Positions 1-48,892 of a stretch of 48,892 nt of DNA are shown in pieces. The DNA lies in assembly GCA_013360495.1 (NCBI GenBank), contig JABWBM010000001.1, forward strand, positions 1-48,892, given 5' to 3'. The translations under genes were made by a program, and so were the position numbers. The first letter of the stretch is position 1, and every line of letters begins with the position of its first letter. This DNA comes from Planctomycetaceae bacterium (lineage in GTDB: Bacteria > Planctomycetota > UBA8742 > UBA2392 > JABWBM01). Under the pieces are notes generated by a model. That model was not told where the DNA came from. It was given only the letters and a program-made list of their open reading frames with translations, and ran no database searches.

Positions 1-908
1 AAGAAGAGCGTGACGAAGAAATCCTTCACGATGCCAACTTTGCTCACCACGTCGGTGCTGTAGGGCAAGGTCGCGATGCTCGCGCCTGCGATCAGCGCGC
101 CCATTTCCATCGACACAGAGATATGAAGATGAATGCCGATCATGTCGAAAATCGTTCCCATGTTGTTGCCGAGGAAGCCGATGCCGAAGCACCAGCCTGT
201 GGCCGCGACCAGCATCAGTTCAGGCACCTTGGCGATCCAATGGAAGGCGATCGGCAGCACGTACTTGGCGAGCAACACCGCGACAACGATCAGGATCGCC
301 GTGCCGAGAAAGGTCATCCCCACCGGGCCGAGTTGCAGGTCATCGAAGTTCGGCTGCACCGCCAGCACGACGATGGCCCAGATGTCCTGGAAGATCAGCA
401 CGCCGAGCGAGATGCGTCCGGCGACGGTGTCAAGCTGGTGCTTCTCCTGCATCAACTTCACGGCGATCAGCGTTGAGGACGCCGCAGCCGTAAAGCCCAC
501 GTAGATAGGTATGAGATTCGTTCCTCCGGGCGTGCCGGCCATCGCGCTCCAGCCGCTTGTGGCCAGCAGCCACGCGACACCGTAACCGAAGGCCACGCAG
601 AGCGGGAACTGGAGCAGCCCCGCGAGGATCAGCGTTTTACCGCTGGCCAGCAGCTTGCGTAAGTCGATCTCAAGGCCGATCACGAACAAGAGCAGGATCA
701 AGCCGAGGTTGGCGATCGTGTTGATGTTGTTGGTATCGGTGACGATTCCGCCCACTACGGGTCCAACGATAACGCCTGCCGCAAGAAACGCCGCGATATT
801 GGGAATCTTGAGGCGCGTGAAGATGACTGAAAGAACGCCCGCTGTCACAAGGCAGACGCCGATGTCTTGAACGAGTGGTGCAAGGCCGCCGCCGGAAAGA
901 ATGGTCAT
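1..908 (-). CDS. Cation:proton antiporter, CPA2/Kef-like Na+/H+ exchanger family (5' part only; gene runs off the left window edge)
   Basis: The minus-strand frame is open from ATG (908-906) to the window edge, with an upstream in-frame stop at 921-923. It is absent from the ORF track because it has no stop inside the window. Own translation: MTILSGGGLAPLVQDIGVCLVTAGVLSVIFTRLKIPNIAAFLAAGVIVGPVVGG...LGLILLLFVIGLEIDLRKLL... The product is multi-TM and carries the GP..G and LLF-IGLE-D signatures typical of CPA-family N-termini. Confidence 0.7.
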   Translation of the reverse strand, partial: MTILSGGGLAPLVQDIGVCLVTAGVLSVIFTRLKIPNIAAFLAAGVIVGPVVGGIVTDTNNINTIANLGLILLLFVIGLEIDLRKLLASGKTLILAGLLQFPLCVAFGYGVAWLLATSGWSAMAGTPGGTNLIPIYVGFTAAASSTLIAVKLMQEKHQLDTVAGRISLGVLIFQDIWAIVVLAVQPNFDDLQLGPVGMTFLGTAILIVVAVLLAKYVLPIAFHWIAKVPELMLVAATGWCFGIGFLGNNMGTIFDMIGIHLHISVSMEMGALIAGASIATLPYSTDVVSKVGIVKDFFVTLF

Positions 909-963
909 GGGTGTGTTCCGCTAACGAAGCATGGGTAAAGACCGATGGAATCTCGCCGCAATA

Positions 964-1045
964 CGTCATTCCCGCGAAAGCGGGAATCCAGAGCCAACAA
1001 GAGAACTTTTCGAGAGGCTGGATTCCCGCCTACGCGGGAATGACG
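964..1045. repeat. Family-1 nested-palindrome intergenic repeat (paired hairpins)
   Basis: CGTCATTCCCGC-GAAA-GCGGGAATCCAG (964-991) and its inverted partner CTGGATTCCCGC-CTAC-GCGGGAATGACG (1018-1045) are separated by 26 nt. The same architecture recurs at six other loci in the window. Confidence 0.9.
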
Positions 1046-1478
1046 ACAGCCCGGCGTCAATTTCACGCCGGCGTCTTTCAAAAATCTCGATGTCGGAGGC
1101 TTCGCGCGTCTCGAGGCCGATATAATGGCGCGGGTCGTTCACCAGCTCCGGATAGCCAATCACTCCCTCGGCAGCGCCTTCTTCCGTCCAGAGGGGCAAC
1201 TGCTCCTCGCCCGGCCAGCGGGACGGCCCGAAGAAGCGGAAGCCCCAGCCGCTTGGGAATACCGGGTCAATGGTCTCGAAGCGCGAAGCGTCGCACCAGC
1301 GTGGCAGTTCGTCGTCACAGGCGATCAGATATGTGATCCCTGCCGCAAGTGGATTCATGGCGTCGCGCTTGCGGACGCCGATGCCGTAGACGGCGTATTC
1401 TTTGCATATGGTCAAAACCGCCGTGGTCCGGTCGCCCGGGGCCTGAACCGGCGCATCGTTGATACATTGGACGATCAT
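966..1478 (-). CDS. Hypothetical protein (about 170 aa)
   Basis: ATG 1478 is preceded by GGGAG about 5 nt upstream, whereas the track start at 1496 is TTG. I recognise no motif. The last ~27 codons read through the repeat at 964-1045, so the C-terminus is repeat-derived. Confidence 0.45.
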   Translation of the reverse strand: MIVQCINDAPVQAPGDRTTAVLTICKEYAVYGIGVRKRDAMNPLAAGITYLIACDDELPRWCDASRFETIDPVFPSGWGFRFFGPSRWPGEEQLPLWTEEGAAEGVIGYPELVNDPRHYIGLETREASDIEIFERRRREIDAGLSSFPRRRESSLSKSSLVGSGFPLSRE

Positions 1479-1595
1479 GCTCGCTCCCTTTGACAATGGG
1501 TGCCGAACGGAGCGTCAACGTTGAAGCGGTGAAATGACGCAGGGTTCGCGTCATGATTCAACCACGGGCGGGATCAATTATTTCTCAAAGCTCTA

Positions 1596-1620
1596 TTGAT
1601 AAATATCAATCATTTATCAA
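1596..1620. promoter_or_regulatory. Candidate operator: 9-bp inverted repeat TTGATAAAT-N7-ATTTATCAA in an AT-rich gap upstream of the K+ channel gene
   Basis: The perfect 9+9 palindrome was read directly. It lies in the 230-bp ORF-free AT-rich region between 1497 and 1726. Confidence 0.3.
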
Positions 1621-1726
1621 GAAACCGCGATGCTGGTTTCATGTGTGGCTTGCGGGACGGGCAGCGACAGTATAAAAGTTTCATCAAGTCGAACGCGAAA
1701 AGTATCAATATGCGCTAGGTGGGATT

Positions 1727-2800
1727 GTGCAGGAAGACGCGCTCTATAAACGGCTTCTCTTTTCCCTCGGGCTTTTTTTCTCCGTGCTCGTTCTGGGCGC
1801 GATCGGTTACTGGATTATCGGCCTGGTTTATGAGCCATTGCCCGGAACCGAGGAGAGCAACTACAGCTTCACCTTCCTGAACTGTCTGTATATGGCGACG
1901 ATCACCGTGTCCACCGTGGGATACGGCGAAGTCGTCAATTACCACGAGCTTGAGCCGGCGGGCGAGACCGTTGGCGTCGTATACACGGTTTTCTACATTA
2001 TCATTGCGTACTTATCGGTGATTTATGCGTCGGCGAACATCGTTGCCGCGCTCGTTGAAGGCGCGGTGGGAAAAATCTGGCAGAGGCGGAAAATGGAAAA
2101 GGAACTGCAAAAGCTGTCGGGGCATTACATCGTCTGCGGTCTCGGCTCGACGGGCAGGCATGTGGTGAACGAACTGGTCAAGTCGGGCAAGGACGTCGTC
2201 GCGATCGAGCGCAACGCCCAGAATCTTTCCGAGCTGTCCGACGGCGCCGTAATCAAGCTGCATGGTGACGCGACCGAGGACGAATTCATCACCAAGGCGC
2301 GGCCCGAAGTCGCCGCCGGCCTCTTCGCGGTGCTCCCCGAGGACAAAGACAACCTCGTGATCACTTTGACCGCGCGGCAGTTGAACCCGAACCTGCGGAT
2401 CGTCGCGCGCGCCACAGAGTTCAACTCCATCGCCAAGCTCAAGAAGGTCGGCGCTAACGTGACCATCTCCCCGAACCACATTGGCGGCATGCGCATGGCG
2501 AGCGAGATGATCCGCCCCAGCGTCACTACGTTTCTTGACACCATGCTGCGTCATAGCGGAGCGGAAATGCGCTTTTCCGAGGTGAGGATTGAAGACGGCT
2601 TCAAGGCCGCCGGAAAAACGATCGGCGAATTGCACACGGGTGACACGTGCGGCCTCAACGTGATCGGTATTTTCAAAAAGGATCAATCGATCGTCTACAA
2701 TCCCGACGGCGACGCCCGCGTCGATGTCGGCGACGCGGTGATCGTGATCTCCGACCCACGTGGCGTCGAGAAGCTCCGCCATCACCTTCAGGTAGGATAG
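1727..2800 (+). CDS. Two-TM potassium channel with RCK (TrkA-N/TrkA-C) gating domain
   Basis: The TVSTVGYGEV selectivity filter follows N-terminal TM helices. YIVCGLGSTGRHVVNEL is the Rossmann GxGxxG of an RCK domain, and the C-terminus is TrkA-C-like. The GTG start is as in the track. Confidence 0.85.
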   Translation: MQEDALYKRLLFSLGLFFSVLVLGAIGYWIIGLVYEPLPGTEESNYSFTFLNCLYMATITVSTVGYGEVVNYHELEPAGETVGVVYTVFYIIIAYLSVIYASANIVAALVEGAVGKIWQRRKMEKELQKLSGHYIVCGLGSTGRHVVNELVKSGKDVVAIERNAQNLSELSDGAVIKLHGDATEDEFITKARPEVAAGLFAVLPEDKDNLVITLTARQLNPNLRIVARATEFNSIAKLKKVGANVTISPNHIGGMRMASEMIRPSVTTFLDTMLRHSGAEMRFSEVRIEDGFKAAGKTIGELHTGDTCGLNVIGIFKKDQSIVYNPDGDARVDVGDAVIVISDPRGVEKLRHHLQVG

Positions 2801-2806
2801 TCCTGA

Positions 2807-3745
2807 TTACGTCGTCGGACCTGCCCCGCCGATGGAAAGCAATCGCTCGATGCGCTTCTTCGCGGGCGGGTGCGTGCTGAACAGTTCCGACACCGACGTT
2901 CCTTTGAAGGGGTTCGAGATATACATGTGTGCCGTGCCGTGGTTGGCGCGGGCGAGTTTGTGGGGCGTGCCCGATATTTTTTGCAGCGCGCTGGCGAGTC
3001 CCGCCGGATTACGCGTGAACTGCGCCCCGCTCGCATCGGCCAAATATTCGCGTTGGCGCGAGATCGCCATCCGCACCAGTTGCGCGAAGATCGGCGCAAG
3101 GATCAAAAATACGATGCCAACCACCATCAGGACTGCCTGAGCCTGACCGCCGCCCCGGTCGTTGTTGCGCCGGCCCATGCCGCCCCAAAAGAGACCGTGC
3201 CGTGCCATATCGGAAATGATCGCCACCATGCCGACGAGGATGCCGACCACCGTGGCGAAGAGGATGTCGCGGTTCTTGATGTGCGCCATCTCGTGCGCGA
3301 TCACACCTTGGAGTTCCTCACGGTCGAGAATTTCCATGAGACCAGTAGTGACCGCGATACGCCCGTCTTCGGGCTTGCGGCCCGTGGCGAATGCGTTGGG
3401 CGACGGATCCTCGATCACATACACGCGTGGCATCGGAATACCGGCAGCGATCTTCATCTCCTCGACGACGTTATAGAGTTGGCGGAAGCGGGGGTGGTTG
3501 GGGTCGATTTCGCGCGCGCCGCTGATCTTGAGCACGAGGTCGGCACCGCCAAACCAGCTGAAGAGCGACATGATGATCGAGATCGCGCCTGCAATGCCAA
3601 GGCCGATAAAGGGGCCTTCCGGCCTGTCGCCAAAGAAGAAGAGGCCGAAGAAGTATCCGGCGGCGACGGCGATACCGACAATCACGCCGATCAAGAGCAG
3701 CGAGCGCCGCACATTGGAACCTTGAAGCTCATGAAACGTTGCCAT
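2807..3745 (-). CDS. htpX: Zinc metalloprotease HtpX (peptidase M48)
   Basis: It has the HEMAHIKNRD HExxH site, four hydrophobic segments and the C-terminal FSTHPPAKKRIERL motif typical of HtpX. The ATG is at 3745. Confidence 0.9.
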   Translation of the reverse strand: MATFHELQGSNVRRSLLLIGVIVGIAVAAGYFFGLFFFGDRPEGPFIGLGIAGAISIIMSLFSWFGGADLVLKISGAREIDPNHPRFRQLYNVVEEMKIAAGIPMPRVYVIEDPSPNAFATGRKPEDGRIAVTTGLMEILDREELQGVIAHEMAHIKNRDILFATVVGILVGMVAIISDMARHGLFWGGMGRRNNDRGGGQAQAVLMVVGIVFLILAPIFAQLVRMAISRQREYLADASGAQFTRNPAGLASALQKISGTPHKLARANHGTAHMYISNPFKGTSVSELFSTHPPAKKRIERLLSIGGAGPTT

Positions 3746-3754
3746 GGTTTTTTT

Positions 3755-3824
3755 GTAGCGCCATGCGCCCTCGCATGGCGTCCTATCATTCGATTATCGG
3801 TCACGCGAGGGCGCGTGACGCTAC
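3755..3824. repeat. Family-2 nested-palindrome intergenic repeat
   Basis: The sequence reads GTAGCG-CCATGCG-CCCT-CGCATGG-spacer-GTCACGCG-AGGG-CGCGTGAC-GCTAC. It has terminal GTAGCG/CGCTAC inverted repeats and two internal hairpins. Confidence 0.85.
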
Positions 3825-3923
3825 AGACGCGAGGCATCTTGTCAAACGTTCGCCTCAGCGCGAATCATCCGTAAAGTGTACGAAATGTGATGCCAGAGTG
3901 AAAGACGAACCGGGGGAAAGGCG

Positions 3924-5378
3924 TTACCACTTCGAGAGCGTATTGACGAAGCCGTCGAGGATGGTGCGGACGGAGCCGCGCACGTCATTGACTACGACCG
4001 CGAAGGCGTAGCGTTTGCCGGCCTTGGTGTCGATGTAACCCGAGAGCGCGCCGACTTTGTTAATGTAGCCGGTCTTGGCGAAAACTCTGCCATTGGTCAA
4101 GTCGCCCGTGAGACGCCGCTCCAGCGTGCCGGTGGAGCCGGCAACCGCGAGGGAATTCTTGAACACCGCGAAATCCTTGCGTTTGCTCATGTATTGAAGT
4201 AGCGAAGCGAGGGTGCGCGTCGTCACGCGGTTGGTGTCGGCGAGTCCGCTACCGTCGCGAATGACAAGACCGTCCACGGGCAGGCTGGCGTTCTTCAGGA
4301 ACGCTTGCACCGCTTTCGCCCCGCCGGTGAAGCTCCCCTCGCCGGCCTTCCTTGCGCCGAGGATACGGAAGAGACATTCGGCATAAAGATTTTGACTGTC
4401 TGTATTGGTGACAAAGAGCGTTGCCGGAAGGTCAGAGACGTGCCGCGCCGCGAGTTCAAAACCGTTGAGTTCATCGGCGGAGAAGTCCTTACGCTCGACG
4501 CCGCCGTTGATGGCGATGCCTTCCTTGCCAAGCACTTCGGCTAAAACCTTCGCGAAGAATGCCGCCGGGTCGTGGACGGTGCATTCGCCCTGATAGGCGG
4601 CGCGCTGGTTCGCGACCTTGCCCCACAGTGAGAGCGTGTTGGAATCGCGCGGCCGCGTCCAGCCGACAAGGGGGTCGGCCCTACCGCTAATGGTCTGCAC
4701 GCTGCCCTCGAAGGTGGCGTAGCGGGTTTCAGGAACGCAAGCGATGCGGGCGGCTTCGCCGCTCTTGCCCGGGGTGACGGTGATGGTGAGGCAGTTGTCG
4801 TTGAGGCAGAGCGCCGAGACCTCTGCGGTGTACCATTTCAGATATTGATCGGCGGGCCAGTCGGGGTGGAAGGAAGCGCCGCTGAAATACGAGTCATCGA
4901 AGAGGAGCTTTCCGCGAACTTTGCTGATACCCTTCTTGCGAAGCTCCTTTGCCATTTCGCGCAGCACGAAGGTGGCGTCGCCGTTGTGGAATCGCCCGGA
5001 GATGTTGGGGTCGCCGAAGCCCACGAGCACGAGGTCGCCGTCAAGCTCGCCGCCCCGGATCGTTCCATGGGTACGAATCTCGGTGCGCAATTCGAAGTTC
5101 TCGCCAAGCTCACACAGCGCGGCTGCCGTGGTGAATAGCTTCATGTTGCTCGCGGGGGTCAGAGCCGTGTCGGCGTTGTGGCTATAGACGGTTTTGCCGG
5201 TGTCGAGGTCAATGACGACCGCGCCCGAGCGGGTTTCTTTGCCTGCCTTGGAGGGGGCAAGGGGAGCGCCAAGAGCTTGCTCCATGGTTTGCCCGGCTGC
5301 GATGGCCGGGGCGGCAGGTTCGACCGCGACAAGAAGAATGGTGGCGACGAAGGTCAAACGGACGAGCAGTCGGGTCAT
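3924..5378 (-). CDS. dacB: D-alanyl-D-alanine carboxypeptidase/endopeptidase (PBP4, peptidase S13)
   Basis: It has an N-terminal signal peptide and the SxxK (PASNMKL), DGSGL and KTGY motifs. The ~480 aa length matches PBP4-type enzymes. Confidence 0.85.
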   Translation of the reverse strand: MTRLLVRLTFVATILLVAVEPAAPAIAAGQTMEQALGAPLAPSKAGKETRSGAVVIDLDTGKTVYSHNADTALTPASNMKLFTTAAALCELGENFELRTEIRTHGTIRGGELDGDLVLVGFGDPNISGRFHNGDATFVLREMAKELRKKGISKVRGKLLFDDSYFSGASFHPDWPADQYLKWYTAEVSALCLNDNCLTITVTPGKSGEAARIACVPETRYATFEGSVQTISGRADPLVGWTRPRDSNTLSLWGKVANQRAAYQGECTVHDPAAFFAKVLAEVLGKEGIAINGGVERKDFSADELNGFELAARHVSDLPATLFVTNTDSQNLYAECLFRILGARKAGEGSFTGGAKAVQAFLKNASLPVDGLVIRDGSGLADTNRVTTRTLASLLQYMSKRKDFAVFKNSLAVAGSTGTLERRLTGDLTNGRVFAKTGYINKVGALSGYIDTKAGKRYAFAVVVNDVRGSVRTILDGFVNTLSKW

Positions 5379-5429
5379 TGCGGGTCTTTCCGGGTGTAAG
5401 CCAATCTAAGAAACACCATCTACATTCAA

Positions 5430-5519
5430 CGTCATGCCCGCGTAGGCGGGCATCCGGATCCAACAAAGAGAAGACTGAATTGCTTCGCGCGCATGCGTCC
5501 CGCTTCCGCGGGATTGACG
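5430..5519. repeat. Family-1 nested-palindrome repeat (right arm degenerate)
   Basis: CGTCATGCCCGC-GTAG-GCGGGCATCCGG (5430-5457) pairs with the degenerate partner TCCCGC-TTCC-GCGGGATTGACG ending at 5519. The spacer CCAACAAAGAGAAG resembles the spacer of the 964 copy. Confidence 0.8.
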
Positions 5520-5600
5520 GCAATCAGCCGGCATGGCATTCATCGGCGGGTGTGTCAATTTGCTGAAGGTTTAATGCGTAACTGGCTTTGTCACGGCAGG

Positions 5601-6734
5601 TTATGTCAACATGCGCTCGTAGATTCTGTATGTGCGGTAGCGGACGCCGCCGAACTTTTCGGCGAGGGAGTTCATCTGCTGGTTGGTTTCGAGCACCCAG
5701 CTCATCTCGCCGCGCGCGATGCCTTCTGAGCGTCCGACGTTGAAGATTTCGTCAAGTATCAGGGCTTCGAGACCTCGGCCACGATGCTCTTTCGACACGC
5801 CGAGCAGGATGGTACGCACCTCGCCGAGCTTTTTTGCGCCGGAGAGCAGCGTAAGCCAACCGAAGGGGAAGAGCCGGCCTTTGATGCGCTTCAGAAGCGG
5901 ATTGATGTCGGGGATGCAGACGATGCACCCAGCCGGCTTGTCGCCGACAAAAGCGATGCGCGCAAGCTCGGGATTCACCACAGGTTTGAGCCCCTTAGCG
6001 ATCACCTCCATCTCGCGTTCGGTGAGTGGGAGCGCGCCCCAGTTATCAGCCCAGGCATCGTTGTAGAGTTGGCGCACGGTCTCCATATCCTCGCGATAGC
6101 CCTTACCCGTGCGAACGGCGCGTATGCACATCTCCGGCGCGCGCCTGCGAATGGCTTCCACGAGTTTGCGATAACGGGCGTCAGGCTCCGGCCCGCTGAG
6201 CACGGTGTAGGCGTAGAGGTCCGTGGCTTTGGCAAGGCCGCAAGCGTCATAGAGTTTCGGATACCACGGCGGGTTGTAGGGCATGAGCGCGCGCGGGAGG
6301 CCGGGCATGTCGTCTTTGATCAGCACGCCGAGGCTCTCGCCGTTGATGTCCCACTGGCACGGCCCACGCATATGCGTGAGCGCCGGGTTCTGCGTCCGTA
6401 ACCAGCCGGCAGCCGCGTCGAAGAGGGCGCTCGCGACTTCCTTGTCCTCGATGGACTCGAACCAGCCGAAGAAGCCGCGCTGGTCTTGATGGATCGCGAG
6501 GTGCGTCTCATTGATCTGCGCGCTGATGCGGCCGACGGGCTGCCCATCTTTGCGCGCGAGAAAGAGCCGCGCCTTGCCGTGGTCGAAAAATGGATAGCTG
6601 GGTGAGAGCGTCTTTTTTTGATCGGCGATCAGCGGCGGCACCCAGTTCGGATCGTCGCGGTAAAGTTCGAAGGGTAAGCGGATAAACGCCCGGAGACCGG
6701 CGCGCGTGGTGACGTGTGTAACGGAGATGCTCAT
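5601..6734 (-). CDS. GNAT-like N-acyltransferase family protein (function unknown)
   Basis: This is a 377-aa soluble ORF. VSKEHRGRGLEALIL resembles the acetyl-CoA-binding motif A of the GNAT fold. The N-terminal half is not recognisable to me. Confidence 0.5.
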   Translation of the reverse strand: MSISVTHVTTRAGLRAFIRLPFELYRDDPNWVPPLIADQKKTLSPSYPFFDHGKARLFLARKDGQPVGRISAQINETHLAIHQDQRGFFGWFESIEDKEVASALFDAAAGWLRTQNPALTHMRGPCQWDINGESLGVLIKDDMPGLPRALMPYNPPWYPKLYDACGLAKATDLYAYTVLSGPEPDARYRKLVEAIRRRAPEMCIRAVRTGKGYREDMETVRQLYNDAWADNWGALPLTEREMEVIAKGLKPVVNPELARIAFVGDKPAGCIVCIPDINPLLKRIKGRLFPFGWLTLLSGAKKLGEVRTILLGVSKEHRGRGLEALILDEIFNVGRSEGIARGEMSWVLETNQQMNSLAEKFGGVRYRTYRIYERMLT

Positions 6735-6903
6735 CGGTCGAGCACGATACTACGTTCGGGCGTGAGCACAAAGCATGACGCGGGTGAAGCGCTATGAGAG
6801 ATTGAGCGATGCAATACCTTTCGACACCAAACACACCGCGATTCCAAATCTCGCGCAATCGTGGAATGGCGCAGTGGCACATACTGCGCTATGCTCATGC
6901 GCT

Positions 6904-7533
6904 ATGAACCTGCTCAATATCACGGACCATGAGTCTTTCGCAGTGTTCGCTGTCATCGGCGGGATCGTTTTTGTCGTCCTCGTCTATGGCATCGTCACGT
7001 ACAACCGTTTCGTCAAGCTGCGCCAGCTTTGTAAGGAGAGTTTCTCCGACATCGATACCGAGCTTGTGCGCCGCCATGACTTGATCCCGAACCTCGTCAA
7101 CATCGTCAAGGGCTACGCCAAACACGAACGCGAGCTGTTCGAATCGGTGACAGCCATTCGCGGTCGTGCCATGGAGGCGCTCGCGGCTTCGGAACATGGC
7201 AGTCGCGATCAGCGCGCGCTGATTCAACAGGAAGGCTTGCTCGGACAGTTGCTTTCGAAACTCGTGGTCGTGGCGGAAAGTTACCCGGACCTCAAGGCTA
7301 GCGAGAATTACCGCAAGCTGATGGAGGAGCTTTCCATGACCGAAGACCGCATTCAGGCGGCGCGGCGTTTCTTCAACGCCAATGTGCGCGAACTGAACAG
7401 TCTCGTCGAACAGTTTCCAAGTTCGCTCGTTGCCCGCTCCTTCAAGTTCGAGCAACAGCCCTTCTTCGACATCGAAAACCCCATCAAACGCGAGGCCGTC
7501 AGCGTCGCGGGCCTGAATTCGCCACAAGCATAA
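6904..7533 (+). CDS. lemA: LemA family membrane protein
   Basis: A single N-terminal TM is followed by YNRFVKLRQ...DIDTELVRRHDLIPNLV...ESYPDLKASENY...RFFNANVRELN, a typical LemA pattern. I prefer ATG 6904 (MNLLNITDH) to the track start at 6775. Confidence 0.85.
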   Translation: MNLLNITDHESFAVFAVIGGIVFVVLVYGIVTYNRFVKLRQLCKESFSDIDTELVRRHDLIPNLVNIVKGYAKHERELFESVTAIRGRAMEALAASEHGSRDQRALIQQEGLLGQLLSKLVVVAESYPDLKASENYRKLMEELSMTEDRIQAARRFFNANVRELNSLVEQFPSSLVARSFKFEQQPFFDIENPIKREAVSVAGLNSPQA

Positions 7534-7576
7534 GAAGAATAAAGAACCGGATACCAGCTTGCGGCGGTATGGCGTG

Positions 7577-9208
7577 TCAGTGCGACACTGCCTGCGTGAC
7601 CACCCCGCCGCGGGAGATGTCTGCGGCGATTTTTGCGACCAGAACATCGAAAGTCTGTTCGTTATCGTTCCAGATGAGCGATTCGTTCTTTGACGGTACT
7701 TTGCCCACGACGTCCTTCACCGCCTGATAGAGCCGCGCGGTCGCGGGCGAGAGGCAGACACGCGCGTCATAGCCACCGGTGAGAATCTTAGCGCGCAGGT
7801 CGGCGGCCTGCACAGCCGCGATCAACGCGCCCGCCATATACTGCTGGAACAGTTCGACGGATTGGCGCGCGAGGTTTGCCGAGCCGAAACCCTGAGAGTT
7901 GATGTTCTGATTGAACTGCTCAGCGTGGGTCGGGAAGCGATCAGTGAGCGAGTTGCCGAAGAACGTAAGCAGCGGCATCACCGAATTGCCGAGAAGCTGT
8001 ATGCCCTTCAACCCCATGTTGACGCTGCGAGCCTGATTGCCGATCAGCGAGACAGGCAGCCCATTACTAAACTCTTTGGACATCATCAGCGAAATCTGCA
8101 CGTCGATATGCTTGGCCATGAGTCCGATGTAATAGCGAAGCTGATCCATGCCAACGCCGATGTACTGGCCGAGGAAGTTGCCGCAATTGTAGGTAAGCTT
8201 GTTCTCCGTATCCAAGAGCGGGTTGTCGTTGGCGGAGTTGATCTCGATCTCGATCTCGTTGCGTATGCGGTCGAGGCCATCAACAATCGGCCCAAGGTAC
8301 TGCGGCATACATCTCAGTGAGTAGCGATCCTGAATCAGTGCGTGGCCCTTATGTTCGTAATGCCCCTTCATGCCCTCGAGCGTCATGCGCGTGTGTTTGA
8401 GCCACGCACGCATGGTGGATGCTGCTTTGATCTGGCCCGGGAAAGCCTTGTGTTGCTGTACGAATTCCGCGAGCGGCGCCTCGCCGGCGTTCAAGGCCTG
8501 CATGGCAAGGGCGTGAAAGCCCATTGTCAGATCGAGCAGCGTCTTCGCGTCGTCCGAGGCGAGCGCAGCGATACCGGTCATAACGGAAGTGCCGTTGATC
8601 AGCGCCAGGCCTTCCTTGGCCTTGAGGCGGATAGGTTCGAGGCCGGCGCGCTTGAGCGCACTCACCGCGCCCATCTCTTCACCACGATAGTCCACCTTAA
8701 AGTCATCGCTCGTCCCGATGAGGCAGCCCGTGAATGTCGCGAGCGGGATCAAATCGCCGCTGGCCCCAATGGAGCCAAGCTCCTGCATGTGCGGCGTGAT
8801 TCCCTCATTAAGGAAGGTCTCGATACGCTGGAGCAATTCGAGGCGTGCGCCGGAGACACCCCGCATCAGCGAGTTCAGTCGCAGCGTCATGCCCGCGCGC
8901 ACACAGTCGTTGGGCAGGCGCTTGCCAGCGCCGGAGCGCAGCATCCACACTACGTTGTTCTGGAGTTCCTCGACATCCTTGGCCGGAATCACCACATCGG
9001 CGTTGGCGCCGAAGGCCGTGGTCACGCCATAGATGGCTTCGCCCGATTCGACAGCGTGGAGAATGTATTTCGCGGCTTCGTTGACACGGGCGAGGACTGT
9101 TTTGTCCTCGCTGATGGCGACCGGCGCGCCATGACGGGCAGCCGCCACGACGGAGCTGATGGTAAGTCCTTCGCCGCGAACTTCGATGGTGGGGTGTTTG
9201 GTTTTCAT
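7577..9208 (-). CDS. MIO-dependent aromatic amino acid ammonia-lyase/aminomutase, PAL/TAL-like rather than histidase-like
   Basis: GSIGASGDLIPLA contains the Ala-Ser-Gly MIO triad (8756-8764). YGVTTAFG and NQNINSQG resemble the PAL/TAL NQDVNSLG rather than the HAL QEDHVSM. The selector positions read Met-Leu (8939-8944), not the Ser-His of histidase. I prefer ATG 9208, because the track start GTG 9220 lies inside a repeat. Confidence 0.8.
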   Translation of the reverse strand: MKTKHPTIEVRGEGLTISSVVAAARHGAPVAISEDKTVLARVNEAAKYILHAVESGEAIYGVTTAFGANADVVIPAKDVEELQNNVVWMLRSGAGKRLPNDCVRAGMTLRLNSLMRGVSGARLELLQRIETFLNEGITPHMQELGSIGASGDLIPLATFTGCLIGTSDDFKVDYRGEEMGAVSALKRAGLEPIRLKAKEGLALINGTSVMTGIAALASDDAKTLLDLTMGFHALAMQALNAGEAPLAEFVQQHKAFPGQIKAASTMRAWLKHTRMTLEGMKGHYEHKGHALIQDRYSLRCMPQYLGPIVDGLDRIRNEIEIEINSANDNPLLDTENKLTYNCGNFLGQYIGVGMDQLRYYIGLMAKHIDVQISLMMSKEFSNGLPVSLIGNQARSVNMGLKGIQLLGNSVMPLLTFFGNSLTDRFPTHAEQFNQNINSQGFGSANLARQSVELFQQYMAGALIAAVQAADLRAKILTGGYDARVCLSPATARLYQAVKDVVGKVPSKNESLIWNDNEQTFDVLVAKIAADISRGGVVTQAVSH

Positions 9209-9210
9209 GT

Positions 9211-9294
9211 GTAGCGTCACGGCTATGCCGTGACGGTCTTTCTAGGAAAGTCTCTCCTCCAACTCAAGACGCCACGGCATAGCCGTGGCGCTAC
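9211..9294. repeat. Family-2 nested-palindrome repeat (variant hairpins)
   Basis: The sequence reads GTAGCG-TCACGGC-TAT-GCCGTGA-spacer-CCACGGC-ATA-GCCGTGG-CGCTAC. The termini match those at 3755 and 35104, while the hairpin sequences differ but remain self-complementary. Confidence 0.85.
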
Positions 9295-9310
9295 AATCGA
9301 CCAGCATGCC

Positions 9311-11116
9311 CTAGGAAACTTCCAACACCCTAAAATCGTCCTTCGAATCATACATCGCCGCGATCTCGCGCGCATATTTGTCGAGCACGTAGCGCACGCG
9401 TAATTTTTGCGTCGGCGTGGTTTCCTGATTCCCGGCGGTGAAGGGCCGCAGGTAAATGGCCTTGTCGATGCGTTCGTAAGGGTGCTTGTTGGCGCTGGCA
9501 GCTTTGATGCGGGCGAACTCGTCGCGCACGAGATTCACCATAGCGGGGTGATAGACCAGTTCGCGCGGCTCGGTGAACGCGATGTTCGCGGCCTTCGCGG
9601 CGCCTTGGGCGGCGATCATGTCCTCGGCGAGGCAGATCAGGCCGACGCAATACTCGCGCCCCTCGCCCGCGACGGCCACCTGTCCGATGAGCCGCGCCTG
9701 CGCGAGGAACTTCTCGCCAATTTCTTCGAGGTCATAAAATTCACCGTTGGCGAACTTCACGTTCAGGCCCGAACGTCCGAATACTTCGACAAAACCATCC
9801 TTGTCGATGCGGCCACGGTCGCCGGTGAAGTACCATCCGTTCTTGAGCACTTTCGCAGTCGCCTCGGGCTTGTTCAGATAGCCCTTGAAGATCATCTCGC
9901 CCTTAAGGGCGATCTCGCCCGTCTCGCCCACGGGCAGCTCGCGGCCATCCTCGGCCACCACCTTGCCCTGCATCCCGACGATCAGGCGGCCACACGCGCC
10001 GAGCTTGCGCCCGCGGGGGCCGCCGATGCTCACCGCGCCGGCCACTTCGGAGATGCCGTAGCCCTCGTCGACGACGAGGTCGAGCTTGTCCTTGTAGATT
10101 TCGATGGTCTGCGTATCGAGCTTCGCTGCGCCCGAGAGCAGTTGGTCAATGCGATCGAGGCCCATCATAGCCTTGATCTTCGGCGCCAGCGCTTCCTTGT
10201 CGAATGGCCCGGCGAGGATGCTTTGCTTGCCGTCGCTGAACTTGCCCGCGAGCGCGTTCATGCCTTGCAGGAACATCTTGAAAACCTTCGGAACACCCGG
10301 CAGGAAGCGCGGCCTGATCTTCGGCAGGTCGTCCTTCATGGTGAACTTGTTGGAGTAGGCGAGATGCGCGCCGTTCAGCCAGGTCACATAATCCACCAGC
10401 GCCTGAAAGATGTGAGCGTTGGGCAGGTAAGAGATCACCGTGCTCTTGTTGTAGATCATGAAGCTCGGCGTGGTATTGACGGCATTCATGAAAAGATTGC
10501 GCTGGGAGACCATCGCGCCTTTGGGCGCGCCGGTGGTGCCGGACGTGTACATGATTTTGGCGATGTCGTCGCCCTTGACGGCATCGATGCGCTTCTCGAT
10601 GCCGAAGGATGACGGTTTGAGCAACTCGCTGAATGGCCGCGCGGAAGTGGGGTTCTGCCCCGCGCGGTCGAAGAAGATGACTTCTTTCACGCTTGGGATC
10701 TTGTCTTTGGCAACTGCCTGCAAGGTTTCGAGCTGCTTGGGCGTATCGACAAAGATAAAGCGCGCTGAAGAATCGTTGATCTTATAGATCAGCGCGTCGA
10801 GCGGGTCGTTGCCATAGAAACCCACGCTGGCGCAGCGGTTCATGGCGGCTGCCACGTCGGTCAAATTCCACATCGGCTGGTTGTCGGCCCAGATGCCGAT
10901 GCGCTCGCCTTCCTTCAGTCCCAGCGCCGCGAGGTTGGCGGCGACGGTTTTCGCTTGAGCGTAGAAATCCTTGAGCGTCGTGCTTTTGGTGAATGCTCCT
11001 TGGGCGCCCTTGTCGAGCAGCGCGATGTTATCGGGATAGAGCGCGGCAGCTTGGCGCAGGCCATGGACGAGGCTGCCCGTGCTGGCAATCGAGGGGTGTG
11101 CCTGTATTTCCTTCAT
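9311..11116 (-). CDS. AMP-dependent acyl-CoA synthetase/ligase (long-chain type)
   Basis: It carries the YTSGTTGAPKGAM AMP-binding motif, GEIALKGEMIFKGY and FTGDRGRIDKDGF. The ~600 aa length is as in FACS-type enzymes. Confidence 0.85.
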   Translation of the reverse strand: MKEIQAHPSIASTGSLVHGLRQAAALYPDNIALLDKGAQGAFTKSTTLKDFYAQAKTVAANLAALGLKEGERIGIWADNQPMWNLTDVAAAMNRCASVGFYGNDPLDALIYKINDSSARFIFVDTPKQLETLQAVAKDKIPSVKEVIFFDRAGQNPTSARPFSELLKPSSFGIEKRIDAVKGDDIAKIMYTSGTTGAPKGAMVSQRNLFMNAVNTTPSFMIYNKSTVISYLPNAHIFQALVDYVTWLNGAHLAYSNKFTMKDDLPKIRPRFLPGVPKVFKMFLQGMNALAGKFSDGKQSILAGPFDKEALAPKIKAMMGLDRIDQLLSGAAKLDTQTIEIYKDKLDLVVDEGYGISEVAGAVSIGGPRGRKLGACGRLIVGMQGKVVAEDGRELPVGETGEIALKGEMIFKGYLNKPEATAKVLKNGWYFTGDRGRIDKDGFVEVFGRSGLNVKFANGEFYDLEEIGEKFLAQARLIGQVAVAGEGREYCVGLICLAEDMIAAQGAAKAANIAFTEPRELVYHPAMVNLVRDEFARIKAASANKHPYERIDKAIYLRPFTAGNQETTPTQKLRVRYVLDKYAREIAAMYDSKDDFRVLEVS

Positions 11117-11175
11117 GGGCGCTCAGCCTCAAAGCACAGGCGCAAGACATGGCCTGTGAGGACATTCCGAAGTTT

Positions 11176-12750
11176 CTACTGCGTGAGTATCTTTTCCTTG
11201 CGCTTGGCGAGTTCCTTGCGGTATTCCTCCTTCTCCATCATCGCGAGCTTTTTGATGCGCGCATCCGGATCGTCGGGATATTTGATGCGGTGGTGGTACA
11301 TGGACACCAGCGCCTTAACCATCGCATCCTCCGCGAGCTTGAGATCGCGCATGGTGATGTCGCACTCGTCGAATTGACCGTCCGAGAGCTTCGTCATAAT
11401 GGCGTCGTGGACGAATTTTTGCATGGTGGCGGGCGTCTGCGGCCCGTCGAGCTTGGCGCGCCCCGAAGCCTCCACCAGGTCGGCAATAGCGAGGATGGCG
11501 GCCTCGCGGGATTGCGGCTTCGGCCCGGGGTAGCGGAACTGCGATTCTTCGACGTGGGCGCCGTTCGTCGCCTGCATCTTCGCCTTGTGATAGAAGTATT
11601 TCACCGAGCTTGTGCCGTGATGTCCTGTGATGAAGTCCTCGAGCACGCGCGGAAGCTTATGCTGGCGCGCGATTTCGACGCCCTCCTTGACGTGGCTCAG
11701 GATGATCATCGCGCTCATCTGCGGCGTCAAGCGATCATGATAGAGTTTCGAGTTTGGCTCGTTCTCCGTGAAGTATTCCGGACGCACCATTTTGCCGAGG
11801 TCGTGAAAGAGCGTTCCGACACGCGTGAGCAAGGCGTTTCCCCCGATGGCTTCGACACCCGCGGAAGCAAGGCGCGCGACATTCTGCGTGTGCATGTATG
11901 TTCCCGGCGCGCGCTCGAGCATGAGCTTCAAAAGCGGGTGATTGCCATCCTCAAGTTCGAGCAGTCGGATTTCTGTGACAATGCCGAAGGCCAGTTCCAG
12001 GATCGGGATCAATGAGGTCGCGATCACACCGGCTGCGATGCCGTGGGCGAGCGCGATGCCGACCCACTTCAACATATCGAGCGAAAACAGTCCGCCTTCG
12101 CTCTTCCAAAAACCCATCAGTTCGAAGGCGACCATCGCGCCGGCCATCACCAGACCGGCGTAGAGCCCGACCTTCACCAGCCGCACGCGGCTACGAAGGT
12201 TTCGTGTCAACAAGATCGTCGCCAGCGACCCGGAAAAGAGTACCAGCAGCGACGCCGTCGCCTCGGCCGTCACCACACCAACGGGCGCCGCAAGCGCGCC
12301 CTGCATCGCCATCAAGGCGAAAAGCACAGCGAGATGGTCAAGTGCGAAGCGCTGGTTATAGACGACCGTGAGAAGCAAAGCGAAAAGCGGGGCAGGGATG
12401 AAGAGCCACCCGCGAGCCGGCTCATACCCCACGCACAGACGCGCAGCAAAGAGCTGCGCGGCGATTAAAAGCACATAGAGCAGCCGCTTCCTTGTGGTAT
12501 CGAGGTTGCCGGAACGGAAGCGCGCGATATAGCGCAGGAAAAGAAAAACAGCCGCGCCGATTACGGCCGTCAATCCGCCCATGGCGGCGACGCTGTTATG
12601 CTTGAACGGGAAGGCGAGCAACCCGAGCAACGCACCGGTCACTGAAGCCCATGTGACGATCCAGATGGCGCGGCGCGGCCAGTTCGCTCCTTCGCCATTG
12701 CGCGCGAGCGACGTGTGCAGGCGGTTCTCGATCAATTCGAGCCGGTCCAC
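11176..12750 (-). CDS. 7TM-receptor / HD-domain phosphohydrolase (PgpH/YqfF-like)
   Basis: About seven hydrophobic helices are followed by an HD domain (FHDLGK ... ITGHHG). The GTG start lies 4 nt after the phoH stop with GGAGG upstream. This is the classic phoH-HD hydrolase gene order. Confidence 0.8.
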   Translation of the reverse strand: MDRLELIENRLHTSLARNGEGANWPRRAIWIVTWASVTGALLGLLAFPFKHNSVAAMGGLTAVIGAAVFLFLRYIARFRSGNLDTTRKRLLYVLLIAAQLFAARLCVGYEPARGWLFIPAPLFALLLTVVYNQRFALDHLAVLFALMAMQGALAAPVGVVTAEATASLLVLFSGSLATILLTRNLRSRVRLVKVGLYAGLVMAGAMVAFELMGFWKSEGGLFSLDMLKWVGIALAHGIAAGVIATSLIPILELAFGIVTEIRLLELEDGNHPLLKLMLERAPGTYMHTQNVARLASAGVEAIGGNALLTRVGTLFHDLGKMVRPEYFTENEPNSKLYHDRLTPQMSAMIILSHVKEGVEIARQHKLPRVLEDFITGHHGTSSVKYFYHKAKMQATNGAHVEESQFRYPGPKPQSREAAILAIADLVEASGRAKLDGPQTPATMQKFVHDAIMTKLSDGQFDECDITMRDLKLAEDAMVKALVSMYHHRIKYPDDPDARIKKLAMMEKEEYRKELAKRKEKILTQ

Positions 12751-12754
12751 GGGG

Positions 12755-13681
12755 CTACACCTCCTGCCCGCCGTAGGCGTCGATCACTCGCTGAACCAAT
12801 TCGTGGCGCACGATATCGGAGCGGGAAAGGCGGCATATCACGATGCCGTCAACGTTGTCGAGGCGTTTTACGGCGTCTTCGAGGCCGGACTGCTGGTGGT
12901 AGGGAAGATCGGTCTGCGTCACGTCGCCGGTGATGACGATCTTGCTTTTCTTGCCGAGGCGCGTGAGCAGCATTAGCATCTGTTTCGGCGTCGAGTTTTG
13001 CGCTTCGTCGAAAATGACGAAGGCGTGGTCGAGGGTGCGCCCGCGCATATAGGCGAGCGGCGCGATCTCGATCACGTCGCGCTCGATGTATTGTTTCGCC
13101 TGATTGTGGGGCATGACTGAACCGAGCGCGTCGAAGATCGGACGCAAATAGGGATTGACCTTGGCCTGGAAGTCGCCGGGCAGGAAGCCAAGCTTTTCTC
13201 CGGCTTCCACGGCGGGACGCACGAGCACGATGCGCCGCACATCGCCACGCACGAGCGCGCTCACCGCCATGGCTGTGGCAAGGAAGGTTTTGCCTGACCC
13301 CGCAGGGCCGACGCCAAAGACAATGTCATGCTTGCGGATGGCCTCGACGTAGAGTTTCTGGCCTTCGGTTTTTGGCTCGAAGCCGCCAAGGCGTTCGGGT
13401 TTGGCTTCGTCTTCTTCAGGAGGATGTTCCGTGCGGCCAAGAAGGGCGTTCTCGACATCGGCAAGACGAAGGTGGCCCTTCTCGCGCACTTGCTCCTGCA
13501 GCGAAAGTAGCGTGGAATAGGCGTCGAGGACGCTGGCTTCGTCGCCGTTGATGCGGATGGTTCCGTTGCGCGCGAAAATTTTGACGTCGAAATGGTTGCG
13601 CACCATTTTGAGGTAACGGTCGCGCTCGCCGTAAAGACTGAGGGCTTCTTCCTTACTCCGAAGGTTGATCGTCTTTTCCAT
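12755..13681 (-). CDS. phoH: PhoH-like ATPase
   Basis: It has the GPAGSGKTFLA Walker A and FVIFDEAQN Walker B-like motifs and a full-length PhoH/YbeZ pattern. ATG 13681 has AGGAG upstream, whereas the track start 13684 is TTG. Confidence 0.9.
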   Translation of the reverse strand: MEKTINLRSKEEALSLYGERDRYLKMVRNHFDVKIFARNGTIRINGDEASVLDAYSTLLSLQEQVREKGHLRLADVENALLGRTEHPPEEDEAKPERLGGFEPKTEGQKLYVEAIRKHDIVFGVGPAGSGKTFLATAMAVSALVRGDVRRIVLVRPAVEAGEKLGFLPGDFQAKVNPYLRPIFDALGSVMPHNQAKQYIERDVIEIAPLAYMRGRTLDHAFVIFDEAQNSTPKQMLMLLTRLGKKSKIVITGDVTQTDLPYHQQSGLEDAVKRLDNVDGIVICRLSRSDIVRHELVQRVIDAYGGQEV

Positions 13682-13856
13682 CAAACTCCTGCGAGAGCGT
13701 CATGCCCGAACCGGTCTCCCGACGATTAACATTAGATGTTCTTCGCGTGGCACGCAAAGAAAAGCCATAACCATTTTGAAACAGGCGTGTTGCGCGTATG
13801 CCCGCAAAGCGTTATGGGGCGGACAGGACCGCATTTTCGCTCCGGCCGAAGATCGT

Positions 13857-15404
13857 TCATGCTTTGGGCGGTAAAGGTTGAGTCATCCCGCGCAGACAGC
13901 CGTAGCCGCGTCCATGATGGGTTGCGAAGAACGAACGCGAGCGCTCGACAAGGTCACCTAGCTCGTGTTTGTCCGGGTTTGATTGTGCGAGGCGCAGAAC
14001 GTTTCGGTAGTGCATCATCCGCATCACGATGTAGTACAGCCTCGTTCCCTCGGCCCGGTCGAGCACTTCCTGTGTGTCGCGGATAAATCTGCGCGACGCG
14101 CCGAAATTACCCGATATGCGGTGGAGTTGCGCCGAAAGCAGGGGGCGCAGCAGGTCGATGTCGGCGTTCCGCGAGTCGAAAAGCCCCTGCCCATCGAATT
14201 CCTTCAAGAGAACACCCGGATTTGTCCGCTTGTTCGAACGAAGGAGCGCCAGCAGTCCCTCCGCGTACGCGGCAAAGAGCGGGCCAAGATGCATCTGTTG
14301 CTGTCGCGCGAGCGGGGCGAAATCCTTGAGAGCGAGCGTCAACGCGCCCTTGTCTTCGAGCCAGCATGCCCACACCAGCGGCACATGGGAATAGACGATG
14401 CGATAGCGCGCGCCCACGGAGTCGCAATGTTCAGGGAGTTGCCGGCAAAAGCTGTCAAAGGGCAATGTTCCGGCGTAGAGGTCGAGGACATCCAACATCG
14501 GGCGGTACGTACCCGCGCTTTCCTCGTCGAAGACCGAGAATGCCTGCCGCACGAGCGCCTGGGCTTCCCGCATGTCCCCCAACTCGAGGCTCAGGAGTCC
14601 GCTCATCAGCGCGACGCGACCGTAGGCCGGCTCATTCCGCATCGTCTCGAACAGAGCGAGAGCGGCATTGGCGAAACGCTTGGCCTCATAGCCGAGCCGC
14701 GCTCCACGCAGATTGTCGATCAGATAATGGAGATGGTCGAGAATCTCCGGGTCGGCGTAGTTGCGCGACGTCATCAAGCGAAGCACCAATCCACGGTAAA
14801 TCGCGGCCGCGCGATCCAGATTGCCGAGTGTGAATTCGTGATGGGCGTGGAGCCGGTCGAGCCGGACTTTGAGTTGCTCGTCGTCGCAGAACTCCGAAAT
14901 CTGCAACGCGCCGGCCAGCAGGCGCTTGGCGGCGTTGACGTCGTATTGATCGAAGGCGTGTTGGAGCTGCTCGAGCAATTGCGCGAGCACGGGGTTGGCG
15001 TCGGCGCTCAAGCGTTCGCGTGTCTCGCGCCACGCGAAAAGCGCGTCGTTGAGTTTTCGAAACACTTTCAGATGGTCTTTGCCCGCCAGCGCGCCGAGCC
15101 TCATGCGCGCGATGGCGTTCATTGATTGCACCAGTTCGAGCAGCGTCTCCGCGCGCTCGGTCTGGGACCAGCGCACGTCGGTCAAGTAGGGTTCTCCTTC
15201 GCCAAGCAGCAGCCACGCCGGGTTGACATCGAGTTCGTTCGCTAGTCCTGCGCAAAAATCGGCGGGCAGGCGCCGCCCTTTCAAATAGTAGTGGATGTTG
15301 GTGCGCGAGGTTTGGGTCGCGCGGGCGATGTCGGCTTGGGAGTGCCGCTTGAGCAACTCCTCGAAGCGCGAGCGGATGGCGTTGTCATGGGCCTTGATAT
15401 CCAT
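13857..15404 (-). CDS. XRE-family helix-turn-helix regulator with long TPR-like helical-repeat C-terminal domain
   Basis: The N-terminus reads RFEELLKRHSQADIARATQTSRTNIHYYLKGRRLPADFCAGLANELDVNPAWLLLGEG, an HTH_XRE pattern. The remaining ~440 aa are helical, with repeated G(N/D)xxxAxxxY/F-type TPR-like spacing (FTLGNLDRAAAIYRGL, LELGDMREAQALVRQAF, ISGNFGASRRFIRD). I prefer ATG 15404 to GTG 15425. Confidence 0.7.
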   Translation of the reverse strand: MDIKAHDNAIRSRFEELLKRHSQADIARATQTSRTNIHYYLKGRRLPADFCAGLANELDVNPAWLLLGEGEPYLTDVRWSQTERAETLLELVQSMNAIARMRLGALAGKDHLKVFRKLNDALFAWRETRERLSADANPVLAQLLEQLQHAFDQYDVNAAKRLLAGALQISEFCDDEQLKVRLDRLHAHHEFTLGNLDRAAAIYRGLVLRLMTSRNYADPEILDHLHYLIDNLRGARLGYEAKRFANAALALFETMRNEPAYGRVALMSGLLSLELGDMREAQALVRQAFSVFDEESAGTYRPMLDVLDLYAGTLPFDSFCRQLPEHCDSVGARYRIVYSHVPLVWACWLEDKGALTLALKDFAPLARQQQMHLGPLFAAYAEGLLALLRSNKRTNPGVLLKEFDGQGLFDSRNADIDLLRPLLSAQLHRISGNFGASRRFIRDTQEVLDRAEGTRLYYIVMRMMHYRNVLRLAQSNPDKHELGDLVERSRSFFATHHGRGYGCLRGMTQPLPPKA

Positions 15405-15465
15405 GGGCAAGACCTTCGACAGCACCCGTTCAATGTCGTTATATCGTTCTCTAATCGAAACGTAA

Positions 15466-15489
15466 CCTTAATATATGGCATATATAAGG
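15466..15489. promoter_or_regulatory. Candidate operator: near-perfect palindrome CCTTAATATATG-G-CATATATAAGG in the divergent promoter region
   Basis: Read directly. It lies in the 222-bp AT-rich gap between the HTH regulator (minus strand) and the He_PIG operon (plus strand). The core TATATG-G-CATATA is perfect, and the arms extend to CCTT/AAGG with one bulged base. Confidence 0.4.
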
Positions 15490-15626
15490 CAATTGATAGC
15501 ACTATACACGAATCAGAACAGGAAACATAGTGTTCTTTTTTAGGAACACCGACCCGCCCGCAGGGCGCCTCGAACATGGCTCCCAACCTCCAATTGCGGT
15601 ACTTTTGATGGCACGGGAGGCGAACC

Positions 15627-17600
15627 ATGGCGAGAATCATGTTGGCAGCGATCGTGCCGATGTTGTGCGCGTGCGGCCTCTGGGCGCAAGGCGCGCTCAC
15701 GATCGAAACGACCGAACTCGACCCCGCCGTTATCGGCGTGCCCTACACCTCGTCACCGCTCCAGGCGTCAGGTGGGTCGGCCCCGTATACGTGGACGGCG
15801 ATGCCAAATTTATTTGCGCCCTGGGTTGCCGTCGACGTGACGCCCTCGGGCGACTCTGTCATCGTCGGGGCTCCGTCGAAACCGCTCCTACTTTCGGTTC
15901 CCGCCGATGCATTCTTCGAAGTCACCGTCACCGACAACTCCGTCCCGCCTCTCACCGTGTCGAAAACCATCTTCGTCAGCGTCAGCGAGGGGTTTACCTT
16001 CGGCTTCGACGCGCTCCCCGACGCCATCGTCGCGGAACCCTATTCCTTCGACATCGCCACCGAGGGAGGCGTCGGGGGAATCACCTTCACGCCGGTCTCG
16101 GTCTTGCCGCCATGGTTGACGCTTTCCGGTTCGACGCTGTCAGGAACGCCTGCCACGGTGAAAACCGAATCGTTCATCATCAAGGTTGTGGATAGTTCCA
16201 CTCCCCCCAAGACCATCCAGGCCAACATCTCCTTGAAGGTCATAAAAAAGCTGGTCGTCACCGGCGTGGACGAGCTTTTCGGTGTCGAGGGCGAGGCGCC
16301 GTCGTCCACGAAGCTCGTCACGAAGATCCTCTGGGGCGTAACACCCTATTCGGTCGAGGCGACCAATCTTCCGCCCGGCATTTCGCTCGACATCCCCGGC
16401 CCCTACGTTTACGGAGAGTCGAAAAGCGTCGTGGTGCTCGGGACGCTCGAGGAGGGCAGCGCCTCCCCTACGCCCTACAAGGTTTCCTGCACCGTCAGCG
16501 ACAGTTCCAACCCGCCGCAAGTCTTCGCCTTCAAAGCGGACTTCTTCGTCTACGACAAGCTGGAGCTGCCCGCGACCATCGAGTTCCCGGGCATCGTCCA
16601 AAACCAGTTCTTTGCAACCGATCCGTACTCCCTGACCGGCGGCACGGCGCCCTTCACTTTCGCACCGAGCGGTATGCCGCCGTCCATCAAGCTCGTTCAG
16701 GACGATGACACGACCTTTCACTTTCAGGGCACGGTCGATTCGAGCGTCAGCTTCGATCTCGTCGTGTCGGACTCCAGCAAACCCGCGCAGAAGGGAACCA
16801 TCGTCGTCGCCATTGACGCCTACGACAAGCTGCTGATCCTCACCAGCACGTTGCCCACCATCGGCGCCGGACAGGCATACGAGGTTGAACTGGTCGGAGC
16901 GGGCGGCACCGCGCCATATTTTTGGCAGACCGAAGGACTCCCCGCGGGTATCGAACTCGTGCAGGACGCGGACCAGTGGAAGCTCGCGGGCGTCGCATCC
17001 GATGCGGCCATCGGCGCGTACGCAGTATCGCTCACCGTCACGGACAGCGCCGACGATGGTGTCCAGAGCGCGCAAACCAAACTCGCGCTCATCGTGAGCG
17101 AGGCGAGCGAAACATCACCGCTCACGATGATCACCACCTTTCTGCCCCCGGCGACAACGGGCGAGCCTTATGTGGCGATGGTCGAGGCAAGCGGCGGAGC
17201 GAAGCCTTACGAGTGGTCGGTCATTGGCCTGCCCGAAGGTATCGAGTCGTATGTGGAGGACGATCGCCTGATCGTCGCCGGCACGCCCGAGGGCGAGGCC
17301 GCTACATTATACGTCAAGGTAACGGCGCGGGACGCATCGAACCCGCAGCAGTTCGCCGACGTCACGTACACCTTGTTCGTGAAGGCGGGCGAAGACGCAC
17401 CCGAAGTTCCCAGCGACACCGGTTTCACCGCCGCACCAGCGGACGTTCTTCTGGGCGCCGCAGCCGCCGGCTGTTCGCTCGCGGGCGACGGCGTGGGACA
17501 TTGTGTCCTCGTTGCGCTGCTGGCGCTCGTGGCCGGAATGCGAGTTTTCAAGCGTCTTGGCCGGACACGAACCGCGTTTGAACGGGCTTGCTGTCTTTGA
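15627..17600 (+). CDS. Exported surface protein A1 with multiple He_PIG-type (putative Ig / cadherin-like) repeats and an AGCS-TM-basic C-terminal tail
   Basis: GGGAGG lies 6 nt before the ATG and there is a signal peptide (...CGLWAQG). Repeats follow the pattern LPxxxxGxPYxxxxxAxGGxxPYxW...LPxGIxL...GTP...TVTDS. The C-terminus reads AAAGCSLAGDGVGHCVLVALLALVAGMRVFKRLGR. Confidence 0.8.
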   Translation: MARIMLAAIVPMLCACGLWAQGALTIETTELDPAVIGVPYTSSPLQASGGSAPYTWTAMPNLFAPWVAVDVTPSGDSVIVGAPSKPLLLSVPADAFFEVTVTDNSVPPLTVSKTIFVSVSEGFTFGFDALPDAIVAEPYSFDIATEGGVGGITFTPVSVLPPWLTLSGSTLSGTPATVKTESFIIKVVDSSTPPKTIQANISLKVIKKLVVTGVDELFGVEGEAPSSTKLVTKILWGVTPYSVEATNLPPGISLDIPGPYVYGESKSVVVLGTLEEGSASPTPYKVSCTVSDSSNPPQVFAFKADFFVYDKLELPATIEFPGIVQNQFFATDPYSLTGGTAPFTFAPSGMPPSIKLVQDDDTTFHFQGTVDSSVSFDLVVSDSSKPAQKGTIVVAIDAYDKLLILTSTLPTIGAGQAYEVELVGAGGTAPYFWQTEGLPAGIELVQDADQWKLAGVASDAAIGAYAVSLTVTDSADDGVQSAQTKLALIVSEASETSPLTMITTFLPPATTGEPYVAMVEASGGAKPYEWSVIGLPEGIESYVEDDRLIVAGTPEGEAATLYVKVTARDASNPQQFADVTYTLFVKAGEDAPEVPSDTGFTAAPADVLLGAAAAGCSLAGDGVGHCVLVALLALVAGMRVFKRLGRTRTAFERACCL

Positions 17601-17626
17601 AAGTGCCTGCTTTGAAAGGACGTGTT

Positions 17627-18586
17627 ATGAAAAGCGCGAAATATCTTGCCGGAGCGTTTGGGAGCGCCGCCTTTGTATTAGCGCTGGGCATTTCACAAAG
17701 CTTGAACATTCAATCCAGCGGCCTTCAGGCGCAGGAAGCCAGCGGCGGCGATGCAGGCACGCTGGCATCGGGCGGCGGCTCCAGCGGCTCGAAAACCGAA
17801 AAAACGGTAGACCCGCAGTTGTTTCGCTCCGTAAGCGACGACGGAGCGGATGCGCCCACAGGACGTGGTTTTTTGCGTATGCCGGCGAGTGAGCCGGTCG
17901 CAAGTTCGGCTCCGGAGCCCGAAACCGGCGAGCCTCCGGCGGAACCGTCGGAACCTGAAACGGAAAGCGGGGGCGCCCACCAATTTTTCGACGCGCCGGT
18001 GGCCGGCAAGTGCGTATTCGTCATCGACGTATCCTTGTCGATGAGCATAACCGACGTGGGCGCCGGCGAGGACTATGACGGCAACGTCGTCAGTAACCTT
18101 TCCCGCCTGATGCTGGTCAAGACGGAACTGATCAACTTTCTCAAACAAAGCGACGAGGGCGACTTCTTCGACATCGTCTGGCTCGCGGGGTCCTCAATTT
18201 GCGGACCCAACACGGACGTCTGGGCAGGAGAATTGGTGCAATGCACCGAGGAGAACCGCGAAGCGGCGATCGAAGCCGTGAAATCCCAAACGATGTGGTG
18301 GGGAACGCCGACGTGGAAGGCGTTACAGCGCGCATGTCTCGAGTATGAAGACGACCTGAGCGTGATGGTGCTGCTGACGGACGGCACGCCTTTCCCCATG
18401 GGAGAAGGTGAGTGGGGCGACTACTCCCACGTCAACGCCATCCACAACGATTTTCCCGGGTGGTTCGCCGGGAAGAAGGACAACGGTTGCAAGCTGATCG
18501 GCGTCCATGTGGGGAGTTGCCCCTACGCCGGAAGCTTCATGCAGGACTGGTGCGCCAGCAACGACGCGACATATGTCCACAAGTAG
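17627..18586 (+). CDS. Secreted von Willebrand factor A (vWA) domain protein B1
   Basis: It has a signal peptide (MKSAKYLAGAFGSAAFVLALG), a Gly/Ser-rich and acidic Pro-rich linker, the MIDAS motif VFVIDVSLSMS (DxSxS) and VMVLLTDG. I prefer ATG 17627 (AAAGGA upstream) to the track start 17588, which overlaps A1. Confidence 0.8.
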   Translation: MKSAKYLAGAFGSAAFVLALGISQSLNIQSSGLQAQEASGGDAGTLASGGGSSGSKTEKTVDPQLFRSVSDDGADAPTGRGFLRMPASEPVASSAPEPETGEPPAEPSEPETESGGAHQFFDAPVAGKCVFVIDVSLSMSITDVGAGEDYDGNVVSNLSRLMLVKTELINFLKQSDEGDFFDIVWLAGSSICGPNTDVWAGELVQCTEENREAAIEAVKSQTMWWGTPTWKALQRACLEYEDDLSVMVLLTDGTPFPMGEGEWGDYSHVNAIHNDFPGWFAGKKDNGCKLIGVHVGSCPYAGSFMQDWCASNDATYVHK

Positions 18587-18613
18587 CCGCACCGCCGTCG
18601 AAAGCGGCGATCG

Positions 18614-21600
18614 ATGACGAAAGGCTTTTCTATGGGCGCGCTCAAGTTCATGATTCTCCTTATCTTCTGTGCGAGCGGCCTTTTCGCTCAAGGCACGCTT
18701 ACCATCGAAACCGAGAAGCTTGAGCCCGCTGTCGTCGGCGTGCCGTACACATCGTCGCCGCTCAAGGTTTCCGGCGGGACTGCGCCGTACACCTGGTCGA
18801 TCAACGGCGCGGCGCAATCGCCGTGGGTGACGCTTCAAAAGGCAGGGGGCGAAACGGTGCTGACCGGCATGCCCGAGAAGCCGCCGGTTCTGTTTTGGGG
18901 GTACCCCGCTCTCTTGACTGTGACATTGGCCGTGACCGACAGTTCGTCGCCGCCGGGAAGCATGGTCGCAGCCGTATACCTTTCGATCAGCGAAGGGTTG
19001 GTTTTCGGTTTTGACGAACTGCCTACTCCGGTCGTCGACCAACCTTACAGCGTCTCGATCAACCCCATTGGCGGCGTCGAACCGTACACGATCTCTGTCA
19101 CGTCCACTTTGCCGCAATGGCTGACTTTTTCCGGCTCGACGTTAAGTGGAACGCCGCCCGAGGTTACGACCGGCGACGCGGTGTCGATCAATGTCACGGA
19201 CAGTTCGAGTCCCCCGAAAGTTATTCAGGCGAAATTCGGGCTCGCGGTGAAGAATAAGATTTCGGTTTTCAATATTGCCACGCTCTCGGGCTTTGAAGGC
19301 AAGCTGCCGTCTTCCGAAACAGTCGCAAACATCACGGGTGGACTCGCGCCATACACCATCGACGCGACAGGACTACCCGCTGGACTCTCCCTTTGGACGG
19401 TGCTTCCGGGGACAAAGTTTCCCGGGGGCGGTACGAGCCTCCCCTTAGGCGTTTGGACGCTGAACGTCGGAGGCGTCCTTGACCCTGGAAGCGGTCTGCC
19501 TGTACCCTATGTTGTCACCTATACCGTCACCGACAGCGCCAATCCGCCACAAACTGTAACCTTCGAGGCTGAATTCATCGTCTATGGGAAGCTCGATCTT
19601 CCTTCCGCCATTACTTTCGATGGTATGGTGACTGGAGAAGATTTTGAAACTGGCGTCTATACTTTCGACAGCGGTGGCTGGGCGCCCTTCACGTTGACGC
19701 CGGGCGGCATGCCCGGCGGCGTGACGCTCGTTCAGGACGATGGCGCGAACTTTCACTTCGAAGGCGTCATCGCGAAGGACGCCGCCTTTACCCTTGCCGT
19801 AGAAGACTCGAGTAACCCGCATCAGACGGGGAGTTTGACCATCATTCTCGATGCAGCTGATAAATTGTCGATCCTGACAGGCACGCTACCGCCTGCCATT
19901 GTCGGTGAAGCGTATGATGTCGCTCTCGCCATCAACGGCGGAATGGCGCCCTATGCGCTGGAGGCGCAAGGTCTGCCCGAAGACATCGAACTCGGCGAAG
20001 ACGCGGGACAATGGAAGCTCACGGGCAGCGCCTCCGACGCCGCCATCGGCGTGTATGCCCTATCCCTCACTGTTACTGACAGCGGCGCCGGCATCGTCCA
20101 AACCGTGCATACCAAAATCGCCCTCATGGTGAACAAGCCAGGCGATGGCTCGCCGCTCTTCCTTTCGACGACCTTTCTCCCCGTCGGGACGACGGACGAG
20201 CAGTACGCCGCAACCGTCGAGGCGAGCGGCGGAGTCGCGCCATATGAATGGTCCGTCGTCGGCTTGCCGTTGGGCATCGAAACGTATGTTGAAGACGATC
20301 GCTTGATCCTCACGGGAACGCCGGAAATCGCCACTCCCATCGCGCATGTTGAAATCGTGGTGCGCGACGCGGACGACCCGCAGCAGGCGGCGAGTGCGAT
20401 CTACCCATTGGTCATAAAAACGAGCGAAAGCGCCGCTCAATCGGACCTCGCATTCACTTCCGGAAACGCCCTGATGAACGCTGCCGCAGCAGCAGGCTGT
20501 TCGATGTCAGGCGGGTCGTCGGGCGGAATTGCCATGACGCTGCTTGCGTTCATAGTCGCGGCGGCCTGTCTCTACGAGCGCGGCCGGAAACCCCGTAGCG
20601 CCCCGATTCATCGTGGCGGATCTCTTTGGAAACTTTCGCCTCGGCCTGGCTCGGTGCGCAGCACCTTGCCTGATCGGCCTCGCGCCCTCAAGCGAGACCG
20701 ATCCTCGTGTGAAAGCACATGTATGAAAGCTGCACAATTTCTCACGGCAATGGTTGGAGTCGCGGCTTTTGCGCTCGCATCCGGCGCATCCTATGGCTTT
20801 GATTTCCCATCCGATCGCTTGCTCGCCGAACACATTCTCGCTGCCGGCGATTCGACGGGCGGAAGTGGCGGCGCCTCGAAAGGAACCGGCGACGGCAAGG
20901 GGTCTGATACCGGTGGCGGAAAAGATTCTGGCTCTGGTGGTGGCAAAAGCTCGGGCGGTGGCGGCGGCTATGGCGCGCCAGCGCAGGGAACCTCGAAATC
21001 GGAGGAACCCCTCGATCCACTATTGTTCCGCTCCGCGAACAGCGACGGAGCGGACGCGCCCACAGGACGCGGCATTCTGCGTATGCCGTCAAGCGACGGC
21101 TCGGGCAATAACGCGCCACCGACAGAGGGCAGCGAGCCTCCAGTCGAACCGTCCGAGCCGGAAATCGAGGGCGGCGTTGACGACCCTCCCTTTTTTGATG
21201 AGCCGATCGAAGGCAAAGCGGTCTTCATCATCGATATGTCTTTGTCCATGAAAGTCACCGACGTCGGCGGCGGCGAGGATTACGACGGCAACGTGGTAGG
21301 CAGCCTCACGCGCTTGATGCTCGTCAAAACCGAACTGATCAACTTTTTGAAGACCATCGACGACAACTTCTGGTTCGACATCGTCTGGCTCGCCGGCACC
21401 TCCGAAGGTCAGGGCGGATCTGCCGGCGATCATTTTGGAGGTTACAGCCAATCGCCCAACACCGACGTGTGGCAGGGCGAATTGGTGCAATGCACCGACG
21501 ACATTCGCCAGGCCGCCATTGAAGAGGTCAAAAACAAGGGGACATGGCCGCTCACGCCCACGTGGAAGGCTCTCTGGCGCGGATGCCAGGAATACCCGGA

Positions 21601-21835
21601 CGACCTCGACATCATGGTGCTGCTCACCGACGGAGCGCCGATTCCAGCGGGCGCGGGCGAATGGGGATCGTCGAATCACATGCAAGCGATCCTGAACGAT
21701 TTTCCCGGCTGGTTTGCGCCGAAGAAGGCAGGAGGCTGCAAGCTGATCGGCATTCATGTCGGTCAGAACGCAAGCGCCGGATCGTTCATGCAGGATTTCT
21801 GCGCGCAGAACGACGGCAAATACATTCATAAATAA
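18614..21835 (+). CDS. A2-B2: second He_PIG-repeat surface protein fused in frame to a second vWA protein (single 1073-codon frame)
   Basis: Residues 1 to ~660 parallel A1, including the signal peptide, the repeats and the tail AAAAGCSMSGGSSGGIAMTLLAFIVAAACLYERGRKPRS. No stop follows. After a ~45-codon linker, the frame continues through an internal ATG (20723) into a full B1 paralogue. Confidence 0.75.
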   Translation: MTKGFSMGALKFMILLIFCASGLFAQGTLTIETEKLEPAVVGVPYTSSPLKVSGGTAPYTWSINGAAQSPWVTLQKAGGETVLTGMPEKPPVLFWGYPALLTVTLAVTDSSSPPGSMVAAVYLSISEGLVFGFDELPTPVVDQPYSVSINPIGGVEPYTISVTSTLPQWLTFSGSTLSGTPPEVTTGDAVSINVTDSSSPPKVIQAKFGLAVKNKISVFNIATLSGFEGKLPSSETVANITGGLAPYTIDATGLPAGLSLWTVLPGTKFPGGGTSLPLGVWTLNVGGVLDPGSGLPVPYVVTYTVTDSANPPQTVTFEAEFIVYGKLDLPSAITFDGMVTGEDFETGVYTFDSGGWAPFTLTPGGMPGGVTLVQDDGANFHFEGVIAKDAAFTLAVEDSSNPHQTGSLTIILDAADKLSILTGTLPPAIVGEAYDVALAINGGMAPYALEAQGLPEDIELGEDAGQWKLTGSASDAAIGVYALSLTVTDSGAGIVQTVHTKIALMVNKPGDGSPLFLSTTFLPVGTTDEQYAATVEASGGVAPYEWSVVGLPLGIETYVEDDRLILTGTPEIATPIAHVEIVVRDADDPQQAASAIYPLVIKTSESAAQSDLAFTSGNALMNAAAAAGCSMSGGSSGGIAMTLLAFIVAAACLYERGRKPRSAPIHRGGSLWKLSPRPGSVRSTLPDRPRALKRDRSSCESTCMKAAQFLTAMVGVAAFALASGASYGFDFPSDRLLAEHILAAGDSTGGSGGASKGTGDGKGSDTGGGKDSGSGGGKSSGGGGGYGAPAQGTSKSEEPLDPLLFRSANSDGADAPTGRGILRMPSSDGSGNNAPPTEGSEPPVEPSEPEIEGGVDDPPFFDEPIEGKAVFIIDMSLSMKVTDVGGGEDYDGNVVGSLTRLMLVKTELINFLKTIDDNFWFDIVWLAGTSEGQGGSAGDHFGGYSQSPNTDVWQGELVQCTDDIRQAAIEEVKNKGTWPLTPTWKALWRGCQEYPDDLDIMVLLTDGAPIPAGAGEWGSSNHMQAILNDFPGWFAPKKAGGCKLIGIHVGQNASAGSFMQDFCAQNDGKYIHK
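20723..21835 (+). CDS. Possible independently initiated vWA protein B2 (internal start within the A2-B2 frame)
   Basis: From ATG 20723 the product MKAAQFLTAMVGVAAFALASG... aligns with B1 from its Met1, including its own signal peptide, the DPLLFRS..DGADAPTGRG.LRMP motif, the MIDAS motif FIIDMSLSMK and LLTDG. The upstream sequence TGAAAGCACATGTATGAAAGC is homologous to the B1 upstream sequence TGAAAGGACGTGTTATGAAAAGC. Confidence 0.45.
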   Translation: MKAAQFLTAMVGVAAFALASGASYGFDFPSDRLLAEHILAAGDSTGGSGGASKGTGDGKGSDTGGGKDSGSGGGKSSGGGGGYGAPAQGTSKSEEPLDPLLFRSANSDGADAPTGRGILRMPSSDGSGNNAPPTEGSEPPVEPSEPEIEGGVDDPPFFDEPIEGKAVFIIDMSLSMKVTDVGGGEDYDGNVVGSLTRLMLVKTELINFLKTIDDNFWFDIVWLAGTSEGQGGSAGDHFGGYSQSPNTDVWQGELVQCTDDIRQAAIEEVKNKGTWPLTPTWKALWRGCQEYPDDLDIMVLLTDGAPIPAGAGEWGSSNHMQAILNDFPGWFAPKKAGGCKLIGIHVGQNASAGSFMQDFCAQNDGKYIHK

Positions 21836-21906
21836 CAGCATTATTCACCATCCGGCGGGGCGGTCCCGCGGGTGATTCTCGTTGTGAGTATTTCAGGAGG
21901 AAAGTG

Positions 21907-22038
21907 ATGAAGCATCTGAATCTCGAAACTCTGTCCGGCGTTATTGGTGGAGCGGCTACAGTGTACACCGGCACAATTACATTCACCGGCTCCCCGACGA
22001 CATCCGGCTGCTTGAAGCGCAATGGACTGCCTTGCTAG
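21907..22038 (+). CDS. Unannotated 43-aa precursor peptide with double-glycine-type leader (bacteriocin/pheromone-like)
   Basis: AGGAGG (21895-21900) lies 6 nt before the ATG. The translation is MKHLNLETLSGVIGG / AATVYTGTITFTGSPTTSGCLKRNGLPC followed by a stop. The leader matches L(-12), L(-7), V(-4) and GG(-2,-1) of the LSxxELxxIxGG consensus. A strong terminator follows 30 nt downstream. The ORF is below the ORF-track length cutoff. Confidence 0.6.
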   Translation: MKHLNLETLSGVIGGAATVYTGTITFTGSPTTSGCLKRNGLPC

Positions 22039-22068
22039 TTCCGGTAAATGCACAGGCTCAACACCACA

Positions 22069-22097
22069 GGAGAGGGCTAGCCCTCTCCTTTTCTCTT
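22069..22097 (+). terminator. Rho-independent terminator after the small ORF
   Basis: GGAGAGGG-CTAG-CCCTCTCC forms a perfect 8-bp GC-rich stem and is followed by TTTTCTCTT. An A-rich tract on the other side may give weak bidirectional function for the convergent M48 gene. Confidence 0.75.
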
Positions 22098-22115
22098 GTG
22101 AGTGCACGACAAACG

Positions 22116-23711
22116 CTACTCGTCTTTTCGGGGCGGAACTGCCTGATTCTCCACCGGTTTGTGACCGTCGTGGGGTGCTGGACCGTCCGGTGCGTCGTCA
22201 TGGTTGTCGTGATGGCTGTCATCGTGCTCCGACGCAAAGCCATGCAGTGCGCGATACAGCCCGTCGCGGTCGCGCCACTTGACGATGATACGCTCGACAT
22301 CTTCGCCGCCGCCTGATTTGCGCTTTTTGGCAGGCTCAAGTTCCGGCTCGGGGGCCGCCGGATCGGCAAAGCCCATACCGACGATCCTCTGGCGCAGGGA
22401 CGTTGCGTCGTCGCTGTCGGGCGGCAACGCTTCGTATACTTCAAGATAGTATTGGCAAGCCCGCTGTCTGTCGCCCATCGCTTCCGCGCACATGCCCGCC
22501 CGGAACTTGGCCATCAGGTTTTCCGGCGCGACCTTTAATGACGATTCGAAGAGTTTCAACGCCTCGCGATGGCGGCCAAGGGACATCAACGCCGTGCCGT
22601 AAAGATAGTCTTCATAAAAATCAGCTCCGTCCAGACTGCGTGCGCGCTCTAAATACTCGACTGCCTGCTTGTGCTCCTCGAGTACGAGATGCGTTTCGCC
22701 CGCCTTCCTCTGGATCAAGCCGTGGGCGGGAAGCATGCTAGCCGCGCGCTTGTAATGCCCGAGCGCGCTGCGATAGCGCTTTTCCGCGCCTGACTCGTCG
22801 CCATTCTCGAACATCGAGGCTGCATCGGCGGATTCCTTGTCGCCTTTGTCCACGAGAGCATAGGCCTCGGAGGTCTTGTTGACGCTGACCATGGCCGAAT
22901 CGAAGGACTCCTTACCCTTCACGTAACCGTTATCGGGCGTGGCCGTGGCGTATTTTTCCTTTTTGTATCCAGAGAGCGTGACGATACGATTGCCCGGCGA
23001 AGGGTGCGTTGAGAGGAAATCCGGCCCGCCACCGCCGCCGCTCACCCGTTCGAGAGTGCGCATGAGATTGATGATGCCGTCGGCTTCGTACTTTGCCTTG
23101 ACCGAGAACTCCATGCCCCATTCATCGGCCTCGGATTCGTTGTCGCGCGAATATTTCAGCAGATAGAGGTTGGCCGCGACGCCGCTGACGGCGGCGATCC
23201 ACTGATAATCCTCAGGCAGCGAAACGGCCAACACCGACACCGAAAGCACCACGAGCAGGTTCGTCGACATGGCGCGAGCGCCGTGCCGCAAAAATACGTG
23301 CGACGCCTCGTGACCGAGCAGGCCCGCCAGTTCAGCCTCGGACTTCATCTCGTTCAATATGCCGCGCGTGACGAAAACATGTCCGCCCGGAAGCGCAAAC
23401 GCGTTTACCAGCGAGTCGTTGACGACATAAAACTGAAAGTCCCAATCGGGAAACTCGTCGTGGCCCTTCTTCTTGATATGGCGGCGGCCCTCGCTCACCA
23501 CCTTCCGGCCGACGCCCTCGACGTAGCTCTTGAGCGCGGGGTCGGGGTATTCGCCTCCAAGCTGGGCGAGGATTGGGGCGACGGCCTCGTCGCCCATGGC
23601 TTTTTCCTCGGCGTAGCTATAGACGACGAACTCCGACTTGCCGGTGATCGGGTTGGTCTGGCACGCGGCGAGCGTGAGAGCCAATGCAGCGAAGAAAATG
23701 CGAATGGTCAT
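22116..23711 (-). CDS. M48-family zinc metalloprotease lipoprotein with C-terminal TPR repeats (BepA/YfgC-like) and His-rich tail
   Basis: It has the lipobox LALTLAAC, the HExxH site HEASHVFLRHG, TPR-like helices in the second half and the C-terminal tail HGFASEHDDSHHDNHDDAPDGPAPHDGH. Confidence 0.8.
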   Translation of the reverse strand: MTIRIFFAALALTLAACQTNPITGKSEFVVYSYAEEKAMGDEAVAPILAQLGGEYPDPALKSYVEGVGRKVVSEGRRHIKKKGHDEFPDWDFQFYVVNDSLVNAFALPGGHVFVTRGILNEMKSEAELAGLLGHEASHVFLRHGARAMSTNLLVVLSVSVLAVSLPEDYQWIAAVSGVAANLYLLKYSRDNESEADEWGMEFSVKAKYEADGIINLMRTLERVSGGGGGPDFLSTHPSPGNRIVTLSGYKKEKYATATPDNGYVKGKESFDSAMVSVNKTSEAYALVDKGDKESADAASMFENGDESGAEKRYRSALGHYKRAASMLPAHGLIQRKAGETHLVLEEHKQAVEYLERARSLDGADFYEDYLYGTALMSLGRHREALKLFESSLKVAPENLMAKFRAGMCAEAMGDRQRACQYYLEVYEALPPDSDDATSLRQRIVGMGFADPAAPEPELEPAKKRKSGGGEDVERIIVKWRDRDGLYRALHGFASEHDDSHHDNHDDAPDGPAPHDGHKPVENQAVPPRKDE

Positions 23712-23777
23712 GTGGAGCCTTTCGTTAGATGCGCGGCATCATAGCAACCTTGAGTATGGCCGCGTATAGTCACGCCT

Positions 23778-24269
23778 ATGTCGAAGGGCGGCAAAGCGAA
23801 GAAGCAAGCGGACGGCGAGCATCTCGTCGCGTCCAATCGCCGCGCATTTCACGACTACCATGTTATCGAACAGTACGAGGCAGGAATCCAGCTTGTCGGC
23901 ACTGAGGTAAAATCCCTGCGCGACGGCCAGTGCCAACTCCTGGCTTCCTACGCAAGAGTCGACGAACATTCGCCCGTCGTCTGGCTCCATAGCGTGCTGA
24001 TCCCCGAATACCGCAATGCCGGGCCGGCCTTTCAGCACGAACCGCAGCGCAAAAGAAAATTGTTATTGCACAAGCGAGAAATCGAGTCGATCCGCAAGGC
24101 GCTCAACGAGAAAGGCACGACGCTCGTTCCACTCAAGGTCTACTTCAAGCAGGGGCGCGCGAAGGTGGCGATCGCGGTATGCCGCGGGAAACGCAAAGCC
24201 GACAAGCGCGAAGATATGAAGACACGCGATTCAAAACGCGAGATCGACCGTTACTCCAAGGGACGGTAA
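23778..24269 (+). CDS. smpB: SsrA-binding protein SmpB
   Basis: NRRAFHDYHVIEQYEAGIQLVGTEVKSLRDG is followed by a basic C-terminal tail. The 163 aa length fits. Confidence 0.92.
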   Translation: MSKGGKAKKQADGEHLVASNRRAFHDYHVIEQYEAGIQLVGTEVKSLRDGQCQLLASYARVDEHSPVVWLHSVLIPEYRNAGPAFQHEPQRKRKLLLHKREIESIRKALNEKGTTLVPLKVYFKQGRAKVAIAVCRGKRKADKREDMKTRDSKREIDRYSKGR

Positions 24270-24292
24270 ACAACCCCGGTTCAAATGTTATA

Positions 24293-24694
24293 ATGGTTCA
24301 TATGGCTTGCGTGATGGATCTGATGCCACCGCCGGAAGGCATGACGGCCGCCAACGCGGACGAGGGCAAGCGCTTCGCGGCGTACATCGCTGCGTCTCCA
24401 TGGCTGGTCATTGCACGTGGGAGCAGCGTCGATGCCGCGCGTCAAGCGCTCGCTCACGCGCGTGAGCAGGGCTTGCGCGTCGACCTGATGATCTTCGAAG
24501 ACGAGGACGAGTTCGATTCGGGCGCGATCGTCAGCGCCGGGAGCAAATACCGTCATGTGGTCGCTGTGTGTCCGCCTGACAGTGGCTTTGACGCCGAAGT
24601 GCAGCAAGCGTTGCCAACAGTTCCAGTCATCGCTTCCGCGCCGGAGACCTCTCGTATTCTCGAAGTCCTGCGCCACACCCCAAGATGCTGCTGA
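24293..24694 (+). CDS. Hypothetical protein (about 130 aa)
   Basis: The ORF is downstream of smpB. TATAAT (24289-24294) overlaps ATG 24293, so ATG 24302 (MACVMDL) may be a leaderless start. I recognise no motif. The protein ends in Cys-Cys. Confidence 0.4.
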   Translation: MVHMACVMDLMPPPEGMTAANADEGKRFAAYIAASPWLVIARGSSVDAARQALAHAREQGLRVDLMIFEDEDEFDSGAIVSAGSKYRHVVAVCPPDSGFDAEVQQALPTVPVIASAPETSRILEVLRHTPRCC

Positions 24695-24736
24695 CATTTC
24701 CGCTCCCATGACGTATGGTCGTGGCGGAGTTCGATC

Positions 24737-25294
24737 ATGGACATGCGAAACTGGTTCCTCGCCTTTCATATGCTCGGTGTGATTGTCTACGCGGGGAGCC
24801 TCCTGACGCTCTCGCGACTTTTAGCATTTACGGTGGCACAACCGGCGGAAACGCGTGAGCGGTTGATTCCTTTCGTGAGGCGGTCGTATTTCTTCGTGAC
24901 ATTGCCGTCGCTCATAGTGCTGCTCATCTTCGGCCTGTTGTTGATTTTCAAAGTGGGCGAACCCGGCGGCGGTATCCTCGATTACCTCAAACCCTATGCC
25001 GACGAGGCCCACACCATCCGCACACCGTGGTACAGCACCTTTCACGCGAAACTCGTGCTCTTCGCGTCGCTGGTAGCCATCGATATCTCCATGGGCCGCA
25101 GCATCGGCAAGCTCTCGCGCGGCGTGACGACGTTAAGCCCGCGCCGCTTCAAGATGCTGCATGGGTTGATGGCGCTGATCATCCTGCTCATCGTGATTTT
25201 GATGGAAGCTGGGCCGCTCAAAGGGCCAACTATCGACGCCTACTTCCCCAAACACCACGCGGCGCAAACAGCCCAGCAACCGGGTCAGCCATGA
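24737..25294 (+). CDS. CopD/HemJ-like integral membrane protein (possible protoporphyrinogen IX oxidase HemJ)
   Basis: The N-terminal WFLAFHMLGVIVYAGSLLTLSRL resembles the HemJ KAFH..G.V.W.AGL...PRL motif, and there is a second His in TFHAKLVL. It has four or five TM segments, and its stop overlaps the hemC start (ATGA). Confidence 0.45.
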   Translation: MDMRNWFLAFHMLGVIVYAGSLLTLSRLLAFTVAQPAETRERLIPFVRRSYFFVTLPSLIVLLIFGLLLIFKVGEPGGGILDYLKPYADEAHTIRTPWYSTFHAKLVLFASLVAIDISMGRSIGKLSRGVTTLSPRRFKMLHGLMALIILLIVILMEAGPLKGPTIDAYFPKHHAAQTAQQPGQP

Positions 25295-26286
25295 GCGAAC
25301 GCATCGTCATCGCCACGCGCGGTTCGAAACTCGCCCTGTGGCAGACGGAACATGTGCGCGATCTGCTTTTAAAGTCCAAACCCGGCATCAGCGTCGAAAT
25401 CCGGACCATCACCACACGCGGCGACACGAATCTCGACACGCCCATCGCCGAGATCGGCGACAAAGGGTTGTTCACGGCGGAACTACAGGCCGCGTTGCGA
25501 AGCGACGATTGCGACATCGCCGTCCACAGCCTCAAAGATCTTGAAACGGTCGATGCGGAGGGTTTGGCCATTCTCGCCATTCTCGAGCGGGAGGATCATC
25601 GCGATGTCCTACTCGCGCGCAAGCCGTCTTTGACATATCGCGGCGCATGGGCGCTGGAACAGCTCGCGGACAACGCTGTCGTCGGGACTGGCGCACTGCG
25701 CCGCAACGCGCAACTGCTCGCCCATCGCCCTGATTGCTCCGTGAAAAACCTGCGCGGCAATGTCGACACTCGCGTGAAAAAGCTGACCGATGGCGAGTAC
25801 GACGCCATCATTCTCGCGGCTGCCGGGTTGCTGAGACTTGGCTACATTGCGCACGGGACGCTTGCGCCGATGCCGGCCATGCTGCCGCCGGAGATTGTGA
25901 CGATGCCACTTGCGCCCGAACATTGGCTTTCGGCGTCTTGTCAGGGCGCCATTGCCATCGAAGGGCGCAAGGCTGACAAGCGCGTGGCGAAACTGTGCGC
26001 GGCGCTCGACCACGGCCCGAGCCGCATCGCCTGTGAAGCAGAGCGCGCATTTCTGCGCACGATCGAAGGCGGATGCAAGGTTCCCGTTGGCGTCCATGCG
26101 CGGCAACAGAGGGACCAACTGAATATTTCCAGCGGCATCTTCGCTGTCGATGGATCGGCCAAGGCGCTTGGCAATGTCACGGTATCTTCCGATAATGCGA
26201 GCGATGCGGCTGTGAAGCTCGCGCAAAGGCTGCTCGATGATGGCGGCCGCAGGATTCTCGATACGCTTCGACAGAACAAGCCATGA
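25291..26286 (+). CDS. hemC: Porphobilinogen deaminase (hydroxymethylbilane synthase)
   Basis: MSERIVIATRGSKLALWQTEHV...TRGD...GDKGLFTAEL...AVHSLKDL is the full HemC pattern. The track start at 25027 is an upstream extension overlapping the previous gene. Confidence 0.92.
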   Translation: MSERIVIATRGSKLALWQTEHVRDLLLKSKPGISVEIRTITTRGDTNLDTPIAEIGDKGLFTAELQAALRSDDCDIAVHSLKDLETVDAEGLAILAILEREDHRDVLLARKPSLTYRGAWALEQLADNAVVGTGALRRNAQLLAHRPDCSVKNLRGNVDTRVKKLTDGEYDAIILAAAGLLRLGYIAHGTLAPMPAMLPPEIVTMPLAPEHWLSASCQGAIAIEGRKADKRVAKLCAALDHGPSRIACEAERAFLRTIEGGCKVPVGVHARQQRDQLNISSGIFAVDGSAKALGNVTVSSDNASDAAVKLAQRLLDDGGRRILDTLRQNKP

Positions 26287-27263
26287 TCAAAATTTGCGTC
26301 ATTTCTGTTCTCGCGGGAGCTGCGCTGGCGCAGCAGCCGGCAATGCCGTCTGACAAGCCCGACGACGGTAAACCAGTCGAAGCGCCAGAGAAACAAGAGA
26401 AACGTATCGTCACCACGCGCTTCACCGCCGCTCTTCCCGATGGCTGGGTGGAGACGCCCAATGACTGGGGCGCGCTCGTGGCTCTCAAGCCTCGGGGCGA
26501 TTCTGCCGGCCGCGCGATGGATGTCTGGCGCGAGGCGTTATTCGTCGCGCAGCCGGAGCAGACGGCGTTCCTTGATCGTTATGCGGCGTCGTTGAAGCCG
26601 TCTGGCGGAGGCGTCGTCGATCCGGTGCGTTTTGGAAGCGCCGGCAACCGCGAAATCGCGCAGATTCGTCTACGCACGAGCGCTGAACGGTTTCAAGAGT
26701 ATTGGCTGGCCTTCACCGATGACGGCGTATTCGTCATTGTCATTACCACCACCGACCACTATGCAAACGCCGACTTTATGGCGGCTCGTGCGCTGGCCGA
26801 TAGCATGAGGTTCACGCCCGGCACGGACGCAAAAGAACTGGAAGGGTTTTGCAAGGGTCTCGCGGCTGAGCGGGAATGGCTTGCGCAGACTGGCAAGCGC
26901 GTGGCAAGATTGACCGCGCCGTGGAGGGCCGATGACGGGCAGCAACCGGCGGGTATCGCCATTACGAATGTCAGCGCGCCAATATTGCCGGGCGATGTAT
27001 TCGCGTTGATTGCTCTCTTCAGAAAGAGCGCGATTCCGGAGGGTGCAAGCATCGAACGGGAAGGCTGGGCGACCGATACGCCGGATACGTGGAACGCCGA
27101 TTTCACCGTAAACGAAAGCGGTAGCGAGCGACGCTACAATATCGCTCTCGTGTTCGGCTCGAAGAAGATTTTCGCGCTTCGATTGAGTTCGTCGCGGGAT
27201 CGATACGACGAAACGCACCGGGCATACCTGAGCGCGCTCGCGGCCATCGCGGCGGCGAAATGA
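26283..27263 (+). CDS. Hypothetical exported protein
   Basis: It has a signal peptide (MIKICVISVLAGAALAQQ) and an ATGA overlap with the hemC stop. I recognise no catalytic motif. Confidence 0.5.
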   Translation: MIKICVISVLAGAALAQQPAMPSDKPDDGKPVEAPEKQEKRIVTTRFTAALPDGWVETPNDWGALVALKPRGDSAGRAMDVWREALFVAQPEQTAFLDRYAASLKPSGGGVVDPVRFGSAGNREIAQIRLRTSAERFQEYWLAFTDDGVFVIVITTTDHYANADFMAARALADSMRFTPGTDAKELEGFCKGLAAEREWLAQTGKRVARLTAPWRADDGQQPAGIAITNVSAPILPGDVFALIALFRKSAIPEGASIEREGWATDTPDTWNADFTVNESGSERRYNIALVFGSKKIFALRLSSSRDRYDETHRAYLSALAAIAAAK

Positions 27264-27273
27264 CAACCTGAGT

Positions 27274-28968
27274 TCAAAACGCCCGGTTCTTGCGCCGTCT
27301 GCGTATACGGAGTAGCGCAGCCGCGCCGATGGCGCCAAGATAGATGGACGTGATGCCCGGCGCGGCAACCGCGGATTGCGCCGAGCAACCGGCGTTTTGG
27401 CCGAAGAGCACGGACTCGGGCGTTTCAACGTCGGCGCCGCCATCGTCGCCATCGTCCGGTTCTTCGTAGGTGAATGCGTTTGGCAGGCTGGCGGTGCCGG
27501 CGGAATTTTCGACTTCGACGGCTACCAAGTCCCCAACCGTTCCATTGGGAACGATCGCGGTGATTTGCGTATCGCTATCGACATTGAAATTCGCGTCCAG
27601 CGTTCCAAACCGGACTTCAATATTCGCCTCAACATCGCAGAGAAATCCCGTTCCCGTGATGATGACGTCGGAACCGATAAGGGCTTCATCGGGGGATACG
27701 CTGACGATCGTTGGGGCCGTGGTGCATGGATCGTAGTCGAAGCCGCCTGCCACTTCGGTATCTCCGTCCGAGGACTCAAACGTGAGGTCGACCGTTCCGG
27801 ATGGGGACTGCGGTGGTGTTACGACCGTGCGACTGAAGTCCGATCCTCCAACGACGGGCGCTATCGCGGTTCCGCCGCCGAAGCTCACGCCTGTGAGGTT
27901 TGTAAGCAATATGCCATCGATGGTCAGGGTGTCGCCGCCCCCCATCACGCCGCTGGATGGGGAGATACTGTCGATCACCGGTCCGGGAAATCCGCCAAAG
28001 TTGATGACGAGACCGCTGCCGGCCGTGGTGCCATTGACGACGTCCGCGAGTGTTCCGACCCAACCGGCGACCCCGGCGTCCGTGTTCCATGCGGCGTCGG
28101 CATCGGTCGCTGCCTGCTGCACGTCGCCCGCGGTGACACCCGCGCAAATGGCGAAAGCGATGATCGCCGTGTCGCCGATGGCGGGGAGACTGATATCGGG
28201 AGCCGTCATGGCGGTAAAAATTTCTTGTCCAGGCGCGCCGATATCCGCGTCAATGCCGGCATCGGTAAAAAGAGCGATTATTTCGCCGGCATCGGACGCT
28301 GGAAACGTCATTTCATAATCCACGTTTTGCGGAGTGCCGCTCAAAAGCGCGAGGCCGAACTGATCGGAGCCCGCTCCATCGAAATGCCGGATGAGCGGAA
28401 CCCCGCCAGCGCTGAGATCCTCTGTTTCGTCGTCAGTATTGCTGGTGGCGCCGCCGACATTAAAATTAACCCAGAGTGTCGGACTGAGATCGTTGGCGAT
28501 CGCGGCGGTAGCCGTAATCTTAAAGACCACGATAATGTACCCGCTCGTCGACGTGGCATCGGCAAAGGTGAATTGTTCCACTTCAATACCGGACCCGCCA
28601 TCCGCGGTATTATCCCACTTGCAGAAGGTCGTCGCGTAGTCGCCAACGGCTGGCCCGTCGGTAATTGCGGTGAGATTGCTCCAGTCAACGGGATCGCCGT
28701 TAGCGCCGCTATATACAACATTGCCAGAGGTTTGATCCGCCAAGCTCAACGTCGCGGCTTCGATGACATCCGCAACGCCGTTGAACGATGCGCCCCATCC
28801 CGGTGACGCGCCTCCGGTGTCGTCCACGGTGAGGAGCAACGCGCCGGCACCCGGGTCGCCGCCGCCATCGACCTGCGATGCTGTTTGGGCCGACAGGAAG
28901 CTGGAACAGAAAATCCCAATGGCCAATGCCACAAACCGGGTTTTGTTATGCCAATACTTACGAAACAT
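27274..28968 (-). CDS. Exported surface protein with IPT/TIG-like Ig domains and an AGCS-TM-basic C-terminal tail
   Basis: GGAGGA lies upstream of ATG 28968 (MFRKYWHNKTRFVALAIGIFCSSFLSAQT, a signal peptide). Two IPT-like modules are present (PVIDSISPSSGVMGGGDTLTIDG and PTIVSVSPDEALIGSDVIITGTGF). The C-terminus reads GQNAGCSAQSAVAAPGITSIYLGAIGAAALLRIRRRRKNRAF. Confidence 0.75.
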   Translation of the reverse strand: MFRKYWHNKTRFVALAIGIFCSSFLSAQTASQVDGGGDPGAGALLLTVDDTGGASPGWGASFNGVADVIEAATLSLADQTSGNVVYSGANGDPVDWSNLTAITDGPAVGDYATTFCKWDNTADGGSGIEVEQFTFADATSTSGYIIVVFKITATAAIANDLSPTLWVNFNVGGATSNTDDETEDLSAGGVPLIRHFDGAGSDQFGLALLSGTPQNVDYEMTFPASDAGEIIALFTDAGIDADIGAPGQEIFTAMTAPDISLPAIGDTAIIAFAICAGVTAGDVQQAATDADAAWNTDAGVAGWVGTLADVVNGTTAGSGLVINFGGFPGPVIDSISPSSGVMGGGDTLTIDGILLTNLTGVSFGGGTAIAPVVGGSDFSRTVVTPPQSPSGTVDLTFESSDGDTEVAGGFDYDPCTTAPTIVSVSPDEALIGSDVIITGTGFLCDVEANIEVRFGTLDANFNVDSDTQITAIVPNGTVGDLVAVEVENSAGTASLPNAFTYEEPDDGDDGGADVETPESVLFGQNAGCSAQSAVAAPGITSIYLGAIGAAALLRIRRRRKNRAF

Positions 28969-29125
28969 GAAACATCCTCCGCTTGGAAGGGCGCAAGAAT
29001 AGCCGGGAGGGGGAGTCGAGGAAGAGTCATTTTGTATTCTTTTCTCTGCCCGTGCCACAAAATCTTTTGTGTTCGCAGCCGAACGGTCTTGCGCCCTAAC
29101 AAGCGGTTTCGGAGCGTCCGCTCGC

Positions 29126-29134
29126 TGCTATACT
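29126..29134 (+). promoter_or_regulatory. Extended -10-like box TGCTATACT 10 nt upstream of the lspA ATG (leaderless candidate)
   Basis: Read directly, and no SD lies between the box and ATG 29145. An identical 9-mer occurs at 34405-34413 before msrA. Confidence 0.35.
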
Positions 29135-29144
29135 CCAAATCGTC

Positions 29145-29867
29145 ATGAGCGAAACGCCTGAAAAGCCATCGTCGTTGTTCCAGCGTCTCGTCGGCACCAA
29201 AGTCAGGTTCTGGGTCGTCGTGCTCGTTCTGCTCGCCGCCGATCTGGCGTCGAAGGAATGGGCGGAGAGCGCGTTGACTGTTAAAACGCCGTTCATTCAT
29301 GCTGGCGTTTCAAGAATCGAGCATGACAGCGGCCGCCACGGCGAAGAAGGCGTCGAGTTCATCCCCGGCGCACTCCATTTCAAATACGCCGAGAACTACG
29401 GCGCCGCGTTCTCCATCGGCTCCGACGGCTCGATCCCCTTCGCTATCCTGAGCATCGGCGTGCTCGGCATCCTCTTCTATATTGTCGCAGGCACACCGCG
29501 CGAACGCTGGTTCACGTTGCTCTGCTACGCGCTGATCACCGGCGGGGCGCTCGGCAACCTCCACGACCGGCTTTTCCACAAGACCGCTGACGTGCGCTTC
29601 GCCTTCGGGCCGGACGAGCCGAACCCCAACTACGGCAAGGAAACGACGGCGGTACGCGATTTCCTCTATTGGCCCTTCGATATCCCGGTCTACTCCACGG
29701 TCGCCCTCGACCCCGGACAGCCGCCTCGCAAGTTCCCGATTTTCAACGTCGCGGATTCCGGCATCACGGGCGGCGTTATCGGCCTGATCATCGTGGCGAT
29801 CTTCACACCTGACCCGAGAAAGAAGCCGAAGGAAACACTGCCTGCCACAGGAGTGGCAGCCTCATGA
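29145..29867 (+). CDS. lspA: Lipoprotein signal peptidase (signal peptidase II)
   Basis: It carries DLASKEWA, NYGAAFS, GGALGNLHDRL, VRDFLYW and FNVADSGITGGVIGLII, the LspA conserved blocks, plus an internal insertion. Confidence 0.85.
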   Translation: MSETPEKPSSLFQRLVGTKVRFWVVVLVLLAADLASKEWAESALTVKTPFIHAGVSRIEHDSGRHGEEGVEFIPGALHFKYAENYGAAFSIGSDGSIPFAILSIGVLGILFYIVAGTPRERWFTLLCYALITGGALGNLHDRLFHKTADVRFAFGPDEPNPNYGKETTAVRDFLYWPFDIPVYSTVALDPGQPPRKFPIFNVADSGITGGVIGLIIVAIFTPDPRKKPKETLPATGVAAS

Positions 29868-30799
29868 GCATCGACCTCTCCGTCAATGTCGGCTCGCTCG
29901 CGCTGCACAACCCGCTCATGACTGCCAGCGGCTGTTCAGGCTACGGCAAGGAACTCGCCGCTTATGATGATCTCTCGTGGCTCTCGGCGATTGTGGGGAA
30001 GTCCATCAGCAGAGAGCCGCGCCTCGGCAATCCTTATCCGCGCACCTGCGAAACGCCGTCGGGGATGATCAACGCCATCGGCCTGCCCAACGAGGGTTGG
30101 GAGAGCTACACGCGAAATACTTTGCCGCTGATGCGCGAGTTGGTTCGTGGCAAGCCGACAAAGATCGTGCTCAACATCGTCGGCCACGACCTCGATGAAT
30201 ACACATGGGTCGCCGAACGCGCTAACGATGAATCTGACATCGCGGCCGTCGAATTGAATCTGAGCTGCCCGAACGTCGCGGGTGGGCTGCAGTTCTCCAC
30301 CACCGCCGATGGTTGCGAAAAGCTGGTGAAGGCAGTTCGCAAGGTGCTGAAACTTCCATTGATCGCGAAGCTCTCGCCCAACGTCACGAGCGTCGCGGAC
30401 ATCGCCCGCGCCGCCGAGGCGGCTGGCGCGGATTCCTTAAGTTTGATCAACACTGTGCTCGGCATGAACGTGGACTGGCGCAAGCGCAAGGCATTGGTAG
30501 CCAACGGCATGGGTGGCCTGAGCGGTCCGGCGATCAAGCCCATCGCGCTGCGCTGTGTGTACGAGGCATGCAAAGCGGTAAAGATTCCAGTGATCGGCAT
30601 CGGCGGCATCTGCACCGCCGACGACGTGCTCGACTTCATGGTGTGCGGGGCAAGCGCCGTGCAACTCGGCACCGTGCTCTTTGTCGAGCCGGACGCGCCC
30701 CAGCGCATCGCGCGCGACCTGAAAGAACGTATGCGCGAGGCAAAAGTCGAGAAGTTGTCGAGCCTGATCGGGACGTTACGCGCGCGCGAAGGCGCATAA
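29864..30799 (+). CDS. pyrD: Dihydroorotate dehydrogenase (class 1-type catalytic subunit)
   Basis: It carries NPLMTASGCSGYG, AVELNLSCPNV, GGLSGPAIKPIALR and VIGIGGI. There is an ATGA overlap with lspA. Confidence 0.88.
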   Translation: MSIDLSVNVGSLALHNPLMTASGCSGYGKELAAYDDLSWLSAIVGKSISREPRLGNPYPRTCETPSGMINAIGLPNEGWESYTRNTLPLMRELVRGKPTKIVLNIVGHDLDEYTWVAERANDESDIAAVELNLSCPNVAGGLQFSTTADGCEKLVKAVRKVLKLPLIAKLSPNVTSVADIARAAEAAGADSLSLINTVLGMNVDWRKRKALVANGMGGLSGPAIKPIALRCVYEACKAVKIPVIGIGGICTADDVLDFMVCGASAVQLGTVLFVEPDAPQRIARDLKERMREAKVEKLSSLIGTLRAREGA

Positions 30800-30850
30800 T
30801 GGGCAACGTCATTTCCTCAGCGGCTTGAATTTCAATGGAAGGAAGCATGT

Positions 30851-31255
30851 ATGGATACCCTGAGCATCACGGGAGAAGTCTTTCGCGCCTGCGAGTTCGG
30901 CTTGCTCGACCTCAAGCGCATGGCGGGCCAAGTGGATGACGTATCCGCTATCATTCCCGGCCGGGAGGGCGGTGCCATCGAATTCGCGGCGTTGATCCAG
31001 ATGGCCGGCGTAAAGCCTGGAGCGACCCATGCCGCACTCGCATCGGCGGATGGGTTCAGGGCGGCCGTGCCGCTCGTAAATGTTCAAAAGGCGCTCGTGG
31101 TTTACCGCCTTGGCAACGCCCCGCTTCCCGCCGACAAGGGGGGACCGTTCCGCTTTTTAATTCCCAATCCGGCCGAATGTCACAGCGGCGGCGCGGACAA
31201 GTGCGCGAACATCAAAGGGCTCAGCTCGATCGTGCTCACACGTGATCCAGGGTAG
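30851..31255 (+). CDS. Small molybdopterin-oxidoreductase-domain-like protein
   Basis: The pattern ...LLDL..M...V..V...IPG..G.A..F..L...AGVKP.A.......DGF...VPL.......L.VY...N.PL....GGPFR.LIP matches the sulfite-oxidase/YedY-type Moco-binding fold. GGAAGGAAG lies upstream of the ATG. Confidence 0.45.
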   Translation: MDTLSITGEVFRACEFGLLDLKRMAGQVDDVSAIIPGREGGAIEFAALIQMAGVKPGATHAALASADGFRAAVPLVNVQKALVVYRLGNAPLPADKGGPFRFLIPNPAECHSGGADKCANIKGLSSIVLTRDPG

Positions 31256-31521
31256 GCCACAAGACGACGAAGCCTCTTGTTCAACGGTTGACCGCTTCAG
31301 TAATAGGAAGGGGAAGAGAGTGAAACCGGGAAAGAGTGAAGCGTATCAGTGCCGATTGAGATAAAAATCCTCAAAAAGCAATATTTTGTCGTCGATGTTC
31401 GTTTTATGTGTCTTTTTGAAACATGTATACACCAGATGGTGAAAATTTATTCTTAAAAACCACAATTTATTGTTGCACGATGGCCAATCGTTTATATAGT
31501 TAACACTAACCAATCTCTTTC

Positions 31522-32934
31522 TCACTGAGTTGACGAGGAGCCGGTGTCGCGAGATACCGGCTCTTTCGTTTTAGCAATCGGCGTTTGGTTCATTTCTAAA
31601 TCTTCGGGAAGCTCCTCAACGATGTCTGCGTCGTCAAATATTTCCTCGGTAAGCAGCACGTCGTCCGCGCGCCGGTTTAACGCGCTCGCCAATGTGAGTG
31701 ACAGATAGCCATCGCACAGCGTCGCGAACGGAATTGCAACCAGCGACAGATCGGCAAGCAACCACGCGTGTTCCATATCGATGCCAAAACGCGGGGCGAT
31801 CCAGAGCATCAACGCGGGAAGCGCGATCGTCGCTCGTCCGAGCGCAAGAGCCGCGACACTCGCGAACCCTGCAAGCGCGATTATCCGCGCGCCTCCGAGG
31901 TCGCTGACCTTGAACCCGAAGACCACGATGGCGATGCAGCTCAACGCCGCCGCCGTTGAGATTCGCTGCATGATGAGCGACACGCCAAGACCGCGAACGG
32001 AATGGTCTCCCATAACGTCCTGAATCGCTGGCGCGCGCCCCCATTCGCCCATGCCGGCTGTACCCGCGAGCGCCAACTGCCCACGTCGCGCCAATGCTAT
32101 GTCAGCCTTGCCGGCGAACAATCGCACCAGCACAAGCGCTACGACACACGCAGCGAGTGCCGCGCTGAGCGCTGGAAACGCGAGCTCAAATACCACACGG
32201 TCAATAGCTGGGAGCGAAAGCGCCAACAGGAACGCCCCCGCACAGACTCCCGCTGCGTCGATTGTGACCGCTGCTACGCTAGAATGGCGCGCGGTCGCTT
32301 GAGTCCCGGTTCGCGCCGGAAGCAACCCCGCTACAATTGCGGCCACAATTCCGGCGACCGCGCTCAATGTCAGGCCAAGGTGTCCCCAACTCACTCCCAA
32401 ACCGGATACGTCGATCACCGTTCGCGGATTGTAGTCCGGCCGCACCGGCGAAACCGGCCAATATGTTGCTGCGCCAATACCCGCGGCAGCACCACCAATC
32501 ACCGAAAGCAGAACGAGTGGCAACGCCGCGAACGCCAGCGCCCGCGCGATGTGGGCCAGGCGGCTTCCGTACATGAAACGCATCTGCCGGCGCACCAACG
32601 TCCACGCGCCGAAGGCCGACGAGAACATGACGACGCCAACGGCGATCCAGGCAAGGCGGCGCGATAACGGCGCCGGGCCAAGCAAGAGACGCTGTCTCCG
32701 GGTTTCCCTGCGAACCTCCACGAGTGATTGGTCGCGCTCTGCGCTTGCGCCGAAATCGTCGTTCAACCGCTTGATTCTCGCTTCCTCGTCCCGCAGCACG
32801 GACGAGCGCCACGCCGCGAGTTTCCCGGCGTTGAGTGGCGCCACGAGCGAGTTGCCCTCGGACGCATAAGCGAAGTAGAGGCCCGCGCCAACTCCGATGA
32901 GCATCAAGACAAGATGAAGCCGAAGCGCCGCCAT
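31522..32934 (-). CDS. Polytopic membrane protein of unknown function (470 aa)
   Basis: It has about ten hydrophobic segments and an acidic C-terminal tail. There is no recognisable motif and no clear SD. Confidence 0.55.
   Translation of the reverse strand: MAALRLHLVLMLIGVGAGLYFAYASEGNSLVAPLNAGKLAAWRSSVLRDEEARIKRLNDDFGASAERDQSLVEVRRETRRQRLLLGPAPLSRRLAWIAVGVVMFSSAFGAWTLVRRQMRFMYGSRLAHIARALAFAALPLVLLSVIGGAAAGIGAATYWPVSPVRPDYNPRTVIDVSGLGVSWGHLGLTLSAVAGIVAAIVAGLLPARTGTQATARHSSVAAVTIDAAGVCAGAFLLALSLPAIDRVVFELAFPALSAALAACVVALVLVRLFAGKADIALARRGQLALAGTAGMGEWGRAPAIQDVMGDHSVRGLGVSLIMQRISTAAALSCIAIVVFGFKVSDLGGARIIALAGFASVAALALGRATIALPALMLWIAPRFGIDMEHAWLLADLSLVAIPFATLCDGYLSLTLASALNRRADDVLLTEEIFDDADIVEELPEDLEMNQTPIAKTKEPVSRDTGSSSTQ
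31538..31572 (+). terminator. Plus-strand intrinsic-terminator-like hairpin inside the 3' end of the minus-strand membrane-protein CDS
   Basis: GAGCCGGT-N10-ACCGGCTC is followed by TTTCGTTTT. A sigma70-like TTGCAC-16nt-TATAGT (31473-31500) lies just upstream on the same strand. Confidence 0.3.
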
Positions 32935-33075
32935 GGATGAAGGAGTTTACTCTCGCTTCACGGGTTCGAGCCTGTTTTTCTGCCGTGAACCCTTGCCCTC
33001 GCGCGCCAAACTCCCCAAAATCAAAATTCGGCTCTGACGCGATTACAACAAGGCACTGAACGACAGGAGAACGGC

Positions 33076-34380
33076 ATGGCGACATCGGTAGGCGAGCGGA
33101 CGATGGTGCTGCAGCGTGAGCGCACACCTTTCGAGAACGTAAACATGCAATTCGACCTGTCGGCGGATCGTCTTCAGCTTGACCAGAACTACCGCGACTT
33201 CCTCAAGCGCCCGGTGCGCGAGCTTCTCGTCAACGTCACCATCAAGGACCGCAATGGCTGCCTGCGCTCTTTCGAGGGCTACCGTATCCAGCACAACAAT
33301 GCCCGCGGCCCGTACAAAGGCGGCCTGCGCTACCACCCGGAAGTCAACCTTGAGGAAGTGCGCGCGCTCGCCTCGCTCATGACCTGGAAGTGCGCCGTCG
33401 TCAACATCCCCTTCGGCGGCGGCAAGGGCGGCATCAGCATCGACCCATCGACGCTCAATGAATACGAAATTCAAGAGGTGACGCGCTCGTTCACGCGCGC
33501 TATCTCGCAATTCATCGGTCCGCAAACGGACATCCCCGCCCCCGACGTCAACACCAACGCCAAAGTGATGGGGTACCTGCTCGACGAGTACCAGCGTCTC
33601 CATGGGTTCACACCCGCCGTCGTCACCGGCAAGCCTCTCGCGCTTGGCGGTTCGCTCGGACGCAACGAGGCCACCGGGCGTGGCGTGATGTTCGCGACGC
33701 GTGAGATGTTGAAGGCGAACGGCGACCGCATCGAAGGCAAGAGCGTCGTGATTCAGGGTTTTGGCAATGTCGGCAGCCACACCGCGAAGTACGCCCACGA
33801 AATGGGCGCCAAGGTGATCGGTGTCTCCGACGCATTTGCCGCCTTCTATGACCCGAAAGGGCTCGATGTCAACAAGCTCTGGGAATGCCAGCTCAGGGAC
33901 GGCTCCATCAAGAACTTCGACGCGCAACAAGCCAAGATCTCGCGCGACGAGATTCTGTTCACCGAATGCGACGTGCTCATTCCGGCGGCGCTCGGCGAAG
34001 TAATCACGCGCGGCAACGCCAACGGCGTCAAGGCCCGATGGGTGATCGAGGCCGCCAACCACCCTCTCACGCCCGAGGCTGACCTGATCCTGACTGACAA
34101 GGGCGTACACGTTTTGCCCGACATCATCACCAACGCCGGCGGCGTATACGTCAGCTATCTCGAATGGGTGCAGAACCAGAACAACTTCTATTGGAAGGAA
34201 GAAGAAGTGAACGAGCGCCTCAACGACTCGATGACGTCCGCGTTCCGCAATGTTCACGAGGTGATGGTCAACGAGAACACCAATAACCCGGGCCAGAAAT
34301 TCCCATGCACGTATCGCCGCGCCGCGTACATGGTGGCGATCAAGCGGGTGTACGAAGCGACCAAGTTGCGCGGGCTCTAA
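33076..34380 (+). CDS. gdhA: Glutamate dehydrogenase (Glu/Leu/Phe/Val dehydrogenase family)
   Basis: It carries PFGGGKGGI around the catalytic Lys and the dinucleotide fold VVIQGFGNVGSHTAK. AGGAGA lies upstream of the ATG. The 434 aa length fits. Confidence 0.9.
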   Translation: MATSVGERTMVLQRERTPFENVNMQFDLSADRLQLDQNYRDFLKRPVRELLVNVTIKDRNGCLRSFEGYRIQHNNARGPYKGGLRYHPEVNLEEVRALASLMTWKCAVVNIPFGGGKGGISIDPSTLNEYEIQEVTRSFTRAISQFIGPQTDIPAPDVNTNAKVMGYLLDEYQRLHGFTPAVVTGKPLALGGSLGRNEATGRGVMFATREMLKANGDRIEGKSVVIQGFGNVGSHTAKYAHEMGAKVIGVSDAFAAFYDPKGLDVNKLWECQLRDGSIKNFDAQQAKISRDEILFTECDVLIPAALGEVITRGNANGVKARWVIEAANHPLTPEADLILTDKGVHVLPDIITNAGGVYVSYLEWVQNQNNFYWKEEEVNERLNDSMTSAFRNVHEVMVNENTNNPGQKFPCTYRRAAYMVAIKRVYEATKLRGL

Positions 34381-34404
34381 CGCGCTGACGCCGGCTTCAG
34401 TGCG

Positions 34405-34413
34405 TGCTATACT
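34405..34413 (+). promoter_or_regulatory. Extended -10-like box TGCTATACT 6 nt upstream of the msrA ATG (leaderless candidate)
   Basis: Read directly. The 9-mer is identical to the one before lspA, and there is no SD. Confidence 0.35.
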
Positions 34414-34419
34414 CTACCC

Positions 34420-35058
34420 ATGCGACTCTCATTCACGACGTTCGTGGTCTACGCGATACTGGCGTTGAGCGCGTGTACGAGCAGACCGGACGGCGGGCGT
34501 ACCGATTCCCCAGAGACGAACACCATGACGAACGATCAAATATCAGGCAAAGCGACAGAGAGCGGCGCCACGCGCGAAACCGCGATTCTCGCCGGCGGAT
34601 GTTTCTGGGGGATGGAGGACATTCTTCGCAAGATCCCCGGCGTGCTCGAAACCGACGTCGGGTACTGTGGCGGAAAGAGCGCGGCGCCGACGTATAACGA
34701 TGTCAAGACCGGAACCACAGGACACGCCGAGGCCGTTCGGGTGGTCTTTGACCCCGGCAAGCTCTCATATCAAGATTTGCTCGAGAATTGGTTCTTTCGC
34801 ATGCACGACCCAACGACCGCCAACCGCCAGGGCAATGACACCGGCACGCAATACCGTTCGGCCATCTTTTTCACATCCCCTGAGCAACGCGTGGCTGCCG
34901 AAGCGGTCAAAGCTCGCGTGAACGCATCCGGAAAGTGGCCAAAGCCGGTCGTCACAGAGATCACGGAAGCAGGAACCTTTACCCTCGCCGAGGGATACCA
35001 CCAAGACTATCTGGTGAAAAATCCCGGCGGCTATTCCTGCCACTTTCTTCGGGACTGA
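34420..35058 (+). CDS. msrA: Peptide methionine (S)-sulfoxide reductase MsrA, lipoprotein form
   Basis: It has the lipobox ILALSAC and the active site AILAGGCFWGMEDI, followed by GYCGG and YHQDYL. Confidence 0.9.
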   Translation: MRLSFTTFVVYAILALSACTSRPDGGRTDSPETNTMTNDQISGKATESGATRETAILAGGCFWGMEDILRKIPGVLETDVGYCGGKSAAPTYNDVKTGTTGHAEAVRVVFDPGKLSYQDLLENWFFRMHDPTTANRQGNDTGTQYRSAIFFTSPEQRVAAEAVKARVNASGKWPKPVVTEITEAGTFTLAEGYHQDYLVKNPGGYSCHFLRD

Positions 35059-35103
35059 AACTGGCGCGAACGCTTCTCAGAACGGCTTGCAGATCGAGTT
35101 CCC

Positions 35104-35181
35104 GTAGCGCCATGCGCCCTCGGATGGCTTCTTATATTATGGTATTATGGACGTCCGTCACGTGAGGGCGCGTGACGCTAC
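35104..35181. repeat. Family-2 nested-palindrome repeat
   Basis: The sequence reads GTAGCG-CCATGCGCCCTCGGATGG-spacer-GTCACGTGAGGGCGCGTGAC-GCTAC. It is nearly identical in its arms to the 3755 copy but has a different spacer. Confidence 0.85.
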
Positions 35182-35305
35182 ACGCCAGCGATCCAGACTA
35201 CCACGTGTCATTTTGTAAGATTCGTCTTTCTTTCGTTGAAACCGCCGGGTATACTTCCTCCAGTCCGAAATTCGTCGTAGCATGCGGTCTCACGGAGGAG
35301 GAACC

Positions 35306-36625
35306 ATGCCTGTTCAAGCAGTCGGTCAGTCCGCCTTAGCCGCGCAGCTTCTCGGCGTGCTCACCAAGACCAACAACTCCTTCGCGACGTCGGCGCAGGA
35401 AGTGTCGAGCGGGGAAAAATCCATCGGCAATATCAGCATCGGCAACCTCTTCGCCGGGTTAAAGGCGCTCTCCGACCTCGGCGGGTTTCAGGCGCAGAGC
35501 AGCGGTCTTCAGATTAGCCAAAGTTCCGCCGCATTCGCCCAAAGCAATCTCTCGCTCGCCAACGACACGGTCAATAACATTCAGTCGCTGACCGCCCAGC
35601 TCAACAGCGGTTTCGGCGACGACGCGACCAACGCAGCGATCTCAAGCGCCATCAGCGCCGAAGTGCAATCGCTTGGCGGCTTGCTCGGCCCGAACCTCAC
35701 CCCCTTCGGCGGTGGTGGCGAAATCCAGCTGACCGACGATTCCGCCGACATCCTCACCGGCGAAGTTGTCACGCAGATCAACGGCGCGTCGTCGGAGAAC
35801 TTCGACGTCGACGTGACGATCAACTCCGTTGGTGCCGCCGCGACTACGACGCTCACAACGCCAGGCACGGCCAACTCTTTTACGCTCAATGGCGTGACCA
35901 TCAACTATGACGGAAGCGGTGACGCCGCTCTCGCTGCAGCGATCAACGCCACCACCGAACAGACAGGTGTAACAGCCACTGCCGGCGCGGGGTCCGTGAC
36001 ACTTGACCAGGAAACCGCAGGCACCGCGAACACCATCAGCATCCAAGACGTTCAAGGCGGCCAATTCGGCGCCGGCGAAACCGGCATCTTCGCCGGAACC
36101 GACGCCAGTGTCACCGTCAACAGCGTGACCGTCACCGGCAACGGCAACGATATTTCTTTCACAAACGCGGGCGGTGTCACCGGATCGTTCACCATTGACG
36201 ATACTGTCGCCGCAGCCGGCGATACCACGACGTTCACCACTCAGGGCGGCGGCACGCAGCTTTATACGGGGAGCGGCACCGTTACCGTCGCAAGCCCAGG
36301 CTTGAGCAGCCTGCAAAACTTCGCCAACGACCCCGCCTCGTTCACGTTTGACGAGGCGAGCACGATTATTGGCGGCTTTCAGGACTCGCTCCTCGCCACG
36401 CAGTCGCAGATCGCCGGCATCCAAGGCACACAGAATTCCGCGCAGAACCAATTCCAGACGCAGATCAGTTCTCTGAGCGTCGCGAGCAACGATCTCCTCG
36501 GCGCGGACTTCGCCTCCGGCGTGACGTCGCTGTTGAGTTCGGTGAACCAGCAGCAGCTCCAACTCGCGCTGATCGCCAAGAATAACGCGCTGGGCGGCGG
36601 CCTGCTGAAACTGCTCAAACCCTAG
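35306..36625 (+). CDS. Highly divergent flagellin / hook-associated (FlgL)-like protein, orphan
   Basis: GGAGGAGG lies 4 nt before ATG 35306. The N-terminus (..VSSGEKS..GFQAQSSGLQISQSSAAFAQSNL..NNIQSLTAQ) and C-terminus (LLGADFASGVTSLLSSVNQQQLQLALIAKNNALGGGLLKLL) parallel the flagellin N and C helices. The central FTLNGVTINYDGSGDAALAAAINATTEQTGV resembles the flagellin hook IN motif. Confidence 0.6.
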   Translation: MPVQAVGQSALAAQLLGVLTKTNNSFATSAQEVSSGEKSIGNISIGNLFAGLKALSDLGGFQAQSSGLQISQSSAAFAQSNLSLANDTVNNIQSLTAQLNSGFGDDATNAAISSAISAEVQSLGGLLGPNLTPFGGGGEIQLTDDSADILTGEVVTQINGASSENFDVDVTINSVGAAATTTLTTPGTANSFTLNGVTINYDGSGDAALAAAINATTEQTGVTATAGAGSVTLDQETAGTANTISIQDVQGGQFGAGETGIFAGTDASVTVNSVTVTGNGNDISFTNAGGVTGSFTIDDTVAAAGDTTTFTTQGGGTQLYTGSGTVTVASPGLSSLQNFANDPASFTFDEASTIIGGFQDSLLATQSQIAGIQGTQNSAQNQFQTQISSLSVASNDLLGADFASGVTSLLSSVNQQQLQLALIAKNNALGGGLLKLLKP

Positions 36626-36636
36626 CGGCACCTTCT

Positions 36637-36707
36637 CGTCATTCCGGCGAAAGCCGGAATCCAGGTTTTCCGCTGGTCTCTGGACACCGGCTGCGCTCGG
36701 CGTAACG
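36637..36707. repeat. Family-1 repeat, intact left hairpin and degenerate right arm
   Basis: CGTCATTCCGGC-GAAA-GCCGGAATCCAG spans 36637-36664. The partner CTGGACACCGGCTGCGCTCGGCGTAACG is degenerate. Confidence 0.65.
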
Positions 36708-36788
36708 CTCCACCAAACTTTAGAACAACCCTGACAACACGTTCTTACCGCTTTACAACTGACAGGCGCGCGGCGAGCATGGGCCGCG

Positions 36789-38033
36789 ATGAATCCAGAG
36801 AAAAAGGAAATGTCCTTCGGCGACCACCTCGACGCATTGCGCCGGGTGGTGCTGCTTTCCGTCATCCCCTTCGTCGTGCTGATCTTCGCGCTCTGGCCCT
36901 TCTGGGAGGATGTGCACAAGGTCGTGGTCGATACGCTACTCACTGAATATGGCCGCAGCAAGCTCGCGCGCCTCACCGCCATGGACACCTTCTCGCTCAG
37001 CATCAAGATCAGCTTTTATCTCTCGACGCTGATCTGCATGCCTTGGATCGTGTTCCAGCTCTGGATGTTCATCCGGCCGGCCCTCTACCCCCACGAGCGG
37101 CGCTTCGGCTTCGTGGCCATACCGCTCGCAATCCTGCTCTTTCTCGGCGGCATGGCCTTCGGCCTCTTCGTCATGCTGCCGACGGCGCTGGACTTTCTGC
37201 TCTCGTTCGGCAGTACGGTCGTTCCCAACGACTTCATCGGCATTGAGTACTTCTATAGTCTTGTCTTCGCCATGATGCTGATTCTCGGCTTGACCTTTCA
37301 GTTGCCGCTGATTGTGTCGACCGCCGTCAGGTTTCGAATCATCCAGCGCGAGCACATCGCGAAACACCGGCGCATCATCATCTTCGTCTCCGCCGTGCTC
37401 GGCGCGCTCCTTACACCCACAGGCGATCCGATCTCCATGGGGTTGGTGGCAGTACCCATCTATCTGCTAATAGAAGGTGGAGCGGTGCTCGGCACGATCT
37501 GGAAACGTTTCGCCGACCAGCGCGCATCGCACGATCCGAAGACCATCGCCGAGGGATTCGCCGAGGGTTTGGGTACAGCAGGCCAGGACAAAGACAACAA
37601 TAGCAAGGGTAGCGGCGGCTTCGCCGAAAGTTTCGCGTCATCCGTTTCGGGCCTTGCCAAAAGCTTTGGCCGCAACATCGAGGAAGGCGCTGCCGAGTTC
37701 CGCCGCGCGGCCGATGAGGATGCCACGCAAGGCACGGTAACGGCCGATGATGAAGCGTTGCCTCGCTATCAAGCTCCGGTAGCGGAACCACGCCCGGCTC
37801 CGCTCGTATCGCCGGTGACGCCGCGGCCTCCCGTCGGGCAACCATCCGCACCAACCAAGCCACAAGCGCCGGCGACACCGGAGACATCCCCCGAACGCCC
37901 GGTTCCGCAGCTTCCGAGAGAGCTTCGTCGTCGCATTGACGCTTATATCCGCGAGCGGCTTGACCAATTGCTCGACGAAATCGGCAAGGAACAGAAGAAG
38001 GACAATGATGGCAAAGAAGAAGATCGACGCTAA
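36789..38033 (+). CDS. tatC: Twin-arginine translocase subunit TatC with ~170-aa low-complexity C-terminal extension
   Basis: It carries MSFGDHLDALRR, FIRPALYPHERRF and LLTPTGDPISMGLVAVPIYLLIE, a six-TM TatC core that ends near residue 240. The remainder is Gly/Ala/Pro/charged. An alternative start is ATG 36810. Confidence 0.85.
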   Translation: MNPEKKEMSFGDHLDALRRVVLLSVIPFVVLIFALWPFWEDVHKVVVDTLLTEYGRSKLARLTAMDTFSLSIKISFYLSTLICMPWIVFQLWMFIRPALYPHERRFGFVAIPLAILLFLGGMAFGLFVMLPTALDFLLSFGSTVVPNDFIGIEYFYSLVFAMMLILGLTFQLPLIVSTAVRFRIIQREHIAKHRRIIIFVSAVLGALLTPTGDPISMGLVAVPIYLLIEGGAVLGTIWKRFADQRASHDPKTIAEGFAEGLGTAGQDKDNNSKGSGGFAESFASSVSGLAKSFGRNIEEGAAEFRRAADEDATQGTVTADDEALPRYQAPVAEPRPAPLVSPVTPRPPVGQPSAPTKPQAPATPETSPERPVPQLPRELRRRIDAYIRERLDQLLDEIGKEQKKDNDGKEEDRR

Positions 38034-38058
38034 CTCAGTGCAGACGAAGCCGAGCACT

Positions 38059-38131
38059 CGTCATGCCCGCGAAGGCGGGCATCCAGATTCATCCAAGAAA
38101 AAACTGGATTCCCGCCTGCGCGGGAATGACG
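38059..38131. repeat. Family-1 nested-palindrome repeat
   Basis: CGTCATGCCCGC-GAAG-GCGGGCATCCAG is followed by a 15-nt spacer and CTGGATTCCCGC-CTGC-GCGGGAATGACG. Confidence 0.9.
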
Positions 38132-38181
38132 CCCGGTCGCGCACCACGCCTTCTCGTGCCACCAGCGAGGATTTCGCGTGC

Positions 38182-38670
38182 GTGAAACTCCTGATCCTCG
38201 ACGTGGACGGCGTCCTTACCGATGGCGGCGTCTACTATGGGGCCGACGGCGAGGAAATGAAGCGCTTTCATATCCCCGACGGCATGGGCATCGTGATGCT
38301 TGAGAAAGCGGGCATCCCGGTTGCCGTGATGACGACCGAGAACTCGCCGCGCGTAGCATCCCGCGTGAAGCAGCTCGGCCTGCGCTACTATTATCCGGGT
38401 GTGAGCCGCAAAGGCGCGCACCTTACCTTCATCTTGAAGGCAACGGGCGTGAAGGCGGAGAATGTCGCCTACTGCGCCGACGACATCAACGACGTAAGCG
38501 CGCTCAGGCAGATTGGCTTGCCTATTGCTGTGGCCAACGCCATGCCGGAGGTGGTGGCGGTCGCCCGCTATCAAACAAAAGCCAGCGGCGGCCACGGCGC
38601 AGTGCGCGAGGTCTGCAATCTGATCCTGAAGGCCAAGGGCGAGGACATGGTCAATCTGTGGGAGCGGTAG
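38182..38670 (+). CDS. kdsC: KDO 8-phosphate phosphatase (HAD family, KdsC)
   Basis: It carries LLILDVDGVLTDGGVYY, the HAD motif I in KdsC style, plus ...GVSRKG... and CADDINDVSAL. I chose GTG 38182 because the track start 37936 overlaps tatC and reads through the repeat. Confidence 0.8.
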   Translation: MKLLILDVDGVLTDGGVYYGADGEEMKRFHIPDGMGIVMLEKAGIPVAVMTTENSPRVASRVKQLGLRYYYPGVSRKGAHLTFILKATGVKAENVAYCADDINDVSALRQIGLPIAVANAMPEVVAVARYQTKASGGHGAVREVCNLILKAKGEDMVNLWER

Positions 38671-39649
38671 GTTCGGGCTCCGGTGTAAGAGTTGGCGCGG
38701 ATTCTGGTGTGGCAACCGGCGCGGGCGGATTCAGGTTTCCAGGCTCGTGTTTCGGTGAGTCCTGAGGGCCAAAGAGCGCTTTGTGAAGCGACTCTTTCAA
38801 CCTTCCATACTCGGGCGTCTTATCCACATCGGGGCCGATGCGTTTAAAATAGTCCCGCGCGAGTTCGATGTCTTGGGATTGTCCAGAGTCCAAAAATGTC
38901 CACTCGCCGTTCTTCAACCGGTGATCAACAGCTTCTCCCGATTTGATCATCCAATAGGCCCCGCGATGCACAGGCGTAAGAACGTATATCGATAGGCCGA
39001 TAACCAACGCGAATACGATGCCTGCGCCAATTTTCTCGCCAAGAAGTATGGTTTTTGCATGTTTGCGTTCGAGCAGATATCCAAGCAGTAAACCGACGAT
39101 CAGTCCGCCGATATGTCCGGCAACAGAAACATTTGGACGAAAACTCGTTACAACGAGGTAGACCAAGATGACGATCAAGCGGCTTCCTGCAACTGAGTTC
39201 CACATACCGCTCAGACTGCCAAATCGGCCATAGGCATATCCAACAAGCACCCCAAAAAGACCATAGATCGCACCGGAGGCTCCAACGGTTGCGATCGCTA
39301 CCTCTCCGGTCATGACGATGGCGACGCTTCCCCCCAACGCCGACAGGACATAAAGGAATGCGAGGGCCGGTTTCCCGATCATGGGCTCAAGAATGCTCCC
39401 GAAAACCCAAAGCCCCAAGCAGTTCATGGCAAGATGAAGAGGATCACCGTGCACGAGCGTTACCGTCAAGAGTTGCCAGTACCAGCCACGCCAAAGGTCT
39501 GCCGGCGCTAACTTGAAATACTCGGTGATGACTTGGCGTTCGTCCATGAATTGCGCCGCCGTCACCGCCACCGTCGTCCACAGGATGATCAGCGTCAACT
39601 GATTCGTGCGCGGCGTCTTGGTACGGTCGTAACGGTAGTACTGGTTCAT
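38651..39649 (-). CDS. Rhomboid-family intramembrane serine protease with C-terminal soluble extension
   Basis: It carries LVHGDPLHLAMNCLGLWVFG, GASGAIYGLFG (the GxSG catalytic Ser) and GHIGGLIVGLLLG (the catalytic His). Its start overlaps the aroC stop (ATGA), and its 3' end overlaps kdsC by 20 nt. Confidence 0.85.
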   Translation of the reverse strand: MNQYYRYDRTKTPRTNQLTLIILWTTVAVTAAQFMDERQVITEYFKLAPADLWRGWYWQLLTVTLVHGDPLHLAMNCLGLWVFGSILEPMIGKPALAFLYVLSALGGSVAIVMTGEVAIATVGASGAIYGLFGVLVGYAYGRFGSLSGMWNSVAGSRLIVILVYLVVTSFRPNVSVAGHIGGLIVGLLLGYLLERKHAKTILLGEKIGAGIVFALVIGLSIYVLTPVHRGAYWMIKSGEAVDHRLKNGEWTFLDSGQSQDIELARDYFKRIGPDVDKTPEYGRLKESLHKALFGPQDSPKHEPGNLNPPAPVATPESAPTLTPEPEPTAPTD

Positions 39650-40815
39650 GGCTTGGGAGGATACGAACCGAGCGTCTTCAGGTACGCGTCAAAATTGCGG
39701 CGGGTTTCATCCAGCGAATCGCTGCCGAACTTTTCGAGCATGGTACCCGCGAGCACTACTGCGATCGCGTTCTCGATCACTACGCTCGCGGCAGGCACGG
39801 CGCACACATCGCTGCGCTCGGTGGACGCCTTCGCCGCCTTTCCGGTTTCGATATCCACCGTGTCGAGGGGCTCCATCAGCGTCGAGATCGGTTTCATCGT
39901 CGCGCGTACGATGAGAGTTTCACCGTTGGTCATGCCAGCTTCCAAGCCGCCCGCGTTGTTGCGCGCGCGCCGGTAGGGCGAAGGATTGTTGGGGTTGTCG
40001 GCGCGGTTGCTATCCGTCACCACGGGATCGTGAACCTCGCTGCCCTTGCGCGCGCCCGCCTCCCGCCCAAGACCGATCTCCACGGCCTTGATTGCCTGCA
40101 CCGACATGCACGCCTGAGCGAGCTGCCCGTCGAGCTTGCGGTCCCATTGCGTGTGGTTGCCGATGCCCGGCGGAAGGCCGAGCGCAAGCGCCTCCACCAA
40201 ACCACCCAACGTATCGCCCGCGGCTTTGGCGGCTTCCACGGCCGCTTTCATCGCGTCGTCGCGGCTGTTATCCACGGTGTAGAAAGGCGAGGCGTCGCGC
40301 CTTTTCGTCGAGGCGTCAAGATTGGCGAGCGTGGTATCGATTGCGGCTACTTCAATTCCGCCCAGCGCCCGCACATGGCCGAAGACGCGAATTCCGAACT
40401 GCCGCAGGAATGTCGAACACATCGCGCCTACCATCACCCGTGCCGTCGTCTCGCGTGCGCTCGCGCGCTCTAAAACGTCGCGGGCGTCATGCAGCCCGTA
40501 CTTCAGGCAGCCCGCGAGGTCGGCATGACCCGGACGAACCTTCGTGACCTTCGGCGCTTTCTCAAGCCGCTCGTCCTTGTTGTGAACAACCATCGTCAGC
40601 GGCGAGCCAAGAGTTTTTCCGCCGCGCACGCCTGAGAGAAATTCAACGGTGTCAGTCTCGATGCGCATGCGCCCGCCGCGCCCGTAGCCGCCCTGACGGC
40701 GCTTAAGCTCGGCATTGATGAACGCTTCATCGACGGGGAGGCCGTGGGGAAGTCCCTCGAGGACCGCGACGACGGCGGGCCCGTGTGATTCTCCGGCTGT
40801 GACGAAACGCAACAT
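39646..40815 (-). CDS. aroC: Chorismate synthase
   Basis: It carries MLRFVTAGESHGP and RPGHADL, among others. AGGGA lies upstream of ATG 40815, and the track start 40851 lies in the adjacent repeat. Confidence 0.92.
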   Translation of the reverse strand: MLRFVTAGESHGPAVVAVLEGLPHGLPVDEAFINAELKRRQGGYGRGGRMRIETDTVEFLSGVRGGKTLGSPLTMVVHNKDERLEKAPKVTKVRPGHADLAGCLKYGLHDARDVLERASARETTARVMVGAMCSTFLRQFGIRVFGHVRALGGIEVAAIDTTLANLDASTKRRDASPFYTVDNSRDDAMKAAVEAAKAAGDTLGGLVEALALGLPPGIGNHTQWDRKLDGQLAQACMSVQAIKAVEIGLGREAGARKGSEVHDPVVTDSNRADNPNNPSPYRRARNNAGGLEAGMTNGETLIVRATMKPISTLMEPLDTVDIETGKAAKASTERSDVCAVPAASVVIENAIAVVLAGTMLEKFGSDSLDETRRNFDAYLKTLGSYPPKP

Positions 40816-40845
40816 GGGCGTCCCTAATCTCGCATTGTCGCCATG

Positions 40846-40926
40846 CGTCATTCCCGCGCAGGCGGGAATCCAGTCCCCACAATAACTTTTGGTTGGCTCT
40901 GGATCCCCGCCTTCGCGGGGATGACC
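40846..40926. repeat. Family-1 nested-palindrome repeat
   Basis: CGTCATTCCCGC-GCAG-GCGGGAATCCAG is followed by a 25-nt spacer and CTGGATCCCCGC-CTTC-GCGGGGATGACC. Confidence 0.9.
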
Positions 40927-40956
40927 TCGCGTGGCGACGACTTCTCAATGTGCAGC

Positions 40957-41790
40957 TTACTTCAACGCCAGCACCACCGCCACCGCTGGCGCCGCCAGCA
41001 TGAAATTATCGATCAGGTCTAGCATCCCGCCGAACTCCGGCAGCAGATGGCTCGAGTCCTTCACATCCGCCCCGCGCTTGATGGCGCTCGCCACGAGATC
41101 ACCGTGGGCTGAAACGAACCCGAGGCCGAGGCTCAACAGCAGGAACGAATCCCACGTCATGAACGAGTCGAGCAGCGGGAGCGTGAGCCAGCACACGAAG
41201 CCCGCAAGCACGCTCGCGGCCAGACCGCCGCCAAGCCCCTCCACGGTCTTGTTTGGGGAGACGTGCGGGATGAGTTTGATGCGTCCGAAGAATTTCCCGG
41301 TGAAGTACGCGCCCGTATCGCCGAGCTTGCAGATGGCGATCAACGCGTACACCAGCGACTCGCCATAGGTCGGCATATGCCGGATCGCCACCAGAATCGC
41401 GATCGGCACGAATACATAGACGAAAACGCCGAGCGTGCCGATGAATTCGGGAAGAAAAGGCCTCACATCCTTGTTCCATACGTTGGAGATTCCGGTCAGC
41501 ACGATCAGTGTCGCGACACCGAGCGCGACGGCCACCAACCCGGCCGCGATGCTGTGCCGCCCGGAGAGGCTTATATATCCGAGGAGCGCGAAGCCCGTGA
41601 GCAGCAACGCCGGCATATCCACATCGAGCCCGCGGGCGCGCACCATCCGCGCCATCTCCCACGAGCAGAACCCCGCCATGATCACGGCGAGGCCCGTGAA
41701 CACGAAGGGGTGGCCGCTTTGGTGATCGACCCAGAACAAGGCGACCAGCGCGGCAATCAAAACAGGCCCAAGGATGAGACGCGTTGTCAT
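40957..41790 (-). CDS. CDP-diglyceride synthase (CTP_transf_1) family membrane protein with a degenerate signature
   Basis: It is polytopic. The C-terminal SAIKRGADVKDSSHLLPEFGGMLDLIDN aligns with the CdsA signature S-x-x-KR-x4-KD-x5-PGHGG-x-x-DR-x-D, but reads PEFGG and DLID. I prefer ATG 41790, because the track N-terminus DSRFRGNDG is repeat-encoded. Confidence 0.6.
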   Translation of the reverse strand: MTTRLILGPVLIAALVALFWVDHQSGHPFVFTGLAVIMAGFCSWEMARMVRARGLDVDMPALLLTGFALLGYISLSGRHSIAAGLVAVALGVATLIVLTGISNVWNKDVRPFLPEFIGTLGVFVYVFVPIAILVAIRHMPTYGESLVYALIAICKLGDTGAYFTGKFFGRIKLIPHVSPNKTVEGLGGGLAASVLAGFVCWLTLPLLDSFMTWDSFLLLSLGLGFVSAHGDLVASAIKRGADVKDSSHLLPEFGGMLDLIDNFMLAAPAVAVVLALK

Positions 41791-41819
41791 GGTATGACCG
41801 CCGGAAAGCTTTTCTCGAC

Positions 41820-41898
41820 CGTCATTCCCGCGAAAGCGGGAATCCATCTTCGCCTTATCAAGTTATAAGACTGGATCCCCGCCTCCGCGGGGATGACG
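41820..41898. repeat. Family-1 nested-palindrome repeat
   Basis: CGTCATTCCCGC-GAAA-GCGGGAATCCAT is followed by a spacer ending ATAAGA and then CTGGATCCCCGC-CTCC-GCGGGGATGACG. Confidence 0.9.
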
Positions 41899-41965
41899 CC
41901 CTGCTATGCTACACTGCTGCGCGAGGGCAGCACGCGAAAACCTTGTGTGCAACGTCCTCTCGGAA

Positions 41966-42034
41966 CGTCATACCGGCGCAAGCCGGTATCCAGCAGCCGC
42001 ATAAGACTGGATGCCGACTTTCGTCGGCATGACG
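41966..42034. repeat. Family-1 nested-palindrome repeat (stem variant)
   Basis: CGTCATACCGGC-GCAA-GCCGGTATCCAG is followed by a spacer ending ATAAGA and then CTGGATGCCGAC-TTTC-GTCGGCATGACG. Confidence 0.9.
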
Positions 42035-42063
42035 TAGCGCGACTTTGCACACGAAAACATACC

Positions 42064-44295
42064 ATGACTACAACAGCCCCCACATCTCCCGCCAAACGCC
42101 TGATCCTGAAAGTGGACGGCATGACCTGCGGCCACTGTGAAGCCACAGTTACAGGCGGTATCAAACAAATCCCCGGCGTGCTTTCCGCCGACGCCAGCGC
42201 TGCTGCAGGTCAGGTGACGATCGCCTACGAAGGTTCGCCCCGCGTCGACGAATACCGCAAGGCCGTGACGGCGCTCGGCTACAAGCCTGTGGGCGAGCTT
42301 GACTCGTCGAGCATTTCGCGCCGGGAAGAGCGCCGCGCTGCCTTGGAACTCAAACTGCTCGCCTGGAGCGTGCTCTGGACGATCCCCGTGCTGGTTTTGC
42401 ATTACGGCGGGTTTATGCACGAAACGTGGGCGCTCTGGACCGCGTTCGCCTGCGCCACGATCCTGCAACCCACCAGCGCCATCACCTATTACCGCGCGGC
42501 GATCGCGTCTTTACGGCGCAGAATGTCCAACATGGACGTGCTGGTGAGCATCGGCATCGCAGCAGGATATCTCTACGCCACGTTGACGGCATTCTTTCCG
42601 GCCACCTTCGATCCCCATTCGTCCATGGAGTTCTTCGAGGCGGCAACACTCTTGATCTGCTTCATCCGCTTCGGCAAGTGGATCGAGGCGCGCTCGCGCA
42701 GCAACGCTGCCAGCGCCATGGACGCTTTGCTCTCTTTAACGCCCACGCGCGCGAGGAAGCTCAATGCGGACGGTTCGGTGCAGGAGGTCAGCATCGACGA
42801 GGTCAAGCCCGGCGACAAACTCGTCGTACTCCCGGGCGACAGCTTCCCCGTGGACGGCTTCGTCAAAGCGGGCGAATCGAGCGCCAACGAAGCACTGATC
42901 TCCGGCGAGTCCATGCCCGTGCCGAAAAGCTACGGCGACCGCGTGATCGCGGGCAGCACCAATGGGGCAGGCAAGCTCACCATCACCGTCGCTGGCGTCG
43001 GCGCCAACACTGCTATAGCGAAGATCGTGCAGCTGGTGGAGGCAGCGCAGGCCAGCCGCGCTCCCGCCCAGCGTATGGCCGACCGCATCAGCAATGTCTT
43101 CGTTCCCCTTGTCGTGCTCATCGCCGTCGGCAGCGGCGTCTATTGGGGCGGATTCACCGACGTTGCCTTCTCGCGCGTGCTGACCCATGTGATCGGCGTG
43201 CTGGTGATCGCCTGCCCCTGCGCGCTTGGTATTGCCGTCCCGGCAGCGATCATGATCGGAAGTGGTTCGAGCTTGCGCAAAGGCATCCTCGTCAAGGACG
43301 GCGGCGCGTTGGAGAAGCTTTCCAAACTCGATCGCATTGTTTTCGATAAAACCGGCACGCTCACTTCCGGCGCGCCGAAGCTCTCGGCGGCTTTCGTTGC
43401 CGATGATGTGGATGAACGTGAGGCGTTGGCGACGCTGTTGCGTTTGGCCTCTGACTCGACGCATCCCTTGAGCCGCGCGGCCATCGAGCACGTCAATGGC
43501 CGAGGTATCGCTCCCGCGAACATTGAGGGCCGCACAGAAGAAACCAGCGGCATGGGAACGATCCTGCGTTCCGATGCACGTGTTTATATTTTTGGCTCCG
43601 CGGCGCTCCTCGAACGCGAGGGCGTCAAGATCGACGCCCTTGCCGCGAAAACCGATGCCGAACGATCCAAAGGCGCATCCATCAGCTATCTCGCCCACGA
43701 TGGCCGCGTGCTCGGCGCCTTCGCATTCCGTGATCCCATGCGCCCCAAAGCGAAGGAACTCGTCGCGCGCATTCACGCCGCCGGCATTCGCACGGCCATG
43801 ATCTCCGGCGATCACGAAGCTGCTGCGCGCGCAATCGCCGCTGAGGCCGGCGTGAATGACGTGATCGCCCAGGCCAAACCCGAGGATAAGATAGCCGCCA
43901 TCAAGCGTTGGCAGGCCGAAGGCGAGTCGGTGGGCATGGTGGGCGACGGCGTCAATGACGCGCCGGCGCTGGCTCAAGCGGATGTGAGCATTGCCATCGG
44001 GGGCGGCTCTGACGTGGCGAGCGAGACGGGCAGCATTGTGCTGATGTCCGGCGGCGTAGGACGGCTTGGGACCGCCATCGACATTTCGCGTCGCGTGCGC
44101 TCGGGCATCAAGGTCAACCTCTTCGCATCGCTAATCTATAACGCCGTAGGCATCCCACTCGCCGCCGGGCTTGGAACGCTGATTTCGCCGGGCCTGGTTA
44201 TTCCGGCAGGTTTCGCCGCACTCGCTATGGTTTTAAGCGACGCGAGCGTGGCACTCGGCAGTCTGCACCTCGCGTCGCGCCTGCGAAAACTCTGA
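42064..44295 (+). CDS. copA: Copper/heavy-metal translocating P1B-type ATPase
   Basis: It has the HMA domain GMTCGHCEATV, the transmembrane CPCALG, DKTGTLT and GDGVNDAP. I chose ATG 42064 because the track start 41893 reads through two repeats. Confidence 0.92.
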   Translation: MTTTAPTSPAKRLILKVDGMTCGHCEATVTGGIKQIPGVLSADASAAAGQVTIAYEGSPRVDEYRKAVTALGYKPVGELDSSSISRREERRAALELKLLAWSVLWTIPVLVLHYGGFMHETWALWTAFACATILQPTSAITYYRAAIASLRRRMSNMDVLVSIGIAAGYLYATLTAFFPATFDPHSSMEFFEAATLLICFIRFGKWIEARSRSNAASAMDALLSLTPTRARKLNADGSVQEVSIDEVKPGDKLVVLPGDSFPVDGFVKAGESSANEALISGESMPVPKSYGDRVIAGSTNGAGKLTITVAGVGANTAIAKIVQLVEAAQASRAPAQRMADRISNVFVPLVVLIAVGSGVYWGGFTDVAFSRVLTHVIGVLVIACPCALGIAVPAAIMIGSGSSLRKGILVKDGGALEKLSKLDRIVFDKTGTLTSGAPKLSAAFVADDVDEREALATLLRLASDSTHPLSRAAIEHVNGRGIAPANIEGRTEETSGMGTILRSDARVYIFGSAALLEREGVKIDALAAKTDAERSKGASISYLAHDGRVLGAFAFRDPMRPKAKELVARIHAAGIRTAMISGDHEAAARAIAAEAGVNDVIAQAKPEDKIAAIKRWQAEGESVGMVGDGVNDAPALAQADVSIAIGGGSDVASETGSIVLMSGGVGRLGTAIDISRRVRSGIKVNLFASLIYNAVGIPLAAGLGTLISPGLVIPAGFAALAMVLSDASVALGSLHLASRLRKL

Positions 44296-44478
44296 CGCAG
44301 GCTCATCCGTTATTTCGATTCTCCGACCCGCTCAAAACCACCACGTCCAGAAAGCCGGGTCAAGCACGACCTGCAGAAGCGCCTCGAGCCAGCCGTGTTC
44401 GCCATTGCGTCTCATGACGCCATGGTATCGGACGTAGCTCGACGCGAGCCATTCCAATCCGCGACGCGTTTTGGAACG

Positions 44479-45618
44479 CTATCGCGCTGTAGCTTGTGGC
44501 GTCTTCGCTAGCAGGTGCGAAAGAACTTGTTGAATGGCGGCGCAGGCGAAGTCGATCTCCTTGTCCGTCGTAAAACGGCCAACGGAGATGCGCACGCCTT
44601 CCTTCGACTCTTGATCGCTATAGCCCATGCCAAGCATCACTTTGGACGGTTTGACCGCTCCGGACTCACAGGCAGCGGCCGCGCTGCACTCGACACCTTC
44701 CATGTCGAAGGCGATCACCTGTCGCTCCGATGTCAGGCCGGGAATGCGGTAATGCAGGGTGTTGGCGAGGCGGCGCTCGGCATCGGGGATAGTGAGGATG
44801 GCGTTGGGCGCGACGTCGCGAATGGCGGCGAAAAGTTTTTCACCCTGGCCGTGCGAACGATCAAGATTCGGCTCTGCCAACGCCAGTTCCAGCGCTTTCG
44901 CCAGCCCGCACGCGAGCACTACCGGCTCGGTGCCTGCACGCATGCCGTACTGTTGGCCGCCACCCGTAATCTCGCGCTTGAGTGCGAGGTCTTTGCGAAT
45001 CACAAGCGCGGCAATTCCCGCCGGGCCATACATTTTGTGACCGGACACCACAAGCATGTCAGGGCGCGCCTCGCGCACGTCAAACTCGCACTTTCCCGGA
45101 GCCTGACAACAGTCAAGCAGGAGCGGCACTCCCGCGCCGCGGCACGTGGCAGCGATCTCGTTGACGGGCAGCAGGCCGCCCGTTTCGTTATTGGCATACA
45201 TGAAGGCTGCGAGGTTAGCTTGTTCGAGTTGCCGCCCGAGGCCATCGACGTCGAGCGTTCCATCGCGACTCGCTAATACGGGCAGGGTTTTCGCGACGTC
45301 TTCGACAGTTTGCGCCACGGCAGGGTGCTCGATGGATGAGAGAGCGACTTTCGGTTGGTCAACGCCCGCGAGTGAGCCGCGGACGGCAAGGTTGATGGCT
45401 TCCGTGGACGATCCGCAAAAGACGACGCGATGGTTTTTTTCGAGTTCCAGCGTCTTGAGCACGCGCGCCTGCGCTTCTTCGAAGAGCGAACGGGCGCGGC
45501 GGCCATGGGCATGCTGCGAGCCCGGGTTGAGCGCGCCTTCGGCAAAGAGAGCGTTCATCTCCTCGCGCACACGGGGATCGATCGGCGTTGTCGCGTTGTA
45601 ATCGAGATAGACGCGCAT
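44479..45618 (-). CDS. Cysteine desulfurase (class V aminotransferase, NifS/IscS-like)
   Basis: It carries MRVYLDYNATTPIDPRV and the PLP-lysine motif VVSGHKMYGPAGIAAL. A Cys-containing loop ECSAAAACESG is present. The 379 aa length fits. Confidence 0.85.
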   Translation of the reverse strand: MRVYLDYNATTPIDPRVREEMNALFAEGALNPGSQHAHGRRARSLFEEAQARVLKTLELEKNHRVVFCGSSTEAINLAVRGSLAGVDQPKVALSSIEHPAVAQTVEDVAKTLPVLASRDGTLDVDGLGRQLEQANLAAFMYANNETGGLLPVNEIAATCRGAGVPLLLDCCQAPGKCEFDVREARPDMLVVSGHKMYGPAGIAALVIRKDLALKREITGGGQQYGMRAGTEPVVLACGLAKALELALAEPNLDRSHGQGEKLFAAIRDVAPNAILTIPDAERRLANTLHYRIPGLTSERQVIAFDMEGVECSAAAACESGAVKPSKVMLGMGYSDQESKEGVRISVGRFTTDKEIDFACAAIQQVLSHLLAKTPQATAR

Positions 45619-45765
45619 GGCATGATTTTACCACAGCGCGGGCGGGAAAGAACTACCGCCGCATGGAGTTCACATTACGTGGCGAAAGAACGTTAGGGTT
45701 GGAAGCGTTCGAGAGCCGTGTTAAGATGACGTCTCATCCCCGGTCTACCCCGTTCATGGGTTGCC

Positions 45766-48700
45766 ATGCCGAAACCGCACAATGCTTTGCGTTCTGTCGC
45801 CATATTCGTGGCGCTCTTGCTGCTGGTTTTGATCTGGTTTATAGCATTCGATGCGCCAGTCGAATCCGTCGCTCCCGATGGGGCTCTTCAGGACCAGCCA
45901 AGCTCAGACGCGAAAAACCAGGAAGCCGGTGCGCCGCCCGCCGCCACGACTGAGAATCCACAGAGCAAGAGAAACGCAAACGAAGAAAAGCCGCCGCAGT
46001 CCGGCGACGAACCTTCACCCATCGTCAACCAAGCTGACGAGAATGGCCGCACTCTCACCATCACGGGACGAGTTGTCGGCCTTGACAAGAACCCTATCGA
46101 GGGATGCACCACCGTTTTCTTTCGCAAACGTGAAGCGATTCCTGAATCGCTTGTGCAGAGCGGCGCGCCGATTGGAAACGACGCTTCTTGTGACGCGCGC
46201 GCATCCACAACAGAGGAAGGCGTATTTGCCTTCACCTTCCACCTGTCCGGCGACGACGTGCGGCAGCTCGATGACGCAAACTGGTACGATGGTGACTACT
46301 ACGCATTTGTCTACGTATGGAAAGAGGGGTATGTCACGCGCGAAAGCGACTGTAACGCCGATGCGGTCAAGAACGCCGTGCTCGCCGCCGAACAGGCGCC
46401 GGTCATTCGCTTGCAAGACATCGTTTTGAGCCGTGCCGGGGAGATCTTTGGGAAGGTGGTCGAAGCCGGCACCGGAAATCCGGTCGCTGGTGTTTCCGTG
46501 TCATTGGGGGGCATGACGGTCATACCGGAAAGTGATGCCTATGGAACGTACCCATGGTTTTCGATGTCGGATCGCGAAGGAACATTTCGTTTTACCGGCC
46601 TGCCGACGGGTTTTTATATGGTCCAGCCTCCTTCGGGATCGACGGGGTATGTGAAACAGGAGTTTCGGCTCGATGAAGGCGCGCGCTTCGGCCCGGTGAC
46701 ATTTCAGGTCGAATGCCCGAATATCGTACGCTTTCGACTTCAAACAGAACAACGAATGCCGATTACGCCGCCGGTGGAATTCGTCTTCCTGTCGGAAACG
46801 TCCAGATGGCTGGATGCCGAGCCTTATAAAAGGCCGGCAACCCTTCGGAACCTGCGTGAAAACACCGTCAGCATCAACGGTGCGCGCTATTGCGGCGATT
46901 TACTTTTCGGTAATGCGCCCGCCGATTCTGAGGGCGTCTATTCCGCGTCGCCGCGCTTCGCCGGTATGAGCATGGCCATTTTCGCCGAGGGGTTCTTACC
47001 CATATTCGTGGCATTGAGGGATGAAGGCATTCCAGTCATGGATATGGGCGTCTTCGAAGTTCGGAAGGGACGCGCACTTTCCGGAACAGTTACCGATACC
47101 GATGGCAACCCGGTCGCAAAGGCGGAAGTTTGCACACAAGCCATCTCGGTTTGGACCGACGCGCAGGGACGTTTTGAATTCCCGGATCTTGCGCCGGGCG
47201 TGTTCGACCTCGAGGCTGGTTTATCCGGCTATGAAGATTTCATACAGCCTGTGAACGTCGGCGACGAGACCGAACTTGCTATCATCCTTCAACCAGCCCA
47301 ATCGGGAACAGTCGTTGTCACCGTTTGCTATGACAATCAGGTTCCGGTCGAACACGAGGATATCGAGATCGAGCTTGACCACGTCGATTCAGGGATGCCC
47401 TCATCCCCCTCGGATGGTGGCCCGGGATCGATGACCTTTGATGAATTACCTCCCGGAAACTACCTCGCGCGAGTAACCCGTCCTTTTACCGGCGATGTGC
47501 TTGAACAGGCTATCGACGTTGCGCCCGGCGATGTCAAGCGCGTGGCATTTCTTCTTCCCGCGGGAGGGCGGATATTCGGTGAAATTGCCGATCCAAGCGG
47601 CGCGCCACTACCAGGCATGGCAATCCGTTGCTATTCAAGCAGAAACGTTGCGTGTGGAGCATCCGCCGGCACAAGCGGCGCCTATGAAATTCGTGGCTTG
47701 CCTCCTGGGACGTATTATCTCCTTGGTGAATGCTGGGCGCCGCACATGACGGTCAACGCATGCTTCGCGCATGAATTCACTCTTGCTTCGCCGGGAAGCG
47801 AACTTCGACACGACATCGACATAGCGGAGCTTCCGGCTATCGACTTCGATCTCGCGATCGCTGGGGAACATGACGCGATCCGTCTCGCATACCTCAGGAG
47901 CATCGCCGCCGAATCGCTCGCCCGCTTTCCCTATGTGTTTGAGTTTTGTTTGGAAATGGCGGGCAGTAACGGCAGGGCGACGATCTACGGGCTTCCTGCG
48001 GGGGCCTATGCCGCAAACTTTTACGGCAACGCGCGTTATCCGAACGCTACGTTTGAAGAAACCATTACGTTGCCGACAGGGTACCGGCACTTCCTGATCG
48101 AACGGAACTTCGTTGTCGGCTCGCTTGCCGGAAAGGTGGGCCTGCCGCCAACACTCAACTCGACAGATCGATCGTCATGGTACGTAATCGCCACCGATGT
48201 AGCCGCCAAGTTTCCAGAAGAACATCGCTGCGCCATCAACGACGATGGAACGTATCGATTCGACACGCTTGCTGCCGGAACGTATGGCGTGCAAGCGCGT
48301 ATTCAGGATTTCGTCTCCCGTGAACATGTCGTCAATATTGGCGGTGCGACCACGCTCGATCTTTCGGTGGCGTCCGGCGGCTATGTTGCCTTGCGCTTTC
48401 AATTGCCCGAGGGAGTGACGCTGGCCAGCAATGATGACATAGCGTCAGTGCTTGATTCCTTGTCAATGGCATCCGGAAGCGGATTGGGCCACTCCCTGTC
48501 TTTCTATGACATTCAATGTCGCCGCGAGGGCGATCGTTGGATTCCGCTCTATCCCTTCGCTCCGGGAGCCTATTCGTTTGAGCTCGACCCGGACCGCGAA
48601 TATGACACGACTTCGACGAGCGGCAGCGTCGAAATCGTAGCTGGTACCGTATCAACTATCGATATCGCCGTCACAAAGGCCAGAAGGCTCAAACTCAAGT

Positions 48701-48892
48701 GGACAAGCGCAAATCCGTGCGGCATTACGAACCTCGACTTCCTCGATGCTGCGGGACAAGACGTGCAAGGTGCCGGACAAATGACTCATTGGACCGATGG
48801 CACCATCGAAAGTCGCGTTCCCGATAAAGCCGTGGTCTTTCAGGCGACGTTCAGCAATGGCAAGACGGTCACGATGCCGCTGAAGTTTGACG
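45766..48892 (+). CDS. Large membrane-anchored protein with many carboxypeptidase-regulatory-like (CarboxypepD_reg) beta-sandwich repeats (3' end beyond window)
   Basis: The frame is open from ATG 45766 to the window edge, so it is not in the track. The N-terminal TM reads SVAIFVALLLLVLIWFIAF. Repeats follow the pattern G.V.D..GNPVA.A.V......TD..G.F.F..L.PG.Y (for example LSGTVTDTDGNPVAKAEVCTQAISVWTDAQGRFEFPDLAPGVF and IFGKVVEAGTGNPVAGVSVSL...SDREGTFRFTGLPTGFY). Confidence 0.7.
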   Translation, partial: MPKPHNALRSVAIFVALLLLVLIWFIAFDAPVESVAPDGALQDQPSSDAKNQEAGAPPAATTENPQSKRNANEEKPPQSGDEPSPIVNQADENGRTLTITGRVVGLDKNPIEGCTTVFFRKREAIPESLVQSGAPIGNDASCDARASTTEEGVFAFTFHLSGDDVRQLDDANWYDGDYYAFVYVWKEGYVTRESDCNADAVKNAVLAAEQAPVIRLQDIVLSRAGEIFGKVVEAGTGNPVAGVSVSLGGMTVIPESDAYGTYPWFSMSDREGTFRFTGLPTGFYMVQPPSGSTGYVKQEFRLDEGARFGPVTFQVECPNIVRFRLQTEQRMPITPPVEFVFLSETSRWLDAEPYKRPATLRNLRENTVSINGARYCGDLLFGNAPADSEGVYSASPRFAGMSMAIFAEGFLPIFVALRDEGIPVMDMGVFEVRKGRALSGTVTDTDGNPVAKAEVCTQAISVWTDAQGRFEFPDLAPGVFDLEAGLSGYEDFIQPVNVGDETELAIILQPAQSGTVVVTVCYDNQVPVEHEDIEIELDHVDSGMPSSPSDGGPGSMTFDELPPGNYLARVTRPFTGDVLEQAIDVAPGDVKRVAFLLPAGGRIFGEIADPSGAPLPGMAIRCYSSRNVACGASAGTSGAYEIRGLPPGTYYLLGECWAPHMTVNACFAHEFTLASPGSELRHDIDIAELPAIDFDLAIAGEHDAIRLAYLRSIAAESLARFPYVFEFCLEMAGSNGRATIYGLPAGAYAANFYGNARYPNATFEETITLPTGYRHFLIERNFVVGSLAGKVGLPPTLNSTDRSSWYVIATDVAAKFPEEHRCAINDDGTYRFDTLAAGTYGVQARIQDFVSREHVVNIGGATTLDLSVASGGYVALRFQLPEGVTLASNDDIASVLDSLSMASGSGLGHSLSFYDIQCRREGDRWIPLYPFAPGAYSFELDPDREYDTTSTSGSVEIVAGTVSTIDIAVTKARRLKLKWTSANPCGITNLDFLDAAGQDVQGAGQMTHWTDGTIESRVPDKAVVFQATFSNGKTVTMPLKFD

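Follow-up and report, generated by a model that had tools for sequence, protein, structure and literature searches.

A recurring planctomycete cassette of an XRE-HTH/TPR-like regulator, vWA/He_PIG surface proteins and a double-glycine-leader peptide

The 48.9-kb stretch of planctomycete DNA analyzed here, referred to below as the window, contains a cassette in which a regulator gene lies divergent from genes for He_PIG surface proteins (A), vWA proteins (B), and a small double-glycine-leader peptide, and we hold this anatomy with high confidence. The cassette is new and narrowly distributed, and it is built of known part types. Its host is a planctomycete, in agreement with the preliminary description, which had placed it outside the Firmicutes. 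The best explanation, which we favor tentatively, is a planctomycete-specific cell-surface cassette with a dedicated regulator and a built-in exported peptide, for which a signaling role is plausible. In the literature searched, no description was found of peptide genes set among vWA/He_PIG adhesins and XRE-TPR or sigma54-EBP regulators.

Organization of the locus

The regulator gene (13857-15404, minus strand) diverges from a co-directional plus-strand block (15627-22038) whose intergenic gaps measure 26, 27, and 71 nt. This block had been described as five closely spaced reading frames; the common direction and the gaps hold, but the block contains four ORFs, since one ORF of 1073 codons (18614-21835), free of in-frame stops, covers both A2 and B2; in it the TGA that corresponds to the stop of A1 falls out of frame. 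Four other independent assemblies are 100% identical to the window at the DNA level, the fused ORF included, and an assembly artefact is ruled out as the source of the fusion since four independent runs reproduce the sequence. The tight gaps fit one operon, as do a strong ribosome-binding site (AGGAGG, 21895-21900, plus strand) 6 nt ahead of the peptide ATG and an intrinsic terminator (22068-22098, plus strand) with a 9-bp stem containing 6 GC pairs, followed by TTTTCTCTT. This is the best plus-strand terminator of the block, which bears out the earlier claim of a strong terminator after the small ORF.

Within the 71 nt that separate B2 from the peptide gene lies a GC-rich hairpin (21849-21874, plus strand) that is not statistically significant and may be an attenuator or an RNA-stability element. 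Analogous hairpins are present in L006, L022, and L028, the related loci described below, and hairpins between vWA and peptide genes are found in 3 of 4 cassettes, with z values of -0.7 to -2.3, none of them statistically compelling.

The regulator and the block are separated by a 222-bp divergent promoter region (15405-15626), previously noted as AT-rich and as carrying a near-perfect palindrome, and both properties were verified. The region is 47.7% GC, and its core 32.8%, compared to 59.8% for the window, and the near-palindrome CCTTAATATATGGCATATATAAGG (15466-15489) is unique, occurring once in the window where shuffles expect 0 matches. It is near-perfect rather than perfect because its arms are one base out of register. 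It overlaps -10-like TATA elements and is a candidate operator; we infer that the regulator would bind this AT-rich region and thereby control the operon. An operator shared among the paralogous cassettes was considered and dropped because the palindrome is missing from the intergenic regions of L006 and L022, an absence that also counts against a signaling circuit. A sigma54 promoter was ruled out for the divergent region of the window, with no site found at 2 or fewer mismatches. Exact TGGCAC-N5-TTGC sites precede the vWA paralogs of L005 and L020, and L007 has a site with 1 mismatch.

A regulator with a helical-repeat solenoid

The regulator is a 515-aa protein in which an HTH (residues ~1-66) is followed by a flexible linker, two long conserved helices (79-152), and a TPR-like alpha-solenoid reaching residue 507. 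Its N-terminus gave weak, sub-threshold matches to the XRE-type families HTH_19 (E=2.8e-5), HTH_3, HTH_31, and Phage_CI_repr, and in a comparison with PDB profiles a phage CI repressor matched at E=0.012. Pfam found no TPR match in the protein. The AlphaFold2 model (pLDDT 83.7, pTM 0.72) is all-helical, with an N-terminal five-helix bundle and ~11 hairpins beyond residue 110, and the TPR/SUPR proteins matched by the solenoid in Foldseek are led by MalT domain III (PDB 1hz4, E=4e-5, TMt 0.68). The proposed architecture of an XRE-type HTH joined to TPR-like repeats is upheld in this way, the HTH by sub-threshold matches and the solenoid by AlphaFold2 and Foldseek. MalT domain III and similar SUPR-type solenoids share with the regulator C-terminus, of which they are the best match, the placement of a helical-repeat ligand-sensing domain in a transcription factor. 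MalT, however, is a STAND ATPase whose LuxR HTH is C-terminal, while the regulator has no NTPase domain and an N-terminal XRE-type HTH.

The regulator family comprises at least 259 clusters at E<=1e-30, every one of them full length. Distant homologs adjoin Ig-repeat surface proteins, and no double-glycine-leader ORFs were found beside them; this lack of a nearby peptide gene counts against a signaling circuit. In a rough neighbor-joining tree without support values, in which the topology is not resolved, 3 of the 4 peptide-linked regulators group together.

Surface proteins and their C-terminal tag

A1 (15627-17600, plus strand) has a signal peptide, He_PIG/Ig-like repeats, and a C-terminal tag consisting of AAAAGCS, a TM helix, and a basic tail. 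Its paralog A2 (18614-20722, plus strand; 48% identity) is the first part of the fused ORF and carries an AAAAAGCS plus TM tag followed by a 45-aa basic linker. Both pass the Pfam gathering cutoff of 24 for He_PIG (PF05345), A1 with 56.1 bits (E=5e-15) and A2 with 45.9 bits (E=8e-12), confirming the He_PIG domains initially assigned to them.

The tripartite tail (invariant-Cys motif, TM helix, Arg-rich cluster) is found on A1, A2, and all A homologs, on the Ig proteins beside distant regulators, and on a TIG protein of the window (27274-29058); in the A proteins and the Ig-repeat neighbors of distant regulators its consensus is [AG][AG]GC[SA] followed by the TM helix and Arg cluster. Both the tripartite design and the invariant Cys are shared with MYXO-CTERM-type signals, the published survey of which leaves out Planctomycetes. 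The tails of the window differ in falling below the model cutoffs, at 11.9-13.8 bits versus 20-27 for the MYXO-CTERM, JDVT-CTERM, and Synerg-CTERM models, and the window contains no CPBP-type sorting protease. Only the L002 tail scores past the Synerg-CTERM and GlyGly-CTERM cutoffs. A rhomboid encoded at 38651-39649 is under the rhombosortase cutoff (41 vs 84).

B1 (17627-18586, plus strand) has a signal peptide, a disordered Gly/Ser/Pro/Glu-rich region of ~100 aa that holds a conserved LFR..DGADxP(S/T)GR motif, and a vWA domain with a DxSxS MIDAS motif. B2 (20723-21835, plus strand), the second part of the fused ORF, is 51% identical to its paralog B1 and has kept its own Met and signal peptide. 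The vWA identity proposed for these proteins is sub-threshold in Pfam (VWA_2, 20.8 bits, under the cutoff of 27) and is supported by the fold and the MIDAS motif: residues 116-319 of the B1 model mostly have a pLDDT >90, Foldseek matches them to the ITIH1 vWA domain (E=5e-11) and also to the SpaC pilus adhesin, PilB, and VWF A1, and D-x-S-x-S is invariant in the alignment of the B family. When genome and metagenome contigs were searched with B1 or its alignment, all of the matches (L008-L019) were distant vWA relatives that had no peptides. Between cassettes B is 45-60% conserved and A 27-32%, while the cores of the peptides are hypervariable. That A and B are strictly paired, and that A2 and B2 are fused in one gene, suggests that the two proteins cooperate.

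A similar arrangement is seen in the sortase-pilus operons of Gram-positive bacteria, which encode a vWA tip adhesin (SpaC/RrgA) and Ig-fold stalk pilins. The likeness lies in a vWA/MIDAS gene that adjoins an Ig-repeat protein with a C-terminal sorting tag, and SpaC and PilB are among the structural matches of B1. The cassette differs from these operons in that it has no sortase or LPXTG, B has no sorting tag, the host is diderm, and the cassette shows no sign of polymerization.

A family of double-glycine-leader peptides

The last gene of the block (21907-22038, plus strand; 43 codons) encodes a precursor with the 15-aa leader MKHLNLETLSGVIGG followed by the 28-aa core AATVYTGTITFTGSPTTSGCLKRNGLPC, which contains two Cys. 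The small ORF is conserved, as part of an eight-member double-glycine-leader family in related planctomycete MAGs (one peptide each from the window, L006, L007, and L028, and two each from L022 and L021/L027). Every leader is exactly 15 aa long, ends in GG, and is hydrophobic at -4, -7, -12, and -15, the class-II pattern (V-4, L-7, L-12, and M-15 in the window), and a hydrophobic Sec signal is absent from all eight. A regular expression for the leader, run over 321 kb in 6 frames, matched members of the family only, with zero background. The L006 peptide passes TIGR01847 (bacteriocin_sig) with 16.5 bits versus a cutoff of 15.7; the window peptide and four others have no reported match to this model, and the window peptide has no Pfam/NCBIfam match even at E<=10, which counts against a signaling circuit. 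A word-index search with the peptide alignment retrieved nothing beyond the sequences already known. From the leaders we consider it probable that the peptide is exported. The cores are 17-41 aa long, polar, and Thr/Gly-rich, not hydrophobic or amphipathic, with two Cys in most, and their short, non-hydrophobic character is pheromone-like.

This conservation effectively refutes the reading of the small ORF as a product of chance in an otherwise ordinary adhesin operon, a reading that we find scarcely credible. The ORF has just 43 codons, its GC3 of 0.61 is under the 0.68-0.78 of its neighbors, and the window copy has no HMM match. However, eight paralogs or orthologs share an identical leader length and a conserved pattern, the scan for the leader had no background, the ribosome-binding site and terminator are strong, and gene callers predicted the small ORF independently in other assemblies.

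The leader invites comparison with peptides exported by PCATs (ComC/ComAB, BlpC, PlnA, EntF, colicin V/CvaAB), which likewise have a 15-aa double-glycine leader, hydrophobic residues at -4/-7/-12/-15, and a small, variable core. The several paralogs per genome found here, and the member passing TIGR01847, are further points of likeness. The differences are in context: the cassette loci have no nearby PCAT, accessory protein, histidine kinase, or immunity gene, and the setting of the peptide genes is a vWA/He_PIG cassette with an XRE-TPR or sigma54-EBP regulator. Another double-glycine/PCAT system for comparison is that of HetC in Nostoc (PMC10986499). A Pfam scan of the 25 ORFs of the window found no ABC transporter, C39, MFP, or Opp protein, in line with the earlier remark that no exporter or processing enzyme is visible there. 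A C39/ABC exporter, MFP, or oligopeptide importer was not found in 28 related loci either, and this counts against a signaling circuit.

Recurrence of the cassette

The set of genes co-occurs in three further loci, as the preliminary description had anticipated for a genuine system. L006, L022, and L028, all from another planctomycete MAG, each contain a regulator homolog together with vWA, one or more double-glycine peptides, and He_PIG, in shuffled gene order. In each, the regulator homolog (26-34% identity, E=1e-41 to 1e-57) is transcribed divergently from the vWA, peptide, and He_PIG genes. All 4 vWA/He_PIG cassettes with a regulator homolog have at least one double-glycine peptide, versus 1 of 5 without (Fisher one-sided p ~0.04, computed on paralogs that are not independent). 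In the window the peptide gene closes the operon, 6.3 kb from the regulator; in L006 and L022 it lies one gene away, and only in L028 does it face the regulator, as the first gene. In the L007 cassette, the place of the regulator homolog beside the peptide is taken by a sigma54 enhancer-binding protein, which counts against a signaling circuit. The evidence as a whole is drawn from two or three closely related uncultured lineages, a further point against such a circuit.

Comparison with RRNPP systems

The HTH and TPR-like repeats, together with a small peptide gene, had been read as the RRNPP architecture, an assignment that our results do not sustain. RRNPP receptors have an N-terminal XRE-type HTH, which is absent in Rap, and the pro-peptide gene adjoins or overlaps the receptor gene. 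The pro-peptides, which include lipoprotein-type and leaderless forms, are exported by Sec or PptAB and matured outside the cell, and the mature peptide is re-imported by Opp and bound in the TPR groove. To our knowledge RRNPP pro-peptides are not double-glycine-leader/PCAT substrates, and the earlier reading had combined two separate paradigms, RRNPP receptors and double-glycine/PCAT peptides.

The likeness to RRNPP systems (PlcR/PapR, NprR/NprX, Rgg/SHP, ComR/XIP, AimR/AimP) consists of an N-terminal XRE-type HTH fused to a TPR-like sensor, a regulator divergent from its presumed target operon, and a small peptide gene within that operon. The closest case is PrgX with cCF10/iCF10; the prgQ operon that it controls codes for the aggregation adhesin PrgB, and here too, as in pCF10, the operon encodes cell-surface adhesins. 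True membership, in which a homologous receptor would have a cognate peptide exported by Sec and imported by Opp, is nevertheless highly improbable. Neither the RRNPP families of Pfam/NCBIfam nor PDB profiles of them matched the regulator, and although Rap, PlcR, and NprR are among its Foldseek matches, they rank 25-44 (E 5e-3 to 9e-3, TMt 0.40-0.56), a weak and generic TPR resemblance behind MalT domain III. The 15-aa leader is of the double-glycine rather than the Sec type, adjacency of regulator and peptide gene is inconsistent, with up to 6.3 kb between them, and for most of the regulator family no peptide gene lies nearby. In addition, no Opp system is seen in the window, and the host is a diderm planctomycete.

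Possible roles of the peptide

The cassette could operate as follows. A would be exported and anchored to the surface by its C-terminal tag, with B as a secreted partner. An exporter of the C39-peptidase type, with its gene elsewhere, would cut the 43-aa precursor behind Gly15 and export it, and the released 28-aa peptide, probably disulfide-looped, would serve as the cassette's own extracellular signal, feeding back on expression of the adhesin operon. The route of this feedback would be the neighboring TPR-type regulator, reached directly once the peptide is taken up, in an RRNPP-like manner, or else indirectly. That the peptide is a signal is our preferred reading, held with some reserve, and direct binding of the peptide by the regulator is doubtful. 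The absence of an immunity-like small membrane ORF or a modification enzyme beside any of the peptides counts in favor of a signaling circuit. Counting against it, the two L021/L027 peptides are stand-alone and far from regulators and cassettes, and double-glycine pheromones known to us act via membrane histidine kinases, not cytoplasmic TPR proteins.

The most serious alternative, though on balance an unlikely one, makes the peptide a small antimicrobial of the class-II bacteriocin or microcin-like kind, co-expressed with adhesins, so that the cell would attach and then kill, with the regulator sensing some other cue. Conserved leaders joined to hypervariable cores, two Cys in most members, and several paralogs per genome are typical of bacteriocin loci. 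The TIGR01847 match of the L006 leader agrees with this, as do the NCBI annotation of the L021 peptide as 'bacteriocin' and the tandem peptides of L021/L027 that stand alone. On the other hand, none of the 8 peptide genes adjoins an immunity gene or exporter, the polar Thr/Gly-rich cores are neither amphipathic nor hydrophobic, and a dedicated regulator is linked to peptides in 4 of 4 XRE-TPR cassettes. We give still less credence to a role as an extracellular partner of the A/B complex, in which the peptide would be a ligand of the vWA MIDAS or a specificity determinant of kin recognition and not a transcriptional signal. A B-type vWA gene does lie 51-75 nt upstream of the peptide gene in 4 of 5 cassette cases, the combination of a conserved B with highly variable A and peptide cores is a polymorphic recognition pattern, and A has a MYXO-CTERM-like Cys tag in common with the kin-recognition receptor TraA. 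Yet a peptide is missing from half of the vWA/He_PIG pairs (B1-A2 of the window, L005, two in L020, and L021), the peptide gene is ahead of B in L028, most cores lack an acidic residue for MIDAS ligation, and the arrangement is without precedent.

Significance for Planctomycetes

Planctomycetes have an unusual cell biology and few cultured representatives. Peptide pheromone circuits are, as far as we know, almost confined to Firmicutes, with RRNPP proteins or histidine kinases as receptors, and we know of nothing comparable described for Planctomycetes. The present analysis defines a large, uncharacterized family of regulators associated with surface proteins (at least 259 clusters), a new double-glycine peptide family of small size, and a C-terminal sorting tag with a Cys that had so far not been catalogued in this phylum. 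Should the peptide turn out to be a bacteriocin and nothing more, the finding shrinks to a known class of peptide in a new genomic setting. In its fullest form, which we consider rather unlikely, the signaling reading would give Planctomycetes a system of peptide signaling or kin recognition with a double-glycine peptide exported by a PCAT encoded elsewhere, a cytoplasmic XRE-HTH/TPR-like receptor that would sense it and be convergent with RRNPP rather than homologous, a polymorphic vWA/Ig adhesion module that the receptor would turn on, and several orthogonal cassettes per genome. The recurring four-part cassette is a concrete candidate for peptide-controlled adhesion or self-recognition in Planctomycetes.

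Organization of the operon

The regulator, a 515-aa protein with an XRE-type HTH and TPR-like repeats, is encoded on the minus strand (13857-15404), divergently from a plus-strand block that opens with the Ig-repeat surface protein A1 (15627-17600, 657 aa) and the secreted vWA protein B1 (17627-18586, 319 aa). Their paralogues A2 and B2 share a single ORF of 1073 codons (18614-21835), and the block therefore contains four ORFs, not the five of the preliminary description. The last of these is the 43-codon peptide ORF (21907-22038), with AGGAGG 6 nt 5' of it. Spacings within the block are 26, 27, and 71 nt, and the strong terminator reported after the small ORF is indeed the top-ranked plus-strand terminator in the block, a 9-bp GC-rich hairpin followed by a T-run (22068-22098). 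Housekeeping genes lie on both flanks (phoH, 7TM-HD, M48/TPR peptidase, smpB, and hemC). The 222-bp divergent gap between regulator and A1 (15405-15626) has a GC content of 47.7%, falling to 33% in its core, against 59.8% for the window. The near-perfect palindrome first described there, CCTTAATATATGGCATATATAAGG (15466-15489), is present and occurs once in the window, with 0 matches expected from shuffles; its arms are one base out of register.

At the A2-B2 junction (20570-20725), the TGA matching the stop codon of A1 is not in frame, and A2 reads on from its TM anchor through a 45-aa basic, Arg/Pro-rich linker to the B2 signal peptide. The B2 part still has a Met (20723) and a signal peptide of its own. 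The A2-B2 sequence is 100% identical across four independent assemblies, which rules out assembly error as the cause of the fusion. It is plausible that the topology is coherent, with A2 outside, a TM helix, a cytosolic basic linker, and B2 outside, and that the B2 signal peptide serves as the second TM segment of a two-pass protein. In the Rosetta-stone sense, the fusion hints at A and B acting jointly.

Surface proteins and their C-terminal tag

A1 and A2 are both over the Pfam threshold for He_PIG. The VWA_2 match of B1 is sub-threshold in Pfam; a structural model of residues 116-319 has a clear vWA fold, with pLDDT mostly above 90 and matches to ITIH1 (E=5e-11) and the pilus adhesin SpaC. 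The DxSxS motif of the vWA metal site (MIDAS) is invariant across the B family. Between cassettes B proteins are 45-60% identical and A proteins 27-32%, and B1 homologues were confined to a small number of Planctomycetes MAGs, each genome carrying several paralogues; all of our comparative evidence comes from MAGs. A further conserved feature of B proteins is the N-terminal motif P.LFR…DGADxPSGRLxLRMPA (17627-17990 and 20723-21200), followed by an EPPAEPSEP-type linker preceding the vWA domain. This region is predicted to be disordered, and the motif could serve in docking or processing.

Every A-type He_PIG protein ends in a tag composed of [AG][AG]GC[SA], a TM helix, and an Arg cluster. It is located in the window at 17480-17600, 20480-20590, and 27274-27420, the last being the C-terminal codons of the minus-strand gene for an unrelated TIG protein (27274-29058). 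Among the related loci compared with the window, the tag was found in L001, L002, L003, L006, L007, L020, L022, and L028, including on Ig proteins beside distant regulators. It resembles the catalogued tags MYXO-CTERM, JDVT-CTERM, and Synerg-CTERM in being tripartite and Cys-containing but scores mostly under the cutoffs of those models. The survey of such tags does not mention Planctomycetes, and the tag may represent a Cys-type sorting signal of this phylum that has yet to be catalogued. Near the tagged genes, no CPBP protease was seen. A rhomboid-family intramembrane protease is encoded in the window (38651-39649, minus strand), but since it is under both the GlpG and rhombosortase cutoffs (rhombosortase 41 vs 84), any connection to the tags is unproven.

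A family of double-glycine peptides

Small ORFs adjoin vWA genes in the neighborhoods of B1 homologues and, with two stand-alone copies, encode eight peptides. Their leaders and cores are, respectively, MKHLNLETLSGVIGG and AATVYTGTITFTGSPTTSGCLKRNGLPC in the window, MKVLNKKNMSKVTGG and IGGTVRSYGRLLPCWGC in L006, MKTMSEQKMQFIEGG and AMTPGKDSGPNICDADWQLNGGTCFLLP in L007, MQILGKSETLAINGG and YNTEYDITRLTMRYCHATNANPGGTGSYGGGFEGDPQIQLV in L022a, MRKINANESKLINGG and LTLTLLWKKKVCSYPTTC in L022b, MKKVSNAELKTIVGG and LKIINHGRLTTGGSGTFGNPG in L028, and, for the stand-alone pair of L021/L027, MKAISNKDMKNVIGG and ALSAGNPPTPVSCRRCSITV in peptide a and MKAISNKDMKNVVGG and ALGTAPTPTWCRRCTITL in peptide b. All eight leaders are exactly 15 residues long and hydrophobic at -4, -7, -12, and -15, the pattern that C39 peptidase domains recognize in double-glycine leaders. 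A regular expression for the leader matched only family peptide ORFs across 321 kb in 6 frames. The size of the family, its uniform leaders, and this lack of background bear out the earlier call of a genuine gene, and a chance ORF is effectively excluded. The cores are hypervariable, with two Cys near the C-terminus in 6/8. The L021/L027 peptides are tandem genes upstream of cstA (L021 209-316 and 627-728; L027 3536-3643; …CRRCSITV and …CRRCTITL), with no vWA, He_PIG, or regulator gene adjoining; one has the same sequence in the MAGs GCA_026647195.1 and GCA_023150505.1.

Recurrence of the cassette and its regulators

The co-occurrence of regulator, vWA, peptide, and He_PIG genes envisaged in the preliminary description recurs at three other loci, each with a divergent XRE-TPR homologue. 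The order is vWA, peptide, He_PIG in L006 (34% identity, E=2e-57), vWA, two peptides, He_PIG in L022 (26%, E=3e-45), and peptide, vWA, He_PIG in L028 (31%, E=9e-41). The regulator-peptide intergenic region of L028 (9073-9797) stands out for its unusual length (726 bp) and is very rich in T, including several T-runs. Cassettes without a regulator of this family comprise L007, with the order vWA, peptide, He_PIG, and those of L005, L020 (two), and L021, which have vWA with or without He_PIG and no peptide. A peptide is thus present in 4/4 cassettes with the XRE-TPR regulator versus 1/5 without it (Fisher one-sided p about 0.04, the paralogues being non-independent).

Exact sigma54 promoters (TGGCAC-N5-TTGC) lie directly upstream of vWA genes in L005 (11120-11134) and L020 (9930-9944), the only two exact matches among all loci, and a site with one mismatch (TGGCAT-N5-TTGC, about 4473-4487) is directly upstream of the vWA paralogue in L007. 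A giant protein combining SpoIIE(PP2C), TPR, and sigma54-activator domains is encoded upstream in L020; the 1434-aa protein upstream in L007 has a C-terminal sigma54-activator-type HTH and seems to resemble it. These sites and activator-type proteins suggest that TPR-containing regulators of two different classes are linked to the same type of cassette.

Pfam returned only sub-threshold XRE-type HTH matches for the window regulator and no TPR match, and NCBIfam a weak NsdA-family match; profile searching of the PDB reached phage CI repressor at E=0.012 and TPR proteins at an E of about 0.02. In a confident AlphaFold2 model from a 15-sequence alignment (pLDDT 83.7, pTM 0.72), an HTH bundle and a disordered linker precede two long, conserved helices, after which come about 11 helical hairpins. 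For this model Foldseek ranks MalT domain III first (E=4e-5, TMt 0.68), with the TPRs of LGN and kinesin light chain next; Rap, PlcR, and NprR, which belong to RRNPP, are not reached until ranks 25-44. The assignment as HTH plus TPR-like therefore stands, with no specific tie to RRNPP, the Firmicutes peptide receptors.

An exhaustive profile search places at least 259 clusters (50% identity) in the regulator family at E<=1e-30, and matches in the best 150 of these 259 span essentially the whole profile. In the three distant members inspected (L001, L002, and L003/4), about 140-150 bp separate the regulator from a divergently oriented gene for a large Ig-repeat protein of TIG or Big_5/FG-GAP type, with no vWA gene or double-glycine peptide nearby. 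This points to regulation of a tagged Ig-repeat surface protein as the family-wide common denominator, with linkage to vWA and peptide genes confined to a sub-group. A rough NJ tree, lacking support values, places three of the four peptide-linked regulators together. Throughout the family the N-terminal 210 residues (HTH and RMRLGALAGK helix) are far better conserved than the solenoid. L006 encodes a second, 512-aa paralogue (3810-5348) 1 kb from the cassette regulator, adjoining ThiS- and HATPase_c_2-like genes and 46% identical to the window regulator across its first 209 residues. In L003 (4563-9863) lspA-pyrD adjoins the Big_5/FG-GAP protein, itself divergent from a regulator homologue, and in the window (27274-30799) lspA-pyrD adjoins the tagged TIG protein; this may be a synteny remnant between surface-protein loci.

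Proposed mechanism and role of the peptide

Gene content, fold assignments, leader conservation, and recurrent linkage are established, and we propose a mechanism in which the regulator would act on the AT-rich divergent region. A would be exported and then anchored via its C-terminal tag, and B would be its secreted MIDAS partner, a reading supported by the A2-B2 fusion and by how strictly the two are paired. The peptide would be cut after Gly15, leave the cell through a C39-type exporter whose gene lies elsewhere, and act as a cassette-specific extracellular signal feeding back on the operon.

We regard a signalling role as a real possibility that falls short of probable. In its favor, the peptide is tied to dedicated TPR-containing regulators of two classes, its gene is within the regulated operon like that of an autoinducer, the cores are short and polar, and no immunity gene or modification enzyme adjoins any copy. 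Against it, no exporter or importer is visible at the examined loci, stand-alone peptides exist, some cassettes have no peptide, and known double-glycine pheromones act through histidine kinases. Direct binding of the peptide to the TPR regulator is unlikely. The peptide fits the double-glycine-leader class in every testable feature other than the match to a curated model, TIGR01847 (bacteriocin_sig), which the L006 member passes; the L021 peptide is annotated "bacteriocin" by NCBI. That these are small bacteriocins is somewhat unlikely. We consider it decidedly unlikely that the peptide serves the A/B complex as an extracellular ligand or as a specificity factor, and signalling remains the reading we prefer.

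In function, RRNPP systems come closest, the enterococcal PrgX-prgQ-PrgB circuit among them; the window system differs from these in sequence, leader type, and gene adjacency, so that RRNPP membership is not supported. Full-text searches turned up no paper tying RRNPP to Planctomycetes and a single incidental co-mention of double-glycine peptides with them. Taken with the double-glycine fit, this leads us to class the cassette as one assembled from known part types in a new combination, so far confined to two or three planctomycete lineages, all of them uncultured.

What the first reader, a model, noticed from the sequence alone, without database searches (positions are those of the whole stretch)
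21907..22038. Hidden 43-codon ORF encoding a double-glycine-leader peptide with a Thr/Gly-rich, two-Cys core
This ORF is not in the ORF track because it is too short. A perfect AGGAGG lies 6 nt before the ATG. The product is MKHLNLETLSGVIGG-AATVYTGTITFTGSPTTSGCLKRNGLPC. The leader has Leu at -12, Leu at -7, Val at -4 and Gly-Gly at -2/-1, with a Glu at -9, which closely matches the class II bacteriocin / competence-pheromone leader LSxxELxxIxGG. The predicted 28-aa core is rich in Thr, Ser and Gly and has Cys35 and Cys43 seven residues apart, which could form a disulfide loop or thioether. The stop is followed after 30 nt by an 8-bp GC stem and a T-run. No modification enzyme or PCAT exporter is adjacent. 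The neighbour on the other strand is an M48/TPR protease.
Basis: partly seen in the sequence, partly recalled or inferred. Interest (0 to 1): 0.72.

Follow-up and report, generated by a model that had tools for sequence, protein, structure and literature searches.

The report
Orphan small gene with double-glycine leader
A 43-codon gene with strong start and stop signals probably exists here, and its first 15 residues fit the rules for a "double-glycine" export signal. It has no relatives or export machinery in view, so it remains an unproven candidate secreted peptide, not a discovery.

Summary
ORF 21907-22038 (+) encodes MKHLNLETLSGVIGG|AATVYTGTITFTGSPTTSGCLKRNGLPC. It has AGGAGG 6 nt before the ATG and a 9-bp GC hairpin plus T-run 29 nt after the stop, and it sits between convergent genes.

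It is probably a real gene (~0.8). It has the best Shine-Dalgarno site in the window. Its codon score beats 97% of spurious ORFs and is the best of the six frames. No RNA family or unusual fold explains the region.

[quoted passage not shown] It fits a published class II microcin screening pattern and shares 7 of 15 residues with the colicin V leader. A loose version of the motif arises about 1.5 times per window by chance, so the motif only counts together with the gene signals.

There are no homologues among ~15 billion proteins and no Pfam or NCBIfam hit. The 48.9 kb window holds no PCAT, immunity gene or modification enzyme. The organism is a clonal, isolated Planctomycetota-like lineage, so conservation cannot be tested.

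Verdict: plausible orphan double-glycine peptide (~0.45). Modest interest.

The parts
21895..21900 (+). Shine-Dalgarno sequence AGGAGG, 6 nt upstream of the ATG
   Evidence: AGGAGG occurs 12 times on both strands of the window. Four are followed by a start codon at 3-10 nt. Two of those are a real gene start (12765-) or a probable one (35296+), one is this site, and one is an antisense chance hit.
21907..21951 (+). Codons 1-15: putative double-glycine leader MKHLNLETLSGVIGG
   Evidence: Hydrophobic residues sit at -15/-12/-7/-4 and GG at -2/-1. A position-specific scoring matrix built from 22 remembered leaders gives 12.9 bits, reached by only 4 of 73,706 six-frame positions. It shares 7 of 15 residues with the CvaC leader, whose sequence was verified (comparison).
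21952..22035 (+). Codons 16-43: predicted 28-aa core AATVYTGTITFTGSPTTSGCLKRNGLPC (2818 Da, pI 8.9, 7 Thr, 4 Gly), with Cys35 and C-terminal Cys43
   Evidence: The AlphaFold2 single-sequence model is low confidence (pLDDT 49) and suggests a beta-hairpin at residues 16-27.
22036..22038 (+). Stop codon TAG
22068..22099 (+). Intrinsic-terminator-like hairpin (9-bp stem, 6 GC pairs, CTAG loop) with a T-rich tail on the + strand only
   Evidence: The hairpin is present in both the minimum-energy and the centroid fold. On the - strand it is followed by CCTGTGGTG, with no T-run.
21849..21874 (+). GC-rich hairpin 14 nt after the stop of the upstream 1073-aa gene, followed by AUUCUCGUUGUG. It may be a weak terminator or an RNA processing/stability element between the operon and the small ORF.
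   Evidence: It was not flagged by the terminator scan. No sigma-70-like promoter was found between it and the ORF.
15627..21835 (+). Context only: upstream same-strand genes. These are an Ig-repeat (He_PIG) protein of 657 aa, a VWA protein of 319-332 aa, and a 1073-aa ORF that is a fused tandem duplicate of the first two. The small ORF lies 71 nt downstream. No functional link has been shown.
22116..23711 (-). Context only: convergent M48 metalloprotease with TPR repeats (BepA-like). There is no reason to link it to the peptide.

Best explanation
The ORF is a genuine, translated small gene. It is probably transcribed by read-through from the upstream Ig/VWA operon and ends at its own intrinsic terminator. 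Its 43-aa product is a double-glycine (GG) type precursor. [quoted passage not shown] Cleavage after Gly14-Gly15 during export would release a 28-aa, mildly cationic, Thr/Gly-rich peptide (2.8 kDa). Its two cysteines could close a C-terminal nine-residue disulfide loop (CLKRNGLPC) once outside the cytoplasm. The exported peptide would act as a small bacteriocin/microcin-like antagonist or as a signalling peptide.

Shown: the ORF, the Shine-Dalgarno site, the terminator, the codon bias and the motif match. Inferred: translation, cleavage, export, the disulfide and the biological activity.
For: Evidence for a real gene:
- It has the strongest Shine-Dalgarno site in the window at ideal spacing to an ATG.
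- Its codon log-odds score is 0.233 per codon. That is the best of the six frames, lies within the range of real genes (15th percentile), and is reached by only 3.1% of 358 spurious 30-80-aa ORFs.
- It fills a 280-nt gap between convergent genes and is followed 29 nt later by a + strand terminator.
- A gene caller called it independently on 3 public contigs.
- No Rfam family, tRNA or unusual RNA fold offers another explanation (z = -0.10).

Evidence for the leader:
- All four hydrophobic recognition positions and the GG are present, as defined experimentally in PMC7018657.
- The strict rule occurs 3 times in 97,780 six-frame positions, and only here at a start codon.
- It is the only one of 633 ATG-initiated 30-150-aa ORFs that matches the published microcin/pediocin signal pattern of PMC12219008.
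- The 15-aa length and the M-[RK]-x-L-x-L-x-x-L-x-x-V-x-G-G pattern mirror the colicin V leader, with 7 of 15 identical.
- Orphan GG peptides without a nearby PCAT are documented (PMC7018657).
Against: - There is no homologue among 5.8 billion clustered or 1.84 billion representative proteins. The only hits are repeat-inflated matches to long repetitive proteins.
- Pfam and NCBIfam, which include curated bacteriocin and leader models, give no hit at E<=10.
- The 48.9 kb window has no PCAT, membrane-fusion protein, immunity-like small membrane protein or modification enzyme.
- A loose form of the motif arises about 1.5 times per window in simulated sequence, so the motif is weak on its own.
- The leader scores 12.9 bits against 22-40 bits for the known leaders. 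Those are self-scores, because they trained the matrix.
- The Gly/Thr/Ser-rich composition runs straight across the proposed cleavage site and resembles beta-strand repeat sequence.
- Gene callers skipped the ORF on 10 of 13 identical contigs.
- The 28-aa core is much smaller than class II microcins.
Confidence: 0.45

Rival explanations
1. It is a real small protein, but the double-glycine resemblance is coincidental. The 43-aa product is not cleaved or exported by a PCAT. It acts in some unrelated way, for example as an accessory to the upstream Ig/VWA surface-protein operon or as a cytoplasmic small protein.
For: The gene signals are the same as for the best explanation. The ORF lies 71 nt downstream of the Ig/VWA operon on the same strand, with no detectable promoter of its own. 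The window has no transporter or immunity gene. Curated leader models give no hit. Composition is continuous across the 'GG' site, with TLSGVIGGAAT resembling the TLSGVISGAGT of beta-strand (PATR) repeats. Loose GG motifs are common by chance.
Against: The strict rule aligned exactly to Met1 has a per-position frequency of about 3e-5 in this genome's own sequence. That is improbable for any one given small gene. No alternative function is suggested by any homology or domain.
Confidence: 0.3
2. It is not a gene. It is a chance ORF in the 3' untranslated/intergenic region shared by two convergent transcription units. The AGGAGG is fortuitous, and the hairpin simply terminates the upstream operon.
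For: In 60% GC DNA, 43-codon ORFs are very common (one search lists 122 ORFs of 30 aa or more in 10 kb). Gene callers omitted the ORF on 10 of 13 identical contigs. GC3 is 0.605 against 0.74 in confirmed genes. No homologue exists anywhere. AGGAGG followed by a start codon also occurs once by chance, antisense inside a gene at 13418.
Against: AGGAGG occurs only 12 times in 97.8 kb of both strands, yet here it sits at ideal spacing from an ATG in one of the few intergenic gaps. The codon score is the best of six frames and in the top 3% of spurious ORFs. Without the ORF, the operon would have an unexplained 230-nt gap between its stop codon and its terminator.
Confidence: 0.17
3. It is a precursor of a modified peptide (a RiPP). 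Candidates are a lanthipeptide, a glycocin-like S/O-glycosylated peptide or a radical-SAM thioether peptide. The modifying enzymes would be encoded elsewhere, acting on the Thr/Ser-rich core and the two Cys, with the GG leader removed by a LanT-type PCAT.
For: The core has 7 Thr, 2 Ser and 2 Cys, including a C-terminal Cys. From general knowledge, class II lanthipeptides and glycocins use GG-type leaders, and some precursors (prochlorosins) lie far from their synthetase.
Against: The 48.9 kb window contains no LanM/LanB/LanC, glycosyltransferase or radical-SAM gene. From general knowledge, a 15-aa leader is short for recognition by known lanthipeptide synthetases. There is no match to NHLP, Nif11 or other precursor families in NCBIfam.
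Confidence: 0.05

Closest known systems
Class IIa microcins of Gram-negative bacteria (prototype microcin V / colicin V, CvaC)
   Same: The signal is 15 residues with the same skeleton. CvaC is MRTLTLNELDSVSGG and this ORF is MKHLNLETLSGVIGG, with 7 of 15 identical; the CvaC sequence was verified at 100% against annotated cvaC. It ends in Gly-Gly and fits the published screening pattern (PMC12219008). The core is Gly-rich and gene-encoded, with two Cys forming a potential disulfide loop at the extreme C-terminus. The producer appears to be a double-membrane bacterium.
   Different: The core is 28 aa (2.8 kDa), against about 60-90 aa (5-10 kDa). No cvaA/cvaB-like exporter or cvi-like immunity gene is adjacent or anywhere in the 48.9 kb. 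There is no detectable sequence homology to any microcin. The host lineage is Planctomycetota-like, not Proteobacteria.
Double-glycine peptide pheromones and small class II bacteriocins of Gram-positive bacteria (ComC/CSP, BlpC, plantaricin A, lactococcin G)
   Same: They share a GG leader with hydrophobic residues at -15/-12/-7/-4, recognised by the PCAT peptidase domain (PMC7018657). The mature size range is 17-40 aa. Orphan GG peptides encoded away from their transporter are known (PMC7018657).
   Different: Those leaders are usually 18-24 aa and richer in charged residues, with Glu at -8 rather than -9. Their loci normally carry a histidine kinase/response regulator, an immunity gene or a PCAT. 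None of these is present here.
Bacteroidetocins (Bacteroidetes class II microcin-like peptides)
   Same: As described in PMC12219008, they have a 15-aa double-glycine signal, are small proteins (<100 aa), and come from a non-proteobacterial Gram-negative phylum.
   Different: Bacteroidetocins are encoded next to the PCAT they require, form a recognisable sequence family, and have proven activity. None of this holds here.
Class II lanthipeptide precursors such as prochlorosins
   Same: They have GG/GA-type cleavage and a Ser/Thr/Cys-containing core, and their precursor genes can be scattered far from the synthetase (general knowledge).
   Different: Their leaders are long (NHLP/Nif11-type, 60 aa or more) and match curated families. 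This leader is 15 aa with no NCBIfam hit, and no LanM gene is in view.

Membership tests
Double-glycine (GG) leader peptides / PCAT substrates | N-terminal signal of about 15-30 aa ending in Gly-Gly, Gly-Ala or Gly-Ser | tested here: met
   MKHLNLETLSGVIGG, with GG at residues 14-15.
Double-glycine (GG) leader peptides / PCAT substrates | Hydrophobic residues at -4, -7, -12 and -15 relative to the cleavage site (PMC7018657) | tested here: met
   V-4, L-7, L-12 and M-15. The strict rule occurs 3 times in 97,780 six-frame positions. A loose version occurs about 1.55 times per simulated window.
Double-glycine (GG) leader peptides / PCAT substrates | A cognate C39-peptidase ABC transporter (PCAT) in the genome | not testable with these tools
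   None lies in the 48.9 kb window, partial end genes included. The rest of the genome (MAG GCA_023150505.1) could not be retrieved.
Double-glycine (GG) leader peptides / PCAT substrates | Match to curated leader or bacteriocin profile models | tested here: not met
   No Pfam or NCBIfam family at E<=10. HMMER's speed filters can drop very short weak matches.
Double-glycine (GG) leader peptides / PCAT substrates | Cleavage after GG and export of the core | not testable with these tools
   This needs secretion or cleavage assays, or peptidomics.
Class II microcins | Signal matching <M[R/KEQI]x[IL]x9G[GAS] (PMC12219008) | tested here: met
   M-K-H-L-x9-G-G. It is the only hit among 633 ATG-initiated 30-150-aa ORFs in the window.
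Class II microcins | Mature protein of about 5-10 kDa | tested here: not met
   The predicted core is 28 aa, 2818 Da.
Class II microcins | Gene cluster with PCAT, membrane-fusion protein and an immunity gene | tested here: not met
   Neighbours are Ig/VWA surface proteins and an M48 protease. No small membrane-protein ORF accompanies it in the 280-nt gap.
Class II microcins | Sequence homology to a verified microcin | tested here: not met
   Exhaustive phmmer found only repeat-protein artefacts. A tblastn search of 72,556 plasmids found nothing.
Lanthipeptide / other RiPP precursor | Tailoring enzyme (LanM, LanB/C, radical SAM, glycosyltransferase) associated with the precursor | tested here: not met
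   None in the window. A genome-wide search was not possible.
PATR (autotransporter-associated beta-strand) repeat | Match to Pfam PF12951 | tested here: not met
   The peptide gives no hit at E<=10, whereas the look-alike protein P0005 matches PATR at 1.4e-14. Pairwise stretches score only 20-25 bits.
Flp/Tad pilin | G/XXXXEY processing motif followed by a hydrophobic stretch of about 20 residues | tested here: not met
   The sequence after GG is AATVYTGTITFTGS: no Glu-Tyr and no hydrophobic segment (motif from general knowledge).

The most novel reading that the evidence does not exclude
The peptide could be a secreted signal rather than a toxin. In this reading it is a double-glycine-processed 28-aa pheromone, encoded as the last cistron of a duplicated Ig/VWA surface-protein operon. 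That operon is transcribed divergently from a 522-aa XRE-HTH protein with a long TPR-like helical domain, an architecture reminiscent of the peptide-binding RRNPP regulators. This would be a peptide quorum-sensing circuit controlling adhesion in an uncultured Planctomycetota-like lineage, where none is known.
Probability: 0.05. Interest if true: 0.7.

Novelty: new member of a known kind. Interest (0 to 1): 0.32.

Why it matters
If confirmed, it would extend double-glycine/PCAT-exported peptides (microcin-like antagonists or pheromones) into a deeply branching, uncultured Planctomycetota-like lineage. It would also give a very small (28-aa), Thr/Gly-rich, disulfide-looped cargo with no relatives. 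That fits recent claims that such peptides are far more widespread and diverse than annotation shows (PMC12219008). In practice it illustrates how such genes are missed: the same sequence was called as a gene on only 3 of 13 identical public contigs. As it stands, this is one unverified candidate in one clonal organism, so its immediate value is as a target for a cheap secretion or cleavage assay.

Tried and rejected
- **Homology searches.** The word-index search found only the peptide itself. Exhaustive phmmer over 1.84 billion representatives found four long repeat proteins whose E-values are inflated by 6-12 repeated weak stretches of 20-25 bits each. I rejected these as homologues.
- **PATR-repeat remnant.** The resemblance of TLSGVIGGAAT...TFTG to PATR repeats in P0005 is real but weak, and the Pfam PATR model does not match the peptide. 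Rejected.
- **Remnant of the adjacent tandem duplication.** The peptide has no significant similarity to genes 1-3; shuffled controls score as well. The duplicated unit ends before the ORF. Rejected.
- **Paralogues in the window.** The only hit was CLNSNGLPC at 47641-47615, inside a spurious frame. This is chance.
- **Comparative genomics.**
  - The nearest M48 orthologues are 41-52% identical, with no synteny.
  - The 1073-aa neighbour has only Ig-domain-level relatives, and no relative was found in JGI metagenomes.
  - All 16 contigs recovered for this locus (3, 13) are 100% identical to the window.
  - A selection test is therefore impossible.
- **Leader-only DNA pattern (LETLSGVIGG) in JGI metagenomes.** It gave 3 chance hits inside large proteins.
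- **Structured RNA.** There is no Rfam hit, no tRNA and no excess folding.
- **Flp pilin.** This was suggested by the VWA neighbours and the 'GG AATVY' sequence, but there is no EY motif and no hydrophobic stretch. Rejected.
- **AlphaFold2.** The models of the peptide (pLDDT 49) and of the HTH regulator (pLDDT 46) are too poor to use. Foldseek on the regulator model gives only generic TPR/Rap matches with TM-scores of 0.2-0.4.
- **Right end of the window.** The apparently ORF-free stretch is one long ORF running off the edge.

Full report
**Observation.** Window 21907-22038 (+) translates to MKHLNLETLSGVIGGAATVYTGTITFTGSPTTSGCLKRNGLPC*. AGGAGG lies at 21895-21900, 6 nt before the ATG. A hairpin with a 9-bp stem (6 GC pairs, CTAG loop) at 22068-22089 is followed by TTTTCTCTTGT. 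It starts 29 nt after the stop and has a T-tail on the + strand only. The ORF occupies most of a 280-nt gap. On one side is a 1073-aa He_PIG/VWA gene ending at 21835 (+). On the other is a convergent M48+TPR (BepA-like) protease gene at 22116-23711 (-).

**Is it a gene?**
- *Length.* ORF length carries no weight at 60% GC. A 10-kb stretch holds 122 ORFs of 30 aa or more.
- *Translation start.* AGGAGG occurs only 12 times on both strands of the window. Four copies are followed by a start codon at 3-10 nt. One is the real start of the gene at 12750 (-). One is a likely true start at 35306. One is this ORF. One is an antisense chance hit. About a quarter of the confirmed genes have a recognisable but weaker Shine-Dalgarno site, so the organism uses this kind of initiation.
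- *Codon usage.* A codon log-odds model trained on 31 Pfam-supported genes gives this frame 0.233 per codon, counted without the stop codon. It is the best of the six frames. It falls at the 15th percentile of 43-codon windows from real genes, and only 3.1% of 358 spurious 30-80-aa ORFs reach it.
- *Other explanations.* Rfam, tRNA and folding analyses give no RNA-based explanation (z = -0.10).
- *Gene callers.* The ORF was called as a protein on three public contigs. It was left uncalled on ten other contigs that are 100% identical in sequence. Automated callers therefore find it borderline.
- *Transcription.* A GC-rich hairpin at 21849-21874 sits between the upstream stop and the Shine-Dalgarno site, and no sigma-70-like promoter was found. 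Read-through from the operon is the simplest route to transcription.
- *Estimate.* I put the probability that it is translated at about 0.8.

**The leader.**
- *Recognition positions.* PCAT peptidase domains recognise hydrophobic residues at -4, -7, -12 and -15 plus the GG (PMC7018657). Here these are V, L, L, M and GG, and the -15 residue is the initiator Met.
- *Published pattern.* The peptide fits the screening pattern used for class II microcins and pediocin-type signals, <M[KEQI]x[IL]x9G[GAS] (PMC12219008). It is the only hit among 633 ATG-initiated 30-150-aa ORFs in the window.
- *Colicin V.* It shares 7 of 15 residues, ungapped, with the colicin V leader. I confirmed my remembered CvaC sequence at 100% identity against annotated plasmid genes.
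- *Rarity.* A scoring matrix built from 22 remembered leaders gives 12.9 bits, reached by 4 of 73,706 six-frame positions. The strict hydrophobic+GG rule occurs 3 times in 97,780 positions.
- *Caveat.* The motif alone is weak. With any start codon, a G[GAS] ending and a flexible leader length, second-order Markov simulations of the window give 1.55 hits per window. The real window has two other spurious loci.
- *Conclusion.* The argument rests on the motif coinciding with independent gene signals at a single intergenic ORF.

**What is missing.**
- *No family.* The word-index search found only the peptide itself. An exhaustive phmmer search over representatives of ~15 billion proteins found only four long repeat proteins. 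Each matched stretch scores 20-25 bits, and their E-values are repeat-inflated. One of them is a PATR-repeat protein, but the peptide does not match Pfam PATR.
- *No curated match.* Pfam and NCBIfam give nothing at E<=10.
- *No leader relatives.* A leader-only DNA pattern found three chance hits inside large proteins in JGI metagenomes. The plasmid collection has no match.
- *No partner genes.* The whole window, including the partial genes at its ends, holds no C39/ABC exporter, membrane-fusion protein, small immunity-like membrane protein, LanM/LanB, radical-SAM enzyme or glycosyltransferase.
- *No relatives for comparison.*
  - The organism is isolated. The closest M48 orthologues are 41-52% identical, are mostly labelled Planctomycetes, and lack synteny.
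  - The adjacent 1073-aa protein has only Ig-domain-level relatives.
  - Every contig carrying the locus is 100% identical to the window. These come from 13 or more SRA runs and NCBI MAG GCA_023150505.1.
  - Purifying selection therefore cannot be tested, and the rest of the genome could not be searched for a PCAT.

**Context.** The upstream genes are a tandem duplication. Region 15660-18513 matches 18662-21762 at 72-76% nucleotide identity. Residues 14-663 of the 1073-aa ORF are 49% identical to the 657-aa Ig-repeat protein. Residues 704-1073 are 51% identical to the VWA protein. The small ORF lies outside the duplicated unit and shows no similarity to these proteins. Divergent from the operon is a 522-aa protein with an XRE-type HTH and an all-helical remainder. 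Low-confidence modelling and Foldseek point only to generic TPR/Rap-like repeats. This is the sole basis for the speculative signalling reading.

**Interpretation.** The most likely reading (~0.45) is a genuine orphan double-glycine precursor. A PCAT encoded elsewhere would cleave it after Gly15 and export it. The product would be a 2.8-kDa, mildly cationic (pI 8.9), Thr/Gly-rich peptide with a possible C-terminal Cys35-Cys43 loop. Orphan GG peptides are documented (PMC7018657).

The rivals are:
- a real small protein whose N-terminus matches by coincidence (~0.30);
- no gene at all (~0.17);
- a RiPP precursor modified by distant enzymes (~0.05).

In function it most resembles class IIa microcins such as colicin V, and small Gram-positive GG pheromones and bacteriocins. 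It fails the microcin membership tests for size, gene neighbourhood and homology, so it should not be filed as a microcin.

**Verdict.** If true, it is a new member of a known kind. Interest is modest (0.32). The candidate is plausible and cheap to test, but it is a single motif-based call in one clonal, poorly sampled organism.

Noticed in passing
window 15627-21835 (+): This is a tandem duplication of an Ig-repeat (He_PIG) gene plus a VWA gene, at 72-76% nucleotide identity. In the second copy the two genes are fused into one 1073-aa ORF through an Arg/Ser/Pro-rich linker. An internal Met704 followed by a signal-like segment could still start a separate VWA protein.
   Followed up: partly
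window 17420-17600 and 20480-20620 (+): The C-terminus of the 657-aa Ig protein, and the matching internal segment of the 1073-aa ORF, carry 'AAAAGCS..G' followed by a hydrophobic helix and a basic cluster. This tripartite layout looks like a C-terminal sorting signal (it recalls MYXO-CTERM from memory). It matches no NCBIfam model and could be an undescribed sorting signal.
   Followed up: no
window 13857-15425 (-): A 522-aa protein with an N-terminal XRE-type HTH and about 440 aa of helical, TPR-like repeats is transcribed divergently from the Ig/VWA operon. The PDB sequence search found nothing useful. The AlphaFold2 model is poor (pLDDT 46). Foldseek gives weak generic TPR/Rap hits.
   Followed up: partly
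window 35282-36625 (+): GGAGGAGG at about 35293-35301, followed by an ATG at 35306, suggests that the true start of this 447-aa ORF (weak Flagellin_IN motif) is 35306 rather than the first ATG at 35282.
   Followed up: no
window 21849-21874 (+): A GC-rich hairpin of about 10 bp lies 14 nt after the stop of the 1073-aa gene and is followed by AUUCUCGUUGUG. It may be a weak terminator or an RNA-processing/stability element that separates operon expression from small-ORF expression.
   Followed up: partly
whole window; loci L001-L003 and L011-L020: The locus is 100% identical at the nucleotide level across contigs from at least 13 SRA runs and NCBI MAG GCA_023150505.1 (JAKLKV010000169.1). This implies one clonal population sampled repeatedly. 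The nearest other organisms are only 41-52% identical in the M48 protease, so the lineage is poorly sampled.
   Followed up: partly
window 46400-48892 (+) and 1-920 (-): Both window ends are occupied by long ORFs that run off the edge, so the ORF lister does not show them. On the right is an ORF of more than 830 aa whose N-terminal region looked to me like a carboxypeptidase-regulatory-like domain; it was not searched against any family library. On the left is a membrane protein of more than 306 aa that looks like a cation/H+ antiporter, next to a TrkA-N channel gene.
   Followed up: partly
window 2807-3745 (-) and 22116-23711 (-): The window holds two M48 metalloproteases: a 312-aa HtpX-like one and the 531-aa BepA-like TPR-containing one next to the finding.
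   Followed up: no
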